DNA of 64,000 nt from the NCBI GenBank assembly GCA_049975485.1, contig JBNGDC010000005.1, positions 25,928 to 89,927 of the forward strand. Direction: 5' to 3'. How positions within the stretch are numbered: position 1 is the stretch's first letter; every line of letters starts with the position of its first letter. The translations under genes were made by a program, and so were the position numbers. The notes beneath the pieces are model-generated. The model made no database searches, was not told where the DNA came from, and was given only the letters and a program-made list of their open reading frames with translations. This document shows, piece after piece, positions 1-64,000 of the stretch. The stretch is from Phycisphaerae bacterium (GTDB lineage: Bacteria > Planctomycetota > Phycisphaerae > SM23-33).

Positions 1-867
1 GGCCGCCACTATCTCGGGCTTGTCCGCCAGTGTCGGGGAGTATTCCGACAATTCGTGTCGGATTTCGTGGTAGCTCTCCACGCCGTCGCAGCCCGGGCCT
101 GCAATGTCGATAACGTGCACGAGCACGCGCGTCCGCTCGATGTGGCGCAGGAACTCATCGCCCAGCCCGGCGCCTTCGTGGGCGCCCTCGATTAGTCCCG
201 GTATGTCGGCCATCACGAACCGCCGGAACTGCGCCATCTCAACTATGCCCAGCACAGGGTAGCGCGTCGTAAAGGGGTACGCCGCCACCTTGGGCCGGGC
301 CGCGGATATGCGGCTCAGCAGCGTGCTCTTGCCGGCGTTGGGCTTTCCCACCAGTCCGGCGTCGGCGATGAGCTTCAGCTCCAGTCGCAGGCGGCGGCTG
401 CGTCCTGGTTCGCCTTGCTCGGCCTGCCGGGGCGCCTGGTTGGTGGAGCTGCGGAAGTGCACGTTGCCCCTTCCGCCCCGCCCGCCGGGCGCCACGCAGA
501 CGCTCTCGCCGTCGGTCGAGAGGTCCTTGAGCACTATTCCATGGTCGGCGTCGTAGATTATCGTTCCCGGCGGCACGCGGATGTACACGTCTTGGCCCTT
601 GCGGCCATGGCATTTCTTGCCCGTGCCGCGTCCGCCGTGTTTGGCATGCCACTGGCGGTGTCCGGTGAGGTGCTGCAGCGTGGTGTATGAGGAGTCGGCC
701 ACCACGAACACGCTGCCGCCGTCGCCGCCGTCGCCGCCGTCGGGCCCGCCGCGAGGGACGAACCTCTCGCGCCGGAACGACACGGCCCCGTCGCCGCCGT
801 CGCCTGCGGTGACCGACAGCTCTATCTCGTCAACGAATACCGCTTTTTCCGTAAATCTTTCGGGCAT
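1..867 (-). CDS. obg: GTPase Obg/CgtA; C-terminal part lies beyond the left window edge
   Basis: Minus-strand frame from ATG (complement of 865-867) reads MPERFTEKAVFVDEIELSVTAGDGGDGAVSFRRERFVPRGGPDGGDGGDGG (glycine-rich Obg fold). It continues to ELKLIADAGLVGKPNAGKSTLLS (G1 P-loop) and DIPGLIEGAHEGAGLG (G3). It is absent from the ORF track because there is no in-window stop. Confidence 0.9.
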   Translation of the reverse strand, partial: MPERFTEKAVFVDEIELSVTAGDGGDGAVSFRRERFVPRGGPDGGDGGDGGSVFVVADSSYTTLQHLTGHRQWHAKHGGRGTGKKCHGRKGQDVYIRVPPGTIIYDADHGIVLKDLSTDGESVCVAPGGRGGRGNVHFRSSTNQAPRQAEQGEPGRSRRLRLELKLIADAGLVGKPNAGKSTLLSRISAARPKVAAYPFTTRYPVLGIVEMAQFRRFVMADIPGLIEGAHEGAGLGDEFLRHIERTRVLVHVIDIAGPGCDGVESYHEIRHELSEYSPTLADKPEIVAA

Positions 868-884
868 GTCCGGCTCGATGAGGC

Positions 885-919
885 AAGAAAAAAGGATGGC
901 TCCTGACCGGAACCATCCC
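885..919 (-). terminator. Hairpin plus T-run between rpmA and obg (terminator or attenuator)
   Basis: Minus strand reads GGGATGG-N13-CCATCC followed by TTTTTT. It sits 30 nt after the rpmA stop and only ~18 nt before the obg ATG, so partial read-through is likely. Confidence 0.5.
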
Positions 920-948
920 TGAAGTTCTGTTGCGAGGCGGCGCGATCG

Positions 949-1188
949 TCAGGCCGGCTCGACGTCCACGAAGCGTCCGCGGAATGAGACCTTTCCCTCA
1001 CGCATGGCGAAAAGGGTGTCGTCCTTGCCTCGTCCTACGTGGTGTCCCGGTTTGAAGCGGGTGCCGCACTGGCGAACGATGATCCCGCCGGCGGGGATTG
1101 CCTGCCCGCCGAAGACCTTGATGCCTCGCCGCTGTCCACGGCTGTCCCGGTTATTACGGCTTGCGCCTTGTCCCTTCTTATGAGCCAT
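949..1188 (-). CDS. rpmA: 50S ribosomal protein L27
   Basis: 79 aa, [44 protein letters not shown] matches the L27 signature. Strong SD (GGAGATAAGCG-ATG). Confidence 0.95.
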
Positions 1189-1248
1189 CGCTTATCTCCG
1201 CGTCTATGTGTCCTCAAGGGCCTCCAGGCCGGTAAATTCGAGCCGTAT

Positions 1249-1277
1249 AGGTTATGCCAACCCGCCCGCCTTGTCAA
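1249..1277 (-). promoter_or_regulatory. Putative sigma-70-type promoter of rpmA
   Basis: Minus strand TTGACA-N17-TAACCT, about 60 nt upstream of the rpmA ATG. The -10 element is weak. Confidence 0.3.
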
Positions 1278-1281
1278 TCGC

Positions 1282-1950
1282 CTAACGCATGACCCAGTCG
1301 GTTTCCACCTTTCGCACCGGCGCGTCCTGTCGGCCGGCGGACGTGCCCGGCACGTGGTACCTGACCCGGAAAGTCTTGCTGAGGACTACCTCGGTCTTGC
1401 GGACCTCCTCAAGCTTGCCGGTGAGAGGGTTCGTTTCGGTGACGGTAACCGGCGAGGGAAGCTCGATCTCCACTGATTCGCCGCTCAGGCCGTCCACGAA
1501 GATATCGAAGCTGCCGGCCTCTTCGTCGTAGTCCGGCCAGATCGCGGCTCCGGTTCGGGCGTTGTCTGCGCCCTGCAGCAGCTTGCCGGTGATGTCGGAA
1601 AGATTCTTCAGGAGCGGCTCGTTATAGATGCGCTTGACCTGCTGGAAAACCCTCGAGGGCACGTCGGTGCCGGCGCGGATCATCTGCCCGGTATCGGTAT
1701 AGAGCACAAAGTCCGGCACAAAGATGCGGTCCTCCCCGGTGTTGTTGGTGACGGTGTAGATCATCACCCAGTATAGACGGGGCTTCTCTTCACCCGGCAG
1801 TTGCACTTTCACGGCGCGGGGACGCTCATATTCAAAGTCAAGCTGCCAGCTCGTCGGGACTTCGGCCGGTTCCGGCGCGGTAAACGCCGCGGGGCCTGTT
1901 ACCAGCACGACGGCGACGGCGGCAAAGATGCCTGCAAGGTTCCACTTCAT
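1282..1950 (-). CDS. Secreted hypothetical protein (signal peptide)
   Basis: ORF 1282..2004. The internal start MKWNLAGIFAAVAVVLVTGPAAFTAPEP has a GGAG SD 8 nt upstream and a signal-peptide-like N-terminus. GC3 is high. I recognise no family. Confidence 0.6.
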   Translation of the reverse strand: MKWNLAGIFAAVAVVLVTGPAAFTAPEPAEVPTSWQLDFEYERPRAVKVQLPGEEKPRLYWVMIYTVTNNTGEDRIFVPDFVLYTDTGQMIRAGTDVPSRVFQQVKRIYNEPLLKNLSDITGKLLQGADNARTGAAIWPDYDEEAGSFDIFVDGLSGESVEIELPSPVTVTETNPLTGKLEEVRKTEVVLSKTFRVRYHVPGTSAGRQDAPVRKVETDWVMR

Positions 1951-2089
1951 GGAAAATACTCCTGTCCGGCAGGACACAACCCGACCCCTTGGCCGGGCAA
2001 CCACAGCAAACTAAGCCCTGGGTGCGGGCAAGTCAACAGCGAATCACCGAGCTTGTTTCGCCGTTGAGGCCGTGTAGTATGTCGCAGCC

Positions 2090-3004
2090 GTGAGAGCCAA
2101 ATGGGACATACAGCAGCCCGGCGAGTCGGAGCTGGAAGAAACGGTGCGTGTAATGGCGGCGGGACGCGCCCGCGGTGCCATTGCCGAAGCCCGCGCCGCG
2201 ACATTGCGCCGCTATCTGGATGCGCAGGGGGCCGACTCTGTGCGACTGTGGCGAGCGAAGGGGCGTCGCGGTATCGTCGCCGCGGCGGCGGTGTGTGAGA
2301 ACCCCGGCCGGACGGGCATGCTGGTGCACAGTCCGGCGGATTCGGCGGGTGTAAAGGTCGACGCGCTTTCGGCCGTCTGCGCCGTCGCCGCCGACGATGC
2401 GATTCAGCGGGGAATGTCGCTGGTTCAGTCGCTGGAGCTGCCGGAGGACGAAGACGACGCCGACGCCCTGACCAACGCCGGCTTCAGGCAACTGGCCGAG
2501 CTTGTTTACATGCGCGTCGCCACGGCGGATGTGTCCGAAACCACGAGGGGCGAGCTTGCGTGGCGGTCTTACGGAAGGTTCGACGAGCAGGAGCTGGCGC
2601 GTGTGATCGCGGCGACGTATGAGAACTCGCTCGACTGTCCGGCCATCTCGGGCCTGCGCGACATAGAGGACGTTATCGCCGGTCACAAGGCCGGCGGCAT
2701 CTTCACTCCCGAGACATGGTGGATTGTGGACCACCACGGCGAACCGGCCGGCTGTGTGTTGGTGAACGATGCGACGTCACCTTCGGTATCGGAGGTGGTG
2801 TACCTTGGCGTCGTGCCGGCGCACCGCGGCGCCGGACTGGGAGAGGCGCTCGTCCGACACGCCTGCGCAGCGGCTCGCCGCAGAGGCCGCGCTACGCTGA
2901 CACTGGCTGTTGACGCGGCCAATACGCCCGCCGTGCGAGCGTACGAACGGGCGGGTTTCAGACGTACGCAGCGGCGTATTTCGTACATAAAGACGGCTCG
3001 ATGA
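2090..3004 (+). CDS. GNAT-family N-acetyltransferase (two-lobed)
   Basis: C-terminal acetyl-CoA motif VVYLGVVPAHRGAGLGEALVRHA...VDAANTPAVRAYERAGF. GTG start at 2090; an alternative ATG lies at 2153. Confidence 0.7.
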   Translation: MRAKWDIQQPGESELEETVRVMAAGRARGAIAEARAATLRRYLDAQGADSVRLWRAKGRRGIVAAAAVCENPGRTGMLVHSPADSAGVKVDALSAVCAVAADDAIQRGMSLVQSLELPEDEDDADALTNAGFRQLAELVYMRVATADVSETTRGELAWRSYGRFDEQELARVIAATYENSLDCPAISGLRDIEDVIAGHKAGGIFTPETWWIVDHHGEPAGCVLVNDATSPSVSEVVYLGVVPAHRGAGLGEALVRHACAAARRRGRATLTLAVDAANTPAVRAYERAGFRRTQRRISYIKTAR

Positions 3005-3056
3005 GCGCTTGGCTGAGGACTCTTCGGCGCGGTTTCCGGGCGGATTGTGAAGAACC

Positions 3057-3065
3057 TGTGGATGA
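3057..3065. promoter_or_regulatory. DnaA box, 8/9 match
   Basis: TGTGGATGA compared with the consensus TGTGGATAA (complement TTATCCACA). Confidence 0.5.
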
Positions 3066-3113
3066 AAGATTTTTTTCGTCGGCAAGGTGCGATTGCGCAA
3101 GACCCTTGGCGGC

Positions 3114-3122
3114 TGTGGATAA
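3114..3122. promoter_or_regulatory. DnaA box, perfect 9/9
   Basis: TGTGGATAA, 190 nt upstream of the dnaA ATG. Weaker 7/9 boxes lie near 3044 and 3168. Confidence 0.65.
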
Positions 3123-3312
3123 GAATCGACGCCCTTTGCTGTTGACCATATCCGCAGCTAGGGTTAGATTTCTCCACGAACTTCGATGCTGTCGGTGCCG
3201 GGCTGTGTGCACTTATTGATTGTGTTACGATGGGGCGCACCGGGCAGCTTCGAGGGGACAATGGACGTAAGGCAGTTCACTAGGATTTTTTCAGCAAGAG
3301 GGATCGACTTAT

Positions 3313-4734
3313 ATGGGTACCGTTGCGGAATCGGTCTGCGCCGGCGAAGACACGGAACAAAGGGTTCTTGCGGCATTGCAGGCCCGTGTCGGGCCCAGGA
3401 AGTTCAATGCCTGGTTCAAACACGCCGCACGCGTCAACGTCGAGGATGGGCGAGTGAAGCTTTCGGTCCCCAATTCGTTTGTGGCCAACTGGATCGAAAC
3501 CCATTACCACGACGACATCGCCGCCGTCGCCGAAGAGCTTGACTGCGACGGCTCGGTGCTGGTTACGGTTGACCCGGACCTGAACGGGCGCGTGCGGAAA
3601 CGCCAGCTCGACATGCAGGCGGACATAGTTTCGCGAACGGCCGAGGGACGAACCCGCCCGGCGCCGGGACATCGCGAGGCCAGGACGCTCAGGCACAAGT
3701 TCGACACGTTCGTCGTCGGCGAGTGCAACAAGCTGGCTTACTCGGCCGCCGTCATGATGGCCGGGGCATCCAGGCCGGCGTTCAATCCGCTGTTCGTTCA
3801 TGGGCCTTGCGGCATCGGCAAGACGCACCTGCTCCAGGGCGTGTGCAACGCCTTCTCAAAGCTGCGCAGGGGCGGTGGGCCCCTGGCGTGGCGATACGTG
3901 ACCGCGGAGGAATTCACCAACGAGTACATCACCGCGCTGAGGCGGAAGAAGATCGACGAATTCCGCGCCCGCTACCGCCGCCTGGACCTGCTGGCGATAG
4001 ACGACGTGCACTTCCTGTCGGCCAAGAAGGCCACGCAGGACGAGTTTCTGCACACGTTCAACGCCATCGAGTCGTCGGGTCGGCGGGTGGTGATGGCCTC
4101 GGACGCGCATCCCAAGCTGGTGGGCGACCTGAACGAACAGCTTGTCAGCCGGTTCCTGGCGGGGATGGTCGTCCGCATGGAGCCGCCGGAGCTTGCGACG
4201 CGGATGGAGATTCTTCGCCGCAACGCCCGCAGGATGAAGCTGCACGTGCCCACCGACGTGCTGGAGTACATCGCCATGCACGTGCGCGGGTCGGTCAGGG
4301 AGCTGGAGGGCACGCTGATAAAGCTCGGCGCGCTGGCATCGGTTTCCGGCGGACCCATAACCGCACAGACGGCGTCTGAGGCGCTGGCCGACCACCTCGC
4401 AAGGACCGGCAGCACGCGCACCGTGGACGACATCGAGGCGGTGGTGTCCAGCTTTTTCGGCGTTTCGCCGGCGGATATCCATTCCTCGCGGCGGACCAAG
4501 ACGGTATCGGCCGCCCGCATGGTGGCAATGTACCTCTCCCGGCGGCACACCCAGATGAGCTACCCGGAAATCGGTCGGCACATGGGCAAGAACCATTCAT
4601 CGGTCGTGCTGGCGGTTCAGAAGATGGAGAAGCTGCTCGCCGAAGGCGGCGAGCTTGCCTGGCGGACGCCCGACGGCAGCAAGTCGATGCCCGCAGGGGA
4701 GCTTCTTCAGCGGCTCAGCGAGCAATTTACCTGA
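3313..4734 (+). CDS. dnaA: Chromosomal replication initiator DnaA
   Basis: 473 aa. Walker A GPCGIGKTHLLQGV, Walker B LLAIDDVHFL, sensor/box VII region, and the C-terminal DNA-binding helix SYPEIGRHMGKNHSSVVLAVQKM. Confidence 0.95.
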   Translation: MGTVAESVCAGEDTEQRVLAALQARVGPRKFNAWFKHAARVNVEDGRVKLSVPNSFVANWIETHYHDDIAAVAEELDCDGSVLVTVDPDLNGRVRKRQLDMQADIVSRTAEGRTRPAPGHREARTLRHKFDTFVVGECNKLAYSAAVMMAGASRPAFNPLFVHGPCGIGKTHLLQGVCNAFSKLRRGGGPLAWRYVTAEEFTNEYITALRRKKIDEFRARYRRLDLLAIDDVHFLSAKKATQDEFLHTFNAIESSGRRVVMASDAHPKLVGDLNEQLVSRFLAGMVVRMEPPELATRMEILRRNARRMKLHVPTDVLEYIAMHVRGSVRELEGTLIKLGALASVSGGPITAQTASEALADHLARTGSTRTVDDIEAVVSSFFGVSPADIHSSRRTKTVSAARMVAMYLSRRHTQMSYPEIGRHMGKNHSSVVLAVQKMEKLLAEGGELAWRTPDGSKSMPAGELLQRLSEQFT

Positions 4735-4776
4735 CCCGCCGGACGGCGCCGGCGAGGTGCGACGTCTTCACGGACG

Positions 4777-4814
4777 GGCGCCCGGGCAGGGACGTCCGGG
4801 CGCCGTAGTTTTTT
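4777..4814 (+). terminator. Rho-independent terminator after dnaA
   Basis: GGCGCCCGG-N10-CCGGGCGCC (9-bp GC stem), then GTAG and TTTTTT. Confidence 0.65.
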
Positions 4815-4960
4815 GCGCTCGGGCAGGGGGCATAAGACGTTTCCGTCGCATTATTCGCAATTCTTATAAGCGAGTCGTGCGTGCTGAAACTATCTTAACG
4901 CTCTCGTGTGACGCAGCACAGGCCGCGCCGGCGACCGGAGCGGCAGGGCAGTACCAGTGA

Positions 4961-6313
<1,353 letters not shown>

Positions 6314-6386
6314 CAGGTTACTCGGTAAAGCTGTGAACCGTTAACCCGGCCGTGGGACGGATGATTTCCCTCCTGCGGCCGGTTTT

Positions 6387-6821
6387 CTATCGTGGCTTGC
6401 CTGCGACTGCTTTGGGTGCTTCATACCGGTGTTCCGGTGGTGCGAGCGTTGGGCAGTGGAAAAGGTGCCCGCCGCAGCGGCAGTCGGAGCTTCCGAAACC
6501 GGCGATGAAGCGGGGGTACAGCTTCGCCACCTCGCAGGCCAGTTCGCATTCGGCGCGGTCTGTTCCTTCGGAGACCACGGCCCCGAGCATATCCGCCAGC
6601 GTCGAAAGATAGTCGATGTGCCATCGCAGCGGTTTGTCCTGCCGGGCGTGTCGAGCCAGCCGGGCCTCCAGCCCGCGTTTTGCGCTGCCGACGTAGAAGT
6701 AGAAACCCGCCGGAAAGTGGAATGTCCCCAGCCGACCGACGAGTATCCGACGGGGGCGACGAAGACGGAAGACGGCCAGGTAGACTCCGCCGTCGCCGCT
6801 GTTGCTCCGCACCTCAGACAC
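6387..6821 (-). CDS. DUF123 / GIY-YIG-like (Uri superfamily) protein
   Basis: 144 aa. GVYLAVFRL...FYFYVGSAKRGLEARLARH...WHIDYL pattern plus a C-terminal Cys cluster (CRCGGHLFHC). Confidence 0.55.
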   Translation of the reverse strand: MSEVRSNSGDGGVYLAVFRLRRPRRILVGRLGTFHFPAGFYFYVGSAKRGLEARLARHARQDKPLRWHIDYLSTLADMLGAVVSEGTDRAECELACEVAKLYPRFIAGFGSSDCRCGGHLFHCPTLAPPEHRYEAPKAVAGKPR

Positions 6822-7572
6822 GGTCGATAACCACGATGGTCTCGTCGTCCGTCTGCGGCGCGTCGCCCCGGAAGTTCGTCACCTCCTGGAAAACGCCGTC
6901 GGCGCAGGCGTCAGCGTCATCGTCGATATGGCGCCGGATGGCCTCCTGCAGCCGAAATGCCTCAAACCGTTCGCCGTCGGAGTTCATGGCGTCGGTCAGT
7001 CCGTCGGTGTAAAGCACCAGTCGCTCTCCGGGCGTGAATGTGTGGCAGGTTTCCTCCGGCTCGAACGACTCCACGCCCAGCAACATGTTCTGCGCGATCA
7101 ACGGCATTGTCCGACATTCCCTCCGGCTGCACAGAAACGGCGGGGGATGCCCCATGTTCACGAAGAAGCTCGTGCCGGTCGGTCCGTCGATGACGCCATA
7201 GAGAAGCGAGCAAGGGATGACTGAATCCGTCTTCCGCCCCAGGTCCAGCAGCATCTCGTTCAGAGAGCGGACCAGTTGGCTGGGGCGGGCGCATTGCTCC
7301 GGCCGGGAGTGCAGGTATCCCATAATCTGCGACATCACCAGCGCAGCGTGCACGCCGTGGCCGACCACGTCACCTATGAGCAGCGCTATCTGGTCGCGGT
7401 GGAGGCGCAGGAAGGTGTAAAAATCCCCTCCCACGGCGCCGCTCATGCGGTTCCGCGCAGCGGCCACCTGGTGAGGGCAGTCGCCCGGGCATTGGCGAGG
7501 CAGCAGTGCGGCCTGTAGCTCCGCTGCCAGCGCCAGTTCAACATCCGATTCGATGTTCGATGCGGGAGGCAT
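6814..7572 (-). CDS. PP2C/SpoIIE-family serine phosphatase (catalytic domain only)
   Basis: GGDFYTFL...ALLIGDVVGHGVHAAL...LVLYTDGLTDA motifs. I prefer the start at MPPASN (complement 7570-7572) because the longer ORF overlaps the rubredoxin gene. Confidence 0.75.
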   Translation of the reverse strand: MPPASNIESDVELALAAELQAALLPRQCPGDCPHQVAAARNRMSGAVGGDFYTFLRLHRDQIALLIGDVVGHGVHAALVMSQIMGYLHSRPEQCARPSQLVRSLNEMLLDLGRKTDSVIPCSLLYGVIDGPTGTSFFVNMGHPPPFLCSRRECRTMPLIAQNMLLGVESFEPEETCHTFTPGERLVLYTDGLTDAMNSDGERFEAFRLQEAIRRHIDDDADACADGVFQEVTNFRGDAPQTDDETIVVIDRV

Positions 7573-7601
7573 TACAACATCATAGCCCCGGCGACATGGG
7601 C

Positions 7602-7760
7602 TTAGATGGGCGAAAAATCTTCCTTGCCCACGCCGCACTCCGGGCAGACCCAATCCTCGGGAAGGTCTTCGAAAGACGTTCCCGGTTCTATGCCCCCGTC
7701 GGGGTCGCCCTTTTCGGGGTCGTAGATATAGCCGCAAACGTCACAGATGTACTTTTGCAT
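7602..7760 (-). CDS. Rubredoxin
   Basis: 52 aa, [49 protein letters not shown], with two CxxCG knuckles. Confidence 0.9.
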
Positions 7761-7801
7761 GGCGCCGCCCTTTCGAGTTACCGCCGGATTCCGTCTGCTT
7801 T

Positions 7802-9892
7802 CTACCACAGATCGCGAATTATCCGCGACAGGTCCTGCCACGTGACTGCCACAAACACCAGCAGTATAAGCGCCAACCCGATCATCTGGACCACGTTGGC
7901 GACCTTTACGGGAACGGGCTTGCCGCGAATTTTCTCAATTATAAGGAAGACCGCGTGCCCGCCGTCCAGCACCGGCAGGGGGAGGAAGTTTATCACCGCC
8001 ACAGCCGCCGAGATCAGCGCCATGAAGTAAATGAGTTCTCTGGCGCTCTCCCTGCCGGCGTAAATGGCGATCTGGCCGATTCCCACAGGTCCACGAACCA
8101 TCTCCGCGGAGATTCCCCCGCTGATAAGCCCGCCCAGCGTCGCGATCGTGCTGCGGATATGGAACCAGGTTTCATTCGCACCCCACGCCAGGGCCGCGAA
8201 TGGATTTTCTTTCCGCAGGAAAACCATCAGCGGGCGGAAAGGCCTGGGCCCGGGAAAAAGGTCCATGCGGTAGTGATCCGGATCAAACTCACTGCCGGTG
8301 AGAGCCAGTTCCACTTCAACGTCTTCCGCGCCTCTGCGAACGCTGAGTGTGGCGGTCTGTCCGTCCGTTGCCGACAGCGCGTTGAGAAGCTCGGCCCAGT
8401 TGGCGACTTCCCTGCCGTTTAGGGCGGCGACCTCGTCGCCCGGCTGGATGCCGGCGGCATCGGCCGGTGAGTCGTTGCGCACGTCCGCCACCACGGTATG
8501 CTCCGCGTCGATGCCCGGCGAGATTCCCACCATCGCCCGGCCGTTACGGTCCGCCGGCTCTATCTCCAGCGGGCCTACAGTCTGACCGTCCCGGAGGACC
8601 ACAATGTTGGTCAGCGTATCGACCTTCTCGTCGCTGATGCGGTGGAAGTCGCTCAGCGTCGGCGACATGCGGTCGGCGTAGCTGAGGATGATGTCGCCGG
8701 GTTGCAGCCCCGCCTCGGCCGCGGGAGAACCGTCCTCGACGGCCAGTACCTTCAGGCGGGGGATCATACCGGCGACGTCCAGAACCTCCTTGTGTGAGCC
8801 GCCGGAGACCTGGTCTGGGTCGAAATCTTCCGTTGTTCCGTCGGCCTGAATCAGCCGGAATATGTTGCGCTTGTCCTTCTCAATCGTTTCCAGCCGTGCG
8901 CCGGATACGGCCCGGCCGTCGTCCAGGAACAGCACCGCCTGTTTCAGCCGCGGCGACGGGCGGACCTCTATATCCACGAGGATCGGCTTTTCCGCGCCCT
9001 CGTCGGCCCGATCTACGGTAACCGTCACCGGCGAGCCGTCGAGCTGTCTGGCGATGTCCTCTATCTCCCAATGATGTGCCACCCGGCGGCCCGCAACGGC
9101 GACGATTCTGTCGCCGCCGCGGAAGGGGTCGTTGACCTTATACCCCTGAAGTTCGGCGAAGACGGTGTCGGCCGCCGGCGCTATGCCGAACCCCTTGCGT
9201 GTGCCGTCCGGCAGGCGTTCCACGCCCAGCTCCGTTGCGCCGGTGAAGGTTCGACCATCGACCTTTCGTTCTATTGTGAACTCGAAGTTGTCGTCTGCGT
9301 CGGCGAAGGCGCCCTCTACGAAGATGTAGTCGAAGCGGGGTATCTCCTTGCCGTTTATTGCTGTGATGCGGTCGCCGGGCTTCAGTCCCGGCTCGTTGCC
9401 GCCGGGGGGCGTCTCGTCCTGCCAGTTGATTTGTGCCGTTGCGGCGGGATAGCCCGCTACCGTGTCTCCGATCACAGGGGCCATGAACTCCTTGCCCACC
9501 AGACCGATGAGCACGAACAGAAGACTCGCCAGTATCACGTTCATCACCACGCCGGCGGAGATGACCGCCAGGCGGGCGCCCACGCTCTTGGCCGCGAACG
9601 AGTGGGGATCCTGCTGCTGGTTCTCATCCAGCGGGGCGAAGTCCTCCTGCCCGAGCATCTTCACGTACCCCCCGAGAGGCAGAGCGTTGACGCAATAGTC
9701 CGTCTCGCCTTGCTTGATCCCGAAGAGCCGCGGACCGAAACCCAGCGCGAACCGCTCCACCTTGATACCTACGCCCTTGGCCACCAGGAAATGCCCAAGC
9801 TCGTGAACGAAAATCACCAGGCCCAGCCCGATGGCGAACTGCAATATCGGCCAGATCCAGTCCGCGATGATGCCGGCAAGCTGAATTGTCAT
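7802..9892 (-). CDS. rseP: RIP site-2 metalloprotease RseP (M50) with multiple PDZ domains
   Basis: 696 aa. [10 protein letters not shown] zinc motif near the N-terminus, [12 protein letters not shown] near the C-terminus, and PDZ-like GLKPGDRI / GLQPGDII / GIQPGDEV repeats. Confidence 0.9.
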
Positions 9893-11109
9893 CAGGTTCC
9901 TCGCTTGTCCCCGCCGGGGCGGGAATATTCGCTTGCGATGTCCTTATCGCCTCCGAGGTCGTTTACGCGTCCGGCCACGTAGCGGCGGGCGCGGATGTCG
10001 GCCTCGCTGAGTGTCTGTAGTGTTGGTTCCGTTGTATCGGCCTGTTGGTTCAATGTTTCTTCGACCAGCGGCACGATATCTCCGAAGCGAATCCGGCCGT
10101 TGAGGAACGCCTCGACGGCGGCCTCGTTGGCGCCGTTTAGCACAGCGCCGGATGTCCCGCCGCGGCGAATGACCTCGTATCCAAGCTCGATGGCCTTCTG
10201 TGCCCGTTGGCTCGGCGGCCGGAACGTCAGCGACCCGATCGACGCCAGGTCCAGCGGCTCTACGTCCCTTCGAAGGCGGTCCGGGTAGCCCAGTGCGTAC
10301 GCGATGGGGCCGGTCATGTCGGGTCTGGCCATCTGGGCGACGCACGAGCCGTCGCTGAACTCCACCACGGCGTGGACTATCGATTCGGGGTGGATGACCA
10401 CCTCTATCCGCTCGGCCGGCAGGTCGAACAGCCAGTGCGCCTCGATCATCTCCAGCGCTTTGTTCATCAGCGTGGCCGAGTCGATGGTCACCTTCGGTCC
10501 CATCCGCCAGGTGGGGTGGTTCAGCGCGTCATCGACACCGGCGGCGGCTGCTTCGGCGTCGGAGAAATCGCGGAGCGCCCCGCCGGAAGAGGTGATTATC
10601 ACCCGGCGGATCTCCTCTGCCCGCCCGGCGGAGAGGCACTGGAAGATGGCTGAGTGCTCGCTGTCCACCGGCAGGACGCTGACGCCGGCGTCGCGGGCGG
10701 CCGGCATTACGATGGCGCCTGCCATTACAAGCGTTTCCTTGTTGGCTATCGCCAGCGTAGCGCCGGCGCGGATGCCCTCCAGCGTCGGCGCCAGACCCGT
10801 AGAACCGACCACCCCGCTGAGCAGCACGTCGCAGCGGCTGCGGCGGACAAGCTCGCACATCGCATCGCTTCCGGTGAGGACGTCAATGCCATCGACGAGG
10901 GAGCTGAACTGCCGGGCCGCACGCTCATCCGACAGCGCGACTATCTCCGGCTCGAACCGCCGGGCCTGTTCGGCAAGAAGCTTGTGATTGGACCCCGCCG
11001 CAAGGGCGCAGGCCGAAAGCCCCGGCTGGGAGGCGATTACCTCCAGCGCCTGCCGGCCTATGCTGCCCGTGGAGCCAAGGATTGCTATGCGCTTCGCGCT
11101 GGGCGTCAT
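9892..11109 (-). CDS. dxr: 1-deoxy-D-xylulose 5-phosphate reductoisomerase
   Basis: Start MTPSAKRIAILGSTGSIGRQALEV (NADPH fold). Also LPVDSEHSAIFQC and NKALEMIEAH motifs. Its stop overlaps the rseP start (ATGA). Confidence 0.9.
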   Translation of the reverse strand: MTPSAKRIAILGSTGSIGRQALEVIASQPGLSACALAAGSNHKLLAEQARRFEPEIVALSDERAARQFSSLVDGIDVLTGSDAMCELVRRSRCDVLLSGVVGSTGLAPTLEGIRAGATLAIANKETLVMAGAIVMPAARDAGVSVLPVDSEHSAIFQCLSAGRAEEIRRVIITSSGGALRDFSDAEAAAAGVDDALNHPTWRMGPKVTIDSATLMNKALEMIEAHWLFDLPAERIEVVIHPESIVHAVVEFSDGSCVAQMARPDMTGPIAYALGYPDRLRRDVEPLDLASIGSLTFRPPSQRAQKAIELGYEVIRRGGTSGAVLNGANEAAVEAFLNGRIRFGDIVPLVEETLNQQADTTEPTLQTLSEADIRARRYVAGRVNDLGGDKDIASEYSRPGGDKRGT

Positions 11110-11296
11110 GTCGGTTTCCGGTGTTGTGATAACCCCACATCTTACATTTGCCGCCGTCCGCGACAAGGATGATCGTCGATACGCCCCGCAAGCACCTTGT
11201 CCCGAAGCCATCGGCAGGATAAGATACCTGTCTTTCGCTCCGACGGCTTTCGCCGGTCGGGCTGCTCCGTAAGTACACGCAGGAGAGGGATCCACG

Positions 11297-12397
11297 ATGA
11301 AAATAGCCGTTATCGGCGGAGACGGGACTGGTCCGGAAGTGGTGGCCGAGGGATTGAAGGTCCTTCAGGCGGTCGCTGAAAAGGTCGGTCTGGATGTCGA
11401 GACCAAGGAATTCAACGTCAGCGGCGACCGCTACCTTCAGGCCGGCGGCGATCCGAATACCCAGAGCATTCCGATCATACATGATTCGGAGATTGCCGAG
11501 CTTAAGACCTTCGACGCCATCTATCTCGGCGCGGTGGGTCATCCCGACATAGCGCCGGGCATACTGGAGAAGGGCCTGCTGCTGCGACTGCGGTTCGAGC
11601 TGGACCAGTACGTCAATCTCCGCCCGGTAAAGCTGTATCCGGGCGTCTGGACGCCGCTGAAGAACAAGGGGCCAGACGAGATCGATTTCGTGGTCGTGCG
11701 GGAGAACACCGAGGGCCTTTACACCGGGATGGGCGGCGTGCAGTACCGCGGAACGCCCAACGAGGTGGCGACGCAGATAATGTGCAACACGCGCCACGGC
11801 GTGGAGCGGGCCTGCCGGTACGCGTTCGAACTGTGCCGCCGCCGGAACGACAGGAAGCGTCTTACGCTGGTCGCCAAGACCAATGTGCTGACCTACGCCC
11901 ACTCGCTGTGGTACCGCGCCTTTCACGAGGTGGGCGAGGAATACGGCGACATCGAGAAGGACTACAACCACGTTGACGCCTGCTGCATGTGGTTTGTGAA
12001 GAACCCCGAGTACTACGACACGATCGTCGTGTGCAACATGTTCGGCGACATCATCACCGACCTGGGAGCGATGATTCAGGGCGGCATGGGCGTCGCGGCC
12101 GGCGGAAATATCAACCCCGACGGCGTGAGCATGTTCGAGCCGATCGGCGGCTCGGCGCCCAAGTACACCGGGCAGGACAAGATCAACCCTGTGGCGGCCA
12201 TCGCTTCTCTGGCGATGCTGCTGCGCGAGACCGGCAACAACAAGTCCGACGCCAAGCTGGTGGACGCCGGCGAGCGGGTGGAGCAGGCGATAATGTCAGT
12301 GACGCCCACGATGGAGAGCCAGGCGGCCGGGCGCATGGGCATGGGCACCAAGGAGGTCGGCGACCGTATCGCAAAGGCAGTGGCGGAAGCCGACTGA
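11297..12397 (+). CDS. leuB: 3-isopropylmalate dehydrogenase (actinobacterial-type LeuB; isocitrate/isopropylmalate DH family)
   Basis: 366 aa. MKIAVIGGDGTGPEV, LRLRFELDQYVNLRP, VVVRENTEGLYTG, NMFGDIITDL. Confidence 0.8.
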   Translation: MKIAVIGGDGTGPEVVAEGLKVLQAVAEKVGLDVETKEFNVSGDRYLQAGGDPNTQSIPIIHDSEIAELKTFDAIYLGAVGHPDIAPGILEKGLLLRLRFELDQYVNLRPVKLYPGVWTPLKNKGPDEIDFVVVRENTEGLYTGMGGVQYRGTPNEVATQIMCNTRHGVERACRYAFELCRRRNDRKRLTLVAKTNVLTYAHSLWYRAFHEVGEEYGDIEKDYNHVDACCMWFVKNPEYYDTIVVCNMFGDIITDLGAMIQGGMGVAAGGNINPDGVSMFEPIGGSAPKYTGQDKINPVAAIASLAMLLRETGNNKSDAKLVDAGERVEQAIMSVTPTMESQAAGRMGMGTKEVGDRIAKAVAEAD

Positions 12398-12412
12398 GCT
12401 GCACACTCCGAC

Positions 12413-12952
12413 ATGACAACGGCACACGAGGACAGTACGACGGAATCGGCCGGGCAGCGGATGAACGCCGACGAACCCGAAACCGCCACTGTTGAGCGGG
12501 TGGAGCTTGACGAGGCGGGGCGGCTGGTGGTGTACCTTGAGGGTCGCGACCAGCCGGTGGAGGATGCGGCCGTCGCGAGGTGCTTTCCATGGTCGCTTCC
12601 GGACGGATATATCTCCGTTCGCGACTCAAAGGGGCGGGAAGTCGCGATGCTCACGTCGCTGGAAGAGCTGGACGCCGACAGCCGGCACATAATCGAAGGC
12701 GAACTGCGGGACAAGATATTCAACCCTAAGATACTGACCATCAAGGAGCTTAGGGACGAGTTCGGCGTGCTGACGATAACGGCCGAGACCGACCGCGGCG
12801 AGGTGTCTTTCCAGGTCCGGCGGCGCGACGACGTTCGCGTGCTCTCCGGCGGCCGGGCGCTGCTTAAGGACGTGGACGGCAATACCTACGAGCTGCCCGA
12901 CATCAATCGGCTCGACAAGACCAGTCGCAAACACTTCCTCCAGTATTTCTAG
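12413..12952 (+). CDS. DUF1854-like protein
   Basis: 179 aa. CFPWSLPDGYISVRD..GREVAML...LDKTSRKHFLQYF resembles the DUF1854 pattern as I remember it. Not verified by search. Confidence 0.5.
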   Translation: MTTAHEDSTTESAGQRMNADEPETATVERVELDEAGRLVVYLEGRDQPVEDAAVARCFPWSLPDGYISVRDSKGREVAMLTSLEELDADSRHIIEGELRDKIFNPKILTIKELRDEFGVLTITAETDRGEVSFQVRRRDDVRVLSGGRALLKDVDGNTYELPDINRLDKTSRKHFLQYF

Positions 12953-12981
12953 AGGCGCGTCGGCTGGGCGGTAAGGCGTTC

Positions 12982-13314
12982 TTAACCGCTCCCGTTGTGG
13001 TAGGCGCGCAGCGTATTGGCGCCCTGCCGCATGTGCCCGAGCTTATCCGTCATTGCCCGTCTGGAATCATTCAGCGTAAGCAGCAATTGCTGGTGCATTT
13101 GCCGGATGCGCTGTATGCGCGCGCGACAGGACTCCGGCAGGGACGCGGGAAGCGCGTTCGCTTTGTCGAGCAGGTCGGACAGTCTGGGCCGCAGTGCGTC
13201 CATACCGTCGTAGTCTTCCTGCTGCGCGAGGTCCAGTTGCTCGCTGAGTGTCTGCTCAAGCTCCTCGAGTACGCTGTGATGCGGCTGTTGCGGGGAAGCG
13301 CTTTCGTCGCTCAT
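12982..13314 (-). CDS. Small helical protein, FliT-like flagellar chaperone candidate
   Basis: 110 aa from MSDESASP. The ATG overlaps the upstream stop (ATGA). LAQQEDYDGMDAL and the C-terminal ...LLLTLNDSRRAMTDKLGHMRQGANTLRAYHNGSG resemble E. coli FliT (LATEEQWDEL ... KSVLSAYGDQGG). The similarity is judged by eye only. Confidence 0.4.
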   Translation of the reverse strand: MSDESASPQQPHHSVLEELEQTLSEQLDLAQQEDYDGMDALRPRLSDLLDKANALPASLPESCRARIQRIRQMHQQLLLTLNDSRRAMTDKLGHMRQGANTLRAYHNGSG

Positions 13315-13955
13315 GTGTTCACCGCCTCTGTTGACCGGCGCGTATCCAGCTCGCGCAGCATATCGGCGGCCTCGGATTTCCCCGGCTCCAGCGCCAGTAC
13401 GCGGAGGACGGCGTCGCGGGCCTTGTCGTGCTGTCCGTCGCGGGCGTAAAGCGTCGCGAGGCAGAACAGCACCGATGTGTCGCCGGGGTGCCGGTCGAGG
13501 TAGGTTTCGAGATACCGGGTAATCTTTCCGAAAGTGCCCATCTGGCAGGATGTCTGGAACAGGCCCAGCAGGGCTACCAGATTGTCGGTATCCAGTTCGA
13601 GGCACTTGAGGTACATGTCGAAGGCGGAGTGGTAATCGCCGCGCTGCTGGTGGATCATCGCCAGTCCGCCGTAACCCTCGGCGCAGGTGGGGTCCAGCTC
13701 GCAGGCCGTCCGCAGTGCCTTCACGGCGTCGTCCAGGCGACCGGACTGTATCGCCAGCACGCCCAGCCCCACGTGAGGTCCGGCCAGCCCCGGCGCCAGT
13801 TCGGCCGCCCTGCGGTAGCAGTCGGCGGCTTTGTCGCTGCGGCCCAGAGCGGCGTAGCAGTCGCCCATCTCCCGGAGCACTTCATAGTGCTGGTTGCCTT
13901 GTGCGGCCACCGGGCGGGGGTTCAGGCACTTCCGCGGCACTTCTATCCCTTCCAT
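13311..13955 (-). CDS. TPR-repeat protein
   Basis: 214 aa from MEGIEVPRK, with 4-5 TPR units (GDCYAALGRSDKAADCYRRAAELAP etc). Overlaps both neighbours. Confidence 0.7.
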   Translation of the reverse strand: MEGIEVPRKCLNPRPVAAQGNQHYEVLREMGDCYAALGRSDKAADCYRRAAELAPGLAGPHVGLGVLAIQSGRLDDAVKALRTACELDPTCAEGYGGLAMIHQQRGDYHSAFDMYLKCLELDTDNLVALLGLFQTSCQMGTFGKITRYLETYLDRHPGDTSVLFCLATLYARDGQHDKARDAVLRVLALEPGKSEAADMLRELDTRRSTEAVNT

Positions 13956-15025
13956 GACAATATCTGCTCCGCGTGCTGCAGCACTTCCAGGGCGCCGTCG
14001 TCGTTGTCGCCGCGACGGTGAAGCCGGGCCTCCAGCAGCAGTGAATCCACCGTCGGACGACACTCGTTGACCTCCCGGCAAAGCTCAAGCGCCCGATCGT
14101 CCTCGCCGAGGCGATACAGGGCGTTGGCGGCCAGGTGCTTCAGATCGTTCGTTTCCTCCGCCGTAGTCATCAATTGCTCATAAAGCCGTACGGCCTGTCG
14201 CCAGTTTCCCTCCCTTTCCAGGCGGCGGGCCAGAGCCAGACCGTCGGCGGGCGAGTCCGGTTGTGCAGGTGCGAGGACAGCCGAGACGTCCTCCAGTCCC
14301 GACCACGGCCTGGGCGGTTGCTTGGCGCGGACTACGTCGGCAAACCGATCGGCCGTCCGGTCGGCTTCGTTGTCGGTCGATTCGGTCAGTTCGCCGGTGA
14401 CGTCTTCGAGCGAGACAAAGTCGGTGTAGAATGCCAGTCGTCGGGCGAAGTCCCATTGAGAGGCGGGGCTTGGCAATTCCGCGTCGAATGTTCCGGACTG
14501 GTCCAGCAGGTCGCGGTGGTGGCACAGAGCGGGCAGCTCCACGCAGGGGGTTCTGAAGAGGCAATCTCTTACGGGCGCCCAGGCGGGAGGGAGGCGTTTT
14601 TCCAGTGTCAGCCCGTCTCTGCGGCGGACGCGGTACAGGCGACTGACGGCGGCCCGACGGTCCGGAGCATCGGCCATCGCTTCCAACAGGCACTCCAGAT
14701 GGTAGGGGTACCAGGCGCAGTGGGGCGTGAGGTAGGCAATGAAACGGCCGCGGGCGCATGCCAGTGCCGCATTGCGTGCCTCGGCGTCTGAGGCGCCCTC
14801 GCGGACGGGGACGAGCGATACGCGGTCGTCATCGGCGGCCTCGGCGTCGGCCGATGCGGAGGCGTCGCCGGCCAGCAGCACCTCAAAGTACGTATGGGTC
14901 TGGCGCAGTGCCGAGCGCAGGGCCCTGGTCAGGTTGTCCCCGTCGCCTGCGAGTATCACGCTTACAAGGTTGCCGGAACTCATCGCTGTTCTGTCGCTCT
15001 TGTCGCCTGGTTTCGTTGTCGGCAC
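13943..15025 (-). CDS. GT2-like glycosyltransferase fold fused to C-terminal TPRs; canonical DxD motif absent
   Basis: 360 aa. VSVILAGDGDNLTRALRSALRQTHTYFEVLLAGDASA...ARNAALACARGRFIAYLTPHCAWYPYHL follows the GT-A/GT2 layout, but TPHC stands where DxD/DSDD is expected. The C-terminus is TPR-like. Confidence 0.6.
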   Translation of the reverse strand: MPTTKPGDKSDRTAMSSGNLVSVILAGDGDNLTRALRSALRQTHTYFEVLLAGDASASADAEAADDDRVSLVPVREGASDAEARNAALACARGRFIAYLTPHCAWYPYHLECLLEAMADAPDRRAAVSRLYRVRRRDGLTLEKRLPPAWAPVRDCLFRTPCVELPALCHHRDLLDQSGTFDAELPSPASQWDFARRLAFYTDFVSLEDVTGELTESTDNEADRTADRFADVVRAKQPPRPWSGLEDVSAVLAPAQPDSPADGLALARRLEREGNWRQAVRLYEQLMTTAEETNDLKHLAANALYRLGEDDRALELCREVNECRPTVDSLLLEARLHRRGDNDDGALEVLQHAEQILSWKG

Positions 15026-15097
15026 GGGGCCGCGACAAGCTTGACCGCCGGCCCCCGGCGCGGAGACCGACCGTCGAGTGTGCAGGATGCAATTGAC

Positions 15098-15113
15098 GTG
15101 CCTGCACCTTTTA
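15098..15113 (-). promoter_or_regulatory. Sigma-54 (-24/-12) promoter upstream of the GT2-like/TPR/FliT-like trio
   Basis: Minus strand AGGCACGTCAATTGCA compared with TGGCACG-N4-TTGCW. GG-to-GC spacing is correct. It lies 73 nt upstream of the ATG at 15025. Confidence 0.6.
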
Positions 15114-15155
15114 TCAAAAGGGGGAAAATGCCTTAGGATGCAACGCGTGTAAGGT

Positions 15156-15178
15156 ATTGCATTTTAAAATCTTGCAAT
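15156..15178. promoter_or_regulatory. Inverted repeat ATTGCA-N11-TGCAAT, possible activator (UAS) site
   Basis: An AT-rich palindrome 45-65 bp upstream of the -24 element at 15113, relative to the minus strand. Confidence 0.2.
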
Positions 15179-15286
15179 GGCGGACTGCGGTCGGAAGTCT
15201 TGCGGGGTCCGGCGGAGCGGCCCCGGCGGCGGGTGTCGTACAAAGTTTGTGCGCACCGTGCGCTCAAATGCTTGTCGCCGGGAGGA

Positions 15287-16711
15287 TCAGATAAAGTCCA
15301 GCAGAGTCAGACTCAGGATCTTCGACGACGACGCCAGCGCCATCTGGTAGAAGGTCTGGGCGCGGGACAGGTCCGCCGCAATCTTGATCATGTCGGCGTC
15401 CCCGAGTTTTGCGGCCTCGGCCTCGGAGTTCATCTGCACGGTTTCGAGGTTCGTCCGCAGCGAGTCCAGCGACTGAAGCCGACTGCCCAGTGACGTCATG
15501 TGGCGGGTGGTTTCGTCGATGATACCTTCCAGGGCGTCGAACGATTCCTTGAGCACAGTAGTCTGCTCGTCCCGCGAGAGGTCGCGATCGTTGTTCAGCG
15601 TATCGCGAATGTGGATCAGCAGGTCGAACAGGTCGTGTGCGTTCTCCATGTGTACCGGTTCGACGCCGGTCCGTTCGATATTGGAGGTGTTGAGGTAAAG
15701 AACGTCTCCGGTATCGGGGTCGGTAATCGCCTGGTTGGTATCGAAGCTGATGGCCGTGGTGGTGGTTCCGTCGTCCAGCGACAGCTCCCCGTCGGCATGC
15801 AGGTCTATGGTCCCGTCGAAGACCCCGTTATAGCCGGTGACGTCCACATAGGCGACATCGCCGTGCTCGTTCTCAAGCTTCAGGTTGTCCTGACCGGCCA
15901 TCGTAGCTTCCGGTCCGTCGTCGAGTTTGATGGTGTTCTCGGCGTTGTTGACCGTCAGCGTATGGTCGCCGATTATCGTGTCGCGGGTAGCGGAGCTGAT
16001 TCCTTCGGCTATTCCGCTTAAGGCGCCGCCGTCGTCGTAGGTGGTGGTGGTATGCGAGACCGTCAGCCAGGCGTCGTTGCGCAGCGAAGAAGTGCCTTCG
16101 CCGGCCGATACGCCCGTATCGCCCAGGAAGTTCGGTGTTCCGGGTCCGCTGGTTCCGAACACCTCGCTGCCGACCATCATGCCGGTCATCGTCATGCCGC
16201 CCGAGACCGGCACGTCGATTTCCTCGGTTCCTCCCTGATAGGTAATGGAGGTTATCTTCCCGGCCTCGCGTTCGACCAGGAACGGCTGCGTGTCGCTCTT
16301 TCCGCCGCTGAAAAGGTACCGGCCGATGCTTTTGCTGTTGGCCAGGGATACGAGTTGCTCGATCATCCCGTCGATTTCGACGGCGATCGCCTTGCGGTTC
16401 TCCTGGCTGTAGGAGCCGCTCAGGGCCTGCGTCATGAGCTGCTTGGTCCGCGTCAATGAGCTGCTTGCCTCCTCAAAGACGCCGGATATCTGGTTCATGT
16501 CCAACTGCAGGTGGTTTATGTTGCGCTGGTAGGTGTCGAGAAGGGCGCTGGTCCCGCGAAGGTTCATGATGTGAAACGCGTCGCCGGGGTCGTCGGAACC
16601 GCGTATCACACGCAGACCGGTGGCTATCTGTTCCTGGAGCCGGCTGGCCTGCTCGGCCTGCTTGCCCAGGGCGCTGATCGTGTTATTGAATATTCCACTC
16701 CATCCGGCCAT
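15287..16711 (-). CDS. flgL: Flagellar hook-associated protein 3
   Basis: 474 aa. Flagellin-like N-terminus (RLQEQIATGLRVIRGSDDPGDAF) and C-terminus (AQTFYQMALASSSKILSLTLLDFI). Confidence 0.85.
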   Translation of the reverse strand: MAGWSGIFNNTISALGKQAEQASRLQEQIATGLRVIRGSDDPGDAFHIMNLRGTSALLDTYQRNINHLQLDMNQISGVFEEASSSLTRTKQLMTQALSGSYSQENRKAIAVEIDGMIEQLVSLANSKSIGRYLFSGGKSDTQPFLVEREAGKITSITYQGGTEEIDVPVSGGMTMTGMMVGSEVFGTSGPGTPNFLGDTGVSAGEGTSSLRNDAWLTVSHTTTTYDDGGALSGIAEGISSATRDTIIGDHTLTVNNAENTIKLDDGPEATMAGQDNLKLENEHGDVAYVDVTGYNGVFDGTIDLHADGELSLDDGTTTTAISFDTNQAITDPDTGDVLYLNTSNIERTGVEPVHMENAHDLFDLLIHIRDTLNNDRDLSRDEQTTVLKESFDALEGIIDETTRHMTSLGSRLQSLDSLRTNLETVQMNSEAEAAKLGDADMIKIAADLSRAQTFYQMALASSSKILSLTLLDFI

Positions 16712-16726
16712 GGTTTCCGTCCCGTT

Positions 16727-18709
16727 CTACAGAATGTTCATCAGGTAACTCAGCGACTGGTTCTGCGTGCCGATGACCTTGGCGCACGCCTGGAACATCC
16801 GCTCGAAAACCAGCAGTTGAGCGGCTTGTTCATTCACGTCCACGCCGCTGATTTCATCGCGCTGGCTCAGCAGTTGCGAGGTGATGTTCTCCAGACTCTC
16901 CAGTCGTCCCTTTCGGACGTTGACGGCCTCGCCGACGCTTGTTACGAAGGTCTGGAAGTACTGCGTGGGCGAATCGCCGTCCAGGTTGTCACTGGGGGTA
17001 TCGCCGATCTCGGCCATTCGTGAGACATTCATGTTATCGGCGTAGGCGTCGCTGAGACCGCTGGCAAAATCGCCCGGTTCGTCCATGATGCGGCTCTCAA
17101 CGGTGATGTTCGACGCGCTGGTGCCGCTGAAGAAGGTGTTTATCCCCGCGCCGGCGAGGAACCCGGAGGTGTCGGTGTCCGCCCAGGCGTCGATCTCGAA
17201 ATCCTCTCCTATGCCCACCGTTCCGGCGCTCATCGAGAGTTTAATCCCGTTGCCCAGGTCCAGCGTGGTTCCGGGGGCGTAGTCCAGACCTATGTTGAAG
17301 GTCTTTATGAGGTCGCCGGAGCCGTTGCGGACCTCCAGCGTCAACTGCTCTTCGCCGCCGATGTCCACCATGGTGCCGGCCGGCTGGCTGCCGGCGATGG
17401 TGCAGGTCAGCGTTTCGTTTTCGTCTCCGGTGAACACGCCCGAGATGTCCGGCGAGGCCGTCCCGGTCAGTGACGAGGCGGTTGGTTCGGGCAGGACGAC
17501 CGGCAGGAAGTCGAATTCGTACCCGCTGTCGGCGGCCAGATGCAGCGCCGAATCGGCGACCCAGGCGTTAAGTCCGGTGATGGCATCCAGTTTGGTCGCC
17601 ACATCCGAGAGCGTTTCGCCGCCTGTTACATCCACGTCCACGGCGTGTCGGGTGACCTCGCCGGTGGATGTGTTTGTCATCCGCACCTGGATGGTCCCAT
17701 CGGTGACTTCGCTTTCCCAGTCGGAGACCGCCGTGCTCTCGCCCACCGCCCAGCCGCTCAGCTCCGTGAAGGACCCGTTGGGGCCGATGCCCTGGACGTG
17801 GTAGTCGTTCACACTGGCGATGATCTCGCGGGCGAGCGTGTCGATGCGGTCCTGCAAAGCGGGCAGTATCTCGTTCTTCAGCGCCAACAGGCCGCCGATG
17901 GTCCCGCCGGTGACGTCGTCCTGGTAGAACGACGACCCTTCCAGCGAGATGCCCAGGCGTCCATCGTCCAATGTATCGACCTGCACGGCCGAGACGTTGC
18001 TGCCCACTACCATGGGCATGCCCCAGGCCAGCACGTTCACTCCGCCGCGCCCGTCCTGCTGTTGCTCGGTTTCGACGTCGATCAGCTCGGCCAGTTCGTT
18101 GATTCGCTGGTCGCGATGGTCCTTGAGGATGTTTCCGCTTTGCCCTCTGGCGCCGGCGCTTTCGATGTCGGCATTGAGTTCGGCTATCTCAGTCGAGAGG
18201 TTGTTGATCCGTCCGGCCAGTTCGCTGGCCTCCTGCTGAATATGCTGGTGTATGCGGGTCATGAAGTCCGCGAGGTTGCGGAGTTGCTGGGTGACGCTGT
18301 CGGCGGCCCATATTGCCTGCTCCTGCAGCGCCTGACTGTCCGGCTTGCTCGCCAGCTCCCGCAAGCCGTTGAAGAACTTGTGAAGACCGGCGGTCAGATT
18401 GTCGGCGTCCAGCTCGCCCAGAGAGCTTTCGATGTTCTGGAGCGTGAACAATTCCTTGTTCACCTGGCCCATCAGCGGTTGCTGGCTTAGAAGCTCGCTC
18501 TCCAACAGGCGGTTATAACAGCGCGTAACGTCCACGATGCGGGCGCCGCCGTAGGAGACCGACCCCATGCTCCCCAGCTCCAGGGGGGCGATGACCGGCC
18601 GTTGGCGGTGATAGCCCTCGGTGCCGGCGTTGGATATGTTCGTGCCGATCAGGTCCAGCGCCTGCTGGGCTACCTCCAGACCCGTCAACCCGATGGAGAA
18701 GTTCGACAT
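16727..18709 (-). CDS. flgK: Flagellar hook-associated protein 1
   Basis: 660 aa. MSNFSIGLTGLEVAQQALDLIGTNISNAGTEGYHRQ, and the C-terminus VDVNEQAAQLLVFERMFQACAKVI. Confidence 0.9.
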   Translation of the reverse strand: MSNFSIGLTGLEVAQQALDLIGTNISNAGTEGYHRQRPVIAPLELGSMGSVSYGGARIVDVTRCYNRLLESELLSQQPLMGQVNKELFTLQNIESSLGELDADNLTAGLHKFFNGLRELASKPDSQALQEQAIWAADSVTQQLRNLADFMTRIHQHIQQEASELAGRINNLSTEIAELNADIESAGARGQSGNILKDHRDQRINELAELIDVETEQQQDGRGGVNVLAWGMPMVVGSNVSAVQVDTLDDGRLGISLEGSSFYQDDVTGGTIGGLLALKNEILPALQDRIDTLAREIIASVNDYHVQGIGPNGSFTELSGWAVGESTAVSDWESEVTDGTIQVRMTNTSTGEVTRHAVDVDVTGGETLSDVATKLDAITGLNAWVADSALHLAADSGYEFDFLPVVLPEPTASSLTGTASPDISGVFTGDENETLTCTIAGSQPAGTMVDIGGEEQLTLEVRNGSGDLIKTFNIGLDYAPGTTLDLGNGIKLSMSAGTVGIGEDFEIDAWADTDTSGFLAGAGINTFFSGTSASNITVESRIMDEPGDFASGLSDAYADNMNVSRMAEIGDTPSDNLDGDSPTQYFQTFVTSVGEAVNVRKGRLESLENITSQLLSQRDEISGVDVNEQAAQLLVFERMFQACAKVIGTQNQSLSYLMNIL

Positions 18710-18712
18710 CGC

Positions 18713-19231
18713 CTACCCCTCCGTATCGACTATACCGGTTTCCGGACGCCACTGGTCGGCGCCGCCGGTGCCGTAAGTGGTCACGGGTTCACAGGCCGGA
18801 AACATCGTTTCCAGCAACAGACGGTTGAAGCGGGCAGACTCGGCCAGCAAGAGCACAGTTCGCAGATGTCGGCGACGCAGCTCGTCGGACAGTTCCACGA
18901 GGCGACGGCGCCGCCGGACGATTTTCCCGCCGCTCGGGTCCGGCAGCTCCCGCGCCAGCCGCCACAGCCGAAGTTCCCGAGCCGGGATTCCCGCCAGCGA
19001 GGCCAGTGACTCGCGGACCTGCGCCAGGCGCGCATCGGTGCGGTGCTGCCGGTCCTGGGTCTGCTCCATCTGCTCCAGCAGCGGCTCCATGGCGTCGTCG
19101 TCGCGGCGGACGATCGCCGAGCTGAGCAGCTCCATCTGCTCCATCCGCGTGGTCAGAAGGGCGATCTCCTCGTCCAGCACGGCCGTCAGTTCCGCCAGTT
19201 GCTCTTTAATCTGTGGCGTCTCTGTGATCAT
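18713..19231 (-). CDS. flgN: FlgN-like export chaperone
   Basis: 172 aa from MITETPQIKEQLAELTAVLDEEIALL. Helical, located directly upstream of flgK, with an ATGA overlap with flgJ. Confidence 0.6.
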   Translation of the reverse strand: MITETPQIKEQLAELTAVLDEEIALLTTRMEQMELLSSAIVRRDDDAMEPLLEQMEQTQDRQHRTDARLAQVRESLASLAGIPARELRLWRLARELPDPSGGKIVRRRRRLVELSDELRRRHLRTVLLLAESARFNRLLLETMFPACEPVTTYGTGGADQWRPETGIVDTEG

Positions 19232-19572
19232 ATTTCCTGCTCCATCGACGCCGGGGGCTTCGGTGCGGCGCTTCCGGCGGAGTCCTGCAACTGGCCGTGC
19301 AACTGCTTCCACAGACCCAGCCCGCCCGCCTGGGCAAGCTCCTGCGCCAGATAGTGGCGGAACATGCCGCGAATCTGGTCCGAGGCGGGACTGTCGAAAA
19401 GCTCCGAACGCAGCACGGTCCTGTCCATCGTCTCCAGCAGTTTGTGCAGCAGAACCGATTCGAAGTCCTTGGCCGCCCGGACGGGCGAATCCGTCGTTTT
19501 CGGCGCCCGCAGCAGGTCCGCCTCCACCGGCGTCGGAAGCATCGGCTGTATGGGAAAACTCATGTCGCTCAC
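19228..19572 (-). CDS. flgJ: Rod-binding protein (FlgJ N-terminal domain only, no muramidase domain)
   Basis: 114 aa. AAKDFESVLLHKLLETM...MFRHYLAQELAQAGGLGL matches the Rod_binding pattern. Confidence 0.75.
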   Translation of the reverse strand: MSDMSFPIQPMLPTPVEADLLRAPKTTDSPVRAAKDFESVLLHKLLETMDRTVLRSELFDSPASDQIRGMFRHYLAQELAQAGGLGLWKQLHGQLQDSAGSAAPKPPASMEQEI

Positions 19573-19585
19573 CTGTGCGGCACTC

Positions 19586-20683
19586 CTACATTATCTCAAG
19601 CTTCGCCTGGAGGGCGCCGGCCTCGCGGAGCGCCTCGAAGATCGCTATCAGGTCCCGCGGGGTCGCGCCCATCGCATTCAACGCCCGCGCCAGTTCGGAA
19701 ACGGATACCTGCCGCGGTATTACCTGCAGGGGGCCCGCTTCCTCTACCGCGTCGATATCCGTTCGTCTTACGGTCGTCGTCTCTCCGGTTTCCGAGAATG
19801 GCTCCGGCTGCGAGACGTAATCCCTCTCGCGGGTGATGATGGAGAGGTTCCCATGGCTGATCGCCACCGTCGAGAGGCCCACGTTCTGTCCGACTATGAT
19901 GGTGCCGGTGCGCTCGTTGATGACCACCCTCGCCGGCGTGTCCACCTCCACCTCCAGTGAAGTGATGGAATCCACGAAGCGCGAAAGGTCGCGGCGGGTC
20001 AGACCCTCCGGAAGTCCTATCCTGATGGTCCCGGCGTCGGGGGCGTATGCGATGTCGGAATGATGCTCGTTGATGACCGAGGCAATCCGGTCGGCGGTGG
20101 AGAAGTCGGGGTTGCGAAGCTGCAGCGTTATGTGCTGGTTCTCCACGAAGGTCGCCAGCTCCTCACGTTCGATGGTCGCACCGGAGGGAATGCGCCCCAC
20201 GGTGGGGTGGTTCTTCCTGATGGAGGCCTGGTCGCCCTCGGCGCTGAACCCGCCGATGGAGATGGGACCCTGCGCGACGGCGTAAACCTGCCCGTCGGCG
20301 CCCACCAGGGGGGTCATCAGCAGCGTTCCGCCCTGCAATGAGCTTGCCGACCCGATGGCCGATACCGTCACGTCCAGTTCCGCGCCGCGACGGCCGAAGG
20401 CCGGCAGCTCGGTGGTGACTATCACGCTGGCGATGTTCTTGCTGGACACGTCGTCGGGGTCCAGGCGCAGTCCGCTGCGCCGCAGTATGTTCGTCAGCGC
20501 GCGTCGGCTGGTCTCGGCGTCGTCGCCGGTGCCGTTAAGCCCGACTACCAAGCCGTAGCCCCACAGCGGGTTGGACCTTACGCCCTGGATGTCGCAGATG
20601 TCCTTGATGCGCTCGGCCTGCGTCACGGCCGCCGTCGCCAGAATCACTGCCAACACAACGAATGTTCGCTCGATGTATCTCAT
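19586..20683 (-). CDS. flgI: Flagellar P-ring protein
   Basis: 365 aa. Signal peptide, then RIKDICDIQGVRSNPLWGYGLVVGLNGTGD. Confidence 0.95.
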   Translation of the reverse strand: MRYIERTFVVLAVILATAAVTQAERIKDICDIQGVRSNPLWGYGLVVGLNGTGDDAETSRRALTNILRRSGLRLDPDDVSSKNIASVIVTTELPAFGRRGAELDVTVSAIGSASSLQGGTLLMTPLVGADGQVYAVAQGPISIGGFSAEGDQASIRKNHPTVGRIPSGATIEREELATFVENQHITLQLRNPDFSTADRIASVINEHHSDIAYAPDAGTIRIGLPEGLTRRDLSRFVDSITSLEVEVDTPARVVINERTGTIIVGQNVGLSTVAISHGNLSIITRERDYVSQPEPFSETGETTTVRRTDIDAVEEAGPLQVIPRQVSVSELARALNAMGATPRDLIAIFEALREAGALQAKLEIM

Positions 20684-20708
20684 TTCATTCGGTCCCGCGG
20701 AGGTGCGC

Positions 20709-21344
20709 TCAGAACGGGTTCAAGAAGTTCATTGCTCGTCCCAGCCAGCCGGGCTTGGTGTAGTTGTTCTCCTGACCGGTGCCCTTATAGACCACGCGGA
20801 AGTCGGCCACCCTGTCGCTGGAAACCTTGTTATCGAAATCAACGTCGCTGGGGCGGACTATGCCGCTTATCTGCACAATCTGCGTATCACCGGCGACCTC
20901 GCGTCGGCGCTGCCCGAGCACCACCATGTTGCCGTTGGGCAGCACATCCTGGACCACGACGGTTATCTGGTCGGTGACCCTGCGGTCGCTGTCGTATTCG
21001 GCGTCTCCCTTGAACGCGTTGCTGGAAGACGACTCGAACTCGGCCTCGGGGAAGTCGAACGTCTCGTCCCTCAGGGAGCCGCCTATGTCGCCCAGCTTCA
21101 ACGAGCCGCTCATGTTCCCGCTGCGCGTGTCGCTTTTTTCCATCTCACGCGACGTCTCGTTGGCGATGGTGCTCCGCTCGTTGATGACAACGGTTATCAC
21201 GTCGCCGATCTCACGCGCCTTGTCGTCGGTCGTTATGGCGCGGGTCCGCTGATTTCCTCTGGCCCAGAGCGAGTCGGCCGACGCAGTGTGGGCCATGAGG
21301 CCCGCCAGCAGCAGGATGACAAGCGATTTGAACTTCAGACTCAT
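20709..21344 (-). CDS. flgH: Flagellar L-ring lipoprotein
   Basis: 211 aa. SLWARGN...DDKAREIGDVITVVINE and the C-terminus GQENNYTKPGWLGRAMNFLNPF. Confidence 0.9.
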   Translation of the reverse strand: MSLKFKSLVILLLAGLMAHTASADSLWARGNQRTRAITTDDKAREIGDVITVVINERSTIANETSREMEKSDTRSGNMSGSLKLGDIGGSLRDETFDFPEAEFESSSSNAFKGDAEYDSDRRVTDQITVVVQDVLPNGNMVVLGQRRREVAGDTQIVQISGIVRPSDVDFDNKVSSDRVADFRVVYKGTGQENNYTKPGWLGRAMNFLNPF

Positions 21345-22318
21345 CGTTCAATCCCTTCGTAAACCGGTTGTACCGTTCCGTCGTACGCCACCCGGGCCGA
21401 AACCACCCGGTTGGAGTCCACGTTGCGGACACGAATGATGTCGCCGGGGGCGCCTTCCTCCAGCGTTCTTGCCAGCCACCGGAGCGTGAAGCCCTCTCCG
21501 TCGATCTTCATCACGACGGTCTGGTTACGCTCCACCACGAACGCGGGTTGGGCTCCCCGCAGAAAGCTGTCCCTCAGCACAGTCCCGGCCGATACCGACC
21601 GGATGGTGATCTGCCCGATGGGCGGCTGCCAGTTCGCGTTTTGCGGGCGATGCGAGGTGCTGGTTCGAACGGTCGTGTTCTGCTCGGTCAGCACTGTCCC
21701 GGCGGGCAGGTCTTCCGCGGCGACCGCTTCGCGATGGGGGTACATCACCCGGTACGCCAATTCCGTCCGACCGACCGTTTGCCCGCCGCTGACGGCCGAT
21801 ACGACAACCCGCACGCGGTTGCTCTGGTCGCTGTCGGCCAGAGCGGCCTCAAGCGAGATGTCCTCGTCGCCGGCCGGTACGGGCATATCGTCGGGAGTGC
21901 CGACCAGACGATAGACGCAACCTTCGGGTCCGGGACGCTTCTGTTCCAGCAACTCGTCGGCCCTGGATAGCAGTTCCTCGGAGGCGACGACATGCTCGCT
22001 ACGGCTGACGGTTACGCTGTCGGCTCCGGTTACGGCTATCCCGTCGGCGTCGAAACCGCTGGATGCCAATCGCGAAAGCACCGTGGAACGCTTGATTACC
22101 AGCGACTCGCCCGAGAAGGGCGCCCGCCCCATGGTCACCTGCTCGGCGCGTCGTGCGATGCTCTCGTCGTCGCTGCGGCATATCGCCAGGCGGCCCAGTG
22201 TCAGACTGTCGCCCCGTACGGACACTTCGCGCGGCAGGTGAACCCGAAGCTCATCGCCGCCGCAAGCGGCCGACGCCACCGCGAGTATCACTGCGAGGAT
22301 TAACACGATCCTGCTCAC
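21341..22318 (-). CDS. flgA: P-ring assembly chaperone FlgA
   Basis: GTG start gives VSRIVLILAVILAVASAAC. The C-terminus VVMKIDGEGFTLRWLARTLEEGAPGDIIRVRNVDSNRVVSARV is the FlgA/SAF pattern. The longer ORF would overlap flgG. Confidence 0.8.
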   Translation of the reverse strand: MSRIVLILAVILAVASAACGGDELRVHLPREVSVRGDSLTLGRLAICRSDDESIARRAEQVTMGRAPFSGESLVIKRSTVLSRLASSGFDADGIAVTGADSVTVSRSEHVVASEELLSRADELLEQKRPGPEGCVYRLVGTPDDMPVPAGDEDISLEAALADSDQSNRVRVVVSAVSGGQTVGRTELAYRVMYPHREAVAAEDLPAGTVLTEQNTTVRTSTSHRPQNANWQPPIGQITIRSVSAGTVLRDSFLRGAQPAFVVERNQTVVMKIDGEGFTLRWLARTLEEGAPGDIIRVRNVDSNRVVSARVAYDGTVQPVYEGIER

Positions 22319-22328
22319 TGGCGCTCTC

Positions 22329-23120
22329 CTAGGTAAGCATCTGGTTGGTGGAGCGGAGCATTTCATCGCCGGCGCGGATGGCGCGGGCGTTGATCTCATA
22401 GGCCCGCTGTGCCTGGATAAGCTCCACCAGTTCGGTAACCATCTGAACGTTGGACCTCTCCAGGAAGCCCTGCTGAATGGAACCGGCGCCGGAAGTACCC
22501 GGCGTAACCACGTTGGGCGAGCCGCTGGCGGCGGTCTCCGACAGCAGGTTGCCGCCCTCACTGCTCAGCCCGGACGGGTTGGCAAAGCGGGCGACCTGGA
22601 TATTGCCGACCACACTTGGGGTATTGTCGTTGTTTCCGGAAAAGACCGTCACGGTTCCGTCGCGGCCGATGCTGATGGAGCGGGCGTCGGTCGGAATGCT
22701 GATGGCCGGCTCCAGCAGGTTGCCGCCGCTGGTTACTAGGTTTCCGTTGGCGTCCACTCTCAACGAACCGTCGCGCGTGTAGCGGATTTCACCGCCGGGC
22801 GTGGTGACCTGAAGGAAGCCGTCACCCTCGATGGCGATATCCAGGGACCGCCCGGTGTTCTGCATCTCGCCCTGGGTGAAGAGCTTCAGCGTCGAGGCCG
22901 GCCTGACGCCGCTGCCTATTTCCAGGCCGCTGGGGGCATTGACGCCGGCGGAGACTTCCCTGCCGGCTTCTTTGATCCTCAGATACATCAGGTCCTGGAA
23001 GTCCACTTGGCTGCGCTTGAAGCCGACGGTGTTGATGTTGGCGAGGTTGTTCGCCAGCGTATCGACGATCATCTGCTGGGCGGTCATGCCCGTGGCGGAT
23101 GTTGAAAATGCACGTAACAT
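22329..23120 (-). CDS. flgG: Distal rod protein
   Basis: 263 aa. TLANNLANINTVGFKRSQVDFQDLMY and the C-terminus LIQAQRAYEINARAIRAGDEML. Confidence 0.95.
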   Translation of the reverse strand: MLRAFSTSATGMTAQQMIVDTLANNLANINTVGFKRSQVDFQDLMYLRIKEAGREVSAGVNAPSGLEIGSGVRPASTLKLFTQGEMQNTGRSLDIAIEGDGFLQVTTPGGEIRYTRDGSLRVDANGNLVTSGGNLLEPAISIPTDARSISIGRDGTVTVFSGNNDNTPSVVGNIQVARFANPSGLSSEGGNLLSETAASGSPNVVTPGTSGAGSIQQGFLERSNVQMVTELVELIQAQRAYEINARAIRAGDEMLRSTNQMLT

Positions 23121-23148
23121 TGCGGTCTCCCGTTATCTGCGTTTTTTG

Positions 23149-23880
23149 CTACGACATGGCCACCTGCATCAGCCGCTTCGCCCGCTCGTTCTGGGCGGCT
23201 ATGGACCTGAGGTTGGCCTCGTACATTCTGGTTACCGTGATAAGCCCAACGAGGGCTTCGACTGTATTGACGTTGGAGGACTCCGTCGCTCCCTGGTGGA
23301 CTACGGTGTCGGCGGCCGGGGACGCAGCGGCTCCCTCAGGCGCCCGGAAGGCGTTCGAGCCGACCGGCTCCAGCACCGACGTATCCTCGAAGCGCACAAT
23401 TTGCAGCCGACCTATGTTCTGTCCGCCGGCCGATATGTTGCCGTCGTTGGAGACGTGTATGTCGGTTACGCCGACGTTCGGGGGTATGGTCAGCGGTCCG
23501 CCGTCGCCGGCGACGGTCCTGCCGGACATGTCGGTCAGGCGTCCCTGGTCGTCTGTTACGAAGCTGCCGTTGCGGGTGTAGCGCGGTCCCTCAGCGGTTT
23601 CGAGGACGAAAAAACCGTCCCCCGCCAAAGCCAGGTCCAGTGAGCGCCCCGTAACGTTCAGCGCCGCCTGGGAGAAGTCGATTCCGGTTACCGGACGGAC
23701 AAGGTCGGCGCCGCCGGCCGGCGCGCCGCCGGCAAGCTGACGCTGAAGAGCGGCCGAGAAGGCCGTCACCTGACGCTTGTAGCCGGCCGTGTTGGCATTG
23801 GCGAGATTGTGCGCAATCGCCTGGTACTGCTCGCTCAGCGCCCTCAAGCTCGATGCCGTAGCGGCAATGGAATCCTTCAT
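23149..23880 (-). CDS. flgF: Proximal rod protein
   Basis: 243 aa. AIAHNLANANTAGYKRQ and the C-terminus ITVTRMYEANLRSIAAQNE. Confidence 0.85.
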   Translation of the reverse strand: MKDSIAATASSLRALSEQYQAIAHNLANANTAGYKRQVTAFSAALQRQLAGGAPAGGADLVRPVTGIDFSQAALNVTGRSLDLALAGDGFFVLETAEGPRYTRNGSFVTDDQGRLTDMSGRTVAGDGGPLTIPPNVGVTDIHVSNDGNISAGGQNIGRLQIVRFEDTSVLEPVGSNAFRAPEGAAASPAADTVVHQGATESSNVNTVEALVGLITVTRMYEANLRSIAAQNERAKRLMQVAMS

Positions 23881-23890
23881 GGTCGCAGTC

Positions 23891-25048
23891 CTATGCGGTC
23901 GCGCCGACGGGTGCTTCGGCCGGCTCCGGCTGTTGTTCCTGCTTGTCCGACTTCTGTCGGCGTTCGGCCTCGTTGGTGTAGCGGACCAGTTCGTCCACCT
24001 CCGGCTCGCTCAGGCCCACCAGCTCCAGCGCGATGTCGGCCTCGCCGTCGTTGCCCGGCGAGAGGATGCGGCGGACCCTTCCGAAGCCCTGGATGGTCTT
24101 GTCCTGTTCCATCTGCATTACCACGAGCACGCGCTCCCCGACCCTCGCGGAGACAGGCCCGCGCAGACGCAGCCCGCATCCGGCGATCTCGGTCATGCGG
24201 CAGGGGACGAACTGCGGGGCCGTGAGCTGACCCGTCGTCGCGAACGGGTAGGCGGACGCCAGCGCCGCCTTGTCCGTCGGCACGCGACGGAAGCGGCGCC
24301 GGTTGATATATCGTGCCCGCTCCATGTGACTGAGGCGAATCTTGCCGTTGCTATGCTCCGAGACGGTCGCGTCGAATTCCCAGACCTTGCCCTCGCGCGA
24401 GTAACGAACCAGCCAGGACTCCCCGGGCTTGCACTCCACCGGTACGGTGGGGCTTACCAGCAGGTCCGAGGGGTCCGCGTGGTCCACCACGGCGTCAAAG
24501 CCGCTGGCCTTGCCGCGATGGATAATCGAAAGCTTCGCGCCGGGGATTATCTTCCGGCTGACGCCCTCGGACTCCACGGCCGAGTCCATCGACTGGCAGA
24601 AGCCCAGCTTCTCGCGGATCCGTTCGCATGTGGCCAGCAGCTCGTTGCGCTCGGCCTGAGGCCGGGACATGAAACGCTTGTCGGTCTGGATTGCGTTGAT
24701 GGCGTAGTCGAAGGTCGGCTCGCTGGTGAAGATAACCTCGGGTTTCTTCACGCGGGCCACCGCACACAGAAGCTTCAATACCTGTCGCTCCCTGTCGCTC
24801 AACCCGGTCTGCCCGCAGAGCCCCTGGAAGGCCCGCCAGGCGCGTTTTTTGCGCTCGGCGCGGTAGTAGAGCAGCGACACTACCGTCAGCAGCACCAGCC
24901 CCCCGGCCGCCAGCGCCAGCCCCCAGGCCCACCAGCTGCCGGCGGGTGTGGACATGTCCCGCAGTGCGTTGAGCCGATCGCTCGGGCTTAGCTGGGCCCG
25001 CAGGACGCCGCCTATCGCCGAGAGGTCATATGCGAACATCGGTATCAA
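23891..25048 (-). CDS. Membrane-anchored YcgR-like PilZ-domain protein
   Basis: 385 aa. One TM helix (WWAWGLALAAGGLVLLTVVSLLYY), a PilZN-like beta domain, then the RxxxR motif INRRRFRRV. The second PilZ motif is degenerate (TEIAGCG where D/NxSxxG is expected). Confidence 0.65.
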   Translation of the reverse strand: MIPMFAYDLSAIGGVLRAQLSPSDRLNALRDMSTPAGSWWAWGLALAAGGLVLLTVVSLLYYRAERKKRAWRAFQGLCGQTGLSDRERQVLKLLCAVARVKKPEVIFTSEPTFDYAINAIQTDKRFMSRPQAERNELLATCERIREKLGFCQSMDSAVESEGVSRKIIPGAKLSIIHRGKASGFDAVVDHADPSDLLVSPTVPVECKPGESWLVRYSREGKVWEFDATVSEHSNGKIRLSHMERARYINRRRFRRVPTDKAALASAYPFATTGQLTAPQFVPCRMTEIAGCGLRLRGPVSARVGERVLVVMQMEQDKTIQGFGRVRRILSPGNDGEADIALELVGLSEPEVDELVRYTNEAERRQKSDKQEQQPEPAEAPVGATA

Positions 25049-25054
25049 AGCTCC

Positions 25055-26698
25055 TTAGCGGATCAGCGAGGTAAGCTCACGCAGCATCTCATTGGTGACG
25101 GTGATGGTTCGCGCGTTGGCCTGGAAGCCGTTCTGTGCCTGGATGAGGTTTACGAACTCCGTCGCGACGTCCACGTTGGATTTTTCCAGCGAACCGCCGC
25201 GGACCGAGCCGGCGCCGGCCGACTGTGCCGTCGTCGGGATGGGTTCTCCGGAGTTCGCGGACGGCTCGTAATAGTTGCCTCCGACGCTCTGAAGGGCCGC
25301 GGGGTTCTGGAAGGTCGCCAGTCTCAGGGCGGCGATGTCGCGGCGGACGCCGTTGGTGAACACACCGGTAAGAATGCCCTCGCGGGTGACCGACAGATCG
25401 CTGAGCCAGCCGGCCTCGTAGCCGTCCTGGCTGCTGGGGAACACGGTGGAGTCGCCGCCGAACTGCGTCAGACCGTCGTGCTCGCCCACACTCCCGAGGT
25501 CCAACGAGATGGTCCGAACGTTCGTGGGGTCGTGCCCGAAGGTCATCTGGATACTGGATGAGTCCCCGCCGGTCAGTCCCGCGAAAGCGCCGTTGTCGGG
25601 CGAGAACTCGATGCCCTCGACCCGGCGGTCGTCAAGCGCCTCTACATCGCCGGTGACGCTGGTTACCACCATGTCCCAGGTGTTGGCGGTGTCGGTCCGC
25701 GCGAAGGCCACCGAAAGCACGTGGCTGACACCCAACGTGTCGTATATCTCGACGGATGATTTCTTGACGGCCTCTCCGCCCACCTCGTCGAGCTGGAAGT
25801 AGGCCGGCAGCTCCAGCGTGCCGGCGCCGCTGTAGGACAGGTTCAGGTCGGTCTGGCTGTAGCCCGCCTCGTCGTCGGTCAACTGTATCTTGCCGTTCAC
25901 CAGTTCGGCGGTGCTGTCGCCAAATTCGGCATTCAACGCATCCAGCAGGTCCTGCATGGTAGTGGCGGCGGAGTCTATGACCAGCGAAGCGTTCACGGCC
26001 GTTCCGTCCCGCTGGGTGCCGGTAATGGTGATGGTGTCCCCGGTGGTAATAGAGTCGGCCTGGTCCAGGTTGGCTATCAGTGTGGAGGCGGACGCCTCGC
26101 TTCCGTCGCCCGTGGTGAAGGAGATAGTCGAAGAAAGCTGGTTCGTCGTGGGATCGCTCTCGTCGGCGCTGAGATTGCCGGTGTAGGAGATATTCTCCGT
26201 GGCGTTGGCGGGCAGGGACGTGTCGTAGGGGACCCGGATGGCGTCGCTGGTGGAGCTTTGGAAGCCCTCCGTCACCCCGGTGGAGCCGATTCTCTGCACG
26301 CGGTAGCCCGTGGACGGGTCCACGAGGTAGTTCTCGGAGTCCACCGCGAACGCGCCCGCCCGGGTGTAGAGGTTGCGCTCGCCGTCATTGACGACGAAGT
26401 AGCCGTCGCCCTCGATCGCCAGGTCCAGCGCCTGACCAGTGTTTTCCATGTGCCCCTGAGTCATGTTGCGGTCGATGCTGCCGATCTCCACGCCGCTGCC
26501 GATCTCCTGCGGGTTGCTGCCGCCCAGGGCGTCGCTCGGTCCCATGGCCGTCTTGAGCGTCTGGCTGAGCAGGTCGGCGAAGGTCACCCGCCCGGTCTTG
26601 TAGGCCAGCGTATTGACGTTGGCGAGGTTGTTGCCGGCCACGTCGAGCATCTGCTGGTGGGACTTCAGCCCGCTGACACCTGTAAGTAGTGAGCCCAT
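25055..26698 (-). CDS. flgE: Flagellar hook protein
   Basis: 547 aa. MGSLLTGVSGLKSHQQMLDVAGNNLANVNTLAYK and the C-terminus FVNLIQAQNGFQANARTITV. Confidence 0.95.
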   Translation of the reverse strand: MGSLLTGVSGLKSHQQMLDVAGNNLANVNTLAYKTGRVTFADLLSQTLKTAMGPSDALGGSNPQEIGSGVEIGSIDRNMTQGHMENTGQALDLAIEGDGYFVVNDGERNLYTRAGAFAVDSENYLVDPSTGYRVQRIGSTGVTEGFQSSTSDAIRVPYDTSLPANATENISYTGNLSADESDPTTNQLSSTISFTTGDGSEASASTLIANLDQADSITTGDTITITGTQRDGTAVNASLVIDSAATTMQDLLDALNAEFGDSTAELVNGKIQLTDDEAGYSQTDLNLSYSGAGTLELPAYFQLDEVGGEAVKKSSVEIYDTLGVSHVLSVAFARTDTANTWDMVVTSVTGDVEALDDRRVEGIEFSPDNGAFAGLTGGDSSSIQMTFGHDPTNVRTISLDLGSVGEHDGLTQFGGDSTVFPSSQDGYEAGWLSDLSVTREGILTGVFTNGVRRDIAALRLATFQNPAALQSVGGNYYEPSANSGEPIPTTAQSAGAGSVRGGSLEKSNVDVATEFVNLIQAQNGFQANARTITVTNEMLRELTSLIR

Positions 26699-26735
26699 AA
26701 TTCCATCCTCTGCAAAAGGGACCTGGGTTTACGCG

Positions 26736-27485
26736 TCAATTACCTGTGTTGACTATGTCGCCTAACGTGAAGTCGTGATCGCCGCTGCGCAGGTAGACCA
26801 CGTTTCCATCGATATAGACGGTGTCCACGACACCGGTGCGTGTTCCGATCTGCCCCGGCGGGTTGAACGAGACGTGCTCGCCGAGAAGCTCGGCCGCCTG
26901 TTTCTGGCGTGAGGTCTGTGCATCGCCGGTAACCGACCGCACGTCGCCGGGGCGTATGAGGTACTGGTCCACCTGAAGAAAGACCTGTCCGTCCTGCCTG
27001 GTGACCGCGGAGACCGTTCCCCCGCGAGTCGCCGTCTCGCCGGGAGGTGCGAAGGTGATGTCGCGCCCCAGGAGTCCGGCGGCCTCGGTGTCGGTAACGC
27101 CGCCGAAACCGTTGCCGACGCTGCGGATGTCTTCCAGCGCAACGGTGTGCCCGCCGGCGTGGACCATTACCTGCCCGTCATCGACGGTAACCTTCTGCAC
27201 CCATTCGGTTACGGCCGACTTGCTGCCCGAGGGCACGAAGGAGACCGACTGCCCGATCAGCGACGAGGCCTGCGAAAGCTGCATGCTCCCCAGCACCTTC
27301 TGGAACATGCCGCTTATGTTCTCCACCTGCTCAAGTTGTGAGAGCTGCGTGAGCTGCGTAGCCATCTGGTTGTTGTCCATCGGCTCCAGCGGATTCTGGT
27401 TCTGCAACTGCGTGATGAGCAGTTTCAGATAGTCGGTGCGAATGTCGCTGGAGGAGCCGCCCATGGACGAAATCGCGCTCATCAC
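26736..27485 (-). CDS. flgD: Hook capping/assembly protein
   Basis: 249 aa. YLKLLITQLQNQNPLEPMDNNQMATQLTQLSQLEQ. Confidence 0.9.
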   Translation of the reverse strand: MMSAISSMGGSSSDIRTDYLKLLITQLQNQNPLEPMDNNQMATQLTQLSQLEQVENISGMFQKVLGSMQLSQASSLIGQSVSFVPSGSKSAVTEWVQKVTVDDGQVMVHAGGHTVALEDIRSVGNGFGGVTDTEAAGLLGRDITFAPPGETATRGGTVSAVTRQDGQVFLQVDQYLIRPGDVRSVTGDAQTSRQKQAAELLGEHVSFNPPGQIGTRTGVVDTVYIDGNVVYLRSGDHDFTLGDIVNTGN

Positions 27486-27491
27486 AAACTC

Positions 27492-29201
27492 CTATATCCA
27501 CACGTTGATGACGTCGTCGCTGATTTGCGCGCTCTGCGGGGTATCGACGGATACTGTCGTCTCCGCCGCCGGCTCGGCTTCCGGCTCGGCAGGCCCGGCC
27601 GTGCCGGAATAACCCCGCTCACCGGTCTGCGCCTGCGAATTGCCGAAGTCCGACAGTTGCGAGTTTGCCGACCCGCCGCCGTTGTCCGCGAGGTTCAGGT
27701 CCATCCGGCGAAGCTGCACGCCGGAATCACTCAACCGGCTCATAAGTGCCGGCAGTTCTCTTTGAAGCTCTCCCAGTGTGCGGGGATTGCTGACCTCCAG
27801 CGTTCCGCGAAGCTGCTGGCCGTCCGACTCGAACGTGATCCTCACGCTGCCCAGCTCCGGAGGGTTCAGTCGGATGGTCAACTGCCGACCCGCGCGGGCC
27901 TGACCGGCGTTGACGGTCTCGGCCACGGTGTCCGCTACCTGTGAGGCGGGTGTGCGTGGCCCGGCGGGGATGGTTCCGGCCTGCGTTGCCTGGCTCTGTC
28001 CGGAAACCGGCTGGGCTTCCGACGCGACCTGGGTAACCGGCTGGGGCTGCCCGGTCTGATCGCCTTCCCGACCCCTGCCTGAGACCCTTATCTGCGCCTC
28101 CGGACCTGCGGCTTCCCGAAGTGCGGTTTGGAATTTCTCGGCCGCGGCGGCGCCTTGCCGGCCGTTCTCGGCCCCATTCTGGGAGGTCTGGCCGGTCTGG
28201 TCGCCGACCGCCTGCCGCAGCTCGCCGGTGTTTCTGGTTGCCGTCTGCGCGGCGTTCCGCAACTGCTGGTTCGTATTATCCGCGGTTTGGGAGTCCTGCA
28301 CTGCCTCGGCCGCCCGGACTACGCGCGCCGGTTCACTGCCGGCGGGTCTCGGCTCCACGGCCGCGGAGGTTTGCTCGGACTGCCGTACCTGCTCGCCGGA
28401 CTCGCCCACAACAGAGACGCGCTGCCGGGCGGATTCGCCGCCGGCGCCGGACTCGCCGGTCAACTGCTGCCGGTTGAGTTGACCGGGGGCCCGCTCGACC
28501 TGTGTACCGCCGGTCGCGGCCTTGCTTTCTGTGGCGCCATCGGCTTTGCCCGCGGCTACGGCATCCGCTGATACCTTCCCGGCGACGCGGACGGCAGCGT
28601 CGGCTTGTGCGGCCTGCTGGGGTACCTTCACACCGGCCTGCATCTGGACGCCGGCTGCATCTGTTGGCTTGGCCTTACCGTCGGCGACGGCACCGGCGGG
28701 CACTATCAGCATCAGCTTGCCGCCATTACCTTGGGCGGCTTCTCCCTCGTCGGAGCCGTTGCCCGCGGGCTGGGGGATGACCACCTCCACAACCTGCCCC
28801 TCGGCCGGGGCTTCGGTCTGCCCTGCGACGGCCTGGATTGACGCACCTTCGGGCAGTTCGACCGCGCCGCCGGCGGCAAGCATCTCCAGAATCGCAGCGA
28901 AGGACGGTCGGACCGCGTTCTTGCCTTCGTTCGATTTGCCTTCGTCGTCTTTGGACTGCCCGATACGCCGCCGCTCACTGACTACAGCGCCTTTCCGGCT
29001 GGTCTCACGGCCACGGGTATCAGACATATCAGTAGAGGCGCGCTGCTCGGCCGTCGTCTGGCTCTCCTGGCTCTGCGCCTGCGTCTGTGCCAGACCCGTA
29101 AGCAGCCCGTCGCTTTGGGCGGGGTCGGGCTTGTCCATCATGCGCGGCCTTGGGGCCTGCGGTATCAACAGGTCTGCAATCTGTATGGCTGTAGTGCCCA
29201 T
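27492..29201 (-). CDS. fliK: Hook-length control protein
   Basis: Start MGTTAIQIADLL (SD AAAGGA). Long Q/A/G-rich low-complexity middle. C-terminal Flg_hook domain RLNPPELGSVRITFESDGQQLRGTLEVSNP. Confidence 0.8.
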   Translation of the reverse strand: MGTTAIQIADLLIPQAPRPRMMDKPDPAQSDGLLTGLAQTQAQSQESQTTAEQRASTDMSDTRGRETSRKGAVVSERRRIGQSKDDEGKSNEGKNAVRPSFAAILEMLAAGGAVELPEGASIQAVAGQTEAPAEGQVVEVVIPQPAGNGSDEGEAAQGNGGKLMLIVPAGAVADGKAKPTDAAGVQMQAGVKVPQQAAQADAAVRVAGKVSADAVAAGKADGATESKAATGGTQVERAPGQLNRQQLTGESGAGGESARQRVSVVGESGEQVRQSEQTSAAVEPRPAGSEPARVVRAAEAVQDSQTADNTNQQLRNAAQTATRNTGELRQAVGDQTGQTSQNGAENGRQGAAAAEKFQTALREAAGPEAQIRVSGRGREGDQTGQPQPVTQVASEAQPVSGQSQATQAGTIPAGPRTPASQVADTVAETVNAGQARAGRQLTIRLNPPELGSVRITFESDGQQLRGTLEVSNPRTLGELQRELPALMSRLSDSGVQLRRMDLNLADNGGGSANSQLSDFGNSQAQTGERGYSGTAGPAEPEAEPAAETTVSVDTPQSAQISDDVINVWI

Positions 29202-29230
29202 GGGGCGGTCCTTTCGCGGGCAGGCATCTG

Positions 29231-29247
29231 TGCAAGAAGCGTGCCGG
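29231..29247 (-). promoter_or_regulatory. Sigma-54 promoter of the fliK-to-flgL unit
   Basis: Minus strand CCGGCACGCTTCTTGCA, with correct GG-N10-GC spacing. The -12 element is ~30 nt upstream of the fliK ATG. Confidence 0.65.
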
Positions 29248-29939
29248 AAACGGCAATACGACAACATAAATATCGTAAGACCTTATTCAGACCGCACTTG
29301 AACGGCGAGGATCCGGCATGGGGCCGTCGCGTGCCAGACCGGAACTACGGAGCGGACCAGGAAGAAACTTCCGTGCATGGGGAACAAAACTCCGCCCCCG
29401 TGTACCCTCAGACCTGCGGATTTCAGGCCGGCTGCCTGTGGGGCTGCGCCGCCCGCCTGCGCACAAGAAAAGTTGTTTTAGTCACTTGCGATGTTTGCGG
29501 CCGACCTGTATCTTCCTGCACCAACAGCCCGCTTGACGGCAAAGGAACACACGCATTTTGTGCGGTATGCGGGCGGGCGTTACCGGCAAGGAGGCCGATA
29601 AGCCATTATCTGTTCAGGGCCGACTGGAATGGAATCCACCGCCGGCGACTTTCACAACACAGTGTACAGCAGCGGCCGGTGTCGGCGGTCACTCCCCGCC
29701 GGGACGGGCCGTCGTCGCCTGCCGTTGAAGCGGTTTCCGGGGGTCCGCGGAACCGTCGAGACGCCTCCAGGGGGCGGAAGTTCCCATCTTGGGCTAATCC
29801 TTCCCGGATACTTTGGCCGAATAGGTATGCGTATCGGGGCTTACGTTCCCGCCGACCGGCGGGGGGCCTCGAGCGCGCGCGGGCGGCATGCCGCGCGGGT
29901 CACCTCATTGTGTCTCTGTATTTGGTCGTGAGGAATGAC

Positions 29940-31406
29940 ATGGAAGTCCGGCTCGAGCGGTCTATGCAGAGCGTTGTGGTGCTGGGGCAGGTCGCGTCGG
30001 ACATGGACGGTCTCTGCAGCCGCCTCAGGCAGGCAGCGGCGCAGGTGGCCGTCGCCGACGACGTGGACGACGCGGTCCGCAAGGCCTGCGCACTTGATGC
30101 GCAGCTCGTACTGGTCCATGAGGGTCTGGGCAAGCGGCGGGCGCTGAGAGCGATAAAGGAAGTCGCCTCGGAGTCGCCCCAGACGGCGGTGGTGGTGGTC
30201 TCCGACCGTCCGGGCGTTGACTCGGCGGTGAGTTTCGTCCGGGCCGGCGCATATGATTACGTCCCCGGACCGCTGGACGACGGCCGGCTCGAAGCGCTAC
30301 TGGAAGGCCTGGACGAGGAGTTCCTCCAATCCGCCAGCGGCGAGGACCACTACCTTTGTCCGGAAGCTCCGCCGGAACTGGCGATCGTCGGACGCAGCGA
30401 GGGGATAACGAACGCCCTGCAGACCATACGGCGTGTGGCCCACAGCCGATGCAATCCGGTCCTGATAATGGGAGAGACCGGTACCGGTAAGGAGCTGGCC
30501 GCCCGTGCCGTACACGCCTGGCGCTGCGGCGAGGATGAGCCGTTCGTGGCCGTCAACTGTGCCGCGCTTACCGCCAACCTGCTGGAGAGCGAGCTGTTCG
30601 GACATGTCCGCGGGGCCTTCACCGGGGCGGATAAGGATAAGACCGGACTGTTCGAGCTGGCCGGCGAGGGCGTGATCCTGCTGGACGAGATATCGGAGAT
30701 GCCTGTGGCGCTTCAGGCGAAGCTGCTGCGCGTACTCCAGGAGCACAGCTTCCGCAAAGTAGGCGGCACAAAGGACATAAAGTTTGAGGGCACCGTGATC
30801 GCCTCCAGCAACCGCGACTTGCCGCAGGAGGTGGACAAAGGCCGCTTCCGTCGCGACCTGTACTATCGACTGGCGGTGTTCCCCATCACGCTGCCGCCGC
30901 TCCGCGAGCCCAGCCGGCGCGACGACGTTGAGTTGCTGGCAGAGTACTTCCTGCGGACTTCGACAATCGCCGGTGAGCACAGCATCCGCGAACTGACGCC
31001 CGGCGCAATCGAGAAGCTGCGTGCCCACCATTGGCCGGGTAACGTCCGCGAATTGCGCAACGTCATCGAGCGCGGTTTGCTGCTGGAGACATCCGACAAG
31101 CTTACGCCGGCGAGCTTGCACGTGGGTGGGGAGTCGAAAACATCCAGCCCGGCCGCCGAAGCCAAGGCCAACAACCCCGACGACTTCTCGCTGGAAACGG
31201 CAGAACGGGAGTTCATCCTGCGGGCGCTTCGCGAGACGGGCTGGCAGCGGACGCGGGCGGCCGCCCTGCTGGGCATCACCCGCGCGACGCTGCACGCCAA
31301 GCTCAAGCGCTACGACATCAAACCCCCGGACAGCGGAAGTACGAGCGCTTCGGCCTCCTCCTCGAATCGTTCCGGCGAGACTCGAAAGCTCCAAGGCGTC
31401 AAATAG
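29940..31406 (+). CDS. Sigma-54-dependent transcriptional activator with a pseudo-receiver domain (FleQ/FlrA-like)
   Basis: 488 aa from MEVRLERS (SD GAGGA 5 nt upstream). AAA+ Walker A GETGTGKELAARAVH, GAFTGA loop, C-terminal Fis-type HTH AAALLGITRATLHAKLKRY. In the REC-like N-terminus, His stands at the phospho-Asp position (LVLVHEG), GQ replaces the acidic pair and Gly replaces the conserved Lys. Confidence 0.85.
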   Translation: MEVRLERSMQSVVVLGQVASDMDGLCSRLRQAAAQVAVADDVDDAVRKACALDAQLVLVHEGLGKRRALRAIKEVASESPQTAVVVVSDRPGVDSAVSFVRAGAYDYVPGPLDDGRLEALLEGLDEEFLQSASGEDHYLCPEAPPELAIVGRSEGITNALQTIRRVAHSRCNPVLIMGETGTGKELAARAVHAWRCGEDEPFVAVNCAALTANLLESELFGHVRGAFTGADKDKTGLFELAGEGVILLDEISEMPVALQAKLLRVLQEHSFRKVGGTKDIKFEGTVIASSNRDLPQEVDKGRFRRDLYYRLAVFPITLPPLREPSRRDDVELLAEYFLRTSTIAGEHSIRELTPGAIEKLRAHHWPGNVRELRNVIERGLLLETSDKLTPASLHVGGESKTSSPAAEAKANNPDDFSLETAEREFILRALRETGWQRTRAAALLGITRATLHAKLKRYDIKPPDSGSTSASASSSNRSGETRKLQGVK

Positions 31407-31454
31407 GGACAGTCACCTATTTTTGCTGTGTAAAATAGGTGACTGTCCCTATTT
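31401..31454. repeat. REP-like perfect palindrome (left)
   Basis: AAATAGGGACAGTCACCTATTTT-TGCTGTGT-AAAATAGGTGACTGTCCCTATTT. The TAG stop of the upstream activator lies inside the left arm. Confidence 0.9.
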
Positions 31455-31501
31455 AATTACGGGCTTGACACTGGGTGTAATGGGACCATAAATGGTTGCT
31501 C

Positions 31502-32176
31502 ATGCCTAGAGTAGCAAGAGTTGTCATTCCGGGCTGTCCGCATCATGTTACTCAGCGGGGCAATAATCGGCAGGACGTGTTCTTCACCGACGACGACCGC
31601 CGCGCATATCTCGAAATTCTCCGCGAGCAGTGTGAACGCTTCGGTTTGGGCGTCCAGGCGTACTGCCTGATGACCAATCACATTCATCTGGTGGCTACAC
31701 CTGCGACAGGGGAATCCTTGGCCAAAGCCGTCGGACGGACGAACTGGCGCTACGCCCAGCATGTCAATAGGTGGCATGCCCGAAGCGGCCACTTGTGGCA
31801 GAATCGATTCTATTCGTGTCCGTTGGATGAGCAGCACTTCTGGACAGCCGTGACGTATGTCGAGCGCAACCCGGTACGCGCGGGAGTTGTGCGGGTTGCC
31901 TGGGAATATGCGTGGTCGAGTGCAGGCGCCCATGTGGGTGGTAGCGATCGGAGTGGGCTGCTGGATATCGCACAGTGGCGCGAATGGTTGCCCCGCGCCG
32001 GCGACTGGCGAGAAGCGCTGGGCAGACCCGGGGAGGCGGGGAGAGTTGAGCAACTCCGTGGTGCGACTATAGCGGGGCGACCGCTGGGCAGCGATGATTT
32101 CATTGCCAAGCTTGAAACAGCTATTGGACGTCGCCTGCGACGACTACCGGTTGGTCGCCCCAAAAGACGCAACTAA
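31502..32176 (+). CDS. REP-associated tyrosine transposase (IS200/IS605-like Y1, RayT/TnpA-REP type)
   Basis: MPRVARVVIPGCPHHVTQRGNNRQDVFF, the HUH motif in NHIHLV, and the catalytic Tyr context YVERNPVRAG. A TTGACA -35-like hexamer lies at 31465-31470. Confidence 0.85.
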   Translation: MPRVARVVIPGCPHHVTQRGNNRQDVFFTDDDRRAYLEILREQCERFGLGVQAYCLMTNHIHLVATPATGESLAKAVGRTNWRYAQHVNRWHARSGHLWQNRFYSCPLDEQHFWTAVTYVERNPVRAGVVRVAWEYAWSSAGAHVGGSDRSGLLDIAQWREWLPRAGDWREALGRPGEAGRVEQLRGATIAGRPLGSDDFIAKLETAIGRRLRRLPVGRPKRRN

Positions 32177-32230
32177 AATAGGGACAGTCACCTATTTTCC
32201 ACAGCAAAAATAGGTGACTGTCCCTATTTT
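32175..32230. repeat. REP-like perfect palindrome (right, inverted relative to left)
   Basis: AAAATAGGGACAGTCACCTATTTT-CCACAGCA-AAAATAGGTGACTGTCCCTATTTT. The loop is the reverse complement of the left loop apart from one base. Confidence 0.9.
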
Positions 32231-32373
32231 AGCCAGTGTGTGAAAAGCAAACGTCGCGCGCATAAACTCCTGACATCCCGACAGCGGGCCGGAGTTGCCG
32301 CCTTGGGGGTGCTCTTTCGTTAGACATTATTACACAGGGTCTTAGGCGCTGGGGCCGGCGCGGGATTTCAGTG

Positions 32374-32389
32374 TGGCACATCACTTGCA
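32374..32389 (+). promoter_or_regulatory. Sigma-54 promoter (consensus-perfect) of the long plus-strand flagellar unit
   Basis: TGGCACATCACTTGCA. Confidence 0.7.
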
Positions 32390-32470
32390 ACCAGAATTGC
32401 GGCGCGGGCCGTGCGCGGTGACCGCAGCCAGGCCCTTCGTAACGCCTCGGACGGACTGCCGGGGCAGGCA

Positions 32471-35167
32471 ATGCGAATCGACGGATCGATGGCAGAGACG
32501 GAGAATCCAAACACGGATCAGCCCCAGGGCGACGAGCCGGTCGAGCAGCCCGGCGACCAGGCCGACCCCGTCCAGGCGGACGAACCACAGGCCGGCGACC
32601 CGGCTGCCCCGGAGCAGGCCGACCAGACGCCGTCCGGTGGCGCAGACGATGCGCCGCAGGACGACGCGGCTCCTGCTGCCGAAGCCGACGACGCCACGGC
32701 CGAAGCTGCGCAGGACTCCCAACACGGACAGCAGGACGAGTCCGACGCAGCTTCCGGTCGGACGGCTGAGCCGCCGGCCGGGGAGCAGGCACCACCGGCG
32801 CCTGCCGCAGAGCAGACGGCGCCACCGTCGAATCAGCCGTCGGAAACCGCCGCTCAACCGCCGGATGCCTCCGTCGGTTTCGATACCTCGGCTTTTCTTG
32901 AGGAACACGAAACCCCGTGGCACAAGCGCGTCCCGCTGGTTCCTCTGTTGCTGGGTTTCAACACACTTGTCGTCTGCTTCCTGCTGGCGGTTATCGTCTT
33001 TGTGGTTACCGGAGGCCCGAAGACACCGCACGAGGCCTCCGCCTACACTTCCGACGAGTCGGCCGTGGTCAGCAGACCGGAACGTGACGGCGACGAATCT
33101 CCCATTGAGCCGCCCCGGGTGGAACCGCAGGCCTGGCAGAAGGCCGAGCGGGCGTTCAGGAACCAGGATTTTTCCGAGGCCCTGGGCTACTACGGCCACT
33201 TGCTGGATGCGGCGCAGGGTCGTCCGGTGGATGCGTTCGTGGTGGACTATCTGCGTCTGCGCAGCGGCGATTGCCTCATCCGGCTCGGTCGCAGCGACGA
33301 GGGCCGCGAGCTGCTCGAGCGCGTCAGCAGCAGCGGTTCGCCGATAGTGCGGGCCGTCTCAAACTATTTGCTGGCCGAGCTGGAGCTCAGAACGGAACGA
33401 TACCCGGCCGCCCGGCGGCGGGCTTACACGGCCATCGCGGCTTTGGGCGCGCTTGAGCGGGATATGCCGCTGGAGCGTGACTGCGACTACCTTATCGCGC
33501 GGGCGCTGACGGAAAGCGCCATGCGGTTCTTCAACCCCGACGAGCCGATTCCCTGGTCCGGATACAATGCCTCGGATCCCTTCACCGGCCTGGACGACTC
33601 CGCCTTGCGTCGCCTGCTGCACGATGGCGCCGAACGGATGGCCGAGTCGGTCCTTGGCCCGGAGGTCTCTCCCGCCCGGCGAACGGATGCGGCGCGGTTC
33701 TGGTCGGTAAGCTGCTGGCAGGCGACGCTGGAAGAAGTCCTCTACAGGTTTGCATCGGCCTGCGAAATGGACGTTCACTGGGCGTCGGCCGCCCCTCCCG
33801 TCCGTCAGAGAGGCATATCGCTGGCGTTCCGGGAGGTCGGCGAGCACCGCCTGTTCGAGGTGGCCTGCGGAATGGCCGGTCTGGTGGCGCGTTTCAATCG
33901 CGACGAGGTGGAAATATACGACGCCGACGCCATCAGCTCCCTGTCGGACAAGCGGGAGCTTCTCAAGGCCGAGGCCGTCTCCGTGTGGCGGCGGTTCTTC
34001 CTGCGGGCATCGGACGACCATCGTCTGCCGGTGGGGCACTTCGCGCTCGGGCGGCTCTACGAGTGTGCCGGAGAAACCGCCGACAGCATGCGCGAGTACC
34101 GGCTTACGGCCGGTCGCTTTCCACGTCACGAGCTGGCGCCGCGAGCTTTGTTGCGGAAGGCCCAGATACAGATATCTCTACGCGACTACACCGGCGCCCG
34201 CAACGATCTGCTGGACCTGCTGGATCTGTATCCGGACTACCCGGCCGTTGCGGACGTGTACCTCTATCTCGGGCGCAGCGCGCTGAAAACCGGGCTGTGG
34301 GACGAGGCGATCCGCACCTTCCGGAAACTCTACTACCTGGAGTTGTCCAAGGCCTCGCGACTGGAGGCGTGCCGGGGGGTGGCAAGGAGTTTCTTCGAGA
34401 AGGGCAACTACAGCGAGTCCCGCAATTGGTACGAGCGATACTTCCAGCAACTTGACGACCAGTCCGGAGAGGCGCCGGCCGAGGCGTTCCACACCTGGGG
34501 ACGCTGCGAATCGGCGTTGGGCAATCTCGACAGGGCGGCGGCGGCCTACCGCCTGGCTTTGGGGGCCGGTGGTCCGTCGGAGCTGCGCGCCCGCGCGTCG
34601 TTGGACCTGGCGGATGTCGAGCTGCAGAGGCAGAACTTCGTCGGCGCCCTGGGGCTGCTGAACGAACTGGATCCCACTTTGCTCGACGAGCAGCAGAACT
34701 ATGACCGCCTGAGGCTGCAGGCAAGGGCGCTTCGCGAGATGGGGTTGCCGTTGCGTGCCCGACGGATGCTTTCGCGTCACATGCCGGAGGTCTCCGACGC
34801 CCACCAGCGGGCCATGCTGGCTGTTGAGACCGCCAAATGCCTGGTGGACGAAGAAAAGGGCGACGAGGCCCGTGATGTGCTGGTCGGGGCACTTGGCGAG
34901 ATGACCCCCTGTGCGGAAAGCTACGAAGCCGCACTGTATCTCGCAAATCTGTGCCTTCAGGACGAGCGTTATCGCCAGGCCGCCGAGGTCGCAGAGACCT
35001 TGGTGAACAGCTCCGCCGGCGAACACATCCGCCGTCAGGCGCAGGAGCTTCTGGGCATGGCTCGCGCGTGCCAGCGGGACTACGGCGCCGCGGCGGAGGC
35101 ATTCTCGATGGACGACGATGAGTTCTCCACCGACGTGCCGGACGACGGCGAGGAGACCATGCCATGA
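32471..35167 (+). CDS. Large single-pass membrane TPR protein with an acidic/Pro-rich N-terminal tail and a possible STN-like insert
   Basis: ORF 32411..35167. I list the first ATG (MRIDGS), which lies downstream of the predicted TSS; the start is uncertain. About 130 aa of D/E/P/Q/A low complexity, then the TM helix VPLVPLLLGFNTLVVCFLLAVIVFVV, then many TPR-like helices. Residues encoded around 33710-33930 (ATLEEVLYRFASACEMDVHWAS...GLVARFNRDEVEIY) resemble a secretin/TonB N-terminal (STN) module. Confidence 0.7.
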   Translation: MRIDGSMAETENPNTDQPQGDEPVEQPGDQADPVQADEPQAGDPAAPEQADQTPSGGADDAPQDDAAPAAEADDATAEAAQDSQHGQQDESDAASGRTAEPPAGEQAPPAPAAEQTAPPSNQPSETAAQPPDASVGFDTSAFLEEHETPWHKRVPLVPLLLGFNTLVVCFLLAVIVFVVTGGPKTPHEASAYTSDESAVVSRPERDGDESPIEPPRVEPQAWQKAERAFRNQDFSEALGYYGHLLDAAQGRPVDAFVVDYLRLRSGDCLIRLGRSDEGRELLERVSSSGSPIVRAVSNYLLAELELRTERYPAARRRAYTAIAALGALERDMPLERDCDYLIARALTESAMRFFNPDEPIPWSGYNASDPFTGLDDSALRRLLHDGAERMAESVLGPEVSPARRTDAARFWSVSCWQATLEEVLYRFASACEMDVHWASAAPPVRQRGISLAFREVGEHRLFEVACGMAGLVARFNRDEVEIYDADAISSLSDKRELLKAEAVSVWRRFFLRASDDHRLPVGHFALGRLYECAGETADSMREYRLTAGRFPRHELAPRALLRKAQIQISLRDYTGARNDLLDLLDLYPDYPAVADVYLYLGRSALKTGLWDEAIRTFRKLYYLELSKASRLEACRGVARSFFEKGNYSESRNWYERYFQQLDDQSGEAPAEAFHTWGRCESALGNLDRAAAAYRLALGAGGPSELRARASLDLADVELQRQNFVGALGLLNELDPTLLDEQQNYDRLRLQARALREMGLPLRARRMLSRHMPEVSDAHQRAMLAVETAKCLVDEEKGDEARDVLVGALGEMTPCAESYEAALYLANLCLQDERYRQAAEVAETLVNSSAGEHIRRQAQELLGMARACQRDYGAAAEAFSMDDDEFSTDVPDDGEETMP

Positions 35168-35892
35168 ACCTGCGTGCATTGATCACATCGTCGGCGATTG
35201 TGTTGCTGACCGCGGCGTCCGGGCCGGCCGCGCCGGACGGGCAGCCCGCCGAGCGGGAGCCGCTGGACACCGAGTTGCATGAGCTTATCGAGACTGTCAG
35301 CGGCACCGCGCAGCAGCTCTGGCGCGAGAGCATAGAGGCCCCGCCGCAAGTTGACGGTTCGCGGCTGTCAGAAATGGTCGGCGAAATTCAGCTTCTACGT
35401 CTGGACCCAGAGGACGCGCTCAATCGGAGCCGGCAGACACAGGAGCCCGTGGCTTCCTCCCGGGAGCCGACGACCCGTCCCACTGCCGAAGAGCGGCCCG
35501 GCGACGGCCGCAGAGAGCAAGTAGCAGAGGAGGTGCTTGCGCAGTTGCAGGCCTCGGCTCCCAGAGACCCGGCCAGGGCGACGCAACTGGCGGACACGCT
35601 CTTTGCCGACGAGCACTACGAAGCTGCCTACGCGCTGTACGAGGCGGTCCTTGAGCATGAGACCTCCGAACAGCGGGCCTCTTGGCTGGTGTTCCAGATG
35701 GCCAACTGCAGGAAGTACAGTGACCCCGAAACCGCCCGGCAGCTCTATCTGCAACTTATTGAGCAGTACCCCAACAGCAGGTGGGTTGAGGCGGCCAGGG
35801 TGCAGGAGAAGATCATCCACTGGCAGCAGGTAAACGAGCCGCGGGCCGTGCTGCGGCAGGCCCGTGGAAACACCCGCAGAGACACTGATTAA
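35164..35892 (+). CDS. Secreted protein with a C-terminal TPR/YbgF-like region
   Basis: 242 aa. ATGA overlap with the upstream gene. Signal peptide MNLRALITSSAIVLLTAASGPAAP. ADTLFADEHYEAAYALYEAVLEH...LIEQYPNSRWVEAARV. Confidence 0.65.
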   Translation: MNLRALITSSAIVLLTAASGPAAPDGQPAEREPLDTELHELIETVSGTAQQLWRESIEAPPQVDGSRLSEMVGEIQLLRLDPEDALNRSRQTQEPVASSREPTTRPTAEERPGDGRREQVAEEVLAQLQASAPRDPARATQLADTLFADEHYEAAYALYEAVLEHETSEQRASWLVFQMANCRKYSDPETARQLYLQLIEQYPNSRWVEAARVQEKIIHWQQVNEPRAVLRQARGNTRRDTD

Positions 35893-35926
35893 GCGTCACC
35901 ATATGCCCGGCAGAGACAAGACAGAT

Positions 35927-37306
35927 ATGTCCGAGCGAGTCCATCAGAACGTTCTGGTTGTGCACCGGCAGTGCGAAACGACGCGGCTGGTGCTGGAGCG
36001 ACTGGCGGCACGGGGTCTGCGCGGCGCGGTGGAGGCCGACGCGTCGGTGGCTGCGGATAAGGTGGCTCAGGGCAGGTGGGACCTGGTGCTGGTCGCTCCC
36101 GAGGCCGTCGGCGAGAAGGCATTCGACCTGCTTTCCGGCGTCAAGGAGAGCTTCCCCGAATTGCCGGTGGTGATGCTGGGCAAACGCGACGACACGCACC
36201 TTGCCGTTCGCGCCTTGCGCAACGGCTGCGACGACTATCTCATCGAGCCGGCGACCAGCGAAGCCATTGAGGACATGCTGGACTCGCTGCTTCCCAGTCA
36301 TGCCGTCAGCAACGCTGCGGCTGCCGAGGATGGTAACCGCCGGCTCCTGCAGATAGCCGGTCGCAGCGACGCGCTGCGGCGGACGCTGGAGCTGGCGCGC
36401 AAGGTCGCGCCGACTTCAATACCCGTGCTCATCACCGGCGAAAGCGGCACGGGCAAGGAACTGGTGTCGTACTTCGTGCATCGTCAAAGCCAGCGGCGCC
36501 GCGGGCCGTATATACGCGTAAACTGTGCGGCCGTTACCGAGTCGCTGCTGGAGAGCGAGCTGTTCGGTCACGAGCGGGGCGCGTTCACGGGAGCATACTC
36601 CCAGCGCAAGGGTCGTTTCGAACGGGCGCACGGCGGGACGCTGCTTCTGGATGAGATTTCCGAGACCACTCCCCGGCTGCAGGCGGAGCTTCTACGGGTC
36701 CTGGAGCAACAGGACTTCGAGCGCGTCGGAGGGACCGAGCCGGTCTGCGTGAACGTACGGGTTATCAGCACCTCCAACCGCGAGCTGTCCGCCGAGACGC
36801 GCGCCGGGCGGTTCCGGCACGATCTGTTCTACCGTCTCAGCGGCGTACACCTTGTGGTGCCTCCCCTGAGGCAGCGCCCGGAGGATATTCCCGTTCTGAC
36901 GTGGCATTTTGTGAATCTTTACGCCCACGAAGTCCGGCGCTGCATACGCGAGCTGGACGAGCAGATGCTGAAGCTGTTCGAGCAATACAGTTGGCCCGGC
37001 AATGTTCGCCAGCTCCGCAACGTGGTGCGAACGGCGCTGGTGCTGGGCGAGGGTGAGACGCTCTCGCTGGACGGCGCGCCCTGGCTGGCGGCGGAGATGA
37101 GGCGCTGCGACTCTCCGAACCTGGACGCAGAGAGCCTGCGTCTGCAGGAGCTGGAAAGGCAGGCGATCTTTGAGGCCTTGCGGCGGACCAAACGCAACCA
37201 GACCAAGGCCGCCCGCCTGCTGGGCATAACCGACCGCACGTTGAGGGAAAAACTCAGGCGATACAGGCAGGACGGATACGCCGTTCCCACCGGAGGCGGC
37301 AAATGA
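35927..37306 (+). CDS. Second sigma-54-dependent activator with a pseudo-receiver domain
   Basis: About 459 aa from MSERVHQNVLVV (an alternative ATG lies at 35903). GESGTGKELVSYFVH, GAFTGA, HTH AARLLGITDRTLREKLRRY. All REC phosphorylation residues are replaced: HR for DD, Ala for the phospho-Asp in WDLVLVAPE, Gly for Thr, Glu for Lys. Confidence 0.85.
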   Translation: MSERVHQNVLVVHRQCETTRLVLERLAARGLRGAVEADASVAADKVAQGRWDLVLVAPEAVGEKAFDLLSGVKESFPELPVVMLGKRDDTHLAVRALRNGCDDYLIEPATSEAIEDMLDSLLPSHAVSNAAAAEDGNRRLLQIAGRSDALRRTLELARKVAPTSIPVLITGESGTGKELVSYFVHRQSQRRRGPYIRVNCAAVTESLLESELFGHERGAFTGAYSQRKGRFERAHGGTLLLDEISETTPRLQAELLRVLEQQDFERVGGTEPVCVNVRVISTSNRELSAETRAGRFRHDLFYRLSGVHLVVPPLRQRPEDIPVLTWHFVNLYAHEVRRCIRELDEQMLKLFEQYSWPGNVRQLRNVVRTALVLGEGETLSLDGAPWLAAEMRRCDSPNLDAESLRLQELERQAIFEALRRTKRNQTKAARLLGITDRTLREKLRRYRQDGYAVPTGGGK

Positions 37307-37656
37307 CCAGAAACATCCAGACCATCGAGACTCTTCAGGCGGCGCTGCGGGCTGTCAGCATGCGGCAGAACGCCATCGCCAACAACATCGCCAACAGCGA
37401 GACGGCCGGCTATCGCCGACAGGATGTGAAGTTCGAAGAGCTTTTGGCCAAGGCGCTGGACTCCGACGGCCGCATCAACATCTCGGAAGTCCGACCGGAG
37501 CTGTACCGCCCCATGGACAGCCCCGTGGGCAGCAACGGCAATGACGTGAGCATGGAAGCAGAGGTCGGTGAGCTTATCGAGAATACCGCAAGGTACAAGA
37601 CCTACATGCGGCTGCTGGCGAGGCAGTACCGCAAGATGGAGCTGGCGGCTCAGTGA
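37303..37656 (+). CDS. flgB: Proximal rod protein FlgB
   Basis: 117 aa. RQNAIANNIANSETAGYRRQDV. ATGA overlap with the activator gene. Confidence 0.9.
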   Translation: MTRNIQTIETLQAALRAVSMRQNAIANNIANSETAGYRRQDVKFEELLAKALDSDGRINISEVRPELYRPMDSPVGSNGNDVSMEAEVGELIENTARYKTYMRLLARQYRKMELAAQ

Positions 37657-37670
37657 GCCGGAGGTGAGAG

Positions 37671-38075
37671 ATGAGCACAGGCGGCGTTTCACCGGTGAGA
37701 ATAGCGACATCCGGACTGGAGGCGCAGCGGCGTCGGCTGGACGTAATCGCCAACAACATCGCCAATGCACACACCACCCGCGGACCCGGCGGCGAGCCGT
37801 ACCGGAGGCGGGAGGTGGTGCTCTCGGCCGCGGACAAGCAACTCTCCGGCGTGGATATCCGCGGGGTGTTCGAGGACCGGCTTACGGACTTCCAGCAGGT
37901 GTATCAGCCCGGTCACCCCGACGCCGACGAGGAGGGCTTCGTGTTGATGCCCAACGTGGAGCTGCCCGTTGAGATGGTCAATATGGTCAGCGCCAGCCGG
38001 GCCTACGAAGCCAACGCCGCCGTTCTCAAGAGGTACCAGGAACTGGTGGACGCGACACTGGAGCTGCTGAGGTAA
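37671..38075 (+). CDS. flgC: Proximal rod protein FlgC
   Basis: 134 aa. RLDVIANNIANAHTTR and the C-terminus EMVNMVSASRAYEANAAVLK. Confidence 0.95.
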   Translation: MSTGGVSPVRIATSGLEAQRRRLDVIANNIANAHTTRGPGGEPYRRREVVLSAADKQLSGVDIRGVFEDRLTDFQQVYQPGHPDADEEGFVLMPNVELPVEMVNMVSASRAYEANAAVLKRYQELVDATLELLR

Positions 38076-38086
38076 GGAGCAAAACG

Positions 38087-38398
38087 ATGGCCGGTATAAA
38101 TCCAGTATCCGGAGCAGGTCCCACCTGGCCGCAGGCCGCGACAGGTCCCGGCCGGGCCGCAGGCGGCGCCGGCGAACAGCAGGGCTTCAGCAACCTGTTG
38201 AAGACCTATGTCGAGAACGTGGACTCCGACCAGCGAGCCAGCGCCCAGGCGATACAGGACCTCATTTCCGGAAAGACCAACGACGTGCTGCCGGTGGTCG
38301 AATCGGCCGCTCAGGCGGACATGAGCTTCAAGCTGCTTATGGGCGTGAGGAACAAGGTCATCGAGGCCTACAAGCAGACCATGAACATGCAGATATGA
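38087..38398 (+). CDS. fliE: Hook-basal body complex protein FliE
   Basis: 103 aa. The C-terminus QADMSFKLLMGVRNKVIEAYKQTMNMQI. Confidence 0.85.
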   Translation: MAGINPVSGAGPTWPQAATGPGRAAGGAGEQQGFSNLLKTYVENVDSDQRASAQAIQDLISGKTNDVLPVVESAAQADMSFKLLMGVRNKVIEAYKQTMNMQI

Positions 38399-38423
38399 CC
38401 GCCGTCGGAGTTGACAGCCAATC

Positions 38424-39926
38424 ATGACGCCGATGCTTCAAAACCTCCAACAGGTATGGAAAGGCATGGGGCTTATCCAGCGGGTGATCCTGCTGGGTGT
38501 GCTGCTGGCGTGCATCGGTGCGATGGCCCTTCTGGTCGGCTGGGCCAGGCAGCCGGAGATGACGCTGCTCTACAGCGACCTTTCACCGGACGAGGCCGCC
38601 GAGATAGTCGAGAACATCTCCGACGAGGGCGTCGAGCATGAGCTGAGAAGCGGCGGTACCAGCATCTACGTACCAAAAGAGCACGTTTACGACCTTCGGC
38701 TGAAGATGGCCTCGGCGGGATTGCCGCAGGGCTCTCACGCCGGCTATCAGATCCTGGACGAGGAGAAGATCGGCGCCAGCCCCTTCTCGCAGAGGGTGAA
38801 CTACACGCGGGCGATCGAGGGCGAGCTGGCCAAGACCATAGAGCTTATCGACGGAGTGTCATCGGCGCGAGTGCACGTGGTCCAGCCGGAAGCGCCGGTG
38901 TTCGCCGGTGAAAAGCGACAGCCCTCGGCGACGGTGGCGGTGAGACTGCACCCCGGGCGGCGTCTGAGCAGTGGGAACGTGGCCGCCATCGTGCACCTGG
39001 TCGCCGGCAGCGTCGAAGGACTGACTCCTTCCAAGGTGGTGGTGGTGGATGCGGGAGGGAATCTGCTCACCTCGGAGAATGAAAGCGAACTGGCCCGCAG
39101 CGCCGACACGCTGCTGGACTACCGCACCCAGGTGGAGCAGTACCTATCCAACAAGGCCGAGGAGATGCTAACGGCCGTGCTCGGTCCCAATCGCGCATCC
39201 GTCAGGGTAAGCGCCACCATCAACACGCGCAGCTTGAGCGAGACCGTCGAAACTTACGATCCCGACGGAAAGGTCATCACCAAAGAGACCATAGAGAGCA
39301 CCCAGAGCAGCTCCCCCGACGGTGGCGGTGGCGGAAACGCCGGAAACAGCAAGGAAGAGAACATCATTACCGAGTTCAGGGTCGGAAGGACTCTTCGTCA
39401 GCAGCAGGAGCTGCCCGGCGATATAGAGTCCCTGTCGGTGGCGGCGTTCGTTGACCTCTCGGGTCCTCAAGCCGAGGGCGCGGGCGAGGAAGGCGCCGCC
39501 GCGGCATCGGCCGCTCCGTCCATGACGGTCGAAGACGCCGAGGAAATCATCCGCAACGCGCTGGGCCTGGAGGCCGACGCTCCCGTGAAGGTAGTCAACA
39601 TGCCCTTCCACTCGCACCAGCAGGCGGAGATGGCGCCACCGGAGCCGGACGGGGGCATCTTGCCGCTTATTCTGGAGATTGCCAGGCGCTCCTCGCTGGG
39701 CATCCTGGTCATAGGGGCGCTGGTGGCGTTGAGGATGTTCACCGGAAAGAGCAAGGCCCGGACGGCAGCGCTGGAGGCGGCCAACAGCGAACAGAATTAT
39801 CTACCCTCGGATGGTGAAGACGACTCCGAGCAGCTCCGAAGGCGCATAACACGAGCGCTGCAGGACAACCCTGAAGAAGTCAAGCGACTGTTCCTCAGTT
39901 GGGTCAAGACCGAGGAAGGAGGTTAA
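38424..39926 (+). CDS. fliF: MS-ring protein
   Basis: 500 aa. N-terminal TM, then LLYSDLSPDEAAEIVENISDEGVEHEL..GGTSIYVP, and a second TM near the C-terminus. Confidence 0.9.
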   Translation: MTPMLQNLQQVWKGMGLIQRVILLGVLLACIGAMALLVGWARQPEMTLLYSDLSPDEAAEIVENISDEGVEHELRSGGTSIYVPKEHVYDLRLKMASAGLPQGSHAGYQILDEEKIGASPFSQRVNYTRAIEGELAKTIELIDGVSSARVHVVQPEAPVFAGEKRQPSATVAVRLHPGRRLSSGNVAAIVHLVAGSVEGLTPSKVVVVDAGGNLLTSENESELARSADTLLDYRTQVEQYLSNKAEEMLTAVLGPNRASVRVSATINTRSLSETVETYDPDGKVITKETIESTQSSSPDGGGGGNAGNSKEENIITEFRVGRTLRQQQELPGDIESLSVAAFVDLSGPQAEGAGEEGAAAASAAPSMTVEDAEEIIRNALGLEADAPVKVVNMPFHSHQQAEMAPPEPDGGILPLILEIARRSSLGILVIGALVALRMFTGKSKARTAALEAANSEQNYLPSDGEDDSEQLRRRITRALQDNPEEVKRLFLSWVKTEEGG

Positions 39927-39929
39927 GCG

Positions 39930-40946
39930 GTGCCCAGCAGCGGAGCACGCAAGGCGGCGCAGCTACTGGTGGACCTGGACCCGGGCACGGCCGGTGAGCT
40001 GTTGAAGTCCGCCGACGAGCAGACCATGAAGGAAATCGTCGCCGAGCTGGCGTGGATCAGCAGCAGCGGTCGCCCCGGCGGCGGCGACGGCGAACGCCCG
40101 GTGCGGGAGTTCTCCGAACTGGTCGCCCAGAAAGACCGGAATCTGTCCGGGCAGCTCTTTCTGGACGCGTTGCTGGACTCCGCCGTCGGTAAGGACCGCG
40201 CCGAAGAGGTCCGCCGTGAAGCAAGTGAGCTGGTCCGGGCGAGGGAGCCGTTCTCCCCGATCCGTTCGGCCGACGTGGAGCACATCGCTTCCGCCCTGGC
40301 GGGCGAGCCGCCCATGGTCGCGGCTATGGTGCTTTCGGAGCTTCCTCCGGGCAAGGCCGCGAAGTTGCTGCCCCTGCTTGACGAGGAAGTCCGCCCCAAG
40401 GCGGTAATGGAAATGACCAGCGGGCGAAGCGCCAATCCCGACATCCGCCTCCGCATCGCCAGGCAGGTGTGCAGCCGCCTGGAGGCGTTGAAGTGGCAGG
40501 AGTCCGGCGGCGCGCAGCAGAAGGAATCCGACGCCCAGCGGAAGCGACGTCTTCGCAGCGTAGCCGTGATACTTCAGGGACTGAGCAGCGAGCTGTGCGA
40601 GGCGCTGCTGGAGGGACTGAACCAGACCGACCCGGAGACATGCAAGCTGGTGCGGAACCTCATGCTCATCTGGGAGGACATACCGCGCGTGGCCGACAGG
40701 TCGCTGCAGGAAGCGCTGCGTACGCAGGAACCGCAGACCCTGGCGATGGCGCTGTACGAGGCCCAGCCGAGGATTGCCAAGAAAATCCGCTCAAACATTT
40801 CCGAGCGTGTCGCGGCGCTGGTGGACGAGGAGCTTTCGCTGCTGTCGTCCCCGAAGCCCGAGAAGATTCTGGAAGCCCGCGAGACCATTCTGGAGGTCCT
40901 GCGGGACATGAACGCCAAGGGCGAATTGACGCTGGAAGAGGCATAA
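39930..40946 (+). CDS. fliG: Rotor switch protein FliG
   Basis: 338 aa, GTG start. ARKAAQLLVDLDPGTAGELL, and the C-terminal torque-helix region NISERVAALVDEE. Confidence 0.9.
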   Translation: MPSSGARKAAQLLVDLDPGTAGELLKSADEQTMKEIVAELAWISSSGRPGGGDGERPVREFSELVAQKDRNLSGQLFLDALLDSAVGKDRAEEVRREASELVRAREPFSPIRSADVEHIASALAGEPPMVAAMVLSELPPGKAAKLLPLLDEEVRPKAVMEMTSGRSANPDIRLRIARQVCSRLEALKWQESGGAQQKESDAQRKRRLRSVAVILQGLSSELCEALLEGLNQTDPETCKLVRNLMLIWEDIPRVADRSLQEALRTQEPQTLAMALYEAQPRIAKKIRSNISERVAALVDEELSLLSSPKPEKILEARETILEVLRDMNAKGELTLEEA

Positions 40947-40949
40947 GCG

Positions 40950-41519
40950 GTGAGCCAGGTCGTGGAAATCAAGCTGCCCGCACCGCCGGCCGACGTGGGT
41001 ATCGCAGGCGCCGGCGGCGACGAATCACCTTCGCAGGCGGCCAACGAGCGGGCACTGGAGCAGCTCCGCGAGCAGATGAACCGCGAGCTTCAGAAGGAAC
41101 GGGCGGCTGTGGCTTCGTCGCAGAAGGCGCTGCGGGAAGCCGCCCGGCAATTGAACGAGATTCAGCAGCAGGTGGTCGCCGACGCAGAGCAGCAGCTTGT
41201 CGAGCTGGCCGTGGAGATAGCGGGTAAAATCCTGGCCCAGGAAATCAAGTCCCAGGGCTATGAGATCGACCCCATAGTCAAGGAAGCACTTTCCCAGGCG
41301 CCCACCCGCAAAAGCGTGGTGGTGCGTCTGAATCCCGAGGACCTGCCCCGCTGCGAACTGGCCGGCGGACAGGACGATTCCGACGCCGACATCCGCTTCG
41401 TGGCCGATGCTGGTGTTCCACCGGCTGGGTGCGTGGTGGAAACGGAAGAGGGAGTCGTGGAGTCCGACCCTCAGCAGCGGCTCAAGGACGTTGGCGAGAA
41501 CCTTAAGGAACCGGAATAA
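40950..41519 (+). CDS. fliH: Export ATPase regulator FliH
   Basis: 189 aa, GTG start. Coiled-coil, then LVELAVEIAGKILAQEI. Its position between fliG and fliI supports the call. Confidence 0.75.
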   Translation: MSQVVEIKLPAPPADVGIAGAGGDESPSQAANERALEQLREQMNRELQKERAAVASSQKALREAARQLNEIQQQVVADAEQQLVELAVEIAGKILAQEIKSQGYEIDPIVKEALSQAPTRKSVVVRLNPEDLPRCELAGGQDDSDADIRFVADAGVPPAGCVVETEEGVVESDPQQRLKDVGENLKEPE

Positions 41520-41521
41520 CC

Positions 41522-42913
41522 GTGGTCGTGGACCTGAGCAAATACCGCAGCAAGCTCCGGACGGTTGGTGCCGCGGCCTGTCGCGGGTCGGTGGTGCGCG
41601 TGGCCGGTCTGACCGTGGAATCCAAGGGTCCGCCCGTGGGTATCGGTCAACTGTGCGACATCCGGCTTTCCGACGGCAGGAGGATACCGGCCGAGGTAGT
41701 GGGCTTTCAGGACACGCACCGGATACTCGTGCCGCTGGAAGGCGTGGAGGGCATAGCCCCCAACGACCCGGTGCTGGTGCGCAGCTCGCCGCGGACGATA
41801 CGCCTGGACGATTCCATCCTGGGCCGTGTCATCGACGGTCTGGGCAGGCCCATCGACGGCAAAGGCCCGCTGTCCGGCGCCGAATACCGCTCCATCGAGA
41901 ACACCTCCCCGCCGCCGCTGGCGCGGAAGCGCATCACGGAACCGCTGGCGACCGGGATACGCGCCATCGACGGTATCATCACCTGCGGGCGCGGGCAGCG
42001 GATGGGCATATTCTCCGGCAGCGGCGTCGGAAAGAGCACGCTTCTCGGCGAGCTTGCCCGCACCAGCGACGCGGACGTAAACGTGCTGGCGCTGGTCGGC
42101 GAGCGAGGCCGGGAGGTCAGGCAGTTCCTGGAAGAGTCGCTTGGTCCGGACGGTCTGAGCCGAAGCGTGGTGGCCGTCGCCACCTCCGACGCTTCTCCCA
42201 TCCAGCGGGTAAAGGTGGCATTTACGGCCATCACCGTCGCGGAATATTTTCGCGACAAGGGCCTGAACGTGATGTTCATGATGGATTCGATTACGCGCTT
42301 CGCCCAGGCGCAGCGGGAGATCGGCCTGGCCGCCGGCGAGCCGCCCACCACCAAGGGATACTGTCCGAGCGTCTTCAGCTTGCTGCCGAAGCTGACCGAG
42401 CGTCTGGGCTGCGGTCAGACCGGCAGCATCACGGGAATGTTGACCATCCTGGTCGAGGGCGACGATCTGGCCGACCCGGTGGCCGACAGCGTGCGGTCGT
42501 TGCTGGACGGTCACGTGGTGCTCAGCCGCAAGCTTGCCGAGATGGGTCACTATCCGGCCATCGACATACTCCAGAGCGTCAGCCGGTTGATGAGCACGGT
42601 TGTGGACGAGGAGCACCGCCTTGCGGCCCAGCGGTTCCGCGCCATCTACGCCACGTACCTCGGGGCCGAGGACCTCATCAACATCGGAGCGCTGTCGCCG
42701 GGCAGCAATCAGCGGATAGACAAGGCGGTCTCGCTGATAGACCGGGTGAACGAGTTTCTGGTTCAGGACGTGGGCGAGCGGTCGGACTTTGTCGAGACGG
42801 TACGTCGCCTCAAGGACATAACGGCCTCGTGGGAATTCCTGTTGCCGACCGACGGTCAGGCCGCCAAGGCCGGCGCCGCGCAGGGCTCCCCGGCCGGTGA
42901 GGTGCGCCGATGA
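41522..42913 (+). CDS. fliI: Flagellum-specific ATPase
   Basis: 463 aa. Walker A GSGVGKSTLLGELAR, Walker B VMFMMDSITRFA. Confidence 0.95.
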   Translation: MVVDLSKYRSKLRTVGAAACRGSVVRVAGLTVESKGPPVGIGQLCDIRLSDGRRIPAEVVGFQDTHRILVPLEGVEGIAPNDPVLVRSSPRTIRLDDSILGRVIDGLGRPIDGKGPLSGAEYRSIENTSPPPLARKRITEPLATGIRAIDGIITCGRGQRMGIFSGSGVGKSTLLGELARTSDADVNVLALVGERGREVRQFLEESLGPDGLSRSVVAVATSDASPIQRVKVAFTAITVAEYFRDKGLNVMFMMDSITRFAQAQREIGLAAGEPPTTKGYCPSVFSLLPKLTERLGCGQTGSITGMLTILVEGDDLADPVADSVRSLLDGHVVLSRKLAEMGHYPAIDILQSVSRLMSTVVDEEHRLAAQRFRAIYATYLGAEDLINIGALSPGSNQRIDKAVSLIDRVNEFLVQDVGERSDFVETVRRLKDITASWEFLLPTDGQAAKAGAAQGSPAGEVRR

Positions 42914-43389
42914 AGCGTTTTCACTGGCGACTTCAGCGCGTGCTGGACGTAACGGTTCAGCGCGAAAAGGCGCTGCGGGCGGAGTTGTTCGCCCTCAGTC
43001 GGCGGATCGTGCGGCTTCGTCAGGAGATTATCCGCCGTCGGGCCGATTTGCGGAGTGTCCTGGCCGACCTGGGAGGCCGTCCACCGGCGGAGCGCATGGC
43101 GCGCCAGGAGGTGTTCATGCGATGTGCCGAGGCGGTCGAGCGCGAAATTGCCCGCCTCGACCGGGACGCTCGCGAACTGGAGTCACGCCGTTCGGAACGG
43201 ACCCAGACCTTCCTGCGGCTTCGGTCCAGCCGTCAGACGCTGGAGCGGATGCGCGAGGAGGCCTATCGCCAACATATGCGCGAGCAACTGAAAATGGAAC
43301 AGAAGCAGTTCGACGAGAGCGCACAGATTTCCTTCGCCCGAATGGCCTCTGCCGGCGCTGAGCCGGCGGCCGAAGGGAGCGGACAATAA
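42910..43389 (+). CDS. fliJ: Export chaperone/stalk protein FliJ
   Basis: 159 aa coiled-coil, MKRFHWRLQRVLDVTVQREKALRAEL. Its position after fliI supports the call. Confidence 0.75.
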   Translation: MKRFHWRLQRVLDVTVQREKALRAELFALSRRIVRLRQEIIRRRADLRSVLADLGGRPPAERMARQEVFMRCAEAVEREIARLDRDARELESRRSERTQTFLRLRSSRQTLERMREEAYRQHMREQLKMEQKQFDESAQISFARMASAGAEPAAEGSGQ

Positions 43390-44048
43390 TGAGCAAGAAG
43401 CTGCGGATAATGGTAATGGTCACCTTGGCTCTGGCGGCGTTCGGGGCATCGCTGATGTTCTCGTGGTCTCGCGGTTCCTCCGAACCTGCGGAGTCCGGCG
43501 AAGGCGAACCGGCCGGGCAGACCCGGGAGCCCTCGGGCGACCTCCTTGCGCAGTATGCCGAGAAGGCGTCCATGCAGCTGCAGCCCAGCGAGGCAGAATT
43601 GCACCAGCTCGTTCAGGACCTTCGCGAGAAGAGGCGGGAACTGGACCGTCGCCGACGCGAGTTGGACCAGCGCCAGCGCCAGATCGAACTGGCTGAGAAC
43701 CTCCTCAGCAAGCAGGCCGAAGAGCTGGAGAACCTGCGACTGGAACTGAATGCGCCTCTGGCGACGCTCAAGGAGGCCACCAGACAGCTCCAGGCGACAC
43801 GGGAGATCATCACCCGCAGCGAGCAGGCGAACCTTCAGGGCATTGCCGCCAAATACGAGCGTATGGACGAGAACGCCGGCAGCGAGATTCTGGTGAGCAT
43901 GTGCCGGAACGGTCAGGAATCCGACGTCGTGAAAATCCTATATTACCTTTCCGACCGCATGTCCGCGAAGATGCTCGGCGCAATCGAGGACCGGGAGCTG
44001 GCGGCGCGTCTGCTCGAACGGATGAAGCGAGTCGAGGAAGAGGGATAG
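43389..44048 (+). CDS. MotE/YlxF-like (MgtE_N-type) flagellar motility protein
   Basis: 219 aa. N-terminal TM, a coiled coil, then IAAKYERMDENAGSEILVSM...VVKILYYLSDRMSAKMLGAI. It occupies the same position as ylxF after fliJ in B. subtilis. Confidence 0.6.
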   Translation: MSKKLRIMVMVTLALAAFGASLMFSWSRGSSEPAESGEGEPAGQTREPSGDLLAQYAEKASMQLQPSEAELHQLVQDLREKRRELDRRRRELDQRQRQIELAENLLSKQAEELENLRLELNAPLATLKEATRQLQATREIITRSEQANLQGIAAKYERMDENAGSEILVSMCRNGQESDVVKILYYLSDRMSAKMLGAIEDRELAARLLERMKRVEEEG

Positions 44049-44052
44049 AGCC

Positions 44053-44823
44053 GTGGATATCGCCACTATTATCGGAGTACTGGCGGGCTTCGCATGCGTG
44101 GGCGTGGCCGTCTTTGCCGGCGGTGGCGCGGGTATATTCTTCAATATCCCCTCGATACTCATCGTCGGCGGGGGGATGATGTCGGCTACGCTGATCCACT
44201 TCTCACTGGGGCAGGTTCTGCGTATCGGCTCGGTGGTCAAGAAGACGCTCTTCTACAAGCTGCCGACTGAGGATGAGCTCATTCAGCAGATGGTGAATTT
44301 CTCGGCGATCAACCGCCGCGACGGCGCGCTGGCGCTGGAACAGCAGCTTCCCTCGGCGTCGGACGAGTTCCTGGTCAAGGGCCTCCGTATGGTCATCGAC
44401 GGCCAGGAGGAGCAGCAGATAGAGGAACAGCTCTCCATGGAGATTCAGTATCTCCAGGAGCGACACAGCGGTGGTAAGCGCGTGATGGAGTTCATGGGTT
44501 CCAGCGCCCCGGCGTTCGGGATGATTGGAACGCTTATCGGACTCATCCAGATGCTCAAGGATCTGGATGACCCGTCCAAGATCGGCGTGGGAATGGCGAC
44601 CGCGCTTATAACGACCTTCTACGGTGCCCTTTTGGCGAACCTGCTGTTCCTTCCGCTGGCCGGCAAACTGGGTATCCGGTCAAAGCGCGAGTCGCAGCTC
44701 CGCGAAATGATGCTGGAAGGCGTGCTTGGGCTGGTTCGTGGCGAAAGCCCCACGGCTATTCGTGAGCGTATGCACGCATTCGTGTCCGCCAAGAACCGCG
44801 AAGAGCTGAAACCGAGCGTATGA
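44053..44823 (+). CDS. motA: Stator protein MotA/PomA
   Basis: 256 aa. Four TM segments, GSSAPAFGMIGTLIGLIQML, TALITTFYGALLANLLFLPLAGKL. Confidence 0.9.
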   Translation: MDIATIIGVLAGFACVGVAVFAGGGAGIFFNIPSILIVGGGMMSATLIHFSLGQVLRIGSVVKKTLFYKLPTEDELIQQMVNFSAINRRDGALALEQQLPSASDEFLVKGLRMVIDGQEEQQIEEQLSMEIQYLQERHSGGKRVMEFMGSSAPAFGMIGTLIGLIQMLKDLDDPSKIGVGMATALITTFYGALLANLLFLPLAGKLGIRSKRESQLREMMLEGVLGLVRGESPTAIRERMHAFVSAKNREELKPSV

Positions 44824-44824
44824 G

Positions 44825-45490
44825 ATGATTCCCCGTCGCAGGAAAAAGACCAACGACGACTCAGCCCCCGGCTGCGGGTGGATGGTTACGTTCAGCGACT
44901 GCATGACGCTGCTGTTGTGCTTTTTTGTCATGCTGCTGACGTTCTCGGCATTCGACGAGAACCGTCTGGCCCAGTTCATGGGCGGGCTGAAGCTGATGGA
45001 CTACAACTCGCTGTTCCCGCCGGACGATACGCTGGTCAGTTCCATGGTTCCACCGCCGCCGCAGGAGGTGGACCGGACCCCCGAGGGAAGCGAAACACCG
45101 ACGGATGAGTTCCTGGAGGTGCTGGAGAATCCCCAGAAGTCGAGGGATCTGACCGACCCCGGGGCTTTCAGCGACCATAAGGTGTTTTACCTGCCGTCGA
45201 GCGAGATCTTCTGGGCGCAGGGCAGCGGCCTTACGCCCGGCGGGCGAGGCAAGCTGTCGCTGATAGCGGAGATGATGAAGCTCGTCCCCTCGCGCGTGGT
45301 GGTCCGCGAGATTGGTTCCGACGGGCGGACTCGCAGCGACGAGGCCGGTCTTGAAAGATGCAACGCTGTTGTTGATTTCTTCGCACGGCAGAGAGTCAGG
45401 CGGGACCTTCTGTTCGTCTCGGCCGACAGCTCGCCGGCGAAGCAGTCTGGCTGTATCGAAATATCGCTGTTGAAGCACGAGGAACGCTGA
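44825..45490 (+). CDS. motB: MotB paralog 1 (plug/TM with conserved Asp; degenerate OmpA-like domain)
   Basis: 221 aa. GCGWMVTFSDCMTLLLCFFVMLL. The C-terminal OmpA-like fold is present, but the LSxxRA peptidoglycan motif is poor (GLERCNAV). Confidence 0.8.
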   Translation: MIPRRRKKTNDDSAPGCGWMVTFSDCMTLLLCFFVMLLTFSAFDENRLAQFMGGLKLMDYNSLFPPDDTLVSSMVPPPPQEVDRTPEGSETPTDEFLEVLENPQKSRDLTDPGAFSDHKVFYLPSSEIFWAQGSGLTPGGRGKLSLIAEMMKLVPSRVVVREIGSDGRTRSDEAGLERCNAVVDFFARQRVRRDLLFVSADSSPAKQSGCIEISLLKHEER

Positions 45491-46245
45491 TGGCCGGCAG
45501 AGAGAGACAAAGCCGTCCGGACGACGATAATTCCAACGATACCCCCAGTTGGATTGTGTCATGGACGGATATGGTCACCCTGCTGCTGTCGTTCTTTGTG
45601 ATGCTACAGAGCATGGCCGTGGAAAAAAGCGACATGCTGTTCCAGATTGGCTGCGGGTCCTTCCTGCGGGCAGTGTCCGGATTCGGCATACCTGACTGGG
45701 TGTACGGCCACGAACCGCCGATGCCGAGCCGGCAATACAAGCGTGTCAGACACCCCATGGAGAGGCGCGAGGAGGCGCGCAGGGACAGGGTCATCGACGC
45801 CGAGGCCGAGCGGATCCGCGAGCTGTTTGTCCAGCTCCGCAACCAGGTCAAGACGGAGGCAAACGACCTGTCGGAAAGACCTTTGCGCTACGACGCCCTG
45901 GACGTGCGTTTTGCGGCCGGCGAGAGCGAAGCGGACGAAGCCCAACGCGAGTCGTTGCTCGATTACGCCGATACCCTCAAAAGGAATCTTGCGGGACGTC
46001 GAATTAACATATACGTGGTGGGTTTGGCGCCTGAGGTGACCGCATCCGGTGAGCGGGCGGTGGTTTCGGCGCGTCGCGCGCTGTCTGCCGCGAACGTACT
46101 GGGTCAGGCGCTGGCGGCCGAAACGGCCGGCGGACTCTGGGAGCTGCACTCCTGGGGAGCCGTGGACGGCTCCGGGTTGTGCCGCCGGGCCGGCGTCTCC
46201 GCGGGTGGGACGCAGCTCGTGGTGATGATTACGGAAGCGAAGTAG
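45490..46245 (+). CDS. motB: MotB paralog 2 (conserved Asp; better OmpA-like motif)
   Basis: 251 aa. TPSWIVSWTDMVTLLLSFFVMLQ. The C-terminus VRFAAGESE...INIYVVG...VSARRALSAANVL. Start overlaps the stop of paralog 1 (TGATG). Confidence 0.75.
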   Translation: MAGRERQSRPDDDNSNDTPSWIVSWTDMVTLLLSFFVMLQSMAVEKSDMLFQIGCGSFLRAVSGFGIPDWVYGHEPPMPSRQYKRVRHPMERREEARRDRVIDAEAERIRELFVQLRNQVKTEANDLSERPLRYDALDVRFAAGESEADEAQRESLLDYADTLKRNLAGRRINIYVVGLAPEVTASGERAVVSARRALSAANVLGQALAAETAGGLWELHSWGAVDGSGLCRRAGVSAGGTQLVVMITEAK

Positions 46246-46247
46246 CA

Positions 46248-46784
46248 ATGGCCGAAGATATTGAAAACCAGGACTCCGCGCCGTTGCCGCAGGGCGACGG
46301 TGGCGGCAGGAAGATGCCCATATGGCTGGGGCTTTGCGTTCTGATCGTGGCGGTGGCGTCCGCCGCCGGCTACGGTGTGGGGCAATTCATCTCAACTGCT
46401 CCGGCGGCCGAGAACGAACCGGGCGGGAGTATCGAGGAGACCGAACCCGACGACATGGATGAGGATTACGGCTATCGGGACTTTGAGACCATAACCGTCA
46501 ACTTCGACGAGCCCCGTATGGCCCGATACGTCCGCGCGACCGTTACCTTTGCCATCCCCCGCGACTACTACAACGAGGCGGTCGCCACTATAGAGCAACA
46601 CGCGCCTGAGCTGCGCGACTGGTTAACCACGTACCTTGCCGGCTGCACACTCGACGACCTCCGCGGACCGAAGAATCTCAACCGGATCCGTCGCGATATA
46701 GAGGACGCGTTCAATCGTCGCCTCTGGCCGGACAGCAAGCCGCGCATCGCCAATGTGCTGTTCAAGGAATTTTTCGTACAATGA
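46248..46784 (+). CDS. fliL: Flagellar basal-body-associated protein FliL
   Basis: 178 aa from MAEDIENQ. One TM, then FETITVNFDEPRMARYVRATVTFAI...LRGPKNLNRIRRDIEDAFN. Confidence 0.8.
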   Translation: MAEDIENQDSAPLPQGDGGGRKMPIWLGLCVLIVAVASAAGYGVGQFISTAPAAENEPGGSIEETEPDDMDEDYGYRDFETITVNFDEPRMARYVRATVTFAIPRDYYNEAVATIEQHAPELRDWLTTYLAGCTLDDLRGPKNLNRIRRDIEDAFNRRLWPDSKPRIANVLFKEFFVQ

Positions 46785-47725
46785 CAGCCCGCCGGGAAAA
46801 CTCGCATCTGGTCGTGGAGCAACTCCGCCAGGCCGCCGGCAGCGGCAAGGAGCCGATTTACAGCGACATCGAGGCCGCCGATTACGACTGGTTACGCCCC
46901 CACGCCTTTACCTCCCGCGAGATGGTGCGACTGGGCGAGCTGATGCATCGTGCGGCCCGCAACGTATCGCGGCGGCTCAGTGAGCAGCTTCAGTGCGAAA
47001 CCGAGGTCGCTGTCGGCGAGGTGGAACAGCTTTACCGGCATACCTTCCGCAATCAGCGGCCCGAAGGGGCCGAGTACGTGTATCCCTTCAGCCGCGCGGG
47101 AGCCGGACCGTGCGGGCTTCTGCTCGTTACCCGCCCGGATGCCGTCGCGCTGGTGACCAAAATGCTCGGAAGCAGCAGCGAGCAGTCGGCGACGGAGCGG
47201 GAACTGTCTTCCCTGGAGACGGACCTGCTGGGCTATCTGCTGGGCGGCGTCATGGACTCGGTGTCCGACGCGCTGCGGGAATGGGGCGGCGCGACACTGG
47301 AGGCCGAGGGCAAGGTGCTGGAAGACGAAAGGCCCGTCCCGGAGTCAATCACGGAGCTTTGCCGGGTGGACCTGCAGGCCCAGGACGACGGCCACTTCGG
47401 CATTACCCTGCTGCTGGACACCACGGTCGTTGGACAGGTGGTCAGCCCCCAGACGTTCGACCAAACTCCGGCCGAGCAGGTGGCCGCGGATCTGCGCGAG
47501 CACGTCGGCCGGGCGCCTGTGCGGCTGACGGTCCGGCTGGGTACGGTTCAGGTTCCCATGCGGATGGTAGCCGAGCTTTCAGAAGGCGACGTGATGGTGC
47601 TGCCGACGCGGATAGACACGCCTCTGACCGTTCGGGCCGAGGGCAAACCCGTTCTGCAGGGACACCCGGTGGCCTCGCACGGGCATTGCGGACTGAAGAT
47701 CAACGCCCGCCTGGCAGAGACATAG
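46781..47725 (+). CDS. fliM: Switch protein FliM (no recognisable N-terminal LSQxEIDALL CheY-docking peptide)
   Basis: 314 aa. DYDWLRPHAFTSREMVRLGELMHRAARNVSRRLSEQL aligns with the E. coli FliM core. C-terminal SpoA-like domain SEGDVMVLPTRIDTPLTVRAEGKPV. Confidence 0.85.
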   Translation: MTARRENSHLVVEQLRQAAGSGKEPIYSDIEAADYDWLRPHAFTSREMVRLGELMHRAARNVSRRLSEQLQCETEVAVGEVEQLYRHTFRNQRPEGAEYVYPFSRAGAGPCGLLLVTRPDAVALVTKMLGSSSEQSATERELSSLETDLLGYLLGGVMDSVSDALREWGGATLEAEGKVLEDERPVPESITELCRVDLQAQDDGHFGITLLLDTTVVGQVVSPQTFDQTPAEQVAADLREHVGRAPVRLTVRLGTVQVPMRMVAELSEGDVMVLPTRIDTPLTVRAEGKPVLQGHPVASHGHCGLKINARLAET

Positions 47726-47815
47726 TCCGGGCGGGGGCGACAGCGAAACAGAACTGACAGGATGCGGTTCCGTCGGTTAGAAACCGATATCCGGCACGGA
47801 AAGGACTCTTAAGCC

Positions 47816-48211
47816 ATGGCCGACGCAACAGCCACCGAGGAAAAACAGGACGCTCAGACCACCGACGAGCAGCAGGAGCAGGCCGGCAGTGCGGAGGTCT
47901 CCGAAGCGCAACTGCAGGAGGCCGGCGAAGGAAAGACCGACGCCCCGCCAGGACAGATAGACATCCTGCTGGACACCACCATGCCGATAACCGTTAATCT
48001 CGGCGAGGTGGAGATGCAGGTTCGCGAGCTGCTCGAGCTGGGGCCGGGGTCGGTATTGAAGCTCGACCGTCGGGTCGGCGAGCCGGTGGACCTGTACCTG
48101 CGGGGCATCCGCTTTGCCGAGGCCCGTCTGGTGGTGGTCGATGAGAACCTCGCCGTCCGCATCGAGCGGATAATTCCGGCCCATCAGGAAGCCCAGGACG
48201 AGCAGGACTGA
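47816..48211 (+). CDS. fliN: Switch protein FliN
   Basis: 131 aa. IDILLDTTMPITVNLGEVEMQVRELLELGPGSVLKLDRRVGEPVDLYLRG. Confidence 0.9.
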   Translation: MADATATEEKQDAQTTDEQQEQAGSAEVSEAQLQEAGEGKTDAPPGQIDILLDTTMPITVNLGEVEMQVRELLELGPGSVLKLDRRVGEPVDLYLRGIRFAEARLVVVDENLAVRIERIIPAHQEAQDEQD

Positions 48212-48356
48212 CAGCCGGCATGGTCTGGACCAATGCGCCCGGAGTCTGCGCCGTTCGAGCCGTCCGGCGTCAATTTTCTCGGCGCGGTGTAAGATTTTTC
48301 ACCCTCCACACGGCGCATCCCTGTCTATAAGTTGTTTTTACATCGGCTATTAAGTT

Positions 48357-48372
48357 TGGCACGTCGTATGCA
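48357..48372 (+). promoter_or_regulatory. Sigma-54 promoter upstream of fliO-fliPQR-flhBA-fliA
   Basis: TGGCACGTCGTATGCA (one mismatch at -14). It lies 48 nt upstream of the fliO ATG, in a 208-bp AT-enriched gap. Confidence 0.6.
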
Positions 48373-48419
48373 CTGCCTCTGGAGCGTACGTGGACTGTGC
48401 GCCCGGAGTGCAGGGAGAG

Positions 48420-48968
48420 ATGGCCATTACGAGACGTGTCAGACTGCTGTTGGCGGCATTGGTTGGGCTGGTGGCTCTGTCTGCGGTTTCCGCCGACGAA
48501 CCGACCACGCGCGCTGCCACCGGACCGTCCGCCAGTACACGCCCGACGGCCTCACAGCCGGCGGCCTCGCAGCCCTCGGGTGCCGCGGCCGAAACACCTT
48601 CCCCGAAGAATTCCCGCAAAGACCCCTTTGACCAGGACGGTGGCAACGGCACGGGATTCGCCGACACCGGCGAGATGCTATGGAAGATGATGGCCTCGCT
48701 GATGGTGCTGGCCGTGCTGGCCGTTGCGGCGTGGGTGGTCTTTCGCAAGGTCGTTCCCCGCATCGGTCAAACGTCCGGCCGAAGGGTTCGTCTGCTGGAG
48801 ACGACGTACGTCGGTCCGCGAAAGGCCGTCCATCTGCTTCAGGTGGGGCGCAGACGACTGCTGATAAGCAGCTCGCGTGAGGAGGTCTCTCTGCTGGCGG
48901 ATGTTACCGACGCGGTGGAGGGTGAACCGTCACCAGGCCGTCAGGAGCGCAGCGGCAATGCGTCGTAG
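48420..48968 (+). CDS. fliO: FliO/FliZ-type export-gate assembly protein
   Basis: 182 aa from MAITRRVRLLL. TM helix MASLMVLAVLAVAAWVVF, then VRLLETTYVGPRKAVHLLQVGRRRLLISSSREEVSLL. Confidence 0.7.
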   Translation: MAITRRVRLLLAALVGLVALSAVSADEPTTRAATGPSASTRPTASQPAASQPSGAAAETPSPKNSRKDPFDQDGGNGTGFADTGEMLWKMMASLMVLAVLAVAAWVVFRKVVPRIGQTSGRRVRLLETTYVGPRKAVHLLQVGRRRLLISSSREEVSLLADVTDAVEGEPSPGRQERSGNAS

Positions 48969-49752
48969 CTTACTGACAACTGCGGTGTTGCTGGCGGTGC
49001 TTGTGCCGTCGCTTCCGGCCGCGGCGCAGCAGGCCGACGGCGCCGACGATGCTCCGTCCAATGGTGCGGTGGACGACGTACTCGACGCCATCAACAAGAT
49101 GTCCAGCCCGCCGCCGGAAGGTCCGGATTGGTCCGCGCCGGTGAAAATCGCCGTAATCTTCGCCGCCCTGGCGGTTTTGCCGAGCTTGCTGGTGATGGTT
49201 ACCTCCTTCACCCGAATCGTCATCGTGCTGGCGTTCATCCGCCGGGCCCTGACAACCCAGAACATACCGCCGACGGTGGCGATCATCGGACTGGCGCTGT
49301 TTCTGACGTTGTTCACGATGGCCCCGACCTTTGGCGTCATCAACGAACGGGCCGTCCAGCCATACGTCAACGATGAGATAACCTTCCCGGAGGCGATTTC
49401 CGAGAGCTTCGACGCCCTGAAGGAGTTTATGCTCCGCCAGACACGCAACTCGGACCTGGCGCTGTTTACCGAGATCGCCGACCTGGGCGAGCCGCAGAGC
49501 GTCGAAGACCTTCCCATGCACGTGGTGGTGCCCTCGTTCGCCATCAGCGAGTTCCGCACGGCCTTCGAGATGGGCTGCCTGATATTCATCCCGTTTCTGA
49601 TGATAGACCTGGTAACGGCGGGCATCCTGCTCAGCGCGGGCATGATGATGCTGCCGCCGGTGATCATTTCCCTGCCGTTCAAGATAATCCTGTTCGTGTT
49701 GGTGGACGGCTGGCAACTGGTCGCCCGGACACTGGTTTCGAGCTTTAACTGA
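48958..49752 (+). CDS. fliP: Export gate protein FliP
   Basis: Start MRRSLLTTAVLLAVL (signal-like). LVMVTSFTRIVIVLAFIRRALTTQNIPP, and GMMMLPPVIISLPFKIILFVLVDGW. Confidence 0.95.
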   Translation: MRRSLLTTAVLLAVLVPSLPAAAQQADGADDAPSNGAVDDVLDAINKMSSPPPEGPDWSAPVKIAVIFAALAVLPSLLVMVTSFTRIVIVLAFIRRALTTQNIPPTVAIIGLALFLTLFTMAPTFGVINERAVQPYVNDEITFPEAISESFDALKEFMLRQTRNSDLALFTEIADLGEPQSVEDLPMHVVVPSFAISEFRTAFEMGCLIFIPFLMIDLVTAGILLSAGMMMLPPVIISLPFKIILFVLVDGWQLVARTLVSSFN

Positions 49753-49759
49753 CTACGCC

Positions 49760-50029
49760 ATGGACAGCCAATTTGTGCTCTATATCGGTAAGGAGGCGCT
49801 GCAGACGGCGCTGCTGATAGCCGCGCCCGTGCTGATTATCACGCTGGTGGTCGGCTTTCTGGTGGCCATGCTGCAGGCAGTCACGTCCATCCGCGACATG
49901 ACCATGGGACTGGTCCTGAAACTGGCGACCGTGGGTCTGTGCCTGCTGATTTTCGGCGGATGGATGATGAAGGTGGCCGTGGGATTCACCACGCAGATAT
50001 TCAGCCACATGGCCGCCATGGGACACTGA
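49760..50029 (+). CDS. fliQ: Export gate protein FliQ
   Basis: 89 aa. LLIAAPVLIITLVVGFLVAMLQAVTSIRDMTM. Confidence 0.95.
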   Translation: MDSQFVLYIGKEALQTALLIAAPVLIITLVVGFLVAMLQAVTSIRDMTMGLVLKLATVGLCLLIFGGWMMKVAVGFTTQIFSHMAAMGH

Positions 50030-50031
50030 TC

Positions 50032-50784
50032 ATGGAGACGTTCATCATACTGCTGCTGCCGACGCTGATGATGCTGGCGAGGATCAGCGCGTTCTTTGCG
50101 GTGCTGCCGATCTTCTCCTGGCAGGCGCTGCCGCGGATGGTCCGCGCGTCCATCGCGCTGTCGGTTACGATATTCTTCCTGGCGGTTCGTCCGGTGGGCA
50201 TTGCGGCGGGTCCTGTGCCGTGGATGGCGGCCGTGCTGATGATAGTCCAGGAAGCCACCTGGGGACTGGTGTTCGGTCTGGTGCTGCGGCTGGTTTACTC
50301 GGCGGTGGAGCAGGGCGGGCGGATCGTCGAGCAGCAGATGGGCACCGCCGACGCGGGGGTCTTCGACCCGGTCACCGGACAGCATGGACAGGCGATGGGA
50401 ACGTTCTTCCACATAACATACAGTCTGCTGTTTCTGGTGGCGGGCGGGCATCACCTTTTCCTGCGGTTTCTGGACGGCACTTTCGATGCGTTTCCGCTCG
50501 GCTCGGCGCCGGACCCCGCCGCGATGGCCAGTGGCATGGTCTCGGCCGGCTCCGCCATGCTCCAGTTCGCGCTGAAGCTGGCCGCTCCGGTGCTGGCGGC
50601 GTTTCTGCTGCTGTCGGTCGTGCTGGCGATATTGGCGCGTGTGCTGCCGGAGATGAACATTCTGCTGGCGAGCTTCCCGCTGCGCGTGGGCATGGGGCTG
50701 TTCATAGCGGCGGCCGTTATGCCCACGCTGCACGCGTTTACAGGTGAGATTGCCGATTGGATGAAGCGCTTTCTGATGTCCTGA
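50032..50784 (+). CDS. fliR: Export gate protein FliR
   Basis: 250 aa from METFIILLLPTLMMLARISAFFAVLPIF. Confidence 0.9.
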   Translation: METFIILLLPTLMMLARISAFFAVLPIFSWQALPRMVRASIALSVTIFFLAVRPVGIAAGPVPWMAAVLMIVQEATWGLVFGLVLRLVYSAVEQGGRIVEQQMGTADAGVFDPVTGQHGQAMGTFFHITYSLLFLVAGGHHLFLRFLDGTFDAFPLGSAPDPAAMASGMVSAGSAMLQFALKLAAPVLAAFLLLSVVLAILARVLPEMNILLASFPLRVGMGLFIAAAVMPTLHAFTGEIADWMKRFLMS

Positions 50785-50800
50785 CACTGACTTAAGTTAA

Positions 50801-51886
50801 ATGGCCGAACAGGATCAATCTTCAGCCGACCGGACCGAGGAACCAACACCGGAAAGGTTGCGGCGCGCACGCGAGCAGGGACAGGTTCCCCAGAGCAAGG
50901 AGGTGCCCTCGGCGCTTCTGCTGCTGGTGTTGCTGCTGCTGATGGCGGCGTTGGCTCCGATGCTCTATGAGTACTTCCACACGCTGATTACCGACTCGCT
51001 GACATTCGACAGGGTCGGACCCAACACTTCGGACGCCTTCATGCAGGTCTTCCGCGACAAGAGCCGGGCCACCATGCTCATGCTGGTTCCCTTCCTCGTG
51101 GTGGGGATGGCGGTATCGGCATTGAGCAGCGTGCTGGTCGGCGGATGGGCCTTTTCGCCCAAGGGCATCCGCCTGAACCTGAACCAGATCAACCCTGTCC
51201 GCGGCTTCAAGCAGCTCTTCTCACTCAAATCGGTCATGAACCTCGTCGTCTCGGTGCTCAAGCTGACACTGGTACTGGTGCTGGTGTACAGCTTCGTACG
51301 CGGCAAGCTCGACGAGATAGTCGCACTGGAATGGACGACGGCCGAGGGGCTGTTGGTGGCGATTTCGCGTCTGGTGTTCTCCCTGGTCATCCGCATCGTG
51401 GCGGGACTGTTGCTGATTGCGGGCATCGACTGGCTCTACCAGAAGTGGAACTACAAGCGTCAACTGCGAATGACCCGCCGGGAGATAAAAGAGGAGCGCA
51501 AGCAGTACGAGGTGTCCCCGGAATACCGCGGCCGCATCCGCCAGGTGCAGATGAGCATGGCGCGGAAGCGCATGCTCCAGTCGGTCCCCGATGCGGACGT
51601 GGTGGTGACCAACCCCGAACACGTGGCCGTGGCGCTGAAATACGACTCCGACGAGATGGAAGCCCCGCAGGTGGTCGCCAAGGGCGCGGACCTGCTGGCC
51701 GGCAGGATCCGCGAAATAGCCCGCGCCCACGACGTGCCCATCGTACGACGGCCGGAACTGGCGAGGACACTCTACGCCGGCTGCGAGGTGGGCGAGTTCG
51801 TGCCCGAGACGCTCTACCTGGCGGTTGCCGAAGTGCTGGCGACCATCTATCGCCTCCGCCGCAAGGCGCCCAGTAACGCAAGATGA
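50801..51886 (+). CDS. flhB: Export switch protein FlhB
   Basis: 361 aa. DRTEEPTPERLRRAREQGQVPQSKE, RMTRREIKEERKQYEVSPE, and an autocleavage-site variant NPEH. Confidence 0.95.
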   Translation: MAEQDQSSADRTEEPTPERLRRAREQGQVPQSKEVPSALLLLVLLLLMAALAPMLYEYFHTLITDSLTFDRVGPNTSDAFMQVFRDKSRATMLMLVPFLVVGMAVSALSSVLVGGWAFSPKGIRLNLNQINPVRGFKQLFSLKSVMNLVVSVLKLTLVLVLVYSFVRGKLDEIVALEWTTAEGLLVAISRLVFSLVIRIVAGLLLIAGIDWLYQKWNYKRQLRMTRREIKEERKQYEVSPEYRGRIRQVQMSMARKRMLQSVPDADVVVTNPEHVAVALKYDSDEMEAPQVVAKGADLLAGRIREIARAHDVPIVRRPELARTLYAGCEVGEFVPETLYLAVAEVLATIYRLRRKAPSNAR

Positions 51887-54012
51887 GTGAAGAGACCCAA
51901 CAACTCGGAACGTACCTGCTGGACCGGTCGAACAGCCGGCTGACGCGCATGCTGGCCCACAACGACATCATGTTCGCCATCGGGCTGGGCATGGTGCTGG
52001 CCACGCTGTTGATACCGCTGCCCACGTTCATGCTGGACATGATGCTGTCCATCAGCATCGCGGTCGCGGTCGCCACGATGGTGGTGGTGCTGAGTACCGA
52101 GGAACCCATCCAGTTCTCGGCGTTTCCTTCGCTTCTGCTGTTCGTGACGCTGTTCCGCCTGTCGCTGAACGTGGCATCAACGCGCCTGATACTGCTGCAG
52201 GGCGACGCCGGCAGGATCATCGCCACGTTCGGGCACTTTGTGGTCGGCGGCAACATGGTCATCGGACTGGTGGTGTTCCTGATCCTGGTGATCATCCAGT
52301 TCGTGGTCATCACCAAGGGCGCCGAGCGCATCAGCGAGGTGGCCGCCCGCTTCAACCTCGACGCCATGCCGGGCAAGCAGATGGCCATCGACGCCGACCT
52401 CAACGCCGGGCTTATCGGCGAGAGGGACGCCAAGTATCGACGCGAGAAGATCGTCGCCGAAAGCGAGTTCTACGGCTCCATGGACGGTGCCAGCAAGTTC
52501 ATCCGCGGCGACGCCATCGCCGGTCTGGTGATAACGGCCGTCAACCTTATCGGCGGCTTCCTCATCGGCATCACCCGCGGCATGACACCGGCCGAGTCCG
52601 TCTCGACGTACTCCATACTCGCCGTCGGCGACGGTCTGGTAACGCAGATACCCGCCATCGTCATTGCGACCTCGGCGGGCTTCCTCATCAGCAAATCCTC
52701 CAGCCACCAGAGCTTGAGCCAGGAGCTGGTGCGGCAGTTCCTCGCGCGGAGCCGCCCGTTGGGTGTGGCGGCGTTCCTATTTGCGGCCATGGTGTTCGTG
52801 CCGAATTTCCCCAAGGTTCCCTTCGTCGTCCTGGCGCTGGGGACGGGGTTGCTGTCGCGGGCGCTTGCCCGACTGGAGCAGCAGTCCCGCCAGGCCGCCC
52901 GCAAGAGCGAGCAGAAGGAAGAATCCGAGGAGCAGCCGGTCGAAGAACTGCTGGACGTGGACACACTGTCCGTCCAGGTGGGACCGCGGCTGATACAGAC
53001 CGTGGACCCGCGGCGGAAGGGCAGCTTATCGCAGCGCATCAAGCCGCTGCGGCGTAAATTCGCCGAGCAGTACGGCATCGTCCTGCCGCTGGTGCGGCTG
53101 CGTGACAACGTTTCGCTGGACCCGAACGTCTATCAGATACGCCTGTACAACCACGTGGTCGCGGAGGGTCGGCTGGAGCCGGACAAGTTGCTGGCGATGG
53201 ACCCCGGAACCGTGCAGAAGCGCGTGGACGGACAGGCCGCCGAAGAGCCTGTCTTCAACCTGCCGGCTTTGTGGATCTCCAGGGACAAGAAGGACGAGGC
53301 CGAGATGGCCGGCTATACCGTCGTGGACCCCGAGACGGTGATGGTTACCCACCTGTCCGAGACGCTGCGCCGGCACGCCCACGAGCTGCTCAGTCGCGAC
53401 GACGTGCAGCAACTGGTGGACCGCCTGCGGGCGAAGCAGCCCGCCCTGGTGGATACGGTCGTCGGCGACCTGGTTCCGCTGGGCCTGCTGCACCGCGTGT
53501 TGCAGCGTCTGTTGGCCGACGGCATCCCCATCCGCGACCTCAAGCAGATACTCGAGACGCTCGGCGACCACGCCGCCCAGACAAAGGATCCCGTCGCGCT
53601 TACCGAGCGGGTTCGCAAGGCCATCGCGCGTGCCATTACCGAGCAGCACCGCAACGCGCAGGGCTGCCTGGAGGCGATTACGCTCGACACATCACTGGAG
53701 TACGACCTTCGCAGCAAGGCCTCCCAGGACGCCGACGGACTGTCGGTGGACCCCAACCGTGCGTTGGCGCTTATCCAGCGTATCGCCGATGTGTGGAAAG
53801 AGGCGATGGCCGCCGGACACGACAAGGTTGTTCTGCTGTGTGATTCACGCATTCGGCCGCACCTGGCGGCCATGCTCAGCCGCCAGATACCCCAGCTTCC
53901 GGTACTGGCGTACGACGAGATTGAGACCGGCAGCAACGTTCAGACCGTGGGAACGGTAACGCTTGAGACAGAGGCGACGGCAAGCGCGGCTTCGCTGAAG
54001 GCGAGCAACTGA
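51883..54012 (+). CDS. flhA: Export gate protein FlhA
   Basis: 709 aa. FVVGGNMVIGLVVFLILVIIQFVVITKGAERISEVAARFNLDAMPGKQMAIDADL. Confidence 0.95.
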   Translation: MSEETQQLGTYLLDRSNSRLTRMLAHNDIMFAIGLGMVLATLLIPLPTFMLDMMLSISIAVAVATMVVVLSTEEPIQFSAFPSLLLFVTLFRLSLNVASTRLILLQGDAGRIIATFGHFVVGGNMVIGLVVFLILVIIQFVVITKGAERISEVAARFNLDAMPGKQMAIDADLNAGLIGERDAKYRREKIVAESEFYGSMDGASKFIRGDAIAGLVITAVNLIGGFLIGITRGMTPAESVSTYSILAVGDGLVTQIPAIVIATSAGFLISKSSSHQSLSQELVRQFLARSRPLGVAAFLFAAMVFVPNFPKVPFVVLALGTGLLSRALARLEQQSRQAARKSEQKEESEEQPVEELLDVDTLSVQVGPRLIQTVDPRRKGSLSQRIKPLRRKFAEQYGIVLPLVRLRDNVSLDPNVYQIRLYNHVVAEGRLEPDKLLAMDPGTVQKRVDGQAAEEPVFNLPALWISRDKKDEAEMAGYTVVDPETVMVTHLSETLRRHAHELLSRDDVQQLVDRLRAKQPALVDTVVGDLVPLGLLHRVLQRLLADGIPIRDLKQILETLGDHAAQTKDPVALTERVRKAIARAITEQHRNAQGCLEAITLDTSLEYDLRSKASQDADGLSVDPNRALALIQRIADVWKEAMAAGHDKVVLLCDSRIRPHLAAMLSRQIPQLPVLAYDEIETGSNVQTVGTVTLETEATASAASLKASN

Positions 54013-54041
54013 GGCGCTGCCGTTACAGATGACGGAGAGAC

Positions 54042-54278
54042 GTGAGACAGGCATCGGTCATCATGGCGGTCATCGGCTTTTTCGTGGTGGCCTTCGTGGG
54101 CACGGTCAGCGGCGTGCCGGCGCACGTGTGCAGTCTGCGAGCACTGGCCGGCGCCGCGGTGATGTACGTGTTGACCCGCTTCTGTGGCCAGGTGGTCGTA
54201 CGTGTGGTGGCCGACGCCGCGGTCCGCAGCATGAACCTGCAACAGCAAAAGGGCGCCAGTGACAACAGCAGAGAGTAA
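54042..54278 (+). CDS. Small two-TM membrane protein, unknown function
   Basis: 78 aa (GTG start; an alternative ATG lies at 54063). VIMAVIGFFVVAFVGTVSGV and LAGAAVMYVLTRFCGQVVV. It overlaps the fliA start by 20 nt and sits where flhF/flhG are often found. Confidence 0.4.
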   Translation: MRQASVIMAVIGFFVVAFVGTVSGVPAHVCSLRALAGAAVMYVLTRFCGQVVVRVVADAAVRSMNLQQQKGASDNSRE

Positions 54279-55041
54279 AACCCAGACCGGACCCGACGAC
54301 GCGCTGAGGGCACGTGCGACACAAGTGTACGCCCAGCAGTCGCGACAGGCCCGCGAGCAGCAGTGGATACTACAGTATCTCCCGCTGGTCCGGCACGTGG
54401 TGTCCAAGGTTACGGCCCGGCTGTCGCACCGCAGGGACATCGACGACCTGATATCCGCCGGGACGCTGGGGCTGGTAAAGGCGGCCCGGGCATACGACCC
54501 CTCGCAGGAAACCTCGTTCAAGACCTACGCCTATATCCGCATCCGCGGGGCGGTGATCGACGAACTGCGGGGGCGGACCTTTGCACCGGCCGGCATCCAC
54601 GCCCGCGTGAGGCAGGCCAAGGAGGCCTACGAGCAGTGCGTCGCCGAGCTGGGCAGGCCCCCCGCGGACGAAGAGCTGGCCGAGAAATTGAAGGTCTCGC
54701 TCGATGAGCTTTACAGCATGTTCGAAGACATGCGGAAGCAGCACTTTCTGTCGATCCACGGGCTAAGCGACGAGGAGCCGGCGCTTATGGAGCGACTGGC
54801 ACCCACGGACGACGAACCATCCCCCGCCGACAAGGCCGAGCGTAAGGAAACCCTCGAGCGACTGGTCAAGGCCATCCGTGAGTTGCCCGAGCGCGACCGC
54901 ATCGTGATTCTCCTGTACTACGAGCGCGATTTGACCATGAAGGAAGCGGCCGAGGTGCTCGAGGTTACCGAGTCGCGGGTCAGTCAGTTGCACGCCGGGG
55001 CACTGTTCAAACTGGCTATGAAGCTCAGGGAGGCATCGTGA
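54259..55041 (+). CDS. fliA: Flagellar sigma factor sigma-28
   Basis: 260 aa. YLPLVRHVVSKV, DLISAGTLGLVKAARAYDP...FKTYAYIRIRGAVIDELR, and the region 4 motif MKEAAEVLEVTESRVSQLH. Confidence 0.9.
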   Translation: MTTAESKTQTGPDDALRARATQVYAQQSRQAREQQWILQYLPLVRHVVSKVTARLSHRRDIDDLISAGTLGLVKAARAYDPSQETSFKTYAYIRIRGAVIDELRGRTFAPAGIHARVRQAKEAYEQCVAELGRPPADEELAEKLKVSLDELYSMFEDMRKQHFLSIHGLSDEEPALMERLAPTDDEPSPADKAERKETLERLVKAIRELPERDRIVILLYYERDLTMKEAAEVLEVTESRVSQLHAGALFKLAMKLREAS

Positions 55042-55352
55042 TGGCCGGGTCCGACTATTCATTGCGGGGTGCGGGCGAGATACGCGGTTTGCCGTCGGTC
55101 GCCCAGCACGACAGCGGCGTCCGTGACCGGGGCCCGAAACGCATCCAGCGCCGTCGGCAAAAGCGGCGTCGCCGGGAAGATGCCGAGCAGGAACCGGCCG
55201 AGACGCCGGAAGAGCTTGAGGAGCCGTTCGAGATTGTTGAGCCGGACGACCAGGGCGGGCAGAAGCAGGACCGCTCCGACGACAAAGACGGGCAGGATGA
55301 TGACGCCGGACGGGACGACCGCGAGCCGCCCAAGGTGGACATTTATGCATAA
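55041..55352 (+). CDS. Highly charged disordered protein (basic patch plus acidic tail), translationally coupled to fliA
   Basis: 103 aa. The ATG shares its A with the fliA TGA (GTGATG). GGGAGG SD 8 nt upstream. High GC3. RIQRRRQKRRRRED, then an E/D/P-rich tail. Confidence 0.55.
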   Translation: MAGSDYSLRGAGEIRGLPSVAQHDSGVRDRGPKRIQRRRQKRRRREDAEQEPAETPEELEEPFEIVEPDDQGGQKQDRSDDKDGQDDDAGRDDREPPKVDIYA

Positions 55353-55406
55353 GCTGATTTCAGGACAAGGCCTATGGTCGGCTAGGTGCCGGCATGGGGA
55401 GGCGAA

Positions 55407-55679
55407 ATGAGCCATTCATCGCCTCTGATACTGAAGAAGGGCGAGTTTCGCACCGGCGGTCCCCGGGCGTTGCCGGTGCCCGGCGCGGGCGGGGTGGCGA
55501 CGCCGTCGGCCAGGGCCAGGATTACCCGCAAGACCGCCGACGGTGCGGTCATAGAAGTCATATGCGGCTGCGGACAGCGCATCGAGCTGCACTGCCGGTG
55601 GGACGCACCGGTCGCCGCCTCCGCCGGCGCCGAAGGTCAACAAGGAAACGGACAGCCAACAGTTCAGGAGCAGGGATGA
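55407..55679 (+). CDS. Small protein with a CGCG...C motif, unknown function
   Basis: 90 aa from MSHSSPLILKKGEF (GGGGAGG SD 5 nt upstream). ADGAVIEVICGCGQRIELHCRW. The stop overlaps the next start (ATGATGA). Confidence 0.5.
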   Translation: MSHSSPLILKKGEFRTGGPRALPVPGAGGVATPSARARITRKTADGAVIEVICGCGQRIELHCRWDAPVAASAGAEGQQGNGQPTVQEQG

Positions 55680-56245
55680 TGAGAAATACAATGGTGTTAA
55701 TAACGGCTGCACTGGTTCTTGCAGCGGTCGGTTGCGACGAGCAGATGTCCTACCGGGACCGCACCCCGCCGCCGAACGCATCCCAGCCGGCCCGGGGCAA
55801 CGTGGAATACCTGGCCGATTCCTCGGTGGCTCGCGACGATGAAAGCTCCGCTTCGCCGTCGGCCGTTGAGGACGCTCTGCGGTGGTCGCGGAAGTATTCC
55901 GAGACGGCCGAGAAACTGGTCTCCGCCCAGCAGGAGCTGCACAGCGCCAGAGAGGAGAAGCAGGAGCTTCTGGCTCAGGTGGCCCGGCTTCAGACGGAGC
56001 TGGACCGCGCCAAGCAGGAACTGCGTGAGGCCAACCAGATGCTCATCGAGATGCGGGAGGAGCTGAACCACTGGAAGACAAACGTCCTGGGCTATCGCGA
56101 CGAGATGCTCCGTGCACAGGAAGCCCAGCTTGAGCGTCTCCAGGAGATCATCGAACTCCTCGGCGGACATGTCCCGCCGCCGGCGGGCGAAGCGGCCGAG
56201 GCGGACGCGGGCGAAGAAGGAGCCGGCAGTGCAAGCGCCTCTTAG
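55676..56245 (+). CDS. Coiled-coil lipoprotein, unknown function
   Basis: 189 aa. MMRNTMVLITAALVLAAVGC (lipobox), followed by a long heptad region (ELHSAREEKQELLAQVARLQTELDRAKQELREANQMLIEMREEL). Confidence 0.6.
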   Translation: MMRNTMVLITAALVLAAVGCDEQMSYRDRTPPPNASQPARGNVEYLADSSVARDDESSASPSAVEDALRWSRKYSETAEKLVSAQQELHSAREEKQELLAQVARLQTELDRAKQELREANQMLIEMREELNHWKTNVLGYRDEMLRAQEAQLERLQEIIELLGGHVPPPAGEAAEADAGEEGAGSASAS

Positions 56246-56957
56246 CAAAGAAATTGCGTTTATACTGGCAGCGGCTCTCTCGGCCATGACTGCGGGCTGC
56301 GGGCCCGAGGCGACCGAACCGGCGGCGATCGGGCACTATCTGCACTCGCCCGAAAGCGTCTCCAGACTCGGGCGGGTGGTATTTGTGGAACTGGGCGACC
56401 GCGGCGGCGATGAGGAATTTGCCCAGACCATGACCGATGCCATCAGCCGGTCTGTTCGCGACAGGAAGCTTTTCCATGTCGATGTGCTCCGGCGGAGCGA
56501 GCCGGTCTGCCGCATACTGCCGGTGGACAAGCGCAGCGCCCTTACCTATCAAGAGGTTATGGAGATGCGCCGTCTGCTCAACTGCGAGGCCGTATTGTTC
56601 GGCTGGGTGGACCGCTACTCGCCGTATCCGCACATGGAAACGGGCATTTACCTGCGATTGCTGGACTTGAACCGCGGGCAGGTGGTCTGGGGTGTGGATC
56701 ACGTCTGGGATACGGGCGACAAGAGTGTCGAGCGGCGTATACGGGATTTCTACTACGCCGAATCCGCCGACGGCCTGGAGCCGGCCGAGTGGCGTCTGGC
56801 GCTGATGAGTCCGCGGGCGTTCGGGCGATTCGTTGCCTTCGAGATCGGTCGGACACTGCCGAACTCCGAGTCGGCCGAAGCGCTGGACGAGCGGGTGCGG
56901 CGCGAGAAACGTCGCCGGGTGCTCGAAGAAATGGGTGAGAAACTGGAAGATTTGTAG
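56229..56957 (+). CDS. Lipoprotein with a possible LpoB/CsgG/FlgO-like fold, unknown function
   Basis: 242 aa, GTG start. IAFILAAALSAMTAGC (lipobox). GRVVFVELGDRGGDEEFAQTMTDAISRSV...CEAVLFGWVDRY...IYLRLLDLNRGQVVWG resembles the alpha/beta sandwich pattern of that family; this was judged by eye only. Confidence 0.55.
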   Translation: MQAPLSKEIAFILAAALSAMTAGCGPEATEPAAIGHYLHSPESVSRLGRVVFVELGDRGGDEEFAQTMTDAISRSVRDRKLFHVDVLRRSEPVCRILPVDKRSALTYQEVMEMRRLLNCEAVLFGWVDRYSPYPHMETGIYLRLLDLNRGQVVWGVDHVWDTGDKSVERRIRDFYYAESADGLEPAEWRLALMSPRAFGRFVAFEIGRTLPNSESAEALDERVRREKRRRVLEEMGEKLEDL

Positions 56958-56967
56958 CAAAATGGAT

Positions 56968-56994
56968 TCAAGCACACGCCGCGTGTCGCGAAAA
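56968..56994 (+). promoter_or_regulatory. Weak sigma-28-like promoter in front of flgM
   Basis: TCAAGCAC-N11-CGCGAAAA, compared with the two stronger local sites TCAAGTTC-N11-T(C/T)CGATAA. It would give a near-leaderless flgM transcript. Confidence 0.3.
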
Positions 56995-57001
56995 TGCGGG
57001 T

Positions 57002-57307
57002 GTGCAGACGATGGGAGACAGTCCGGTGCGTATAGACGGCATACAAGGTCATCAGGCCCATAGACCCGACGATCGCAGCGCATTATCTCGGCCTGCGGGA
57101 ATCGAGCGCGATACCTCCGCCGGCAAGGCCGTTGACAGTTCGGGCATTCTTGCGGAGGTTCGCCCCTACATAGAGTCCGCCCGCAAGACCGAAGAGGTCA
57201 ACGCCCAGGCCGTCGCCGAGGCGAAGGAAATGCTCGCCTCCGGTCAACTGCAAAGCCCCGACGCCCTGAGACGAGCGGCCGAGGCAATTCTCTCCAGGGA
57301 TTTCTAG
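57002..57307 (+). CDS. flgM: Anti-sigma-28 factor FlgM
   Basis: About 98-101 aa (GTG at 57002 or ATG at 57011). The C-terminus EEVNAQAVAEAKEMLASGQLQSPDALRRAAEAIL fits the FlgM sigma-28-binding helices. Confidence 0.7.
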   Translation: MQTMGDSPVRIDGIQGHQAHRPDDRSALSRPAGIERDTSAGKAVDSSGILAEVRPYIESARKTEEVNAQAVAEAKEMLASGQLQSPDALRRAAEAILSRDF

Positions 57308-57465
57308 CTTACCCGGCGGCGCGTCTCAGAACGCTTCATGCCCTCGCCCGGGGAAGCCCCCAATCGTAAGTTTCCAGTGATGGCTCGCGGTATGCGCAGG
57401 GGCTACGGCGGGTCCTGATCCCGCCAGTTGGTCCGGCAAAAACCGGCAAAGTCTTACCGCCCTTG

Positions 57466-57487
57466 GAATCCGCGGGGATTTTTTTTT
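57466..57487 (+). terminator. Short hairpin plus T9 terminator downstream of flgM
   Basis: GAATCC-GCGG-GGATT followed by TTTTTTTTT. The stem is only 5-6 bp. Confidence 0.45.
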
Positions 57488-57498
57488 GTGCAGAGTGC

Positions 57499-57525
57499 TC
57501 AAGTTCGCCACCTTCGCTCCGATAA
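57499..57525 (+). promoter_or_regulatory. Sigma-28 (FliA) promoter of the flagellin gene
   Basis: TCAAGTTC-N11-TCCGATAA compared with the enteric consensus TAAAGTTT-N11-GCCGATAA. It implies a ~145-nt 5' UTR. Confidence 0.7.
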
Positions 57526-57679
57526 TGCCTTGTGACGAGGCCGAAAATCCGGCCGGGCCAGATGCGCGGCCGTTCGGTCTGTCAGTGTCAGCTCAGAACA
57601 CAAGCAAGTGGGTCCTGTATGGTGCAGGCTGCGTGGGTCTGCTGGTACGGTTTTTCTATCAACATGAGGGAGAAGGCAG

Positions 57680-58858
57680 ATGCTAGCAATCAAGAACAAC
57701 CTTATGGCCGAGAATGCCGCAAGGCATTTGGGCAGGTCGTATGACTCCCTGTCCACATCGGTTGAAAGGCTTGCGTCCGGCCTGCGCATCAACAGCGCGA
57801 AGGACGACGCGGCGGGTTTGGCCGTTCGCGAGTTGCTTCGAGCAGACGTAGCTGTGTTCCGTCAGGCGTCGCGAAACGCGAATGACGGCGTGTCCATGCT
57901 TCAGACGGCTGAAGGTGCCATGGCCAGCATCGACGAGATCCTCGTTCGTATGAAGGAGCTTGCCGAGCAGTCCGCAACCGGTACCTACAACGACGACCAG
58001 CGGGCGTTGATGGACGCTGAATTCCAGGAGCTGGTCGAGGAAATCGACCGTATCGCCGACAGTGCCGAGTTCAACGGAATCTTCCTGCTGAACGATTCCA
58101 CCGGTACGAACTACGACATCCACGTCGGCGATAACACCAATGTCATTCAGGTTACGGCCAAGGACACCACCGCGGCCGGTCTGGGCGTTGGCGGCACCAA
58201 GGCGTACGGTGCCATCATGTCGGCGGTGGAAGATGCGTCGGCTGCCAGCTGGATCAACGTTACCGCTGGCGGCAACCTGAACTTCAATTTCACCAATCAG
58301 GGAACGCTGACGGTGGCTCTGACCACCCAGACGTACTCCATGAGCGACCTGGTCGATGCCATCAACTCCGCCAGCCGCGCTTCGGACGACTACAACGCCG
58401 CCGAGATCGTCACCAACGACGAAACCGGTCTGAGCACCATCAAGGTCTCGGCCGAGTACGGCGGTACCGAGACGCTGACGATCAGCCACACCGCTACGCT
58501 CGCCACGGACCTGTTGGCAGCGGCCGAGTGGTCCACTGAGGCAGGTACCGGAACGGCCATCAGCATCGACTCGGTCACTAACGCCCAGACAGCACTGGGC
58601 GCGCTGGACGACGCCATCGACGCCAAGGACGCCATCCGGGCCGAGTTCGGTTACCTGATGAACCGCATGGAGCAGGCCGCACGCGTGCTCGATATCCAGG
58701 CGGAGAACATGCTCGCGGCAGAGTCGCGAATCTCCGACGTGGACGTCGCCACCGAGATGGCTTCAATGACGCGGAACCAGGTGCTCGCACAGGCCGGCGT
58801 CAGCATGTTGGCACAGGCAAACGCCATGCCGCAGATGGCGCTGCAGTTGCTTGGCTAA
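57680..58858 (+). CDS. fliC: Flagellin
   Basis: 392 aa. RLASGLRINSAKDDAAGLAVRE, and the C-terminus MASMTRNQVLAQAGVSMLAQANAMPQMALQLLG. The central domain is S/T-rich. Confidence 0.95.
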   Translation: MLAIKNNLMAENAARHLGRSYDSLSTSVERLASGLRINSAKDDAAGLAVRELLRADVAVFRQASRNANDGVSMLQTAEGAMASIDEILVRMKELAEQSATGTYNDDQRALMDAEFQELVEEIDRIADSAEFNGIFLLNDSTGTNYDIHVGDNTNVIQVTAKDTTAAGLGVGGTKAYGAIMSAVEDASAASWINVTAGGNLNFNFTNQGTLTVALTTQTYSMSDLVDAINSASRASDDYNAAEIVTNDETGLSTIKVSAEYGGTETLTISHTATLATDLLAAAEWSTEAGTGTAISIDSVTNAQTALGALDDAIDAKDAIRAEFGYLMNRMEQAARVLDIQAENMLAAESRISDVDVATEMASMTRNQVLAQAGVSMLAQANAMPQMALQLLG

Positions 58859-58979
58859 CCGTAAACGGACGGACTTTCTCCGGAGGCGGCCCCGCCGCCT
58901 AAAAATTGAACGTGAGCCCCGATAGTACAGGCGGGGCCCGCCTTCGGGGAAATCCGAGAAAATGCAGATAGCTGCACAG

Positions 58980-59013
58980 AGACCCGCGACGGAAACGTAG
59001 CGGGTCTTTTTTT
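58980..59013 (+). terminator. Rho-independent terminator after the flagellin gene
   Basis: AGACCCGC-N12-GCGGGTCT followed by TTTTTTT. Confidence 0.8.
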
Positions 59014-59045
59014 GTATCACGAAGCTCGCTAAGCCCATAATCGGG

Positions 59046-59072
59046 TCAAGTTCCTGCCGGCGGCTTCGATAA
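59046..59072 (+). promoter_or_regulatory. Sigma-28 promoter of fliD-fliS
   Basis: TCAAGTTC-N11-TTCGATAA. The -35 octamer is identical to that of the flagellin promoter. Confidence 0.65.
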
Positions 59073-59130
59073 TGATTGATGAGGGCCGCTGCATAAGGAC
59101 CCTCCGACAGCGGCGACGACGGAGGCAACC

Positions 59131-60804
59131 ATGGCAACGTTTTCCATGCCGGGCGTTTACAGCAGCATCGACACCAACGTGTTAGTAGAAGCCACGTTAC
59201 GGGCCGAGAGCAGGCCGCTGCAGCAGCTCGAGGACCGCAAGTCCGCCTGGGAAAAGAAGACCGGCGCCGTTGAGGAGATCGAAGCTCAGCTCCGCAAGCT
59301 CAGGAATCTTGCTTCTGATCTGCGGAACATCGATACGCTCCGGGGCTTCAGGGCCAAAAGCTCGGACGAAGCCATTCTGACCGCCTCAGCCGCCGCCGGA
59401 GCCGTGCAGGGCACGCACGAGATCATCGTCAATCGTCTCGCCTCTTCCGAGCGGGAGGTGCACTCCGGCGTAGCGTCGGCCGATACGCTCGTCGGGGAAG
59501 GCGCCTTCAGCTACACCTACAACGGCGTTACCCGGACCGTTTACACCAATGAAGAGACCACGCTGGAAGGCCTGGCCAACCTCATCAACAAAGACTCGGG
59601 CAATCCCGGGGTCAATGCGAGCATCCTGGAAGTCGGCGGCGAAGGCGAGCAGGGCTTTCACCTGGTGCTCAGCGGCCGCGACAGCGGGGGCGATTACACC
59701 ATCACCTTGAACGACGCTGCCACCACGCTGGACGGAACCAACGGAACGGTGGATTTTCGCGGGTCCACCTTCACGGAGACCCAGACCGCGCAGAACTCTC
59801 AATTGCGGGTGGACGGATACCCTCCCACCGGCTGGATCGAGCGCAGCGGGAACACCATCGGCGACGTCATATCGGGTGTGACGCTTGAGCTGCAGGGCGT
59901 GGGCGAGTCGCGGCTGTCGCTGACACGCACCGACGACAAGATCAAACAGACTCTCGGATCCCTTCCGGGGCTGTACAACTCGCTATGCGACACGGTGGAC
60001 AAGTACACGGGCTATGATGAGGAGACCGGCGAGGGCGGGATTCTCCAGGGCAGCATCAGCATCAACAGTCTGCTTCAGCGTATTCGCAGCACGCTGGTGT
60101 CGCGAGTGCCTGGCTTCGACAGCGAGGCCGACGGAATGTCACTGGCGGTGCATCTGGGCTTCGAGTTCGACAAGGAAGGCAAGCTCTCGCTTGACACGTC
60201 CACATTCGAGGATGCGCTGTCGCAGGACTACGACACGCTGTTGAACCTTATCGGCGCCCAGAACCGAGGCGTCGTCAGCAGCGAGTACATCCAGTTCGAC
60301 AGCGCCATGGAGAATACACAGCCGGGCGCTTACGAGTTGGAGATCGACTGGGACGCCGGCGGCAATATCACCGAAGCTCGCATCCGCCTGGAAGGCGAGA
60401 CCGAGTGGCGAACGATGTCGGTGTCCGGAAACACACTTACCGGGCAGCTCAACAGTCCCGAACAGGGCATGGCTCTGATGGCTGTCTTTCCCGGCTCCGC
60501 CGGAACGCATGAGGCCGGAATCCGATTGCAACAGGGCTTTGGGACCATTCTGGCCGACCGTCTTGATGAAATCCTGGATTCCAGGGAAGGGTCCGTCGCT
60601 CTTCAGAAGCAGAACATCAAGGACAACATCAAGCGGCTGAACTCGCAGATAGATTTCCAGGAGACACGCCTGGAGACCAGGAAGAAGCACTTACAGCAGA
60701 AATACGCCCGCCTTGAGGCGATGCTGGCCAGGATAGACTCGATGCAGTCTGCGTTTCAGAGCTTGTTCCAGATGGTTGAGCAACAGAACGGGGCGAAGGC
60801 ATAG
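59131..60804 (+). CDS. fliD: Filament cap protein
   Basis: 557 aa. N-terminus GVYSSIDTNVLVEATLRAESRPLQQLEDRK, and the C-terminus LQQKYARLEAMLARIDSMQSAFQSL. Confidence 0.9.
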   Translation: MATFSMPGVYSSIDTNVLVEATLRAESRPLQQLEDRKSAWEKKTGAVEEIEAQLRKLRNLASDLRNIDTLRGFRAKSSDEAILTASAAAGAVQGTHEIIVNRLASSEREVHSGVASADTLVGEGAFSYTYNGVTRTVYTNEETTLEGLANLINKDSGNPGVNASILEVGGEGEQGFHLVLSGRDSGGDYTITLNDAATTLDGTNGTVDFRGSTFTETQTAQNSQLRVDGYPPTGWIERSGNTIGDVISGVTLELQGVGESRLSLTRTDDKIKQTLGSLPGLYNSLCDTVDKYTGYDEETGEGGILQGSISINSLLQRIRSTLVSRVPGFDSEADGMSLAVHLGFEFDKEGKLSLDTSTFEDALSQDYDTLLNLIGAQNRGVVSSEYIQFDSAMENTQPGAYELEIDWDAGGNITEARIRLEGETEWRTMSVSGNTLTGQLNSPEQGMALMAVFPGSAGTHEAGIRLQQGFGTILADRLDEILDSREGSVALQKQNIKDNIKRLNSQIDFQETRLETRKKHLQQKYARLEAMLARIDSMQSAFQSLFQMVEQQNGAKA

Positions 60805-60822
60805 CACCAAGGAAGAACTGCC

Positions 60823-61182
60823 GTGGACGGAATTACAGCGTACAGATCCAACCAGATAGGCACCGAGTCGCGTGGACGGCTGATCGTTATGCTCTACGAG
60901 GGTGCGATCAAGTTCCTGAATCTCGCGCTGGATGAGCTGCAGGCCGGTGAGTTCGACAAAAAAGGCGAACACATCAACAAGGCCATCGACATTATCCATG
61001 AGCTTAACGTCTGTCTGGACATGGACGCCGGCGGCGAGATAGCCGAGAACCTTCGCGGGCTGTACCTGTTCATGATACGCCACCTCACCGAAGCCAACAT
61101 GCAGCGCGACCCGCAGCGCATCCGCGAGGTCGTCTCGTTGCTTACCGACCTCAACGAGGGCTGGAAGGCGATTACCGTCTGA
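60823..61182 (+). CDS. fliS: Flagellin-specific chaperone FliS
   Basis: 119 aa. RLIVMLYEGAIKFLNLA...INKAIDIIHELNVCLDMDAGGEIAENLRGLYLFMIRHL. Confidence 0.9.
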   Translation: MDGITAYRSNQIGTESRGRLIVMLYEGAIKFLNLALDELQAGEFDKKGEHINKAIDIIHELNVCLDMDAGGEIAENLRGLYLFMIRHLTEANMQRDPQRIREVVSLLTDLNEGWKAITV

Positions 61183-61352
61183 CAGACTCTTCTGCTGTTG
61201 CATCCTGTTTGGATTATCAGTTGTGTTCCGCCACTTCCGCGCACGCCGGTCTGTTTCCGGCAGGTTTTGACCCCGCCGGACCGCGGGTGTATCCTGCATG
61301 AGACGTCCCTGGACGAGCATTTGCCGTTGTTTCGGGGACCGGGAGACGCCCC

Positions 61353-62447
61353 ATGAAAATCGTCAGTATCGAAAGCTTCACCCGTCGCCGCCTGGGTGTG
61401 GTTCGCCTCCGCAGCGACGACGGAACCGAGGGCTTTGGGCAGCTATCGCCGTTTAACGCCGACATATCGGCCGAGGTTCTGCATCGCCAGGTAGCCCCGG
61501 CGGCCCTGGGGGCGGAGGTGGAGGACGTCCCTTCGCTGGTGAATCGCGTCATGGAGATGACGTACAAGTTCCCCGGGACATACGTATGCCGGGCAGTTTG
61601 CGGCCTGGACACCGCGCTGTGGGACCTGCTCGGCAGGCAGGCGGGTATGGGCGTCTGCGAGCTTCTAGGAGCTGAGCCGGGCAGGAAGATACCGGCCTAC
61701 GGGTCGAGCATGAGGCGGGACATTACCCCCGCCGATGAGGCCGACCGGCTCAAACGCCTGCGCGACGATAAGGGCTTCGGTGCCTTCAAGATAAGGTTAG
61801 GAAAAGTCTGCGGGCACGACGACGACCAATGGCCCGGCCGGACCGAAGAACTCGTTGAGACGGTCCGTCGCGAGCTTGGTGACGACATTCGCCTGCTTGC
61901 CGACGCGAACAGTTGCTACACGCCGCAGAAGGCGATAGAGGTCGGACGGCTGCTTGAGGAACACGGTTTCCGCCACTTCGAGGAGCCGTGTCCGTACTGG
62001 GAGCTGGACTGGACGGCCGAGGTCGCCCGGGAGCTGAACGTCCCCGTCGCCGGCGGCGAGCAGGACAACATGTCGGCCGTCTGGAAACGCATAGTGGACA
62101 TGCCCGCGGTGGATATCGTCCAGCCCGACGTCTGCTACGTAGGCGGTCTGAGCAGGGCATTGTGGGTGGCCCGGCTGGCCGGAGAAAAAAACCTGCCCTG
62201 CGTGCCGCACTCAGCCAACCTGTCGATGGTCAGCGTCTTCACGCTGCACCTGTTGGCAAGCATACCCAACGCCGGCGATTACATGGAGTTCTGTGTCGAG
62301 CCGTCCGACTGGGTTGAGGGCCTCTACGAGCCGAATCTGGAGGTACGCGACGGTGAGGTGGCCGTGCCGGAAGGTCCCGGCTGGGGCGTGACGGTCCGGC
62401 CGCAGTGGCTGGAGACGGCCGAGCACCGCATCAGCGAGCTGGACTGA
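61353..62447 (+). CDS. Enolase-superfamily enzyme (mandelate racemase/muconate lactonizing family; substrate unknown)
   Basis: 364 aa. FKIRLGK, LLADANSCYT, HFEEPC, AGGEQD metal and acid-base motifs. Confidence 0.8.
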   Translation: MKIVSIESFTRRRLGVVRLRSDDGTEGFGQLSPFNADISAEVLHRQVAPAALGAEVEDVPSLVNRVMEMTYKFPGTYVCRAVCGLDTALWDLLGRQAGMGVCELLGAEPGRKIPAYGSSMRRDITPADEADRLKRLRDDKGFGAFKIRLGKVCGHDDDQWPGRTEELVETVRRELGDDIRLLADANSCYTPQKAIEVGRLLEEHGFRHFEEPCPYWELDWTAEVARELNVPVAGGEQDNMSAVWKRIVDMPAVDIVQPDVCYVGGLSRALWVARLAGEKNLPCVPHSANLSMVSVFTLHLLASIPNAGDYMEFCVEPSDWVEGLYEPNLEVRDGEVAVPEGPGWGVTVRPQWLETAEHRISELD

Positions 62448-63987
62448 ACCCGACATCTACCGGCGGCGTGCCGGTCGGGTTGAACTCCCCGGCCAATGCC
62501 TCCAATGCCGCGCTTGGCGCATCGCCGCCTTCGTAGCCCAGTATCAGCCGCGGCGCGGGAGGAAGCTCACGCGCGGCGTAGGCGTTGCCCAGCAGAACGA
62601 CGGCTGAGAGCCGATTGCCGATTCCATCCAGCAGCGCAAGCATGCGCCGGGTCAGGTCGGAGCTGCCCATGTAGTGGTCTGTTCGCGAGCGGCAGACGGC
62701 GACCACACTGTCGGCGGCGGCCGTTTCCACGCAGGCACGCTCCATCTGGTTGCGGCTGGGGAAGTCGTTGATCTTCAGCACGCGCGAACGCGGGAACAGC
62801 CGGGAGATACACTCCAGAACCTGCGAGGGGTCTTCGCCCTCGCTGTGGGTATTTCCGGTCTGCGGATCGGTGAACGTGTTGCCCACCTGAACGAGGAACA
62901 GGTGCTCGCCGTGGGGGTCTATGGCGGGTGATACGCCCGGGGCCGCTATGGCCGATATCGACCGCCGCGAAAGCTCCGCGGCTTTCTGCTTGTCGGAGTC
63001 GCCGCCGCCCTTCTCGGCCGAAGTAAGCGTCCGTCGCTGAGCGGCCAGGACGCGAGCGGCCGCGGCGTCCAACTGCTCGTCGCTTATGCAGCCCTTGCGG
63101 TACGCGCCGAGCATCATGTCGTACGCATCCGCCGGCGAGAGGCGGTAGCTGGTGATGATCATATCGTTGCCGGCCGCCATCGCCAGCTCGTGGCTGCGAC
63201 GCAGGCCGAACCGGCTGGTCAGGCCGATCATCGCCAAAGAGTCGGTTACGACAAGACCGTCAAAGCCCATTTCCCTCAGCAGGGCTATCACCTTCGGCGA
63301 GAGCGTCGCGGGCATTTCGGCGTCCACGTCATCGGCGATGATGTGTCCGACCATAACGCCCGACAGCTCCGCCTCCCGGATACACCGCGCATAGGGCAGC
63401 AGGTCGCGCTTCAGCAGATCCTGTCTGTCGCCCTTGATGTGCACCATGCCGATATGCGAATCCACAGGCGACTGCCCGAACCCGGGGAAGTGCTTGGCCG
63501 TTACGACCATGCCTTGCCGCTGGTATTCGCGAACGGCCGCTACCGCCAGCCGGGCGACCATCTCCGGGTCGGCCCCGAACGCCCGCGGTCCTACGCAGGA
63601 TGAAAGCGGATTCGCCGCCACGTCGAGTATCGGTCCGAAGACGGTGTTGCGGCCTGCGGCTTTCGCCTCCTTCGCGGTTATGCGCGCCCAATCGGCCGCC
63701 GCTGCCGGCTCGCCGATCGCCCCTATCGCCTGCTGGCAGGGCAGCGGTGTGGCCTGGGGAGCTTCGTAGCCGCTCTCCATGTTGTCCGCCAGCAACAGCG
63801 GATAGTCGGCCGCCGAGAGATATTCATCCGCATCCTCGTACGGGCTGAGGTGCAGGCCGCCCAGGCGGCGGTCGCGTATCATCTCCAGCAGTTCCCGCTT
63901 GTCCTCGTCGTTACGGGGGCGGCGGGCGAAGAGCATCTGCCCCACCTTCTGCCCGGCCGACAGGTCCTCGACCCTCAGCGGTTCCAT
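62431..63987 (-). CDS. Glycoside hydrolase family 3 protein (NagZ/beta-hexosaminidase-like N-domain)
   Basis: 518 aa. GPILDVAANP, KHFPGFGQSPVDSH, GFDGLVVTDSLAM. Confidence 0.8.
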   Translation of the reverse strand: MEPLRVEDLSAGQKVGQMLFARRPRNDEDKRELLEMIRDRRLGGLHLSPYEDADEYLSAADYPLLLADNMESGYEAPQATPLPCQQAIGAIGEPAAAADWARITAKEAKAAGRNTVFGPILDVAANPLSSCVGPRAFGADPEMVARLAVAAVREYQRQGMVVTAKHFPGFGQSPVDSHIGMVHIKGDRQDLLKRDLLPYARCIREAELSGVMVGHIIADDVDAEMPATLSPKVIALLREMGFDGLVVTDSLAMIGLTSRFGLRRSHELAMAAGNDMIITSYRLSPADAYDMMLGAYRKGCISDEQLDAAAARVLAAQRRTLTSAEKGGGDSDKQKAAELSRRSISAIAAPGVSPAIDPHGEHLFLVQVGNTFTDPQTGNTHSEGEDPSQVLECISRLFPRSRVLKINDFPSRNQMERACVETAAADSVVAVCRSRTDHYMGSSDLTRRMLALLDGIGNRLSAVVLLGNAYAARELPPAPRLILGYEGGDAPSAALEALAGEFNPTGTPPVDVGFSPAR

Positions 63988-64000
63988 GGATTTCCGGCTC

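Follow-up and report, generated by a model that had tools for sequence, protein, structure and literature searches.

The flagellar gene cluster in the 64-kb stretch of DNA analysed here (the window), from a Phycisphaerae MAG (Planctomycetota), is probably governed by a kinase-independent, two-tier sigma-54 cascade. This is the best reading of the domain state of its two enhancer-binding proteins, EBP1 and EBP2, the lack of a kinase gene in the window, the conserved synteny, the promoters and their upstream boxes, and the purifying selection on both proteins. From their sequences, both can be placed among the sigma-54 enhancer-binding proteins, and the original prediction that they are intact activators was borne out by their ORFs, Pfam domains and motifs (Table 1). 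EBP1 has a pseudo-receiver at residues 1-132, an AAA+ domain at 149-403 and a Fis-type HTH at 417-458, with Pfam matches to Sigma54_activat (1.7e-63), AAA_lid_14 and HTH_8; EBP2 has a degenerate receiver at 1-121, an AAA+ domain at 143-382 and an HTH at 406-446, and matches the same three families (Sigma54_activat 8.2e-65). Each protein retains intact Walker A, GAFTGA, Walker B, R-finger and sensor II motifs, and GAFTGA is found in 101/114 EBP1 orthologs and in all 120 of those of EBP2.

Table 1. Features of the window, in order of position.
Feature	Position	Strand	Remarks
Sigma-54 promoter-like site, one mismatch	15089..15103	-	64 nt before glycosyltransferase-TPR gene adjoining flgL
Sigma-54 promoter CGGCACGCTTCTTGC, one mismatch	29232..29246	-	Divergent from EBP1; precedes fliK-flgD-flgE-...-flgL
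Two dyads, CGGAAG-N3-5-CTTCCG type	29358..29394	-	~112-148 nt upstream of fliK sigma-54 promoter; candidate enhancer
EBP1	29940..31406	+	Sigma-54 enhancer-binding protein, 488 aa; ATG 29940, stop 31406
EBP1 pseudo-receiver domain	29940..30335	+	HMMER and MAFFT alignments, AF2, Foldseek
EBP1 G16-Q17	29985-29990	+	At acidic pair D12/D13 (HMMER, MAFFT)
EBP1 H60	30117-30119	+	At phospho-Asp D57 (HMMER, MAFFT)
EBP1 S88	30201-30203	+	At T87
EBP1 G110	30267-30269	+	In place of Lys K109
EBP1 Walker A	30471-30494	+	
EBP1 GAFTGA	30612-30629	+	
EBP1 Walker B	30675-30692	+	
REP-associated tyrosine transposase gene with hairpins	31404..32226	+	Gene 31496-32176; hairpins 31404-31451 and 32179-32226
Conserved upstream box GCATAAACTCCTGAC	32260..32274	+	~114 nt upstream of 32374 promoter; candidate activator-binding site
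Perfect sigma-54 promoter TGGCACATCACTTGC	32374..32388	+	TGGCAC-N5-TTGC; heads operon TPR918-TPR242-EBP2-flgB-flgC-fliE-fliF...
TPR918	32471..35167	+	Bitopic membrane protein, conserved periplasmic TPR region; Pfam TPR families
TPR242	35164..35892	+	Small secreted TPR-like protein; start overlaps TPR918 stop
EBP2	35927..37306	+	Sigma-54 enhancer-binding protein, 459 aa; ATG 35927, stop 37306; Pfam and NCBIfam
EBP2 receiver domain, predicted dead	35927..36289	+	HMMER against MtrA, CheY, FleR; MAFFT; AF2; Foldseek
EBP2 H13-R14	35963-35968	+	At D12/D13
EBP2 A57	36095-36097	+	At D57
EBP2 G85	36179-36181	+	At T87
EBP2 E107	36245-36247	+	At K109
EBP2 Walker A	36437-36460	+	
EBP2 GAFTGA	36578-36595	+	
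Sigma-54 promoter-like site, one mismatch	48357..48371	+	19 nt before fliO-fliP-fliQ-fliR-flhB-flhA

The Pfam match of the N-termini to Response_reg is weak, at 34.3 bits for EBP1 and 24.2 bits for EBP2, above and below the cut-off of 30.2 respectively. Nevertheless, both are (beta-alpha)5 in their AlphaFold2 models (pLDDT 85 for EBP1 and 78 for EBP2), and their Foldseek matches are receiver domains, with a target-normalised TM of 0.7-0.9. Residues were placed by HMMER alignments to the solved receivers NtrX, NtrC, MtrA, CheY and FleR and again by MAFFT alignments with CheY and NtrC, using CheY numbering. In place of the canonical quintet D12, D13, D57, T/S87 and K109, EBP1 has G, Q, H, S and G and EBP2 has H, R, A, G and E, the replaced residues sitting at the ends of beta1, beta3, beta4 and beta5 in both models. 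Both thus have the receiver fold without the Asp that defines a pseudo-receiver, or aspartate-less receiver, and the alignments to solved receivers show no Asp at the phospho-acceptor position of either protein. It had been claimed that the two receivers lack every phosphorylation residue. The acidic pair, the Asp and the Lys are indeed gone, but the claim is too strong for EBP1, in which the Thr position still carries a Ser and the aromatic switch Tyr (Y107 at Y106) is kept; in EBP2, Y104 is at Y106. The alignments support the view that both receivers are catalytically dead with the fold retained.

Among the called genes of the window, Pfam detects none with a HisKA, HATPase_c or Hpt domain, which agrees with the prediction that the cluster has no sensor kinase. 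In three related loci, the DNA up to 10 kb from the orthologous module likewise contains no histidine kinase gene, and none adjoins the module even where the EBP2 site is most complete (P0011, DDD-G-K; P0043, NDD-S-K). It is very unlikely that EBP2 or EBP1 is still controlled through a non-canonical residue by an orphan kinase or small phosphodonor from elsewhere in the genome. The data cover the 64-kb window of the genome only, and such a donor would be consistent with the EBP2 family, in which the Asp and the Lys are each present in 98/120 orthologs (82%) and D13, D57, S/T87 and K109 are all kept together in about 10%. Against this, neither window protein has the Asp, the Lys or the metal-binding pair, the module has no adjoining kinase even in the two relatives just named, and the tree of the 120 EBP2 orthologs has at least 16 separate losses of the Asp. 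The retention of Asp and Lys in 82% of EBP2 orthologs also counts against the kinase-independent cascade, and these relatives may still make some use of the site, perhaps even for atypical phosphorylation.

The two families differ in the history that their alignments suggest. Among the 120 EBP1 orthologs in Phycisphaerae/Planctomycetota, the D12 position is G in 88/117, the K109 position is G or A in 101/117 and K in none, and D57 is D in only 13/117; EBP1 is a member of an old pseudo-receiver family in which the Lys never occurs. Conservation in this family is lowest in the active-site loops and highest in alpha4, beta5, the beta5-alpha5 loop and the linker. In the EBP2 family, the metal-binding acidic pair is mostly gone while the Asp and Lys are usually kept, the Lys having been lost at least 12 times; conservation covers the linker and the surfaces of alpha1, beta2 and alpha4-beta5 but does not extend to the active-site loops. 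Among the EBP2 Asp losses is that of the window lineage, a recent, lineage-specific end point of a family-wide decay.

That the dead sites reflect decay, with one or both activators losing function and the cluster heading to inactivation, is a disfavoured and hardly credible explanation. The otherwise conserved Asp and Lys of EBP2 are changed in the window lineage, as is the conserved Cys of the receiver-AAA+ linker in both proteins, and an inserted transposase element separates EBP1 from the 32374 promoter. This element, a REP-associated tyrosine transposase gene bracketed by two identical 48-bp hairpins, is specific to the window, being absent at the corresponding place in three related loci. 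However, both ORFs are full length with their ATPase and sigma-54-contact motifs intact, all of the flagellar genes of the window are intact, and the same EBP2 state is common to four close relatives (82-89% identity). Against the nearest relative, dN/dS is 0.09-0.10 for the whole proteins and 0.05-0.06 for the AAA+ domains, and the dead receiver domains themselves remain under purifying selection at about 0.13 (0.13 in EBP1, 0.14 in EBP2).

The module has the order fliK (divergent), EBP1, TPR, TPR, EBP2-flgBC-fliEFGHIJ, and is found again in seven related genomes, in which EBP1 and EBP2 invariably co-occur with a spacing of ~3.4-3.9 kb. As predicted, EBP2 lies inside the operon headed by the perfect sigma-54 promoter, and this holds across relatives. 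The genes are translationally coupled, with stop/start overlaps between TPR918 and TPR242 and between EBP2 and flgB (ATGA at 37303). In seven related loci, a sigma-54 site with no more than one mismatch follows the EBP1 stop and precedes the TPR gene, and the position of the fliK promoter is conserved in six. The prediction that EBP1 itself has no sigma-54 promoter also held, there being no same-strand site with two or fewer mismatches upstream of it in the window and no such promoter in front of it in the relatives. Of seven matches to the sigma-54 promoter (-24 GG / -12 GC) in the window, four lie in intergenic DNA no more than 150 nt upstream of a gene on the same strand, a class that makes up 2% of positions (P = 5e-6, binomial).

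The two promoters flanking EBP1 each have their own position-conserved upstream box. The GCATAAAATCCTGAC box is found at -102 to -114 in 6/7 loci, the copy at 32260 being the only match in the window with one mismatch or fewer. It has no obvious dyad symmetry and might therefore be a second promoter or the target of a different factor. Upstream of fliK, the dyad is present at -118 to -148 in 7/7 loci, and it is absent from the TPR-promoter regions. Neither box is present at the fliO and glycosyltransferase promoters, which counts against the cascade. Which candidate box goes with which activator is a guess.

In the kinase-independent cascade, EBP1 would be the top-tier activator, transcribed from a sigma-54-independent promoter, and would fire the 32374 promoter through the GCATAAAATCCTGAC box. 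This operon would supply two periplasmic TPR proteins, EBP2, flgBC-fliEFGHIJ, motAB and fliLMN. EBP2, alone or with EBP1, may then use the CGGAAG-N4-CTTCCG dyads to activate the divergent fliK-flgDE...flgKL operon, and the last step, to flagellin, would fall to the sigma-28 factor FliA; fliA is within the cluster and flagellin is preceded by a sigma-28-like promoter. This order is suggested by gene position and by the two different conserved boxes. The N-terminal domains, with their receiver fold, their conserved alpha4-beta5-alpha5 face and linker and presumably no means of being phosphorylated, would most likely be dimerisation or regulatory modules. Activity would be set by abundance, through the transcriptional cascade itself, and possibly also by a partner or ligand.

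Alternatively, EBP1 alone might activate the EBP2 operon and mixed EBP1/EBP2 rings, rather than EBP2 alone, the later sigma-54 promoters, after the model of FleQ/FleT in Rhodobacter sphaeroides, which is possible but on balance unlikely. The layout is as published for a system in which FleQ activates the operon of the second activator and then fliEFGHIJ (PMC7277832). EBP1 and EBP2 are 38% identical paralogs whose GAFTGA and AAA+ motifs do not differ, and they are always found together. FleT, however, is an AAA+ domain only, with neither an N-terminal nor a DNA-binding domain (PMC3162934), whereas EBP2 has both and could bind DNA unaided, and the differing conserved boxes at the two promoters fit separate binding specificities equally well.

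It is distinctly unlikely, though it would explain the conserved surfaces of the EBP2 receiver beside its unconserved active-site loops, that this domain is a docking surface for a partner switch like that of FliX and FlbD, in which the docked protein would report completion of an early flagellar structure. The early structural genes do share a transcript with EBP2, and the best NCBIfam match of EBP2 is FlbD, likewise a kinase-free activator with a divergent receiver, governed by FliX (PMC3096577, PMC3930126). But that match, at 360 bits, is far under the family cut-off of 750, and no FliX-family match was found by Pfam among the window genes (ORFs of at least 80 aa). The co-transcribed TPR proteins have orthologs in two related loci, that of TPR918, which opens the operon, at the same position and that of TPR242 as genes of 226-287 aa. 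The TM segment and periplasmic part of TPR918 are conserved and its cytoplasmic tail is not; the TPR proteins being periplasmic, they are therefore poor candidates for a direct partner of EBP2.

The kinase-independent cascade has a close parallel in the Fla1 system of Rhodobacter (Cereibacter) sphaeroides, where FleQ activates the fleT-fliEFGHIJ operon, FleQ/FleT the class III genes, and FliA follows (PMC7277832). Each system has a pair of sigma-54 activators without a kinase (here, none in the window), the gene of the second activator is at the head of a sigma-54-dependent operon that runs on into fliEFGHIJ, and the last class is under sigma-28 (PMC7277832). Here, by contrast, the operon also contains two TPR genes and flgBC, the phylum is Planctomycetota, and EBP2, with its receiver-fold domain and HTH_8, cannot be classed as a FleT of AAA+-only architecture (PMC3162934).

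In Pseudomonas (FleQ-FleSR) and Vibrio (FlrA-FlrBC), as here, a master activator has a non-phosphorylated N-terminal domain and a second lies directly upstream of fliE-fliJ, followed by sigma-28 (PMC3930126, PMC10723142), but the place of the FleS/FlrB kinase is taken here by the two periplasmic TPR genes. Neither protein belongs to the FleQ/FlrA family by Pfam, with no match to the FleQ-type N-terminal domain PF06490 at E <= 0.01. The match to full-length FleQ (8p53) is limited to the AAA+ domain, and EBP1 and EBP2 resemble FleQ no more than they do ZraR, NifA or NtrC1. The window contains no fleN/flhG (MinD/ParA-type) gene, the interval from flhA to fliA included. The c-di-GMP pocket of FleQ comprises R144, R185, E330 and R334 (PMC10723142). 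A FleQ-like site of this kind, which had been suggested, is not conserved: the corresponding residues are L, R, Y and T in EBP1 (one of four kept) and L, Y, H and L in EBP2 (none), although other binding sites are possible. The comparison is a motif-anchored ungapped alignment, in which the part of FleQ that contains E330 and R334 was confirmed from the PDB and the anchors for R144 and R185 are presumed positions (K+5 count).

Like EBP2, FlbD of Caulobacter crescentus, which works with FliX, is a kinase-free activator of flagellar genes that acts with sigma-54 and whose own gene lies among the early ones; its receiver is divergent and lacks key phosphorylation residues, it has no cognate kinase, and it is active unphosphorylated (PMC3096577, PMC3930126). 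In Caulobacter, CtrA and the housekeeping sigma factor form the top tier (PMC3096577, PMC3930126), a place that would be filled here by a second sigma-54 activator. Neither window protein can be identified as FlbD (NCBIfam NF050807), EBP1 at 300.6 bits also being below the equivalog cut-off. As in bacterial pseudo-receiver and aspartate-less domains, a general class and not a flagellar system, the receiver fold lacks its catalytic residues and conservation has shifted to the alpha4-beta5-alpha5 face; neither the EBP1 nor the EBP2 family serves as an example in the parts of these sources covered here (PMC12632262, PMC4395418). The prediction that phospho-control is gone from the second tier as well stands in so far as both receivers appear dead, but this is not unusual, given the precedents of Rhodobacter FleQ and FleT and Caulobacter FlbD/FliX. 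Kinase-free flagellar enhancer-binding proteins are already known (PMC7277832, PMC3096577, PMC3930126), and the module is best read, by analogy, as working like Rhodobacter FleQ/FleT and Caulobacter FlbD while being a member of neither family, in an arrangement that is real and conserved across the class.

The two sigma-54 enhancer-binding proteins of the flagellar cluster, EBP1 and EBP2, are both full length, and both carry Walker A, GAFTGA, Walker B, R-finger and sensor II elements and a Fis-type HTH. Their N-termini are weak receiver matches, yet real ones, scoring 34.3 bits (EBP1) and 24.2 bits (EBP2) against the Pfam Response_reg cut-off of 30.2. AlphaFold2 models, made of the N-terminal domains only, have the (beta-alpha)5 fold (pLDDT 85 for EBP1, 78 for EBP2), and Foldseek returned receiver domains only for both, at target-normalised TM scores of 0.7-0.9. 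The original prediction was that the phosphorylation residues are gone from both receivers, and its residues agree with those found by HMMER against NtrX, NtrC, MtrA, CheY and FleR and by MAFFT with CheY and NtrC. In CheY numbering, positions D12/D13, D57, T87 and K109 are occupied by G16-Q17, H60, S88 and G110 in EBP1 and by H13-R14, A57, G85 and E107 in EBP2. Comparison with the nearest relative (89% identity) gave a dN/dS of 0.13-0.14 for the receivers, which means that the dead domains are not junk, and of 0.05-0.06 for the AAA+ domains. The pair of dead-receiver activators is real, and it is both conserved and under selection.

Well over a hundred orthologs of each protein were found at 50-90% identity, nearly all from Phycisphaerae or Planctomycetota metagenomes and often on the same contigs. 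EBP1 comes from an old pseudo-receiver family. Gly stands at D12 in 88 of 117 members and Gly or Ala at the Lys position in 101, with Lys in none, while the Asp position holds Arg, Leu, Asp, Cys and others (Asp in only 13/117). Conservation is lowest in the active-site loops and highest in alpha4, beta5, the GPLD loop and the linker RFFCxxCPPGV. A broad profile of this receiver was too variable for a genome scan; a narrower one found 7 loci, six of them assigned to Planctomycetota. In the EBP2 family, 98 of 120 members have the Asp and 98 have Lys or Arg at the Lys position; the second acidic position is Asp in 33 and Asp or Glu in 40, and Thr or Ser is retained in 37. All five site residues occur together in a single ortholog. 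A neighbour-joining tree implies at least 16 losses of the Asp and at least 12 of the Lys, one of the Asp losses being that of the window EBP2 and its three closest relatives, which have Ala or Gly at Asp and Glu at Lys. That the second tier also lacks phospho-control, as had been proposed, is therefore true here, and EBP2 in the window shows where a decay seen across the family ends.

Directly ahead of the AAA+ domain, both families have a conserved linker with Cys, FFCxxCPPGV in EBP1 and RCLY in EBP2. Of the window proteins, EBP1 has Ala (APPEL) and EBP2 has Arg (RRLL) in place of the key Cys. Coupled loss of the EBP2 Asp and linker Cys was considered and set aside, the association being weak (counts 80/18/13/9, uncorrected for phylogeny).

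Seven related loci, available as pieces of about 20 kb for comparison with the window, have both EBP1 and EBP2, some 3.4-3.9 kb apart. Wherever genes have been called, the order is the same: fliK in the opposite direction, EBP1, a TPR gene (about 770-940 aa), a small protein, EBP2, then flgB, flgC, fliE and fliF, with no kinase within 10 kb of the module. Two TPR genes, TPR918 and TPR242 in the window, always lie between the activators. From this position, which is that of FleS/FlrB, the TPR proteins might have been taken for a kinase substitute or direct regulators. This was rejected because TPR242 has a signal peptide and because, in the bitopic membrane protein TPR918, it is the periplasmic part that is conserved, the acidic, proline-rich cytoplasmic tail being unconserved and missing in the related locus L011. 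A periplasmic motor scaffold is more likely, and the large TPR protein may be a flagellar scaffold specific to the class.

There is no sigma-54 site ahead of EBP1, either in the window or in the related loci, and the perfect site of the TPR-EBP2 promoter is confirmed, both as originally predicted. EBP2 belongs to the operon starting there, since stop and start codons overlap (TPR918/TPR242 and EBP2/flgB). Three further sites have one mismatch and lie 19-64 nt ahead of their genes. The motif is unenriched over the whole window (7 matches against 5 expected); four of the seven matches, however, are intergenic and closely precede a gene on their own strand, a setting that accounts for 2% of positions (P = 5e-6). 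The promoters on either side of EBP1 keep their position in six to seven of the seven related loci. Ahead of the fliK promoter, at a distance of 118-148 nt, 7/7 loci have a CGGAAG-N3-5-CTTCCG dyad, often doubled; ahead of the TPR-EBP2 promoter, at 102-114 nt, 6/7 have a GCATAAAATCCTGAC box. Two distinct boxes at enhancer distance are what would be predicted for two activators of differing DNA specificity, and these are candidate enhancers. A GG-N10-GC scan and a three-mismatch dyad scan were too permissive and were discarded.

The non-coding region upstream of EBP1 is long in the window and about 540-790 nt in all relatives. A sigma-28 promoter for EBP1 was suggested by an octamer in this region but rejected, as there is no -35 element; a sigma-70 consensus scan of 29200-32500 found nothing, and Rfam detected no known RNA anywhere in the window, the 700 nt upstream of EBP1 included. 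The sigma-28-type site TCAAG...CCGATAA precedes the flagellin gene by about 155 nt. The REP-associated tyrosine transposase gene is flanked by identical 48-bp hairpins, without further copies in the window, the first of which overlaps the EBP1 stop codon. This element puts the conserved upstream region of the TPR-EBP2 promoter about 0.7 kb farther from EBP1 than in relatives; in L004, the nearest relative, it is a degenerate half-copy only.

The window has a G+C content of 64%; its left end has dnaA and other genes of the housekeeping kind, and an almost complete flagellar supercluster lies at about 15.3-61.2 kb. The names of homologs and the nearest genome contig assign the organism to Phycisphaerae, Planctomycetota. 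The absence of a sensor kinase from the cluster, also predicted, holds for every called gene of the window, among which Pfam found no HisKA, HATPase_c or Hpt domain. The sole signalling-type enzyme seen in the window is a PP2C/SpoIIE-type serine phosphatase about 8 kb left of the cluster. In polar flagellates flhF and flhG usually lie between flhA and fliA; both are absent from that interval here. An unknown 385-aa membrane protein between flgE and flgF matches the N-terminal domain of YcgR faintly (E = 0.12) and contains a stretch, RRRFRR...EIAGCG, that resembles PilZ c-di-GMP motifs; it could be a flagellar brake. Next to flgL, a sigma-54 promoter of their own appears to serve a glycosyltransferase family 2-TPR gene and a TPR gene, which may have a role in flagellin glycosylation.

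Features of the window and of two related loci, with gene orders
Feature	Position	Strand	Remark
PP2C/SpoIIE-type phosphatase	6814-7737	-	
Glycosyltransferase-TPR and TPR genes	13311-15025	-	
Sigma-54 site	15089-15103	-	one mismatch; before glycosyltransferase-TPR gene
Minus-strand flagellar genes		-	fliK-flgD-flgE-(unknown)-flgF-flgG-flgA-flgH-flgI-flgJ-flgN-flgK-flgL
385-aa membrane protein	23891-25048	-	
Sigma-54 site	29232	-	one mismatch; before fliK
EBP1 upstream region	29268-29939		
Octamer	29594		GCCGATAA
Plus-strand genes, first part		+	EBP1, transposase element, TPR918, TPR242, EBP2, flgB, flgC, fliE-F-G-H-I-J
EBP1	29940-31406	+	488 aa
EBP1 linker	30354-30380		
Hairpins	31404-31451, 32179-32226		
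Transposase gene	31496-32176		
Sigma-54 site	32374		perfect; TGGCACATCACTTGC
TPR gene pair	32471-35892	+	TPR918, TPR242
TPR gene pair, locus L001	6325-9998		
TPR gene pair, locus L011	6967-9970		
EBP2	35927-37306	+	459 aa
EBP2 linker	36329-36343		
Plus-strand genes, second part		+	motA, two motB-like genes, fliL-M-N, fliO-P-Q-R, flhB, flhA, fliA, flagellin, fliD, fliS
Two motB-like genes	44825-46245		after motA
Sigma-54 site	48357	+	one mismatch; before fliO
flhA-fliA interval	54012-54259		
Sigma-28-type site	57499-57525		

The arrangement is most likely a sigma-54 cascade of two tiers that needs no kinase, with sigma-28 acting after it. EBP1, made from a non-sigma-54 promoter, would switch on the operon containing EBP2 and early structural genes; EBP2, alone or with EBP1, would then turn on the rod, hook and ring operon, and FliA would turn on flagellin. 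The input may be activator abundance alone, or a partner. The receiver-fold domains probably serve in dimerisation or regulation, as they do in FleQ and other pseudo-receivers (PMC12632262). In that 2025 review the escape of a response regulator from its kinase is given as an open question for pseudo-receivers, and the many independent intermediates of the EBP2 family could be used to study it. It is possible, if rather unlikely, that the whole Phycisphaerae flagellar hierarchy runs on two kinase-less pseudo-receiver activators with a new input, candidates being the Cys linkers (switching by redox state or metal in most members) and feedback from flagellar assembly, the EBP2 family being a natural series toward kinase independence and the window lineage, without Asp and linker Cys, its fully uncoupled end state.

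The literature searched yielded no paper on how Planctomycetota control their flagellar genes. The locus offers a concrete, testable wiring diagram for the class as a whole, comprising two activators, two candidate enhancer motifs, four sigma-54 promoters and, at its end, sigma-28. Unlike FleQ/FlrA of Pseudomonas and Vibrio, EBP1 and EBP2 lack the FleQ Pfam domain, the match to full-length FleQ is confined to the AAA+ domain, and fleN/flhG is absent from the cluster. FleQ-like c-di-GMP sensing was rejected: in an ungapped, motif-anchored alignment, pocket residues R144, R185, E330 and R334 (PMC10723142) are L, R, Y and T in EBP1 and L, Y, H and L in EBP2. Caulobacter FlbD, whose divergent receiver lacks key residues, has no kinase and is under FliX control (PMC3096577, PMC3930126); it is the best NCBIfam match of EBP2, though the score, 360 bits, falls short of the 750 cut-off, and Pfam found no FliX among the called genes of the window. 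In the way it works, the nearest parallel is the Fla1 hierarchy of Rhodobacter sphaeroides, in which no kinase takes part: FleQ switches on a sigma-54 operon whose first gene encodes a second activator, FleT, and which continues with fliEFGHIJ, after which class III depends on FleQ/FleT and class IV on FliA (PMC7277832). FleT is AAA+-only (PMC3162934), whereas EBP2 also has a pseudo-receiver and HTH. By sequence, no flagellar activator is closer to EBP1 or EBP2 than ZraR, NifA or NtrC1, so that the two would act like the known kinase-free flagellar activators yet lie outside those families. The principle is already known, but the implementation is new: another phylum, pseudo-receiver and HTH in both tiers, a conserved module with two periplasmic TPR genes, and two candidate enhancer motifs. 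As a third, phylogenetically independent sigma-54 flagellar cascade without kinase control, it would strengthen the view that receivers of flagellar activators readily become phosphorylation-independent modules.

What the first reader, a model, noticed from the sequence alone, without database searches (positions are those of the whole stretch)
32374..35892. A large TM-anchored TPR protein and a secreted TPR protein are the first genes of the sigma-54 rod/MS-ring/export operon
Seen in sequence: the consensus sigma-54 promoter TGGCACATCACTTGCA is followed first by an ~900-aa protein, not by flgB. That protein has ~130 aa of cytoplasmic D/E/P/Q-rich low complexity, a single TM helix and a long periplasmic TPR array. 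The array is interrupted by a segment that looks like a secretin/TonB N-terminal (STN) module. Next, with an ATGA overlap, comes a 242-aa signal-peptide protein with a YbgF-like TPR end. The second activator and flgBC-fliE... follow. Established knowledge: Campylobacter PflB (TM plus TPR) and PflA (periplasmic TPR) form stator-scaffolding rings. Inference: this pair could be an independently evolved or highly diverged periplasmic scaffold or collar for this motor. Its position ahead of the structural genes would guarantee early co-expression.
Basis: partly seen in the sequence, partly recalled or inferred. Interest (0 to 1): 0.64.

Follow-up and report, generated by a model that had tools for sequence, protein, structure and literature searches.

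The report
Planctomycete flagellar TPR pair, candidate scaffold
Two tetratricopeptide-repeat envelope proteins, one membrane-anchored with a secretin-N0-like domain in its middle and one secreted, are always encoded together with a sigma-54 activator inside the flagellar gene clusters of Phycisphaerae-type planctomycetes, which makes them good but untested candidates for a periplasmic motor scaffold of the kind already proposed to be widespread.

Summary
An exact sigma-54 promoter (32374-32389) precedes an 892/898-aa gene (32489 or 32471 to 35167). That gene encodes an acidic disordered N-terminal tail, one TM helix and a periplasmic TPR superhelix. The superhelix is interrupted by an 85-aa alpha/beta domain whose predicted fold matches secretin N0/STN domains, although no sequence model detects it. 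A 242-aa exported TPR protein follows with an ATGA overlap. Next come a second sigma-54 activator and flgBC-fliE-fliFGHIJ.

In all 19 related loci examined, all planctomycete MAGs, the trio big TPR, small TPR and activator B sits inside a flagellar cluster. The genes downstream are either flgBC-fliE... or fliL-fliMN-flhA, so "first genes of the rod/MS-ring operon" is true only for one clade.

There is no specific sequence or structural link to PflA/PflB beyond TPR. PflB's defining beta-pair is absent.

A 2025 preprint and a 2026 review already propose that an E-ring (FlgY) with TPR spokes is ancient. They list about 750-990-aa TPR proteins near planctomycete flagellar genes as potential PflA homologues.

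The best reading is an inner-membrane-anchored periplasmic scaffold or assembly pair (about 0.45). The rivals are a regulatory partner of activator B, or a placement/envelope factor. Interest is moderate.

The parts
32242..32290 (+). Conserved 49-nt element about 85-130 nt upstream of the promoter. It is a candidate activator-binding (UAS) or IHF region.
   Evidence: Nearly invariant in the alignment of window, L001 and L011, while the flanking sequence diverges. The function is inferred.
32374..32389 (+). Sigma-54 (-24/-12) promoter TGGCACATCACTTGCA.
   Evidence: Only exact consensus in the window, with 0.01 expected by chance. Conserved upstream of the orthologous gene in 9 of 9 loci.
32489..35167 (+). 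Big TPR gene: 892 aa from the conserved ATG 32489, or 898 aa from ATG 32471. It encodes a bitopic inner-membrane protein.
   Evidence: ORF, TPR Pfam hits, AF2 model with pLDDT above 90 for residues 220-880, start-codon conservation.
32489..32938 (+). Cytoplasmic acidic low-complexity tail (A/P/D/Q/E-rich, disordered).
   Evidence: pLDDT about 30. Net charge is -32. The sequence is not conserved, but acidic A/P/E/D-rich tails of 0-479 aa recur across the family.
32939..33010 (+). Single transmembrane helix (P0001 residues 157-180), oriented N-in.
   Evidence: Helix in the model. 129 of 148 family representatives have exactly one TM-like segment. Basic residues precede it.
33125..33532 (+). N-terminal periplasmic TPR block (residues 219-354).
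   Evidence: Pfam TPR_19 hit at residues 229-286. Helical hairpins in the model.
33662..33919 (+). Secretin-N0/STN-like alpha/beta domain (residues 398-483) inserted in the TPR array. It is preceded by two linker helices (376-395).
   Evidence: Domain model pLDDT 85.7. Foldseek hits include PilQ N0 4ar0 (E 1.3e-3), InvG N0 (rmsd 2.5 A over 75 aa), GspD N0 4jtm (target-normalised TM-score, TMt, 0.72), DotD and PupA. There is no Pfam STN hit. The domain profile finds 265 clusters, almost all with the same architecture.
33941..35119 (+). C-terminal periplasmic TPR superhelix (residues 491-883, about 11 helical hairpins).
   Evidence: Pfam TPR_16, TPR_2, TPR_6, TPR_12 and ANAPC3 hits. Model. Generic TPR Foldseek hits.
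35164..35892 (+). Small TPR gene (242 aa). It has a signal peptide, a Pro/Glu-rich flexible region with conserved motifs, and a C-terminal 2-3-repeat TPR of YbgF/CpoB/BamD type (residues ~118-214). Its start overlaps the big gene's stop (ATGA).
   Evidence: The profile search found 98 homologues.
35927..37306 (+). Sigma-54 activator B (degenerate receiver, AAA+ domain, Fis-type HTH). It is the invariant downstream neighbour of the pair. An alternative start is at 35903. Its stop overlaps the flgB start.
   Evidence: Pfam. Synteny. The receiver lacks NtrC D54, D11, D12 and K104 equivalents.
37303..42913 (+). flgB, flgC, fliE, fliF, fliG, fliH and fliI, tightly packed downstream. This is context: the putative same transcription unit.
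   Evidence: ORFs, precomputed Pfam hits in orthologous loci, and no terminator-like site between the end of the small gene (35892) and 38500, the limit of the scan.
43389..44048 (+). FlgY/FlbB/MotE-like candidate E-ring gene directly after fliJ (TM/signal, coiled coil, C-terminal MgtE_N-like helices). It is the possible partner of the TPR pair.
   Evidence: Translation. Conserved in L019 and L020. Weak NCBIfam collar_FlbB hit, E 0.0077, below cutoff. No Pfam MgtE_N hit. Position fits the rule in PMC13023049.
30000..31406 (+). Sigma-54 activator A (FleQ-like, degenerate receiver). It is the upstream neighbour in 15 of the 16 loci whose upstream flank is held.
   Evidence: Pfam. Synteny. Alignment.

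Best explanation
The two genes encode an envelope protein pair that belongs to the flagellar apparatus of Phycisphaerae-type planctomycetes.

The big protein is a single-pass inner-membrane protein. It has a disordered acidic tail in the cytoplasm. In the periplasm it has a roughly 660-residue TPR superhelix carrying a secretin-N0-like domain. The small protein is exported to the periplasm. It consists of a long flexible segment plus a short TPR.

Both are made from a sigma-54 promoter, presumably switched on by the upstream FleQ-like activator A. Activator B and early, inner-membrane-proximal flagellar genes are made from the same promoter.

[quoted passage not shown] It would position or stabilise stator units (MotA with two MotB paralogues). 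Functionally this resembles PflB/PflA of Campylobacterota, FlcA/FlcB of spirochaetes and MotC/MotK of alpha-proteobacteria. In this picture the N0-like domain and the small protein's flexible segment supply protein-protein contacts.

Shown: gene structure, topology signals, folds, promoter, and conserved flagellar synteny.
Inferred: co-transcription, periplasmic assembly, ring or spoke formation, and stator contact.
For: - Synteny: big TPR, small TPR and activator B are adjacent inside flagellar clusters in 19 loci, down to 29% identity and in two more distant members.
- The central-domain profile finds 265 clusters at the 50% identity level. Almost all are 650-1220 aa with the domain mid-protein and one TM helix.
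- The sigma-54 promoter is exact and conserved.
- Topology: a TM helix preceded by basic residues. The small protein and 98 homologues carry N-terminal signals.
- The N0-like fold is a periplasmic protein-protein or ring-contact module in secretins, T3SS and T4BSS.
- A FlbB/FlgY-like gene follows fliJ.
- Within the 47-kb cluster, these are the only periplasmic TPR proteins found among the ORFs that were scanned.
- Literature: E-ring plus TPR spoke or rim proteins are proposed to be ancient and widespread. Large TPR proteins near planctomycete flagellar genes are listed as potential PflA homologues (PMC11870540 sections 10 and 31 and Suppl. Table 5; PMC13023049).
Against: - No experiment or transcript data exist for any member.
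- There is no similarity to PflA, PflB or collar proteins beyond generic TPR.
- PflB's defining beta-pair is absent.
- The small protein is far smaller than PflA, and its sequence shows no AMIN domain.
- The tightest linkage is to a transcription activator, not to a structural gene.
- The FlgY-like assignment of ORF 43389-44048 is below threshold.
- The pair evolves faster (25-38% identity) than neighbouring structural genes (40-60%). This fits accessory proteins, but it also fits non-structural roles.
Confidence: 0.45

Rival explanations
1. Regulatory module. The pair is the input device for activator B. It would be an envelope or assembly-state sensor that replaces the FlrB/FleS-type kinase. 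It would control a kinase-independent sigma-54 activator, much as FliX controls FlbD in Caulobacter.
For: - Big TPR, small TPR and activator B are invariant even where the downstream genes differ, flgBC... versus fliL-fliMN-flhA.
- The cassette order, activator A then the pair then activator B then fliE/F/G..., mirrors flrA-flrBC-fliEFG of Vibrio and fleQ-fleSR-fliEFG of Pseudomonas (established knowledge).
- Activator B's receiver is degenerate. The K104 equivalent is lost in all orthologues aligned. The D54 equivalent is lost in the window (A), L001 (A), L007 (G), L008 (E) and L019 (E).
- No histidine kinase was found among the cluster's ORFs.
Against: - The only cytoplasmic part of the big protein is a non-conserved low-complexity tail, 0-479 aa long, with no recognisable signalling domain.
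- The small protein is exported.
- Co-operonic placement with a regulator is also expected for any class II structural gene.
Confidence: 0.2
2. Placement or envelope-assembly factor. The pair is not a permanent motor part. It would either mark the site of flagellar assembly, as a HubP/FimV/TipN-like landmark, or organise local peptidoglycan and outer-membrane passage, as a CpoB/BamD/PilF-like TPR helper for P/L-ring or rod penetration.
For: - Long acidic disordered cytoplasmic tails recur in the family. They recall HubP and FimV (own knowledge).
- No flhF or flhG lies between flhA and fliA or elsewhere among the cluster's scanned ORFs.
- The TPRs of both proteins are nearest to YbgF/CpoB, BamD, PilW and PorW models, all below threshold.
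- N0 domains belong to envelope-spanning machines.
Against: - All these resemblances are below family cutoffs.
- There is no LysM, AMIN, OmpA or other PG-binding domain.
- Expression with MS-ring, rotor and export genes fits a basal-body component at least as well.
Confidence: 0.2
3. Generic TPR proteins that merely hitch-hike in the cluster, with no flagellar function.
For: TPR proteins are abundant in planctomycetes, and the sequence models give only generic TPR hits.
Against: Position and order are conserved in 19 of 19 loci across 25-75% identity, with a conserved sigma-54 promoter and translational coupling.
Confidence: 0.03

Closest known systems
PflB (Campylobacter jejuni / Helicobacter pylori), the inner-membrane-anchored TPR 'rim' that holds MotB dimers
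   Same: It has an N-terminal TM motif followed by a long periplasmic TPR array of about 800-900 aa, divided into two blocks by a beta-containing element. It is encoded by a flagellar accessory gene. Its partner is a second, secreted TPR protein whose flexible loop wraps its N-terminal TPRs (PMC11870540 section 5).
   Different: No sequence relationship is detectable. Structural similarity is no better than to any TPR protein (9hmf_K ranks 24th, TM-score 0.17-0.19). PflB's beta1 strand pairs with its last five residues. Here the middle element is a complete five-to-six-strand, two-helix N0-like domain, and the C terminus is disordered. pflB is not part of a sigma-54 activator cassette.
PflA / MotC / MotK / FlcB / CC_2058, the secreted TPR 'spoke' proteins that bind the FlgY/MotE/FlbB E-ring
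   Same: These are exported periplasmic TPR proteins encoded near flagellar genes. A FlgY-like gene is present in the same cluster. Feng et al. list planctomycete TPR proteins of about 750-990 aa, often with a second of about 300-350 aa, as 'potential PflA'.
   Different: The small protein is 242 aa with only 2-3 TPRs and no AMIN or beta-sandwich hit. The big protein is TM-anchored, unlike PflA. Homology is not demonstrable.
FlcA (BB0326) and the spirochaete collar
   Same: It is a large TPR protein that forms an inner-membrane-proximal periplasmic structure together with FlbB and is needed for stator assembly (own knowledge; PMC8609358 and the 2026 FlcE preprint appear but were not read). The window's FlbB-like ORF gives a weak NCBIfam collar_FlbB hit.
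   Different: No NCBIfam collar family was hit by either TPR protein. Planctomycete flagella are external and keep the P and L rings (flgI and flgH are present).
Secretin N0 / STN domain (PilQ, GspD, InvG N0; FecA/PupA signalling domain; DotD)
   Same: The fold of residues 398-483 matches, with rmsd 2.1-2.9 A over 70-83 residues and Foldseek probability about 1.
   Different: There is no sequence-profile match. The domain is embedded in the middle of an inner-membrane-anchored TPR protein, rather than at the N terminus of an outer-membrane secretin or TonB-dependent transducer.
flrA-flrBC-fliEFGHIJ (Vibrio) / fleQ-fleSR-fliEFG (Pseudomonas) regulatory layout
   Same: A master sigma-54 activator is followed by a sigma-54-dependent operon that encodes a second sigma-54 activator and MS-ring, rotor and export genes.
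   Different: The slot of the sensor kinase is occupied by the two TPR envelope proteins. Activator B's receiver is degenerate.

Membership tests
PflB (flagellar TPR rim protein) | N-terminal transmembrane motif | tested here: met
   Helix 157-180 in the model. 129 of 148 family representatives have exactly one TM-like segment.
PflB (flagellar TPR rim protein) | Antiparallel beta-pair between a mid-protein strand and the last about 5 C-terminal residues (PMC11870540 sections 5 and 10) | tested here: not met
   The model shows a full N0-like alpha/beta domain at 398-483. Residues 882-898 are disordered, with no C-terminal strand.
PflB (flagellar TPR rim protein) | Detectable sequence or specific structural homology to PflB | tested here: not met
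   A PDB profile search finds only generic or designed TPRs. Foldseek places the C. jejuni scaffold chain 9hmf_K at rank 24 with TM-score 0.17-0.19.
PflB (flagellar TPR rim protein) | Forms a ring that holds MotB and binds the PflA loop | not testable with these tools
   This needs cryo-ET or interaction assays.
PflA / potential-PflA TPR spoke proteins | Operational criterion of Feng et al.: at least 3 TPRs, no enzymatic domain, within five genes of flagellar genes, in a genome with FlgY | tested here: met
   The big protein has many TPRs, lies inside the cluster and has no other Pfam domain. The FlgY-like ORF is only putative.
PflA / potential-PflA TPR spoke proteins | Signal peptide, N-terminal AMIN-like beta-sandwich and about 17 TPRs | tested here: not met
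   The small protein has a signal peptide but is 242 aa with 2-3 TPRs and no AMIN hit. The big protein has a TM anchor and no beta-sandwich. The structure of the small protein was not predicted.
STN / secretin N0 domain (PF07660) | Match to the Pfam STN profile | tested here: not met
   No hit at E<=10 for the isolated segment or for five homologues. A PDB sequence-profile search found nothing.
STN / secretin N0 domain (PF07660) | N0 fold (beta-alpha-beta-beta-alpha-beta-beta) | tested here: met
   Foldseek hits include PilQ, InvG, GspD, XcpQ, MxiD and EscC N0 domains, DotD and PupA, with rmsd 2.1-2.9 A and TMt up to 0.72. E-values are modest, 1e-3 to 0.1.
STN / secretin N0 domain (PF07660) | Located at the periplasmic N terminus of an outer-membrane secretin or TonB-dependent transducer | tested here: not met
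   The domain is embedded between TPR blocks of an inner-membrane-anchored protein.
YbgF/CpoB (TIGR02795) | Score above the curated cutoff, and tol-pal context | tested here: not met
   The proteins score 25.5 bits (small) and 61.4 bits (big) against a cutoff of 90.1. The context is flagellar, not tol-pal.
FlgY/FlbB/MotE/YlxF E-ring protein (for ORF 43389-44048) | Adjacent to fliJ or fliK, with an N-terminal signal or TM | tested here: met
   The ORF lies directly after fliJ. Its N terminus is MSKKLRIMVMVTLALAAFGASLMF. It is conserved in L019 and L020.
FlgY/FlbB/MotE/YlxF E-ring protein (for ORF 43389-44048) | C-terminal MgtE_N (PF03448) ARM-like domain | tested here: inconclusive
   There is no Pfam hit at E<=5. 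NCBIfam collar_FlbB scores E 0.0077 and 16 bits against a cutoff of 110. The motif resemblance is judged by eye only.
Sigma-54-dependent flagellar operon | Conserved -24 GG / -12 GC promoter with a cognate activator nearby | tested here: met
Sigma-54-dependent flagellar operon | Co-transcription of the pair with activator B and flgB | not testable with these tools
   Only DNA metagenome runs hold the sequence. Overlapping or short junctions and the lack of terminators are suggestive.

The most novel reading that the evidence does not exclude
Planctomycetes built their own inner-membrane-anchored flagellar scaffold by inserting a secretin-N0-type module into a TM-TPR protein. This would be a second, independent case of secretin or type IV pilus periplasmic modules being recruited into a flagellar motor; Campylobacterota used AMIN and N1 modules. 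The same pair might also feed assembly state to the kinase-less sigma-54 activator encoded immediately downstream. That would couple scaffold assembly to the next tier of flagellar gene expression.
Probability: 0.2. Interest if true: 0.7.

Novelty: new variant of a known kind. Interest (0 to 1): 0.45.

Why it matters
If the pair is a motor scaffold, it gives the PVC superphylum a concrete parts list for the 'E-ring plus TPR spokes' model. No flagellar motor from this superphylum appears among the cryo-ET structures listed in the papers read here. It would also show a TPR scaffold protein with a secretin-N0-like module, which bears on how motors recruit parts from other envelope machines. The invariant coupling to a sigma-54 activator with a degenerate receiver also offers a testable route to how planctomycetes, whose flagellar regulation is unstudied, order flagellar gene expression without a cluster-encoded kinase. 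If the pair proves regulatory or a placement factor, that would be a new type of component for either role.

Tried and rejected
1. Pfam STN or any non-TPR domain in the big protein: none, even at E<=10, on the isolated segment and on five homologues.
2. PDB sequence-profile searches:
   - central domain: only chance p53 hits;
   - whole protein: only generic or designed TPRs, no PflA or PflB;
   - small protein: CpoB at E 0.03;
   - FlgY-like ORF: coiled-coil noise.
3. Foldseek of the whole model: dominated by eukaryotic TPR superhelices and uninformative for PflB.
4. The search for homologous proteins with the central-domain profile returned a single fragment. The exhaustive representative search was needed instead.
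5. The search for related loci with the 9-sequence alignment failed because no conserved stretch was found. It worked with 5 sequences.
6. RNA evidence for co-transcription: no RNA runs hold the sequence.
7. Canonical two-component control of activator B was rejected for the window, because the phospho-acceptor and the conserved Lys are missing.
8. NCBIfam collar, PflA, FlgT and MotX/Y-type families: none hit by either TPR protein at E<=1.
9. The structure of the small protein was not predicted. Both prediction slots went to the big protein and its central domain.

Full report
**What is in the sequence.**

The window (64% G+C) is held by a freshwater-sediment metagenome. It carries a roughly 47-kb flagellar supercluster.

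- On the minus strand lie a GT2-TPR gene, flgL, flgK, flgN, a rod-binding flgJ-like gene, flgI, flgH, flgA, flgG, flgF, an unknown 385-aa gene, flgE, flgD and fliK.
- On the plus strand lie sigma-54 activator A, an IS200-like Y1 transposase gene, the two genes of the finding, sigma-54 activator B and flgB-flgC-fliE-fliF-fliG-fliH-fliI-fliJ. Next come an unknown 219-aa gene, motA, two motB paralogues and fliL-fliM-fliN. Further downstream are fliP-fliQ-fliR-flhB-flhA, a 78-aa ORF, fliA, flagellin, fliD and fliS.

TGGCACATCACTTGCA at 32374-32389 is the only exact TGGCAC-N5-TTGCA site in the window, and 0.01 such sites are expected by chance.

The large ORF ends at 35167. ATG 32489 is conserved in two relatives, whereas ATG 32471 is not, so the protein is most likely 892 aa. 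The 242-aa ORF starts at 35164 inside an ATGA overlap. Activator B follows after 10-34 nt, and its stop overlaps the flgB start. No terminator-like site lies on the plus strand between the end of the small gene (35892) and flgB.

**Anatomy of the big protein.**

AlphaFold2 with nine homologues gave pLDDT above 90 for residues 220-880. Residue numbers in this section count from ATG 32471 (P0001, 898 aa).

- Residues 1-163 are disordered.
- There is one helix at 157-180.
- TPR-like hairpins span 219-354.
- Two linker helices span 376-395.
- An alpha/beta domain spans 398-483.
- An 11-hairpin TPR superhelix spans 491-883.

The 152 residues before the membrane helix are A/P/D/Q/E-rich with net charge -32. 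Basic residues precede the helix, which puts the N terminus in the cytoplasm.

Pfam and NCBIfam see only TPR. YbgF, PorW, BamD and PilW models score below their cutoffs.

The domain modelled alone (pLDDT 85.7) gives Foldseek hits that are nearly all N0-type domains:

- PilQ N0 (E 1.3e-3);
- InvG, MxiD and EscC N0 (rmsd about 2.5 A over 70-78 residues);
- GspD and XcpQ N0 (TMt up to 0.72);
- DotD;
- the PupA signalling domain;
- a FecR-like protein;
- phage baseplate hubs.

The fold assignment is therefore supported, but family membership by sequence is not.

**Anatomy of the small protein.**

It has an N-terminal signal-like segment. So do almost all of 98 homologues found with a profile, many of them after a long basic n-region. 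A Pro/Glu-rich region with a few conserved motifs follows. The protein ends in a conserved C-terminal 2-3-repeat TPR. That TPR is nearest to CpoB/YbgF, but only at E 0.03 and 25.5 bits against a cutoff of 90.1. I did not predict its structure.

**Conservation and context.**

A single-sequence search found only eight relatives of the big protein, at 29-75% identity. An exhaustive profile search with the central domain found 265 clusters at the 50% identity level, 241 of them at E<=1e-10. Almost all are 650-1220 aa with the domain in the middle. Of 148 representatives, 131 have a TM-like segment and 129 have exactly one. Their cytoplasmic tails range from 0 to 479 aa and are mostly acidic and A/P/E/D-rich, with net charge down to -107. 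The composition of the tail recurs across the family, but its sequence does not.

I examined 19 distinct loci, all planctomycete or Phycisphaerae MAGs (a few are mislabelled).

- In every one, big TPR, small TPR and activator B are adjacent and lie inside a flagellar cluster.
- Activator A is immediately upstream in 15 of the 16 loci whose upstream flank is held; L020 is the exception.
- Downstream genes differ by clade. They are flgBC-fliE-fliFG... in the window's clade and fliL-fliM-fliN-flhA-fliA in five loci.
- A sigma-54 promoter is conserved upstream of the big gene in all nine loci checked.
- A 49-nt element at 32242-32290 is nearly invariant among close relatives, so it is a candidate activator site.

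**Comparison with known scaffolds.**

Foldseek with the whole model returns generic TPR superhelices. The C. jejuni periplasmic scaffold chain 9hmf_K ranks 24th with TM-scores of 0.17-0.19, no better than eukaryotic TPR proteins. A PDB sequence-profile search returns no PflA or PflB.

Feng et al. (bioRxiv 2025, PMC11870540) define PflB by two features: a TM motif, and an antiparallel pair between a mid-protein strand and the last five residues. The TM motif is present here. The beta-pair is not. Instead there is a complete N0-like domain and a disordered C terminus.

PflA has a signal peptide, an AMIN-like sandwich and 17 TPRs. It is unlike the 242-aa small protein.

The general scheme does fit. 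The gene directly after fliJ (43389-44048) has a TM or signal segment, a coiled coil and C-terminal helices resembling MgtE_N. It is conserved in two distant loci and gives a weak, sub-threshold hit to NCBIfam collar_FlbB. It has no Pfam MgtE_N hit. Feng et al. and the 2026 review (PMC13023049) propose that FlgY/FlbB/MotE E-rings with TPR partners are ancient. Their Supplementary Table 5 lists FlgY homologues for planctomycetes, together with 'potential PflA' TPR proteins of about 750-990 aa. A second TPR protein of about 300-350 aa is often listed too. The Phycisphaerae Algisphaera agarilytica (827 aa) and Poriferisphaera corsica (860 aa) are among the entries. The class to which this finding belongs has therefore been catalogued, but not characterised. 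I found no description of the N0-like insertion or of the activator cassette.

**Mechanism.**

I commit to this reading. Activator A drives the sigma-54 promoter. The resulting transcript encodes the two envelope proteins, activator B and early inner-membrane-proximal parts. The big protein inserts with its N terminus inside and presents a long TPR surface and an N0-like contact module in the periplasm. The small protein is exported and binds it. One possibility is that its flexible segment lies along the TPR groove, as the PflA loop does on PflB (an analogy, not a test). [quoted passage not shown]

Shown: the genes, folds, topology signals, promoter and synteny.
Inferred: everything about assembly and partners.
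Confidence is about 0.45.

**Rivals.**

*Regulatory input to activator B (about 0.2).* The trio is invariant. The layout mirrors flrA-flrBC-fliEFG, with the pair in the kinase slot. Activator B's receiver has lost the conserved Lys in every orthologue aligned. It has also lost the phospho-acceptor Asp in the window, L001, L007, L008 and L019. Against this, the only cytoplasmic part of the big protein is a non-conserved low-complexity tail.

*Placement or envelope-assembly factor (about 0.2).* The acidic tails recall HubP and FimV. No flhF or flhG lies in the cluster. The TPRs are CpoB/BamD/PilW-like. All of these resemblances are sub-threshold.

*Hitch-hiking TPR genes (about 0.03).* The synteny contradicts this.

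**Verdict.**

I rate it a new variant of a known or proposed kind, of moderate interest.

Noticed in passing
window 31404-32226: An IS200-like Y1 transposase gene (31496-32176, Pfam Y1_Tnp E 3.9e-16) is flanked by two copies of the same 48-nt, 20-bp-stem hairpin (31404-31451 and 32179-32226). This is a REP/RAYT-like insertion between activator A and the conserved promoter region. It is absent at the same place in L001. The hairpins probably also insulate the sigma-54 promoter from upstream transcription.
   Followed up: partly
window 43389-44048: The 219-aa ORF directly after fliJ has a TM/signal segment, a coiled coil and C-terminal MgtE_N-like helices. It is a likely FlgY/FlbB/MotE/YlxF E-ring homologue. 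Only a weak NCBIfam collar_FlbB hit (E 0.0077) supports this, and there is no Pfam hit. It is conserved in L019 and L020.
   Followed up: partly
window 44825-45490 and 45490-46245: Two consecutive MotB paralogues follow motA. The first (221 aa) has the MotB plug/TM but no detectable OmpA-like peptidoglycan-binding domain. The second has only a weak OmpA hit (E 1.4e-4, below cutoff).
   Followed up: no
window 35903-36340 and 30036-30440; alignment A5: Both sigma-54 activators have degenerate receiver domains. In activator B, NtrC D54 is replaced by A, D11/D12 by H/R, and K104 by E. Some orthologues keep the Asp but none keeps the Lys. No histidine kinase gene is in the cluster.
   Followed up: partly
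window 23891-25048 (-): A conserved unknown gene (385 aa; 341-396 aa in L002, L004-L006, L008, L009 and L020) lies between flgE and flgF. It has only a faint PilZ/YcgR-type hint (PilZNR at E 0.12 here; a weak PilZ hit in L002).
   Followed up: no
window 54042-54278: No flhF or flhG lies between flhA and fliA. A 78-aa ORF of unknown function sits there instead, and 79-80-aa ORFs occupy the same position in L006, L008 and L009.
   Followed up: no
window 29231-29246 (-), 15088-15103 (-), 48357-48372 (+): There are further sigma-54-like sites with one mismatch. They lie upstream of fliK-flgD-flgE, of the GT2-TPR gene, and of the fliP block. Exact consensus sites lie upstream of the divergent fliK/flgD operon in L002, L004-L006, L008 and L009. 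The annotated fliK start (29267) lies upstream of its promoter, so the true start must be further downstream.
   Followed up: partly
window 13943-15025 (-): A glycosyltransferase family 2 protein with a C-terminal TPR lies at the edge of the flagellar cluster, next to flgL. It may be a flagellin-modification or GmaR-like gene.
   Followed up: no
window 32390-32488: The roughly 90-nt leader between the promoter and the conserved ATG is itself highly conserved among window, L001 and L011 (for example GAATTGCGGCGCG.GCCGTGCGCG..GACCGCA). It is more conserved than the start of the coding region, so it may be a structured or regulatory 5' UTR.
   Followed up: no

Follow-up and report, generated by a model that had tools for sequence, protein, structure and literature searches.

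Which functions are encoded by the four genes that separate the sigma-28 gene fliA from flgM in this Phycisphaerae bacterium, and do they belong to its flagellum? In the stretch of DNA that we analysed (64,000 nucleotides, called the window here), fliA occupies positions 54259–55041 of the + strand; its product matches TIGR02479 (FliA/WhiG) with E 4e-66 and 223 bits, above the cut-off of 189.6, and contains the Sigma70 r2, r3 and r4 domains. It is followed on the same strand by four open reading frames that we call o1 (55041–55352, 103 amino acids), o2 (55407–55679, 90 amino acids), o3 (55676–56245, 189 amino acids) and o4 (56229–56957, 242 amino acids with a GTG start). All four are present in the frames and at the positions given in the original prediction, as are the sequence features named there: RIQRRRQKRRRRE and then an acidic tail in o1, VICGCGQRIELHC in o2, AAVGC in o3 and MTAGC in o4. 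None of them reaches a curated Pfam or NCBIfam threshold, in agreement with the earlier statement that they could not be assigned to any known flagellar family.

Coding evidence and gene boundaries

All four genes are real and evolve under purifying selection. Their dN/dS values lie between 0.13 and 0.41 overall (o1 about 0.17, o2 0.23–0.41, o3 0.13–0.22 and o4 0.16–0.26), and their GC3 is 0.74–0.76, compared with 0.81–0.86 in fliA, flhB and flhA. Direct reading finds Shine-Dalgarno-like GGAGG or GGGAGG sequences 5' of all four starts. The description of the genes as translationally chained applies to three of the five junctions: the o1 ATG shares one base with the fliA stop (TGATG), as had been noticed, and such overlap or abutment is present in most related loci; the o2 stop and o3 start overlap as ATGA; and o3 and o4 overlap by 17 nucleotides. 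The other two junctions are, however, gaps of about 54 nucleotides (54 from o1 to o2 and 53 from o4 to flgM).

The o1 gene requires separate discussion, since the NCBI record calls o2, o3, o4 and flgM with the boundaries used here and does not call o1, which is called on a Logan contig of 97.7% identity. Its product is charged and of low complexity, and opposite it lies an antisense 118-amino acid, membrane-like open reading frame (55059–55415) with the same GC1/2/3 pattern, so composition cannot decide which strand is coding and evolution has to. When the region is compared with loci L002 and L003, dN/dS is about 0.17 in the + frame and 1.4–2.1 in the open antisense frame, and the antisense frames opposite o1 are not conserved in related loci; we therefore reject the antisense frame as a true gene. 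In 24 of 25 related genome loci (L011 is the exception) the gene after fliA is a + strand o1 equivalent with conserved termini, and the remote metagenome contigs L031–L033 have an equivalent too. The conserved termini (M-T-x-x-S-D-Y-x-V at the N-terminus, followed by a basic cluster and an acidic tract, and D-H-x-V-D-x-L/Y-A at the C-terminus) are kept among sequences that are only 14–60% identical. It is thus very improbable that o1 is non-functional, whether as a spacer frame that couples ribosomes from fliA to the downstream genes or as the shadow of a real antisense gene, in spite of its composition, its absence from the source record and from L011, and the matching profile of the opposite strand.

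The transcription unit and its neighbours

The genes on either side are flagellar. Between flhA and fliA there is a small open reading frame (54042–54278, + strand) with two hydrophobic helices, an Arg in the second of them and a polar tail. It is kept at that place in most related loci and has dN/dS of 0.17–0.26. No Pfam match was found for it, and its position and its agreement with the published description make it likely to be a FlgV homologue. FlgV is a recently recognised small flagellar protein with two transmembrane segments that adjoins sigma-28 in PVC bacteria including Phycisphaerae, and is co-conserved with sigma-28 in other phyla as well (Zamba-Campero et al. 2024, PMC11607428). 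We treat this gene as context and not as a member of the four-gene module; it lies upstream of fliA, and none of o1–o4 resembles it. On the other side, the frame at 57011–57307 (+ strand) probably encodes the FlgM-like anti-sigma-28 factor, a protein of 98 amino acids. Its match to TIGR03824 is weak (E 0.011, 16.5 bits, below the cut-off of 40.75), and the identification is favoured because of its position before flagellin and its helical C-terminus (AVAEAK-LL-SG-LDTPEAARRAAE), both of which are conserved in related loci.

A terminator scan found no convincing terminator between 48.3 and 57.4 kb. It agrees with the original prediction that none intervenes between a sigma-54 promoter at 48357 and a hairpin near 57466. 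The hairpin, which is followed by T9 (57461–57486, + strand), is the only scan hit in the 47.5–59.5 kb interval that lies outside coding frames and pairs a hairpin with a long run of T. It probably marks the end of the transcription unit; its folding energy is unexceptional (z -0.3). The proposed sigma-54 promoter fares less well. The site is indeed in the intergenic space before fliO, but it has one mismatch, and sites of that quality occur at chance frequency in the window (7 found, 5.2 expected). A sigma-28-like candidate before flgM (TCAAG-N15-CGCGAAA, 56968–56993, + strand) is poorly supported, because a comparable site is present in only 5 of 20 related loci and is missing from the closest relatives, while the sigma-28-type promoter 5' of the flagellin gene (TCAAGT-N15-CCGATA, 57499–57524, + strand) is kept in 14 of 17. 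The gene overlaps, short gaps and lack of a terminator fit the suggested co-transcription with fliA, and a single predicted transcription unit that runs through o1–o4, with no terminator before 57461, is plausible.

The four proteins

The o1 protein is predicted to be intrinsically disordered. It has no signal peptide, and we found no relatives of it in Pfam, NCBIfam or the PDB and detected no similarity to FlgM or any other sigma-binding protein. Given the stop/start overlap it would be made in a fixed ratio with sigma-28, and its conserved coupling to fliA suggests that it may act on sigma-28 itself, or on the handover of sigma-28 to FlgM and the export gate.

In the o2 protein a conserved V-L-K-K motif at the N-terminus is followed by a disordered linker and by a β-meander of three strands that contains the motif C53-x-C55-G56-x6-C63. 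C53, C55 and G56 are invariant, and 90% or more of the sequences have C63. In the AF2 model the three strands fall within residues 36–64, with block-mean pLDDT of about 83–96. There are 33 homologues, every one of them annotated "hypothetical"; no relatives were found in Pfam, the PDB or by Foldseek, and no signal peptide is present. We suppose that o2 would be an obligate small partner of the o3/o4 pair, as a subunit or as a factor in its assembly. Neither o1 nor o2 has a signal peptide, so a direct complex of either one with periplasmic lipoproteins would need export.

Both o3 and o4 are lipoproteins, as had been proposed, by the criterion of an N-terminal signal peptide that ends in [LVI][ASTVI][GAS]C. 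The o3 signal peptide and lipobox (...LAAVGC, lipidated Cys20) are kept in 27 of 27 sequences, and in o4 (...MTAGC, Cys24) the G-C pair is nearly invariant among 36. In o3 the lipidated cysteine is followed by a low-complexity linker, a conserved AVE-x-AL-x-W-x-EKY motif, some 100 residues of coiled coil that include a conserved WK-x-NVLGYR-x-EM (the long heptad coiled coil of the original prediction) and an LLGGE motif. Only sub-threshold matches of the coiled-coil type were found for it in Pfam and NCBIfam, and none in the PDB. Asp or Glu occupies position +2 after the lipidated cysteine in about half of the o3 sequences and in almost no o4 sequences. The Lol +2 rule of E. coli sorts lipoproteins between inner and outer membrane according to this residue, and by that rule, which may not hold in planctomycetes, o3 would be in the inner membrane and o4 in the outer. 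The coiled coil, roughly 15 nm long, could be a periplasmic strut or an adaptor to o4.

Beyond an α/β core (about residues 36–161), the o4 protein carries additional helices in its C-terminal part and a C-terminal peptide of acidic-hydrophobic character that is semi-conserved (EKLEDL). A single-sequence search gave 43 homologues, and a profile search gave 1305 cluster representatives at E≤1e-3, of which 130 have E≤1e-30. Its AF2 model (pLDDT 89) is matched best by the PelC dodecamer structures 5t10 and 5t11 (Foldseek E 7e-8 to 1e-6, target-normalised TM 0.6–0.69, about 132 aligned columns with an RMSD of 3–4 Å over the core), followed by GNA1162 (4hrv, E 8e-6), FlgT (3w1e, E 3e-5) and LpoB (E 1e-4); CT253, CsgG and a chain of the LPHT ring (8z5n) are also matched. 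The model thus has the TolB-N-like fold of PelC, GNA1162, LpoB, CsgG and the FlgT N-terminal domain, and the earlier impression of a core like that of LpoB, CsgG or FlgO holds at the level of fold and in weak sub-threshold Pfam matches among family members (GNA1162-like, LpoB, CsgG, TolB_N and FlgO). The window o4 has no match to FlgO (PF17680) at E≤1, nor has any of the 36 family members, and one remote relative (P0225) reaches E 0.0013 and 19 bits, below the 22.6-bit cut-off. PF05643 (GNA1162-like) is matched below threshold by 4 of 36 members (best E 0.001) and not by the window o4, and LpoB (PF13036) by a few members with best E values of 0.012–0.11, under its gathering score.

Proteins with this fold also serve outside the flagellum, in polysaccharide export (PelC), activation of the peptidoglycan synthase PBP1B (LpoB), curli secretion (CsgG) and the Tol-Pal system (TolB). 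Several form rings: PelC is a 12-mer on the inner side of the outer membrane, CsgG is a 9-mer, and the H-ring proteins of Vibrio oligomerise as well. By analogy, o4 would be held by its lipid anchor on the periplasmic side of a membrane and might oligomerise around the rod and LP-ring region, if ring formation is assumed for it too.

Gene linkage, possible roles and known systems

We find the arrangement fliR-flhB-flhA-flgV-like-fliA-o1-o2-o3-o4-flgM-flagellin again in 26 genome bins of Phycisphaerae/Planctomycetota. Flagellar genes surround the module, and exclusively so, in all loci that we examined, namely 26 of 26 genome loci and all seven metagenome contigs (L028–L034, which represent about four distinct places). 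Remote contigs have the orders flhB-flhA-fliA-o1-o2-o3-o4 (L031), fliL-fliM-fliN-flhA-flgV-fliA-o1-o2-o3-o4-flgM (L033) and flhF-flhG-flgV-fliA-o1-o2-o3 (L032). In one marine lineage (L028–L030) o2-o3-o4 has been relocated as a unit and now lies directly 5' of flgB-flgC-fliE-fliF-fliG-fliH-fliI. Because in Phycisphaerae-like planctomycetes the four genes are found only inside flagellar clusters, they are probably lineage-specific accessory parts of the motor. On balance we favour the reading that o1–o4 are a module of flagellar accessory genes that is conserved in, and specific to, the lineage of Phycisphaerae and related Planctomycetota and is expressed from a predicted fliOPQR-flhBA-flgV-like-fliA-o1-o2-o3-o4-flgM operon. 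The linkage and the o4 fold suggest that o3 and o4 probably build, or serve as a scaffold for, a structure in the periplasm or at the outer membrane in addition to the L and P rings. The window encodes the canonical proteins of those rings, FlgH and FlgI, so that o3 and o4 would be additions and not replacements.

The same linkage bears on three other roles. PelC is the top structural match of o4, and PF05643 is its commonest weak Pfam match, as might be expected if o4 (with o3) were a PelC-like component of exopolysaccharide or other secretion that hitch-hikes in a flagellar operon; but every locus that we examined is flagellar, in none of them do pel or other polysaccharide-export genes adjoin the module, and in sequence o4 falls short of all curated thresholds for PelC/GNA1162. 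We find this idea hardly credible. That the module sets flagellar number or placement, or acts as a polar landmark in functional replacement of FlhF/FlhG, is improbable. In this window no SRP54-type or ParA-type gene separates flhA from fliA, where FlhF/FlhG are usually encoded, and o1 and o2 are small cytoplasmic proteins beside fliA, but L032 carries flhF and flhG immediately 5' of flgV-fliA-o1-o2-o3, so the module coexists with them there, and in this genome they could lie elsewhere. Less easily dismissed, though still unlikely, is a transient role for o3 and o4 in envelope remodelling or assembly, confined to the passage of the rod and LP rings through the cell wall; they might, for example, regulate a peptidoglycan synthase or hydrolase in the manner of LpoB, or serve as a chaperone or pilot for FlgH/FlgI. 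The LpoB C-terminal domain and TolB-N are among the o4 fold matches (with the faint LpoB and TolB_N Pfam signals), a non-exhaustive search noted no FlgJ-like muramidase in the window's flagellar clusters, and the module sits with early-class export-gate genes; on the other hand the ring-forming PelC is a better match than LpoB, the adjoining genes encode no enzyme, and both the partner with its long, conserved coiled coil and the strictness with which o2, o3 and o4 stay together suit a complex better than a transient factor.

The accessory-module reading can be elaborated into a planctomycete motor structure with a new sigma-28 partner, in which inner-membrane o3 would span the periplasm to an outer-membrane ring of o4, o2 would leave the cytoplasm by the flagellar type III gate and become a disulfide-linked subunit of that structure, and o1, made 1:1 with sigma-28 through the stop/start overlap, would be a disordered regulator of sigma-28 or an export adaptor. 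We think this full scheme unlikely. Flagellar motors do vary by added rings and disks (the H and T rings of Vibrio, the basal disk of Campylobacter and the spirochete collar), which change torque, stability and outer-membrane penetration, and the literature that we searched contains no description of motor accessory proteins specific to planctomycetes or the PVC group. The locus supplies four concrete conserved candidates with exact boundaries and motifs, two of which (o1 and o2) are families with no recognisable relative, as well as seed alignments for new protein-family models and a possible new sigma-28 partner in a lineage whose flagellar hierarchy (sigma-54, then sigma-28) is unstudied; deletion, localisation and cryo-ET experiments can be designed directly.

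Among genes that follow fliA elsewhere are fliZ in E. coli and swrB in B. subtilis, and o1 has neither the transmembrane segment of SwrB nor the DNA-binding domain of the regulator FliZ. It is small and disordered like FlgM, and translationally coupled to fliA, but a separate flgM gene is present here, o1 has no Pfam or NCBIfam match to FlgM (PF04316, TIGR03824), and hhalign gives a probability of 1.4% between the o1 and local FlgM families. The PelC/GNA1162 (PF05643) proteins share with o4 its fold and their lipoprotein nature, and differ in sequence (similarity is sub-threshold), in the pel context that o4 lacks and in length, o4 exceeding them by about 100 residues. LpoB, CsgG and the TolB N-terminal domain likewise share the α/β fold, and the first two are lipoproteins, but o4 does not reach their family thresholds and their genomic contexts are unrelated. 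A close parallel is the Vibrio H-ring, in which the outer-membrane lipoproteins FlgO and FlgP and the protein FlgT surround the LP rings (bioRxiv 10.64898/2025.12.02.691832). The Vibrio proteins are, and o3 and o4 probably are, lineage-specific periplasmic or outer-membrane additions encoded in flagellar loci, and both sets have an N-terminal cysteine lipid anchor and coexist with canonical FlgH/FlgI; o4, like the H-ring lipoproteins, is encoded inside a flagellar cluster, and its model resembles FlgT (3w1e, 8z5n). They differ in that o4 falls under the FlgO gathering score in all members and has extra C-terminal helices, that the o1–o4 genes sit between fliA and flgM, and that the partners are FlgP, FlgT, MotX and MotY in Vibrio and a coiled-coil lipoprotein with a three-cysteine mini-protein here.

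Gene layout and transcription signals

Four plus-strand ORFs lie between fliA and flgM where the original prediction had put them, o1 (55041-55352, 103 aa), o2 (55407-55679, 90 aa), o3 (55676-56245, 189 aa) and o4 (56229-56957, 242 aa), and every peptide and lipobox it quoted was found in the sequence. The last two genes encode lipoproteins, and o4 needs its GTG start because its signal peptide depends on it. The identity of fliA is secure (TIGR02479, E 4e-66); the 98-aa ORF downstream of o4 matches the FlgM profile weakly (TIGR03824, E 0.011), and among its relatives the FlgM-like C-terminus and the position are conserved. GC3 is 0.74-0.76 for o1-o4 and somewhat higher in the neighbouring flagellar genes. 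The NCBI source record annotates o2, o3, o4 and flgM with the same boundaries and apparently has no call for o1, which is called on a Logan contig 97.7% identical to the window (exact-match contig look-ups with the window's o2 and o4 gave no record). The genes had been described as translationally chained, which is true of three of the five junctions, fliA/o1 (overlap TGATG), o2/o3 (ATGA) and o3/o4 (17 nt), and not of o1-o2 and o4-flgM, since these are gaps of 54 and 53 nt.

The only terminator-like hairpin found, with a long T-run and unremarkable stability, follows flgM (57461-57486), so co-transcription of fliA-o1-o2-o3-o4, perhaps with flgM, is plausible from the transcription signals. A sigma-28-type promoter (TCAAGT-N15-CCGATA, 57499-57524, plus strand) precedes flagellin and is kept in 14 of 17 related loci; a similar site (TAAAA...CCGATA) is present at 58900-58924 (plus strand), upstream of fliD at 59131. 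We rejected a weaker candidate of this type upstream of flgM, as it is unconserved (5 of 20 loci) and missing in the nearest relatives. A single mismatch separates the sigma-54-like site at 48357, which is intergenic and upstream of fliO, from the consensus, and the window shows no enrichment of sites of this quality; an exact consensus (TGGCAC-N5-TTGC) occurs at 32374. An Rfam scan of the whole window gave no RNA family.

The two small proteins and the coiled-coil lipoprotein

Base composition cannot settle the coding strand of o1, because an antisense ORF (55059-55415, 118 aa, with a hydrophobic stretch) has an identical GC1/GC2/GC3 profile. Codon alignment with the two nearest relatives gave dN/dS of about 0.17 for the plus frame and 1.4-2.1 for the open antisense frame, and conservation of antisense ORFs opposite o1 was looked for in the related loci and is absent; these two results rule out the "membrane-like" antisense ORF as a true gene. 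Pfam and NCBIfam were searched with this ORF as well as with the four proteins. The fliA 3' end is covered by 25 related genome loci, 24 of which have a plus-strand ORF of 69-99 aa that begins at or overlaps the fliA stop, the sole exception (L011) having a gap of just 42 nt after fliA. The family shares an N-terminal M-T-x-x-S-D-Y-x-V motif, a second motif E-[IV]-x-G-x-x-P-[VI], a basic cluster, an acidic tract, and a C-terminal D-H-x-[VI]-D-x-[LY]-A. The idea that o1 is non-functional is poorly supported, given its dN/dS and its conserved terminal motifs. It has no hydrophobic segment and no Pfam, NCBIfam or PDB relative in sequence or profile searches, and judged by its sequence o1 looks intrinsically disordered, with only short N- and C-terminal peptides and the basic cluster conserved. 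A relationship to FlgM was discarded (hhalign against the local FlgM family, probability 1.4%).

The o2 protein has no signal peptide. M1, K10, C53, C55, G56 and C63 are invariant in 25 aligned sequences; in a wider alignment of 33 only C53, C55 and G56 are, with C63 in at least 90% (it is lost in the metagenome locus L032). The consensus reads V-L-K-K-x-x-V ... A-R-I-V-x-Q-x-x-x-x-A-V-I-E-V-T-C-x-C-G-x-x-x-x-L-x-C. AlphaFold, run with the 33 sequences, confidently predicts that residues 36-64 form an antiparallel sheet of three strands (block-mean pLDDT about 83-96) between disordered flanks. Foldseek returned nothing below E ~1 for this model, Pfam and NCBIfam nothing for the window protein, Pfam nothing for any alignment member, and a PDB profile search nothing; o2 is under purifying selection (dN/dS 0.23-0.41). 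Both o1 and o2 are outside every described family.

All 27 o3 sequences have a signal peptide and lipobox, then a linker rich in Pro and Ser, a conserved AVE-x-AL-x-W-x-EKY segment and a coiled coil some 100 residues long, which contains the strongly conserved L-x-E-A-N-x-M-L-x-E-M-R-x-E-L-x-x-W-K-x-N-V-L-G-Y-R-x-E-M and ends in L-L-G-G-E. Pfam and NCBIfam gave only generic coiled-coil noise (e.g. ATG16, SMC), and selection is purifying (dN/dS 0.13-0.22). The residue at +2 after the lipidated Cys is Asp or Glu in 14 of 27 o3 sequences, as against only about 1 of 35 for o4.

The fold of the o4 lipoprotein

The lipobox G-C of o4 is almost invariant across its family, and dN/dS (0.16-0.26) indicates purifying selection. 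Its AlphaFold model (pLDDT 89, pTM 0.79) has a TolB-N-like alpha/beta fold. In the PDB, Foldseek matched this model to the PelC dodecamer (5t10/5t11, E 7e-8 to 1e-6), Geobacter PelC and PelBC, GNA1162 (E 8e-6), FlgT (3w1e, E 3e-5), LpoB, CsgG, TolB, DUF330 and a chain of the Vibrio LPHT ring (8z5n). The by-eye "LpoB/CsgG/FlgO-like" assignment therefore holds at the level of the predicted fold, with LpoB, CsgG and FlgT among the matches. Chlamydia trachomatis hypothetical protein CT253 (6uxc), also from the PVC superphylum, is a further structural match (E 4e-5), its sequence similarity to o4 being below detection.

Sequence comparison gives a different picture. The window o4 has no Pfam or NCBIfam match; Pfam searches with each alignment member gave only sub-threshold GNA1162, LpoB and CsgG, and such echoes in some members or remote relatives comprise GNA1162-like, LpoB, CsgG, TolB_N, LptE and FlgO. 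The o4 PDB profile search was empty, and PDB sequence and profile searches with o1-o4 found nothing meaningful (xylose isomerase and eIF2-beta, at E ~1, are chance matches). Judged by how these families are defined in sequence, o4 falls outside FlgO, PelC/GNA1162, LpoB and CsgG; what it has in common with them is the fold, and with FlgO also being a lipoprotein in a flagellar context. Residues ~165-241 of o4 add helices that PelC lacks. A PelC-like export component, which the best Foldseek matches might suggest, is a poorly supported reading, the setting of the gene being flagellar.

A conserved, flagellum-restricted module

Searching with the o4 sequence by itself gave 43 homologues; each is unnamed or "hypothetical", and a Pfam domain is absent from all of them. 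The family is far larger than this implied, since the full profile search gave 1305 cluster representatives at E<=1e-3 (130 at E<=1e-30). A motif scan that sampled one genome per GTDB species yielded 26 loci, mostly Phycisphaerae/Planctomycetota bins, with five labelled "uncultured Anaerolineales". In essentially all 26, tblastn with the window proteins gave the order fliR-flhB-flhA-small TM ORF-fliA-[o1]-o2-o3-o4-flgM-flagellin-fliD. The small ORF (54042-54278, plus strand, 78 aa, two TM segments, no Pfam match), present in most related loci, fits the published description of FlgV, with an Arg in TM2, a polar tail and a place beside sigma-28 in PVC/Phycisphaerae (PMC11607428).

The expected synteny with flagellar genes extends to the remote o4-family contexts checked, which are flagellar throughout. 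L031 has flhB-flhA-fliA-o1-o2-o3-o4, and L033/34 have sigma-54 activator-fliL-fliM-fliN-flhA-flgV-like-fliA-o1-o2-o3-o4-flgM. Three marine contigs (L028-30) keep o2-o3-o4 without fliA or o1, directly upstream of flgB-flgC-fliE-fliF-fliG-fliH-fliI, and so o2-o3-o4 behave as a single unit kept within flagellar clusters while o1 is tied specifically to fliA. The gene just before o2 in these contigs, in the place of fliA/o1, encodes a 378-aa leucine-rich-repeat protein (~1126-2262 in L028). Together o1-o4, each under purifying selection, form a conserved, flagellum-restricted, lineage-specific four-gene module, which holds two small proteins without known relatives and two lipoproteins, one whose fold recurs in outer-membrane lipoproteins that form rings and in components of the Vibrio H-ring.

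Taken as a whole, the window is a flagellar regulon. Its plus strand carries two sigma-54 activators, fliF, fliG, motA, two motB-like genes, fliL/M/N/O/P/Q/R and flhB/A. The motB-like ORFs are adjacent, after motA (44825-45490 and 45490-46245, 221 and 251 aa), and at E<=1e-4 have only the MotB_plug domain, an OmpA-type peptidoglycan-binding domain not being detected. Two ORFs of the fliG-motA stretch have no Pfam match at E<=1e-4: the 219-aa ORF before motA (43389-44048, plus strand) may be a further lineage-specific flagellar gene, and that at 41407-42900 (plus strand), which overlaps the likely fliI (41522-42913), was probably called in the wrong frame. At the head of the region an IS200/Y1-type transposase ORF (31496-32176, plus strand) is flanked by a sigma-54 activator (29115-31406) on one side and by large TPR proteins (32411-35892) on the other. 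A second, divergent cluster on the minus strand (13943-27485) contains flgE, flgF, flgG, flgH, flgI, a flgN-like gene, flgK and flgL, with an unassigned 385-aa ORF (23891-25048) between flgE and flgF; a glycosyltransferase-TPR fusion (13943-15025) comes after these genes. As flgH and flgI are encoded here, the canonical L and P rings are present.

We infer that o3 and o4 would build, or serve as a scaffold for, an elaboration of the motor in the periplasm or at the outer membrane, added onto normal LP rings, with o2 as the obligate partner of the pair and o1 acting with sigma-28. That the lipoproteins are instead transient assembly or peptidoglycan-remodelling factors is a realistic alternative. 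The module might also set flagellar placement or number in place of FlhF/FlhG, whose genes are missing from their usual position between flhA and fliA (51883-55041); this is weakened by L032 (flhF-flhG-flgV-like-fliA-o1-o2-o3), in which flhF and flhG coexist with module genes, making replacement unlikely. Full-text literature searches on planctomycete flagellar accessory proteins found no description of these genes, and the nearest paper defines FlgV (PMC11607428), to which the separate small ORF upstream of fliA corresponds. Specialists expect lineage-specific flagellar accessory proteins in understudied phyla; o1-o4 are concrete, clearly bounded candidates, open to direct test. The structure proposed for o3 and o4 would be analogous to that of Vibrio FlgO/FlgP/FlgT, where the outer-membrane lipoproteins FlgO and FlgP, with FlgT, form the H-ring around the LP rings (bioRxiv 10.64898/2025.12.02.691832).
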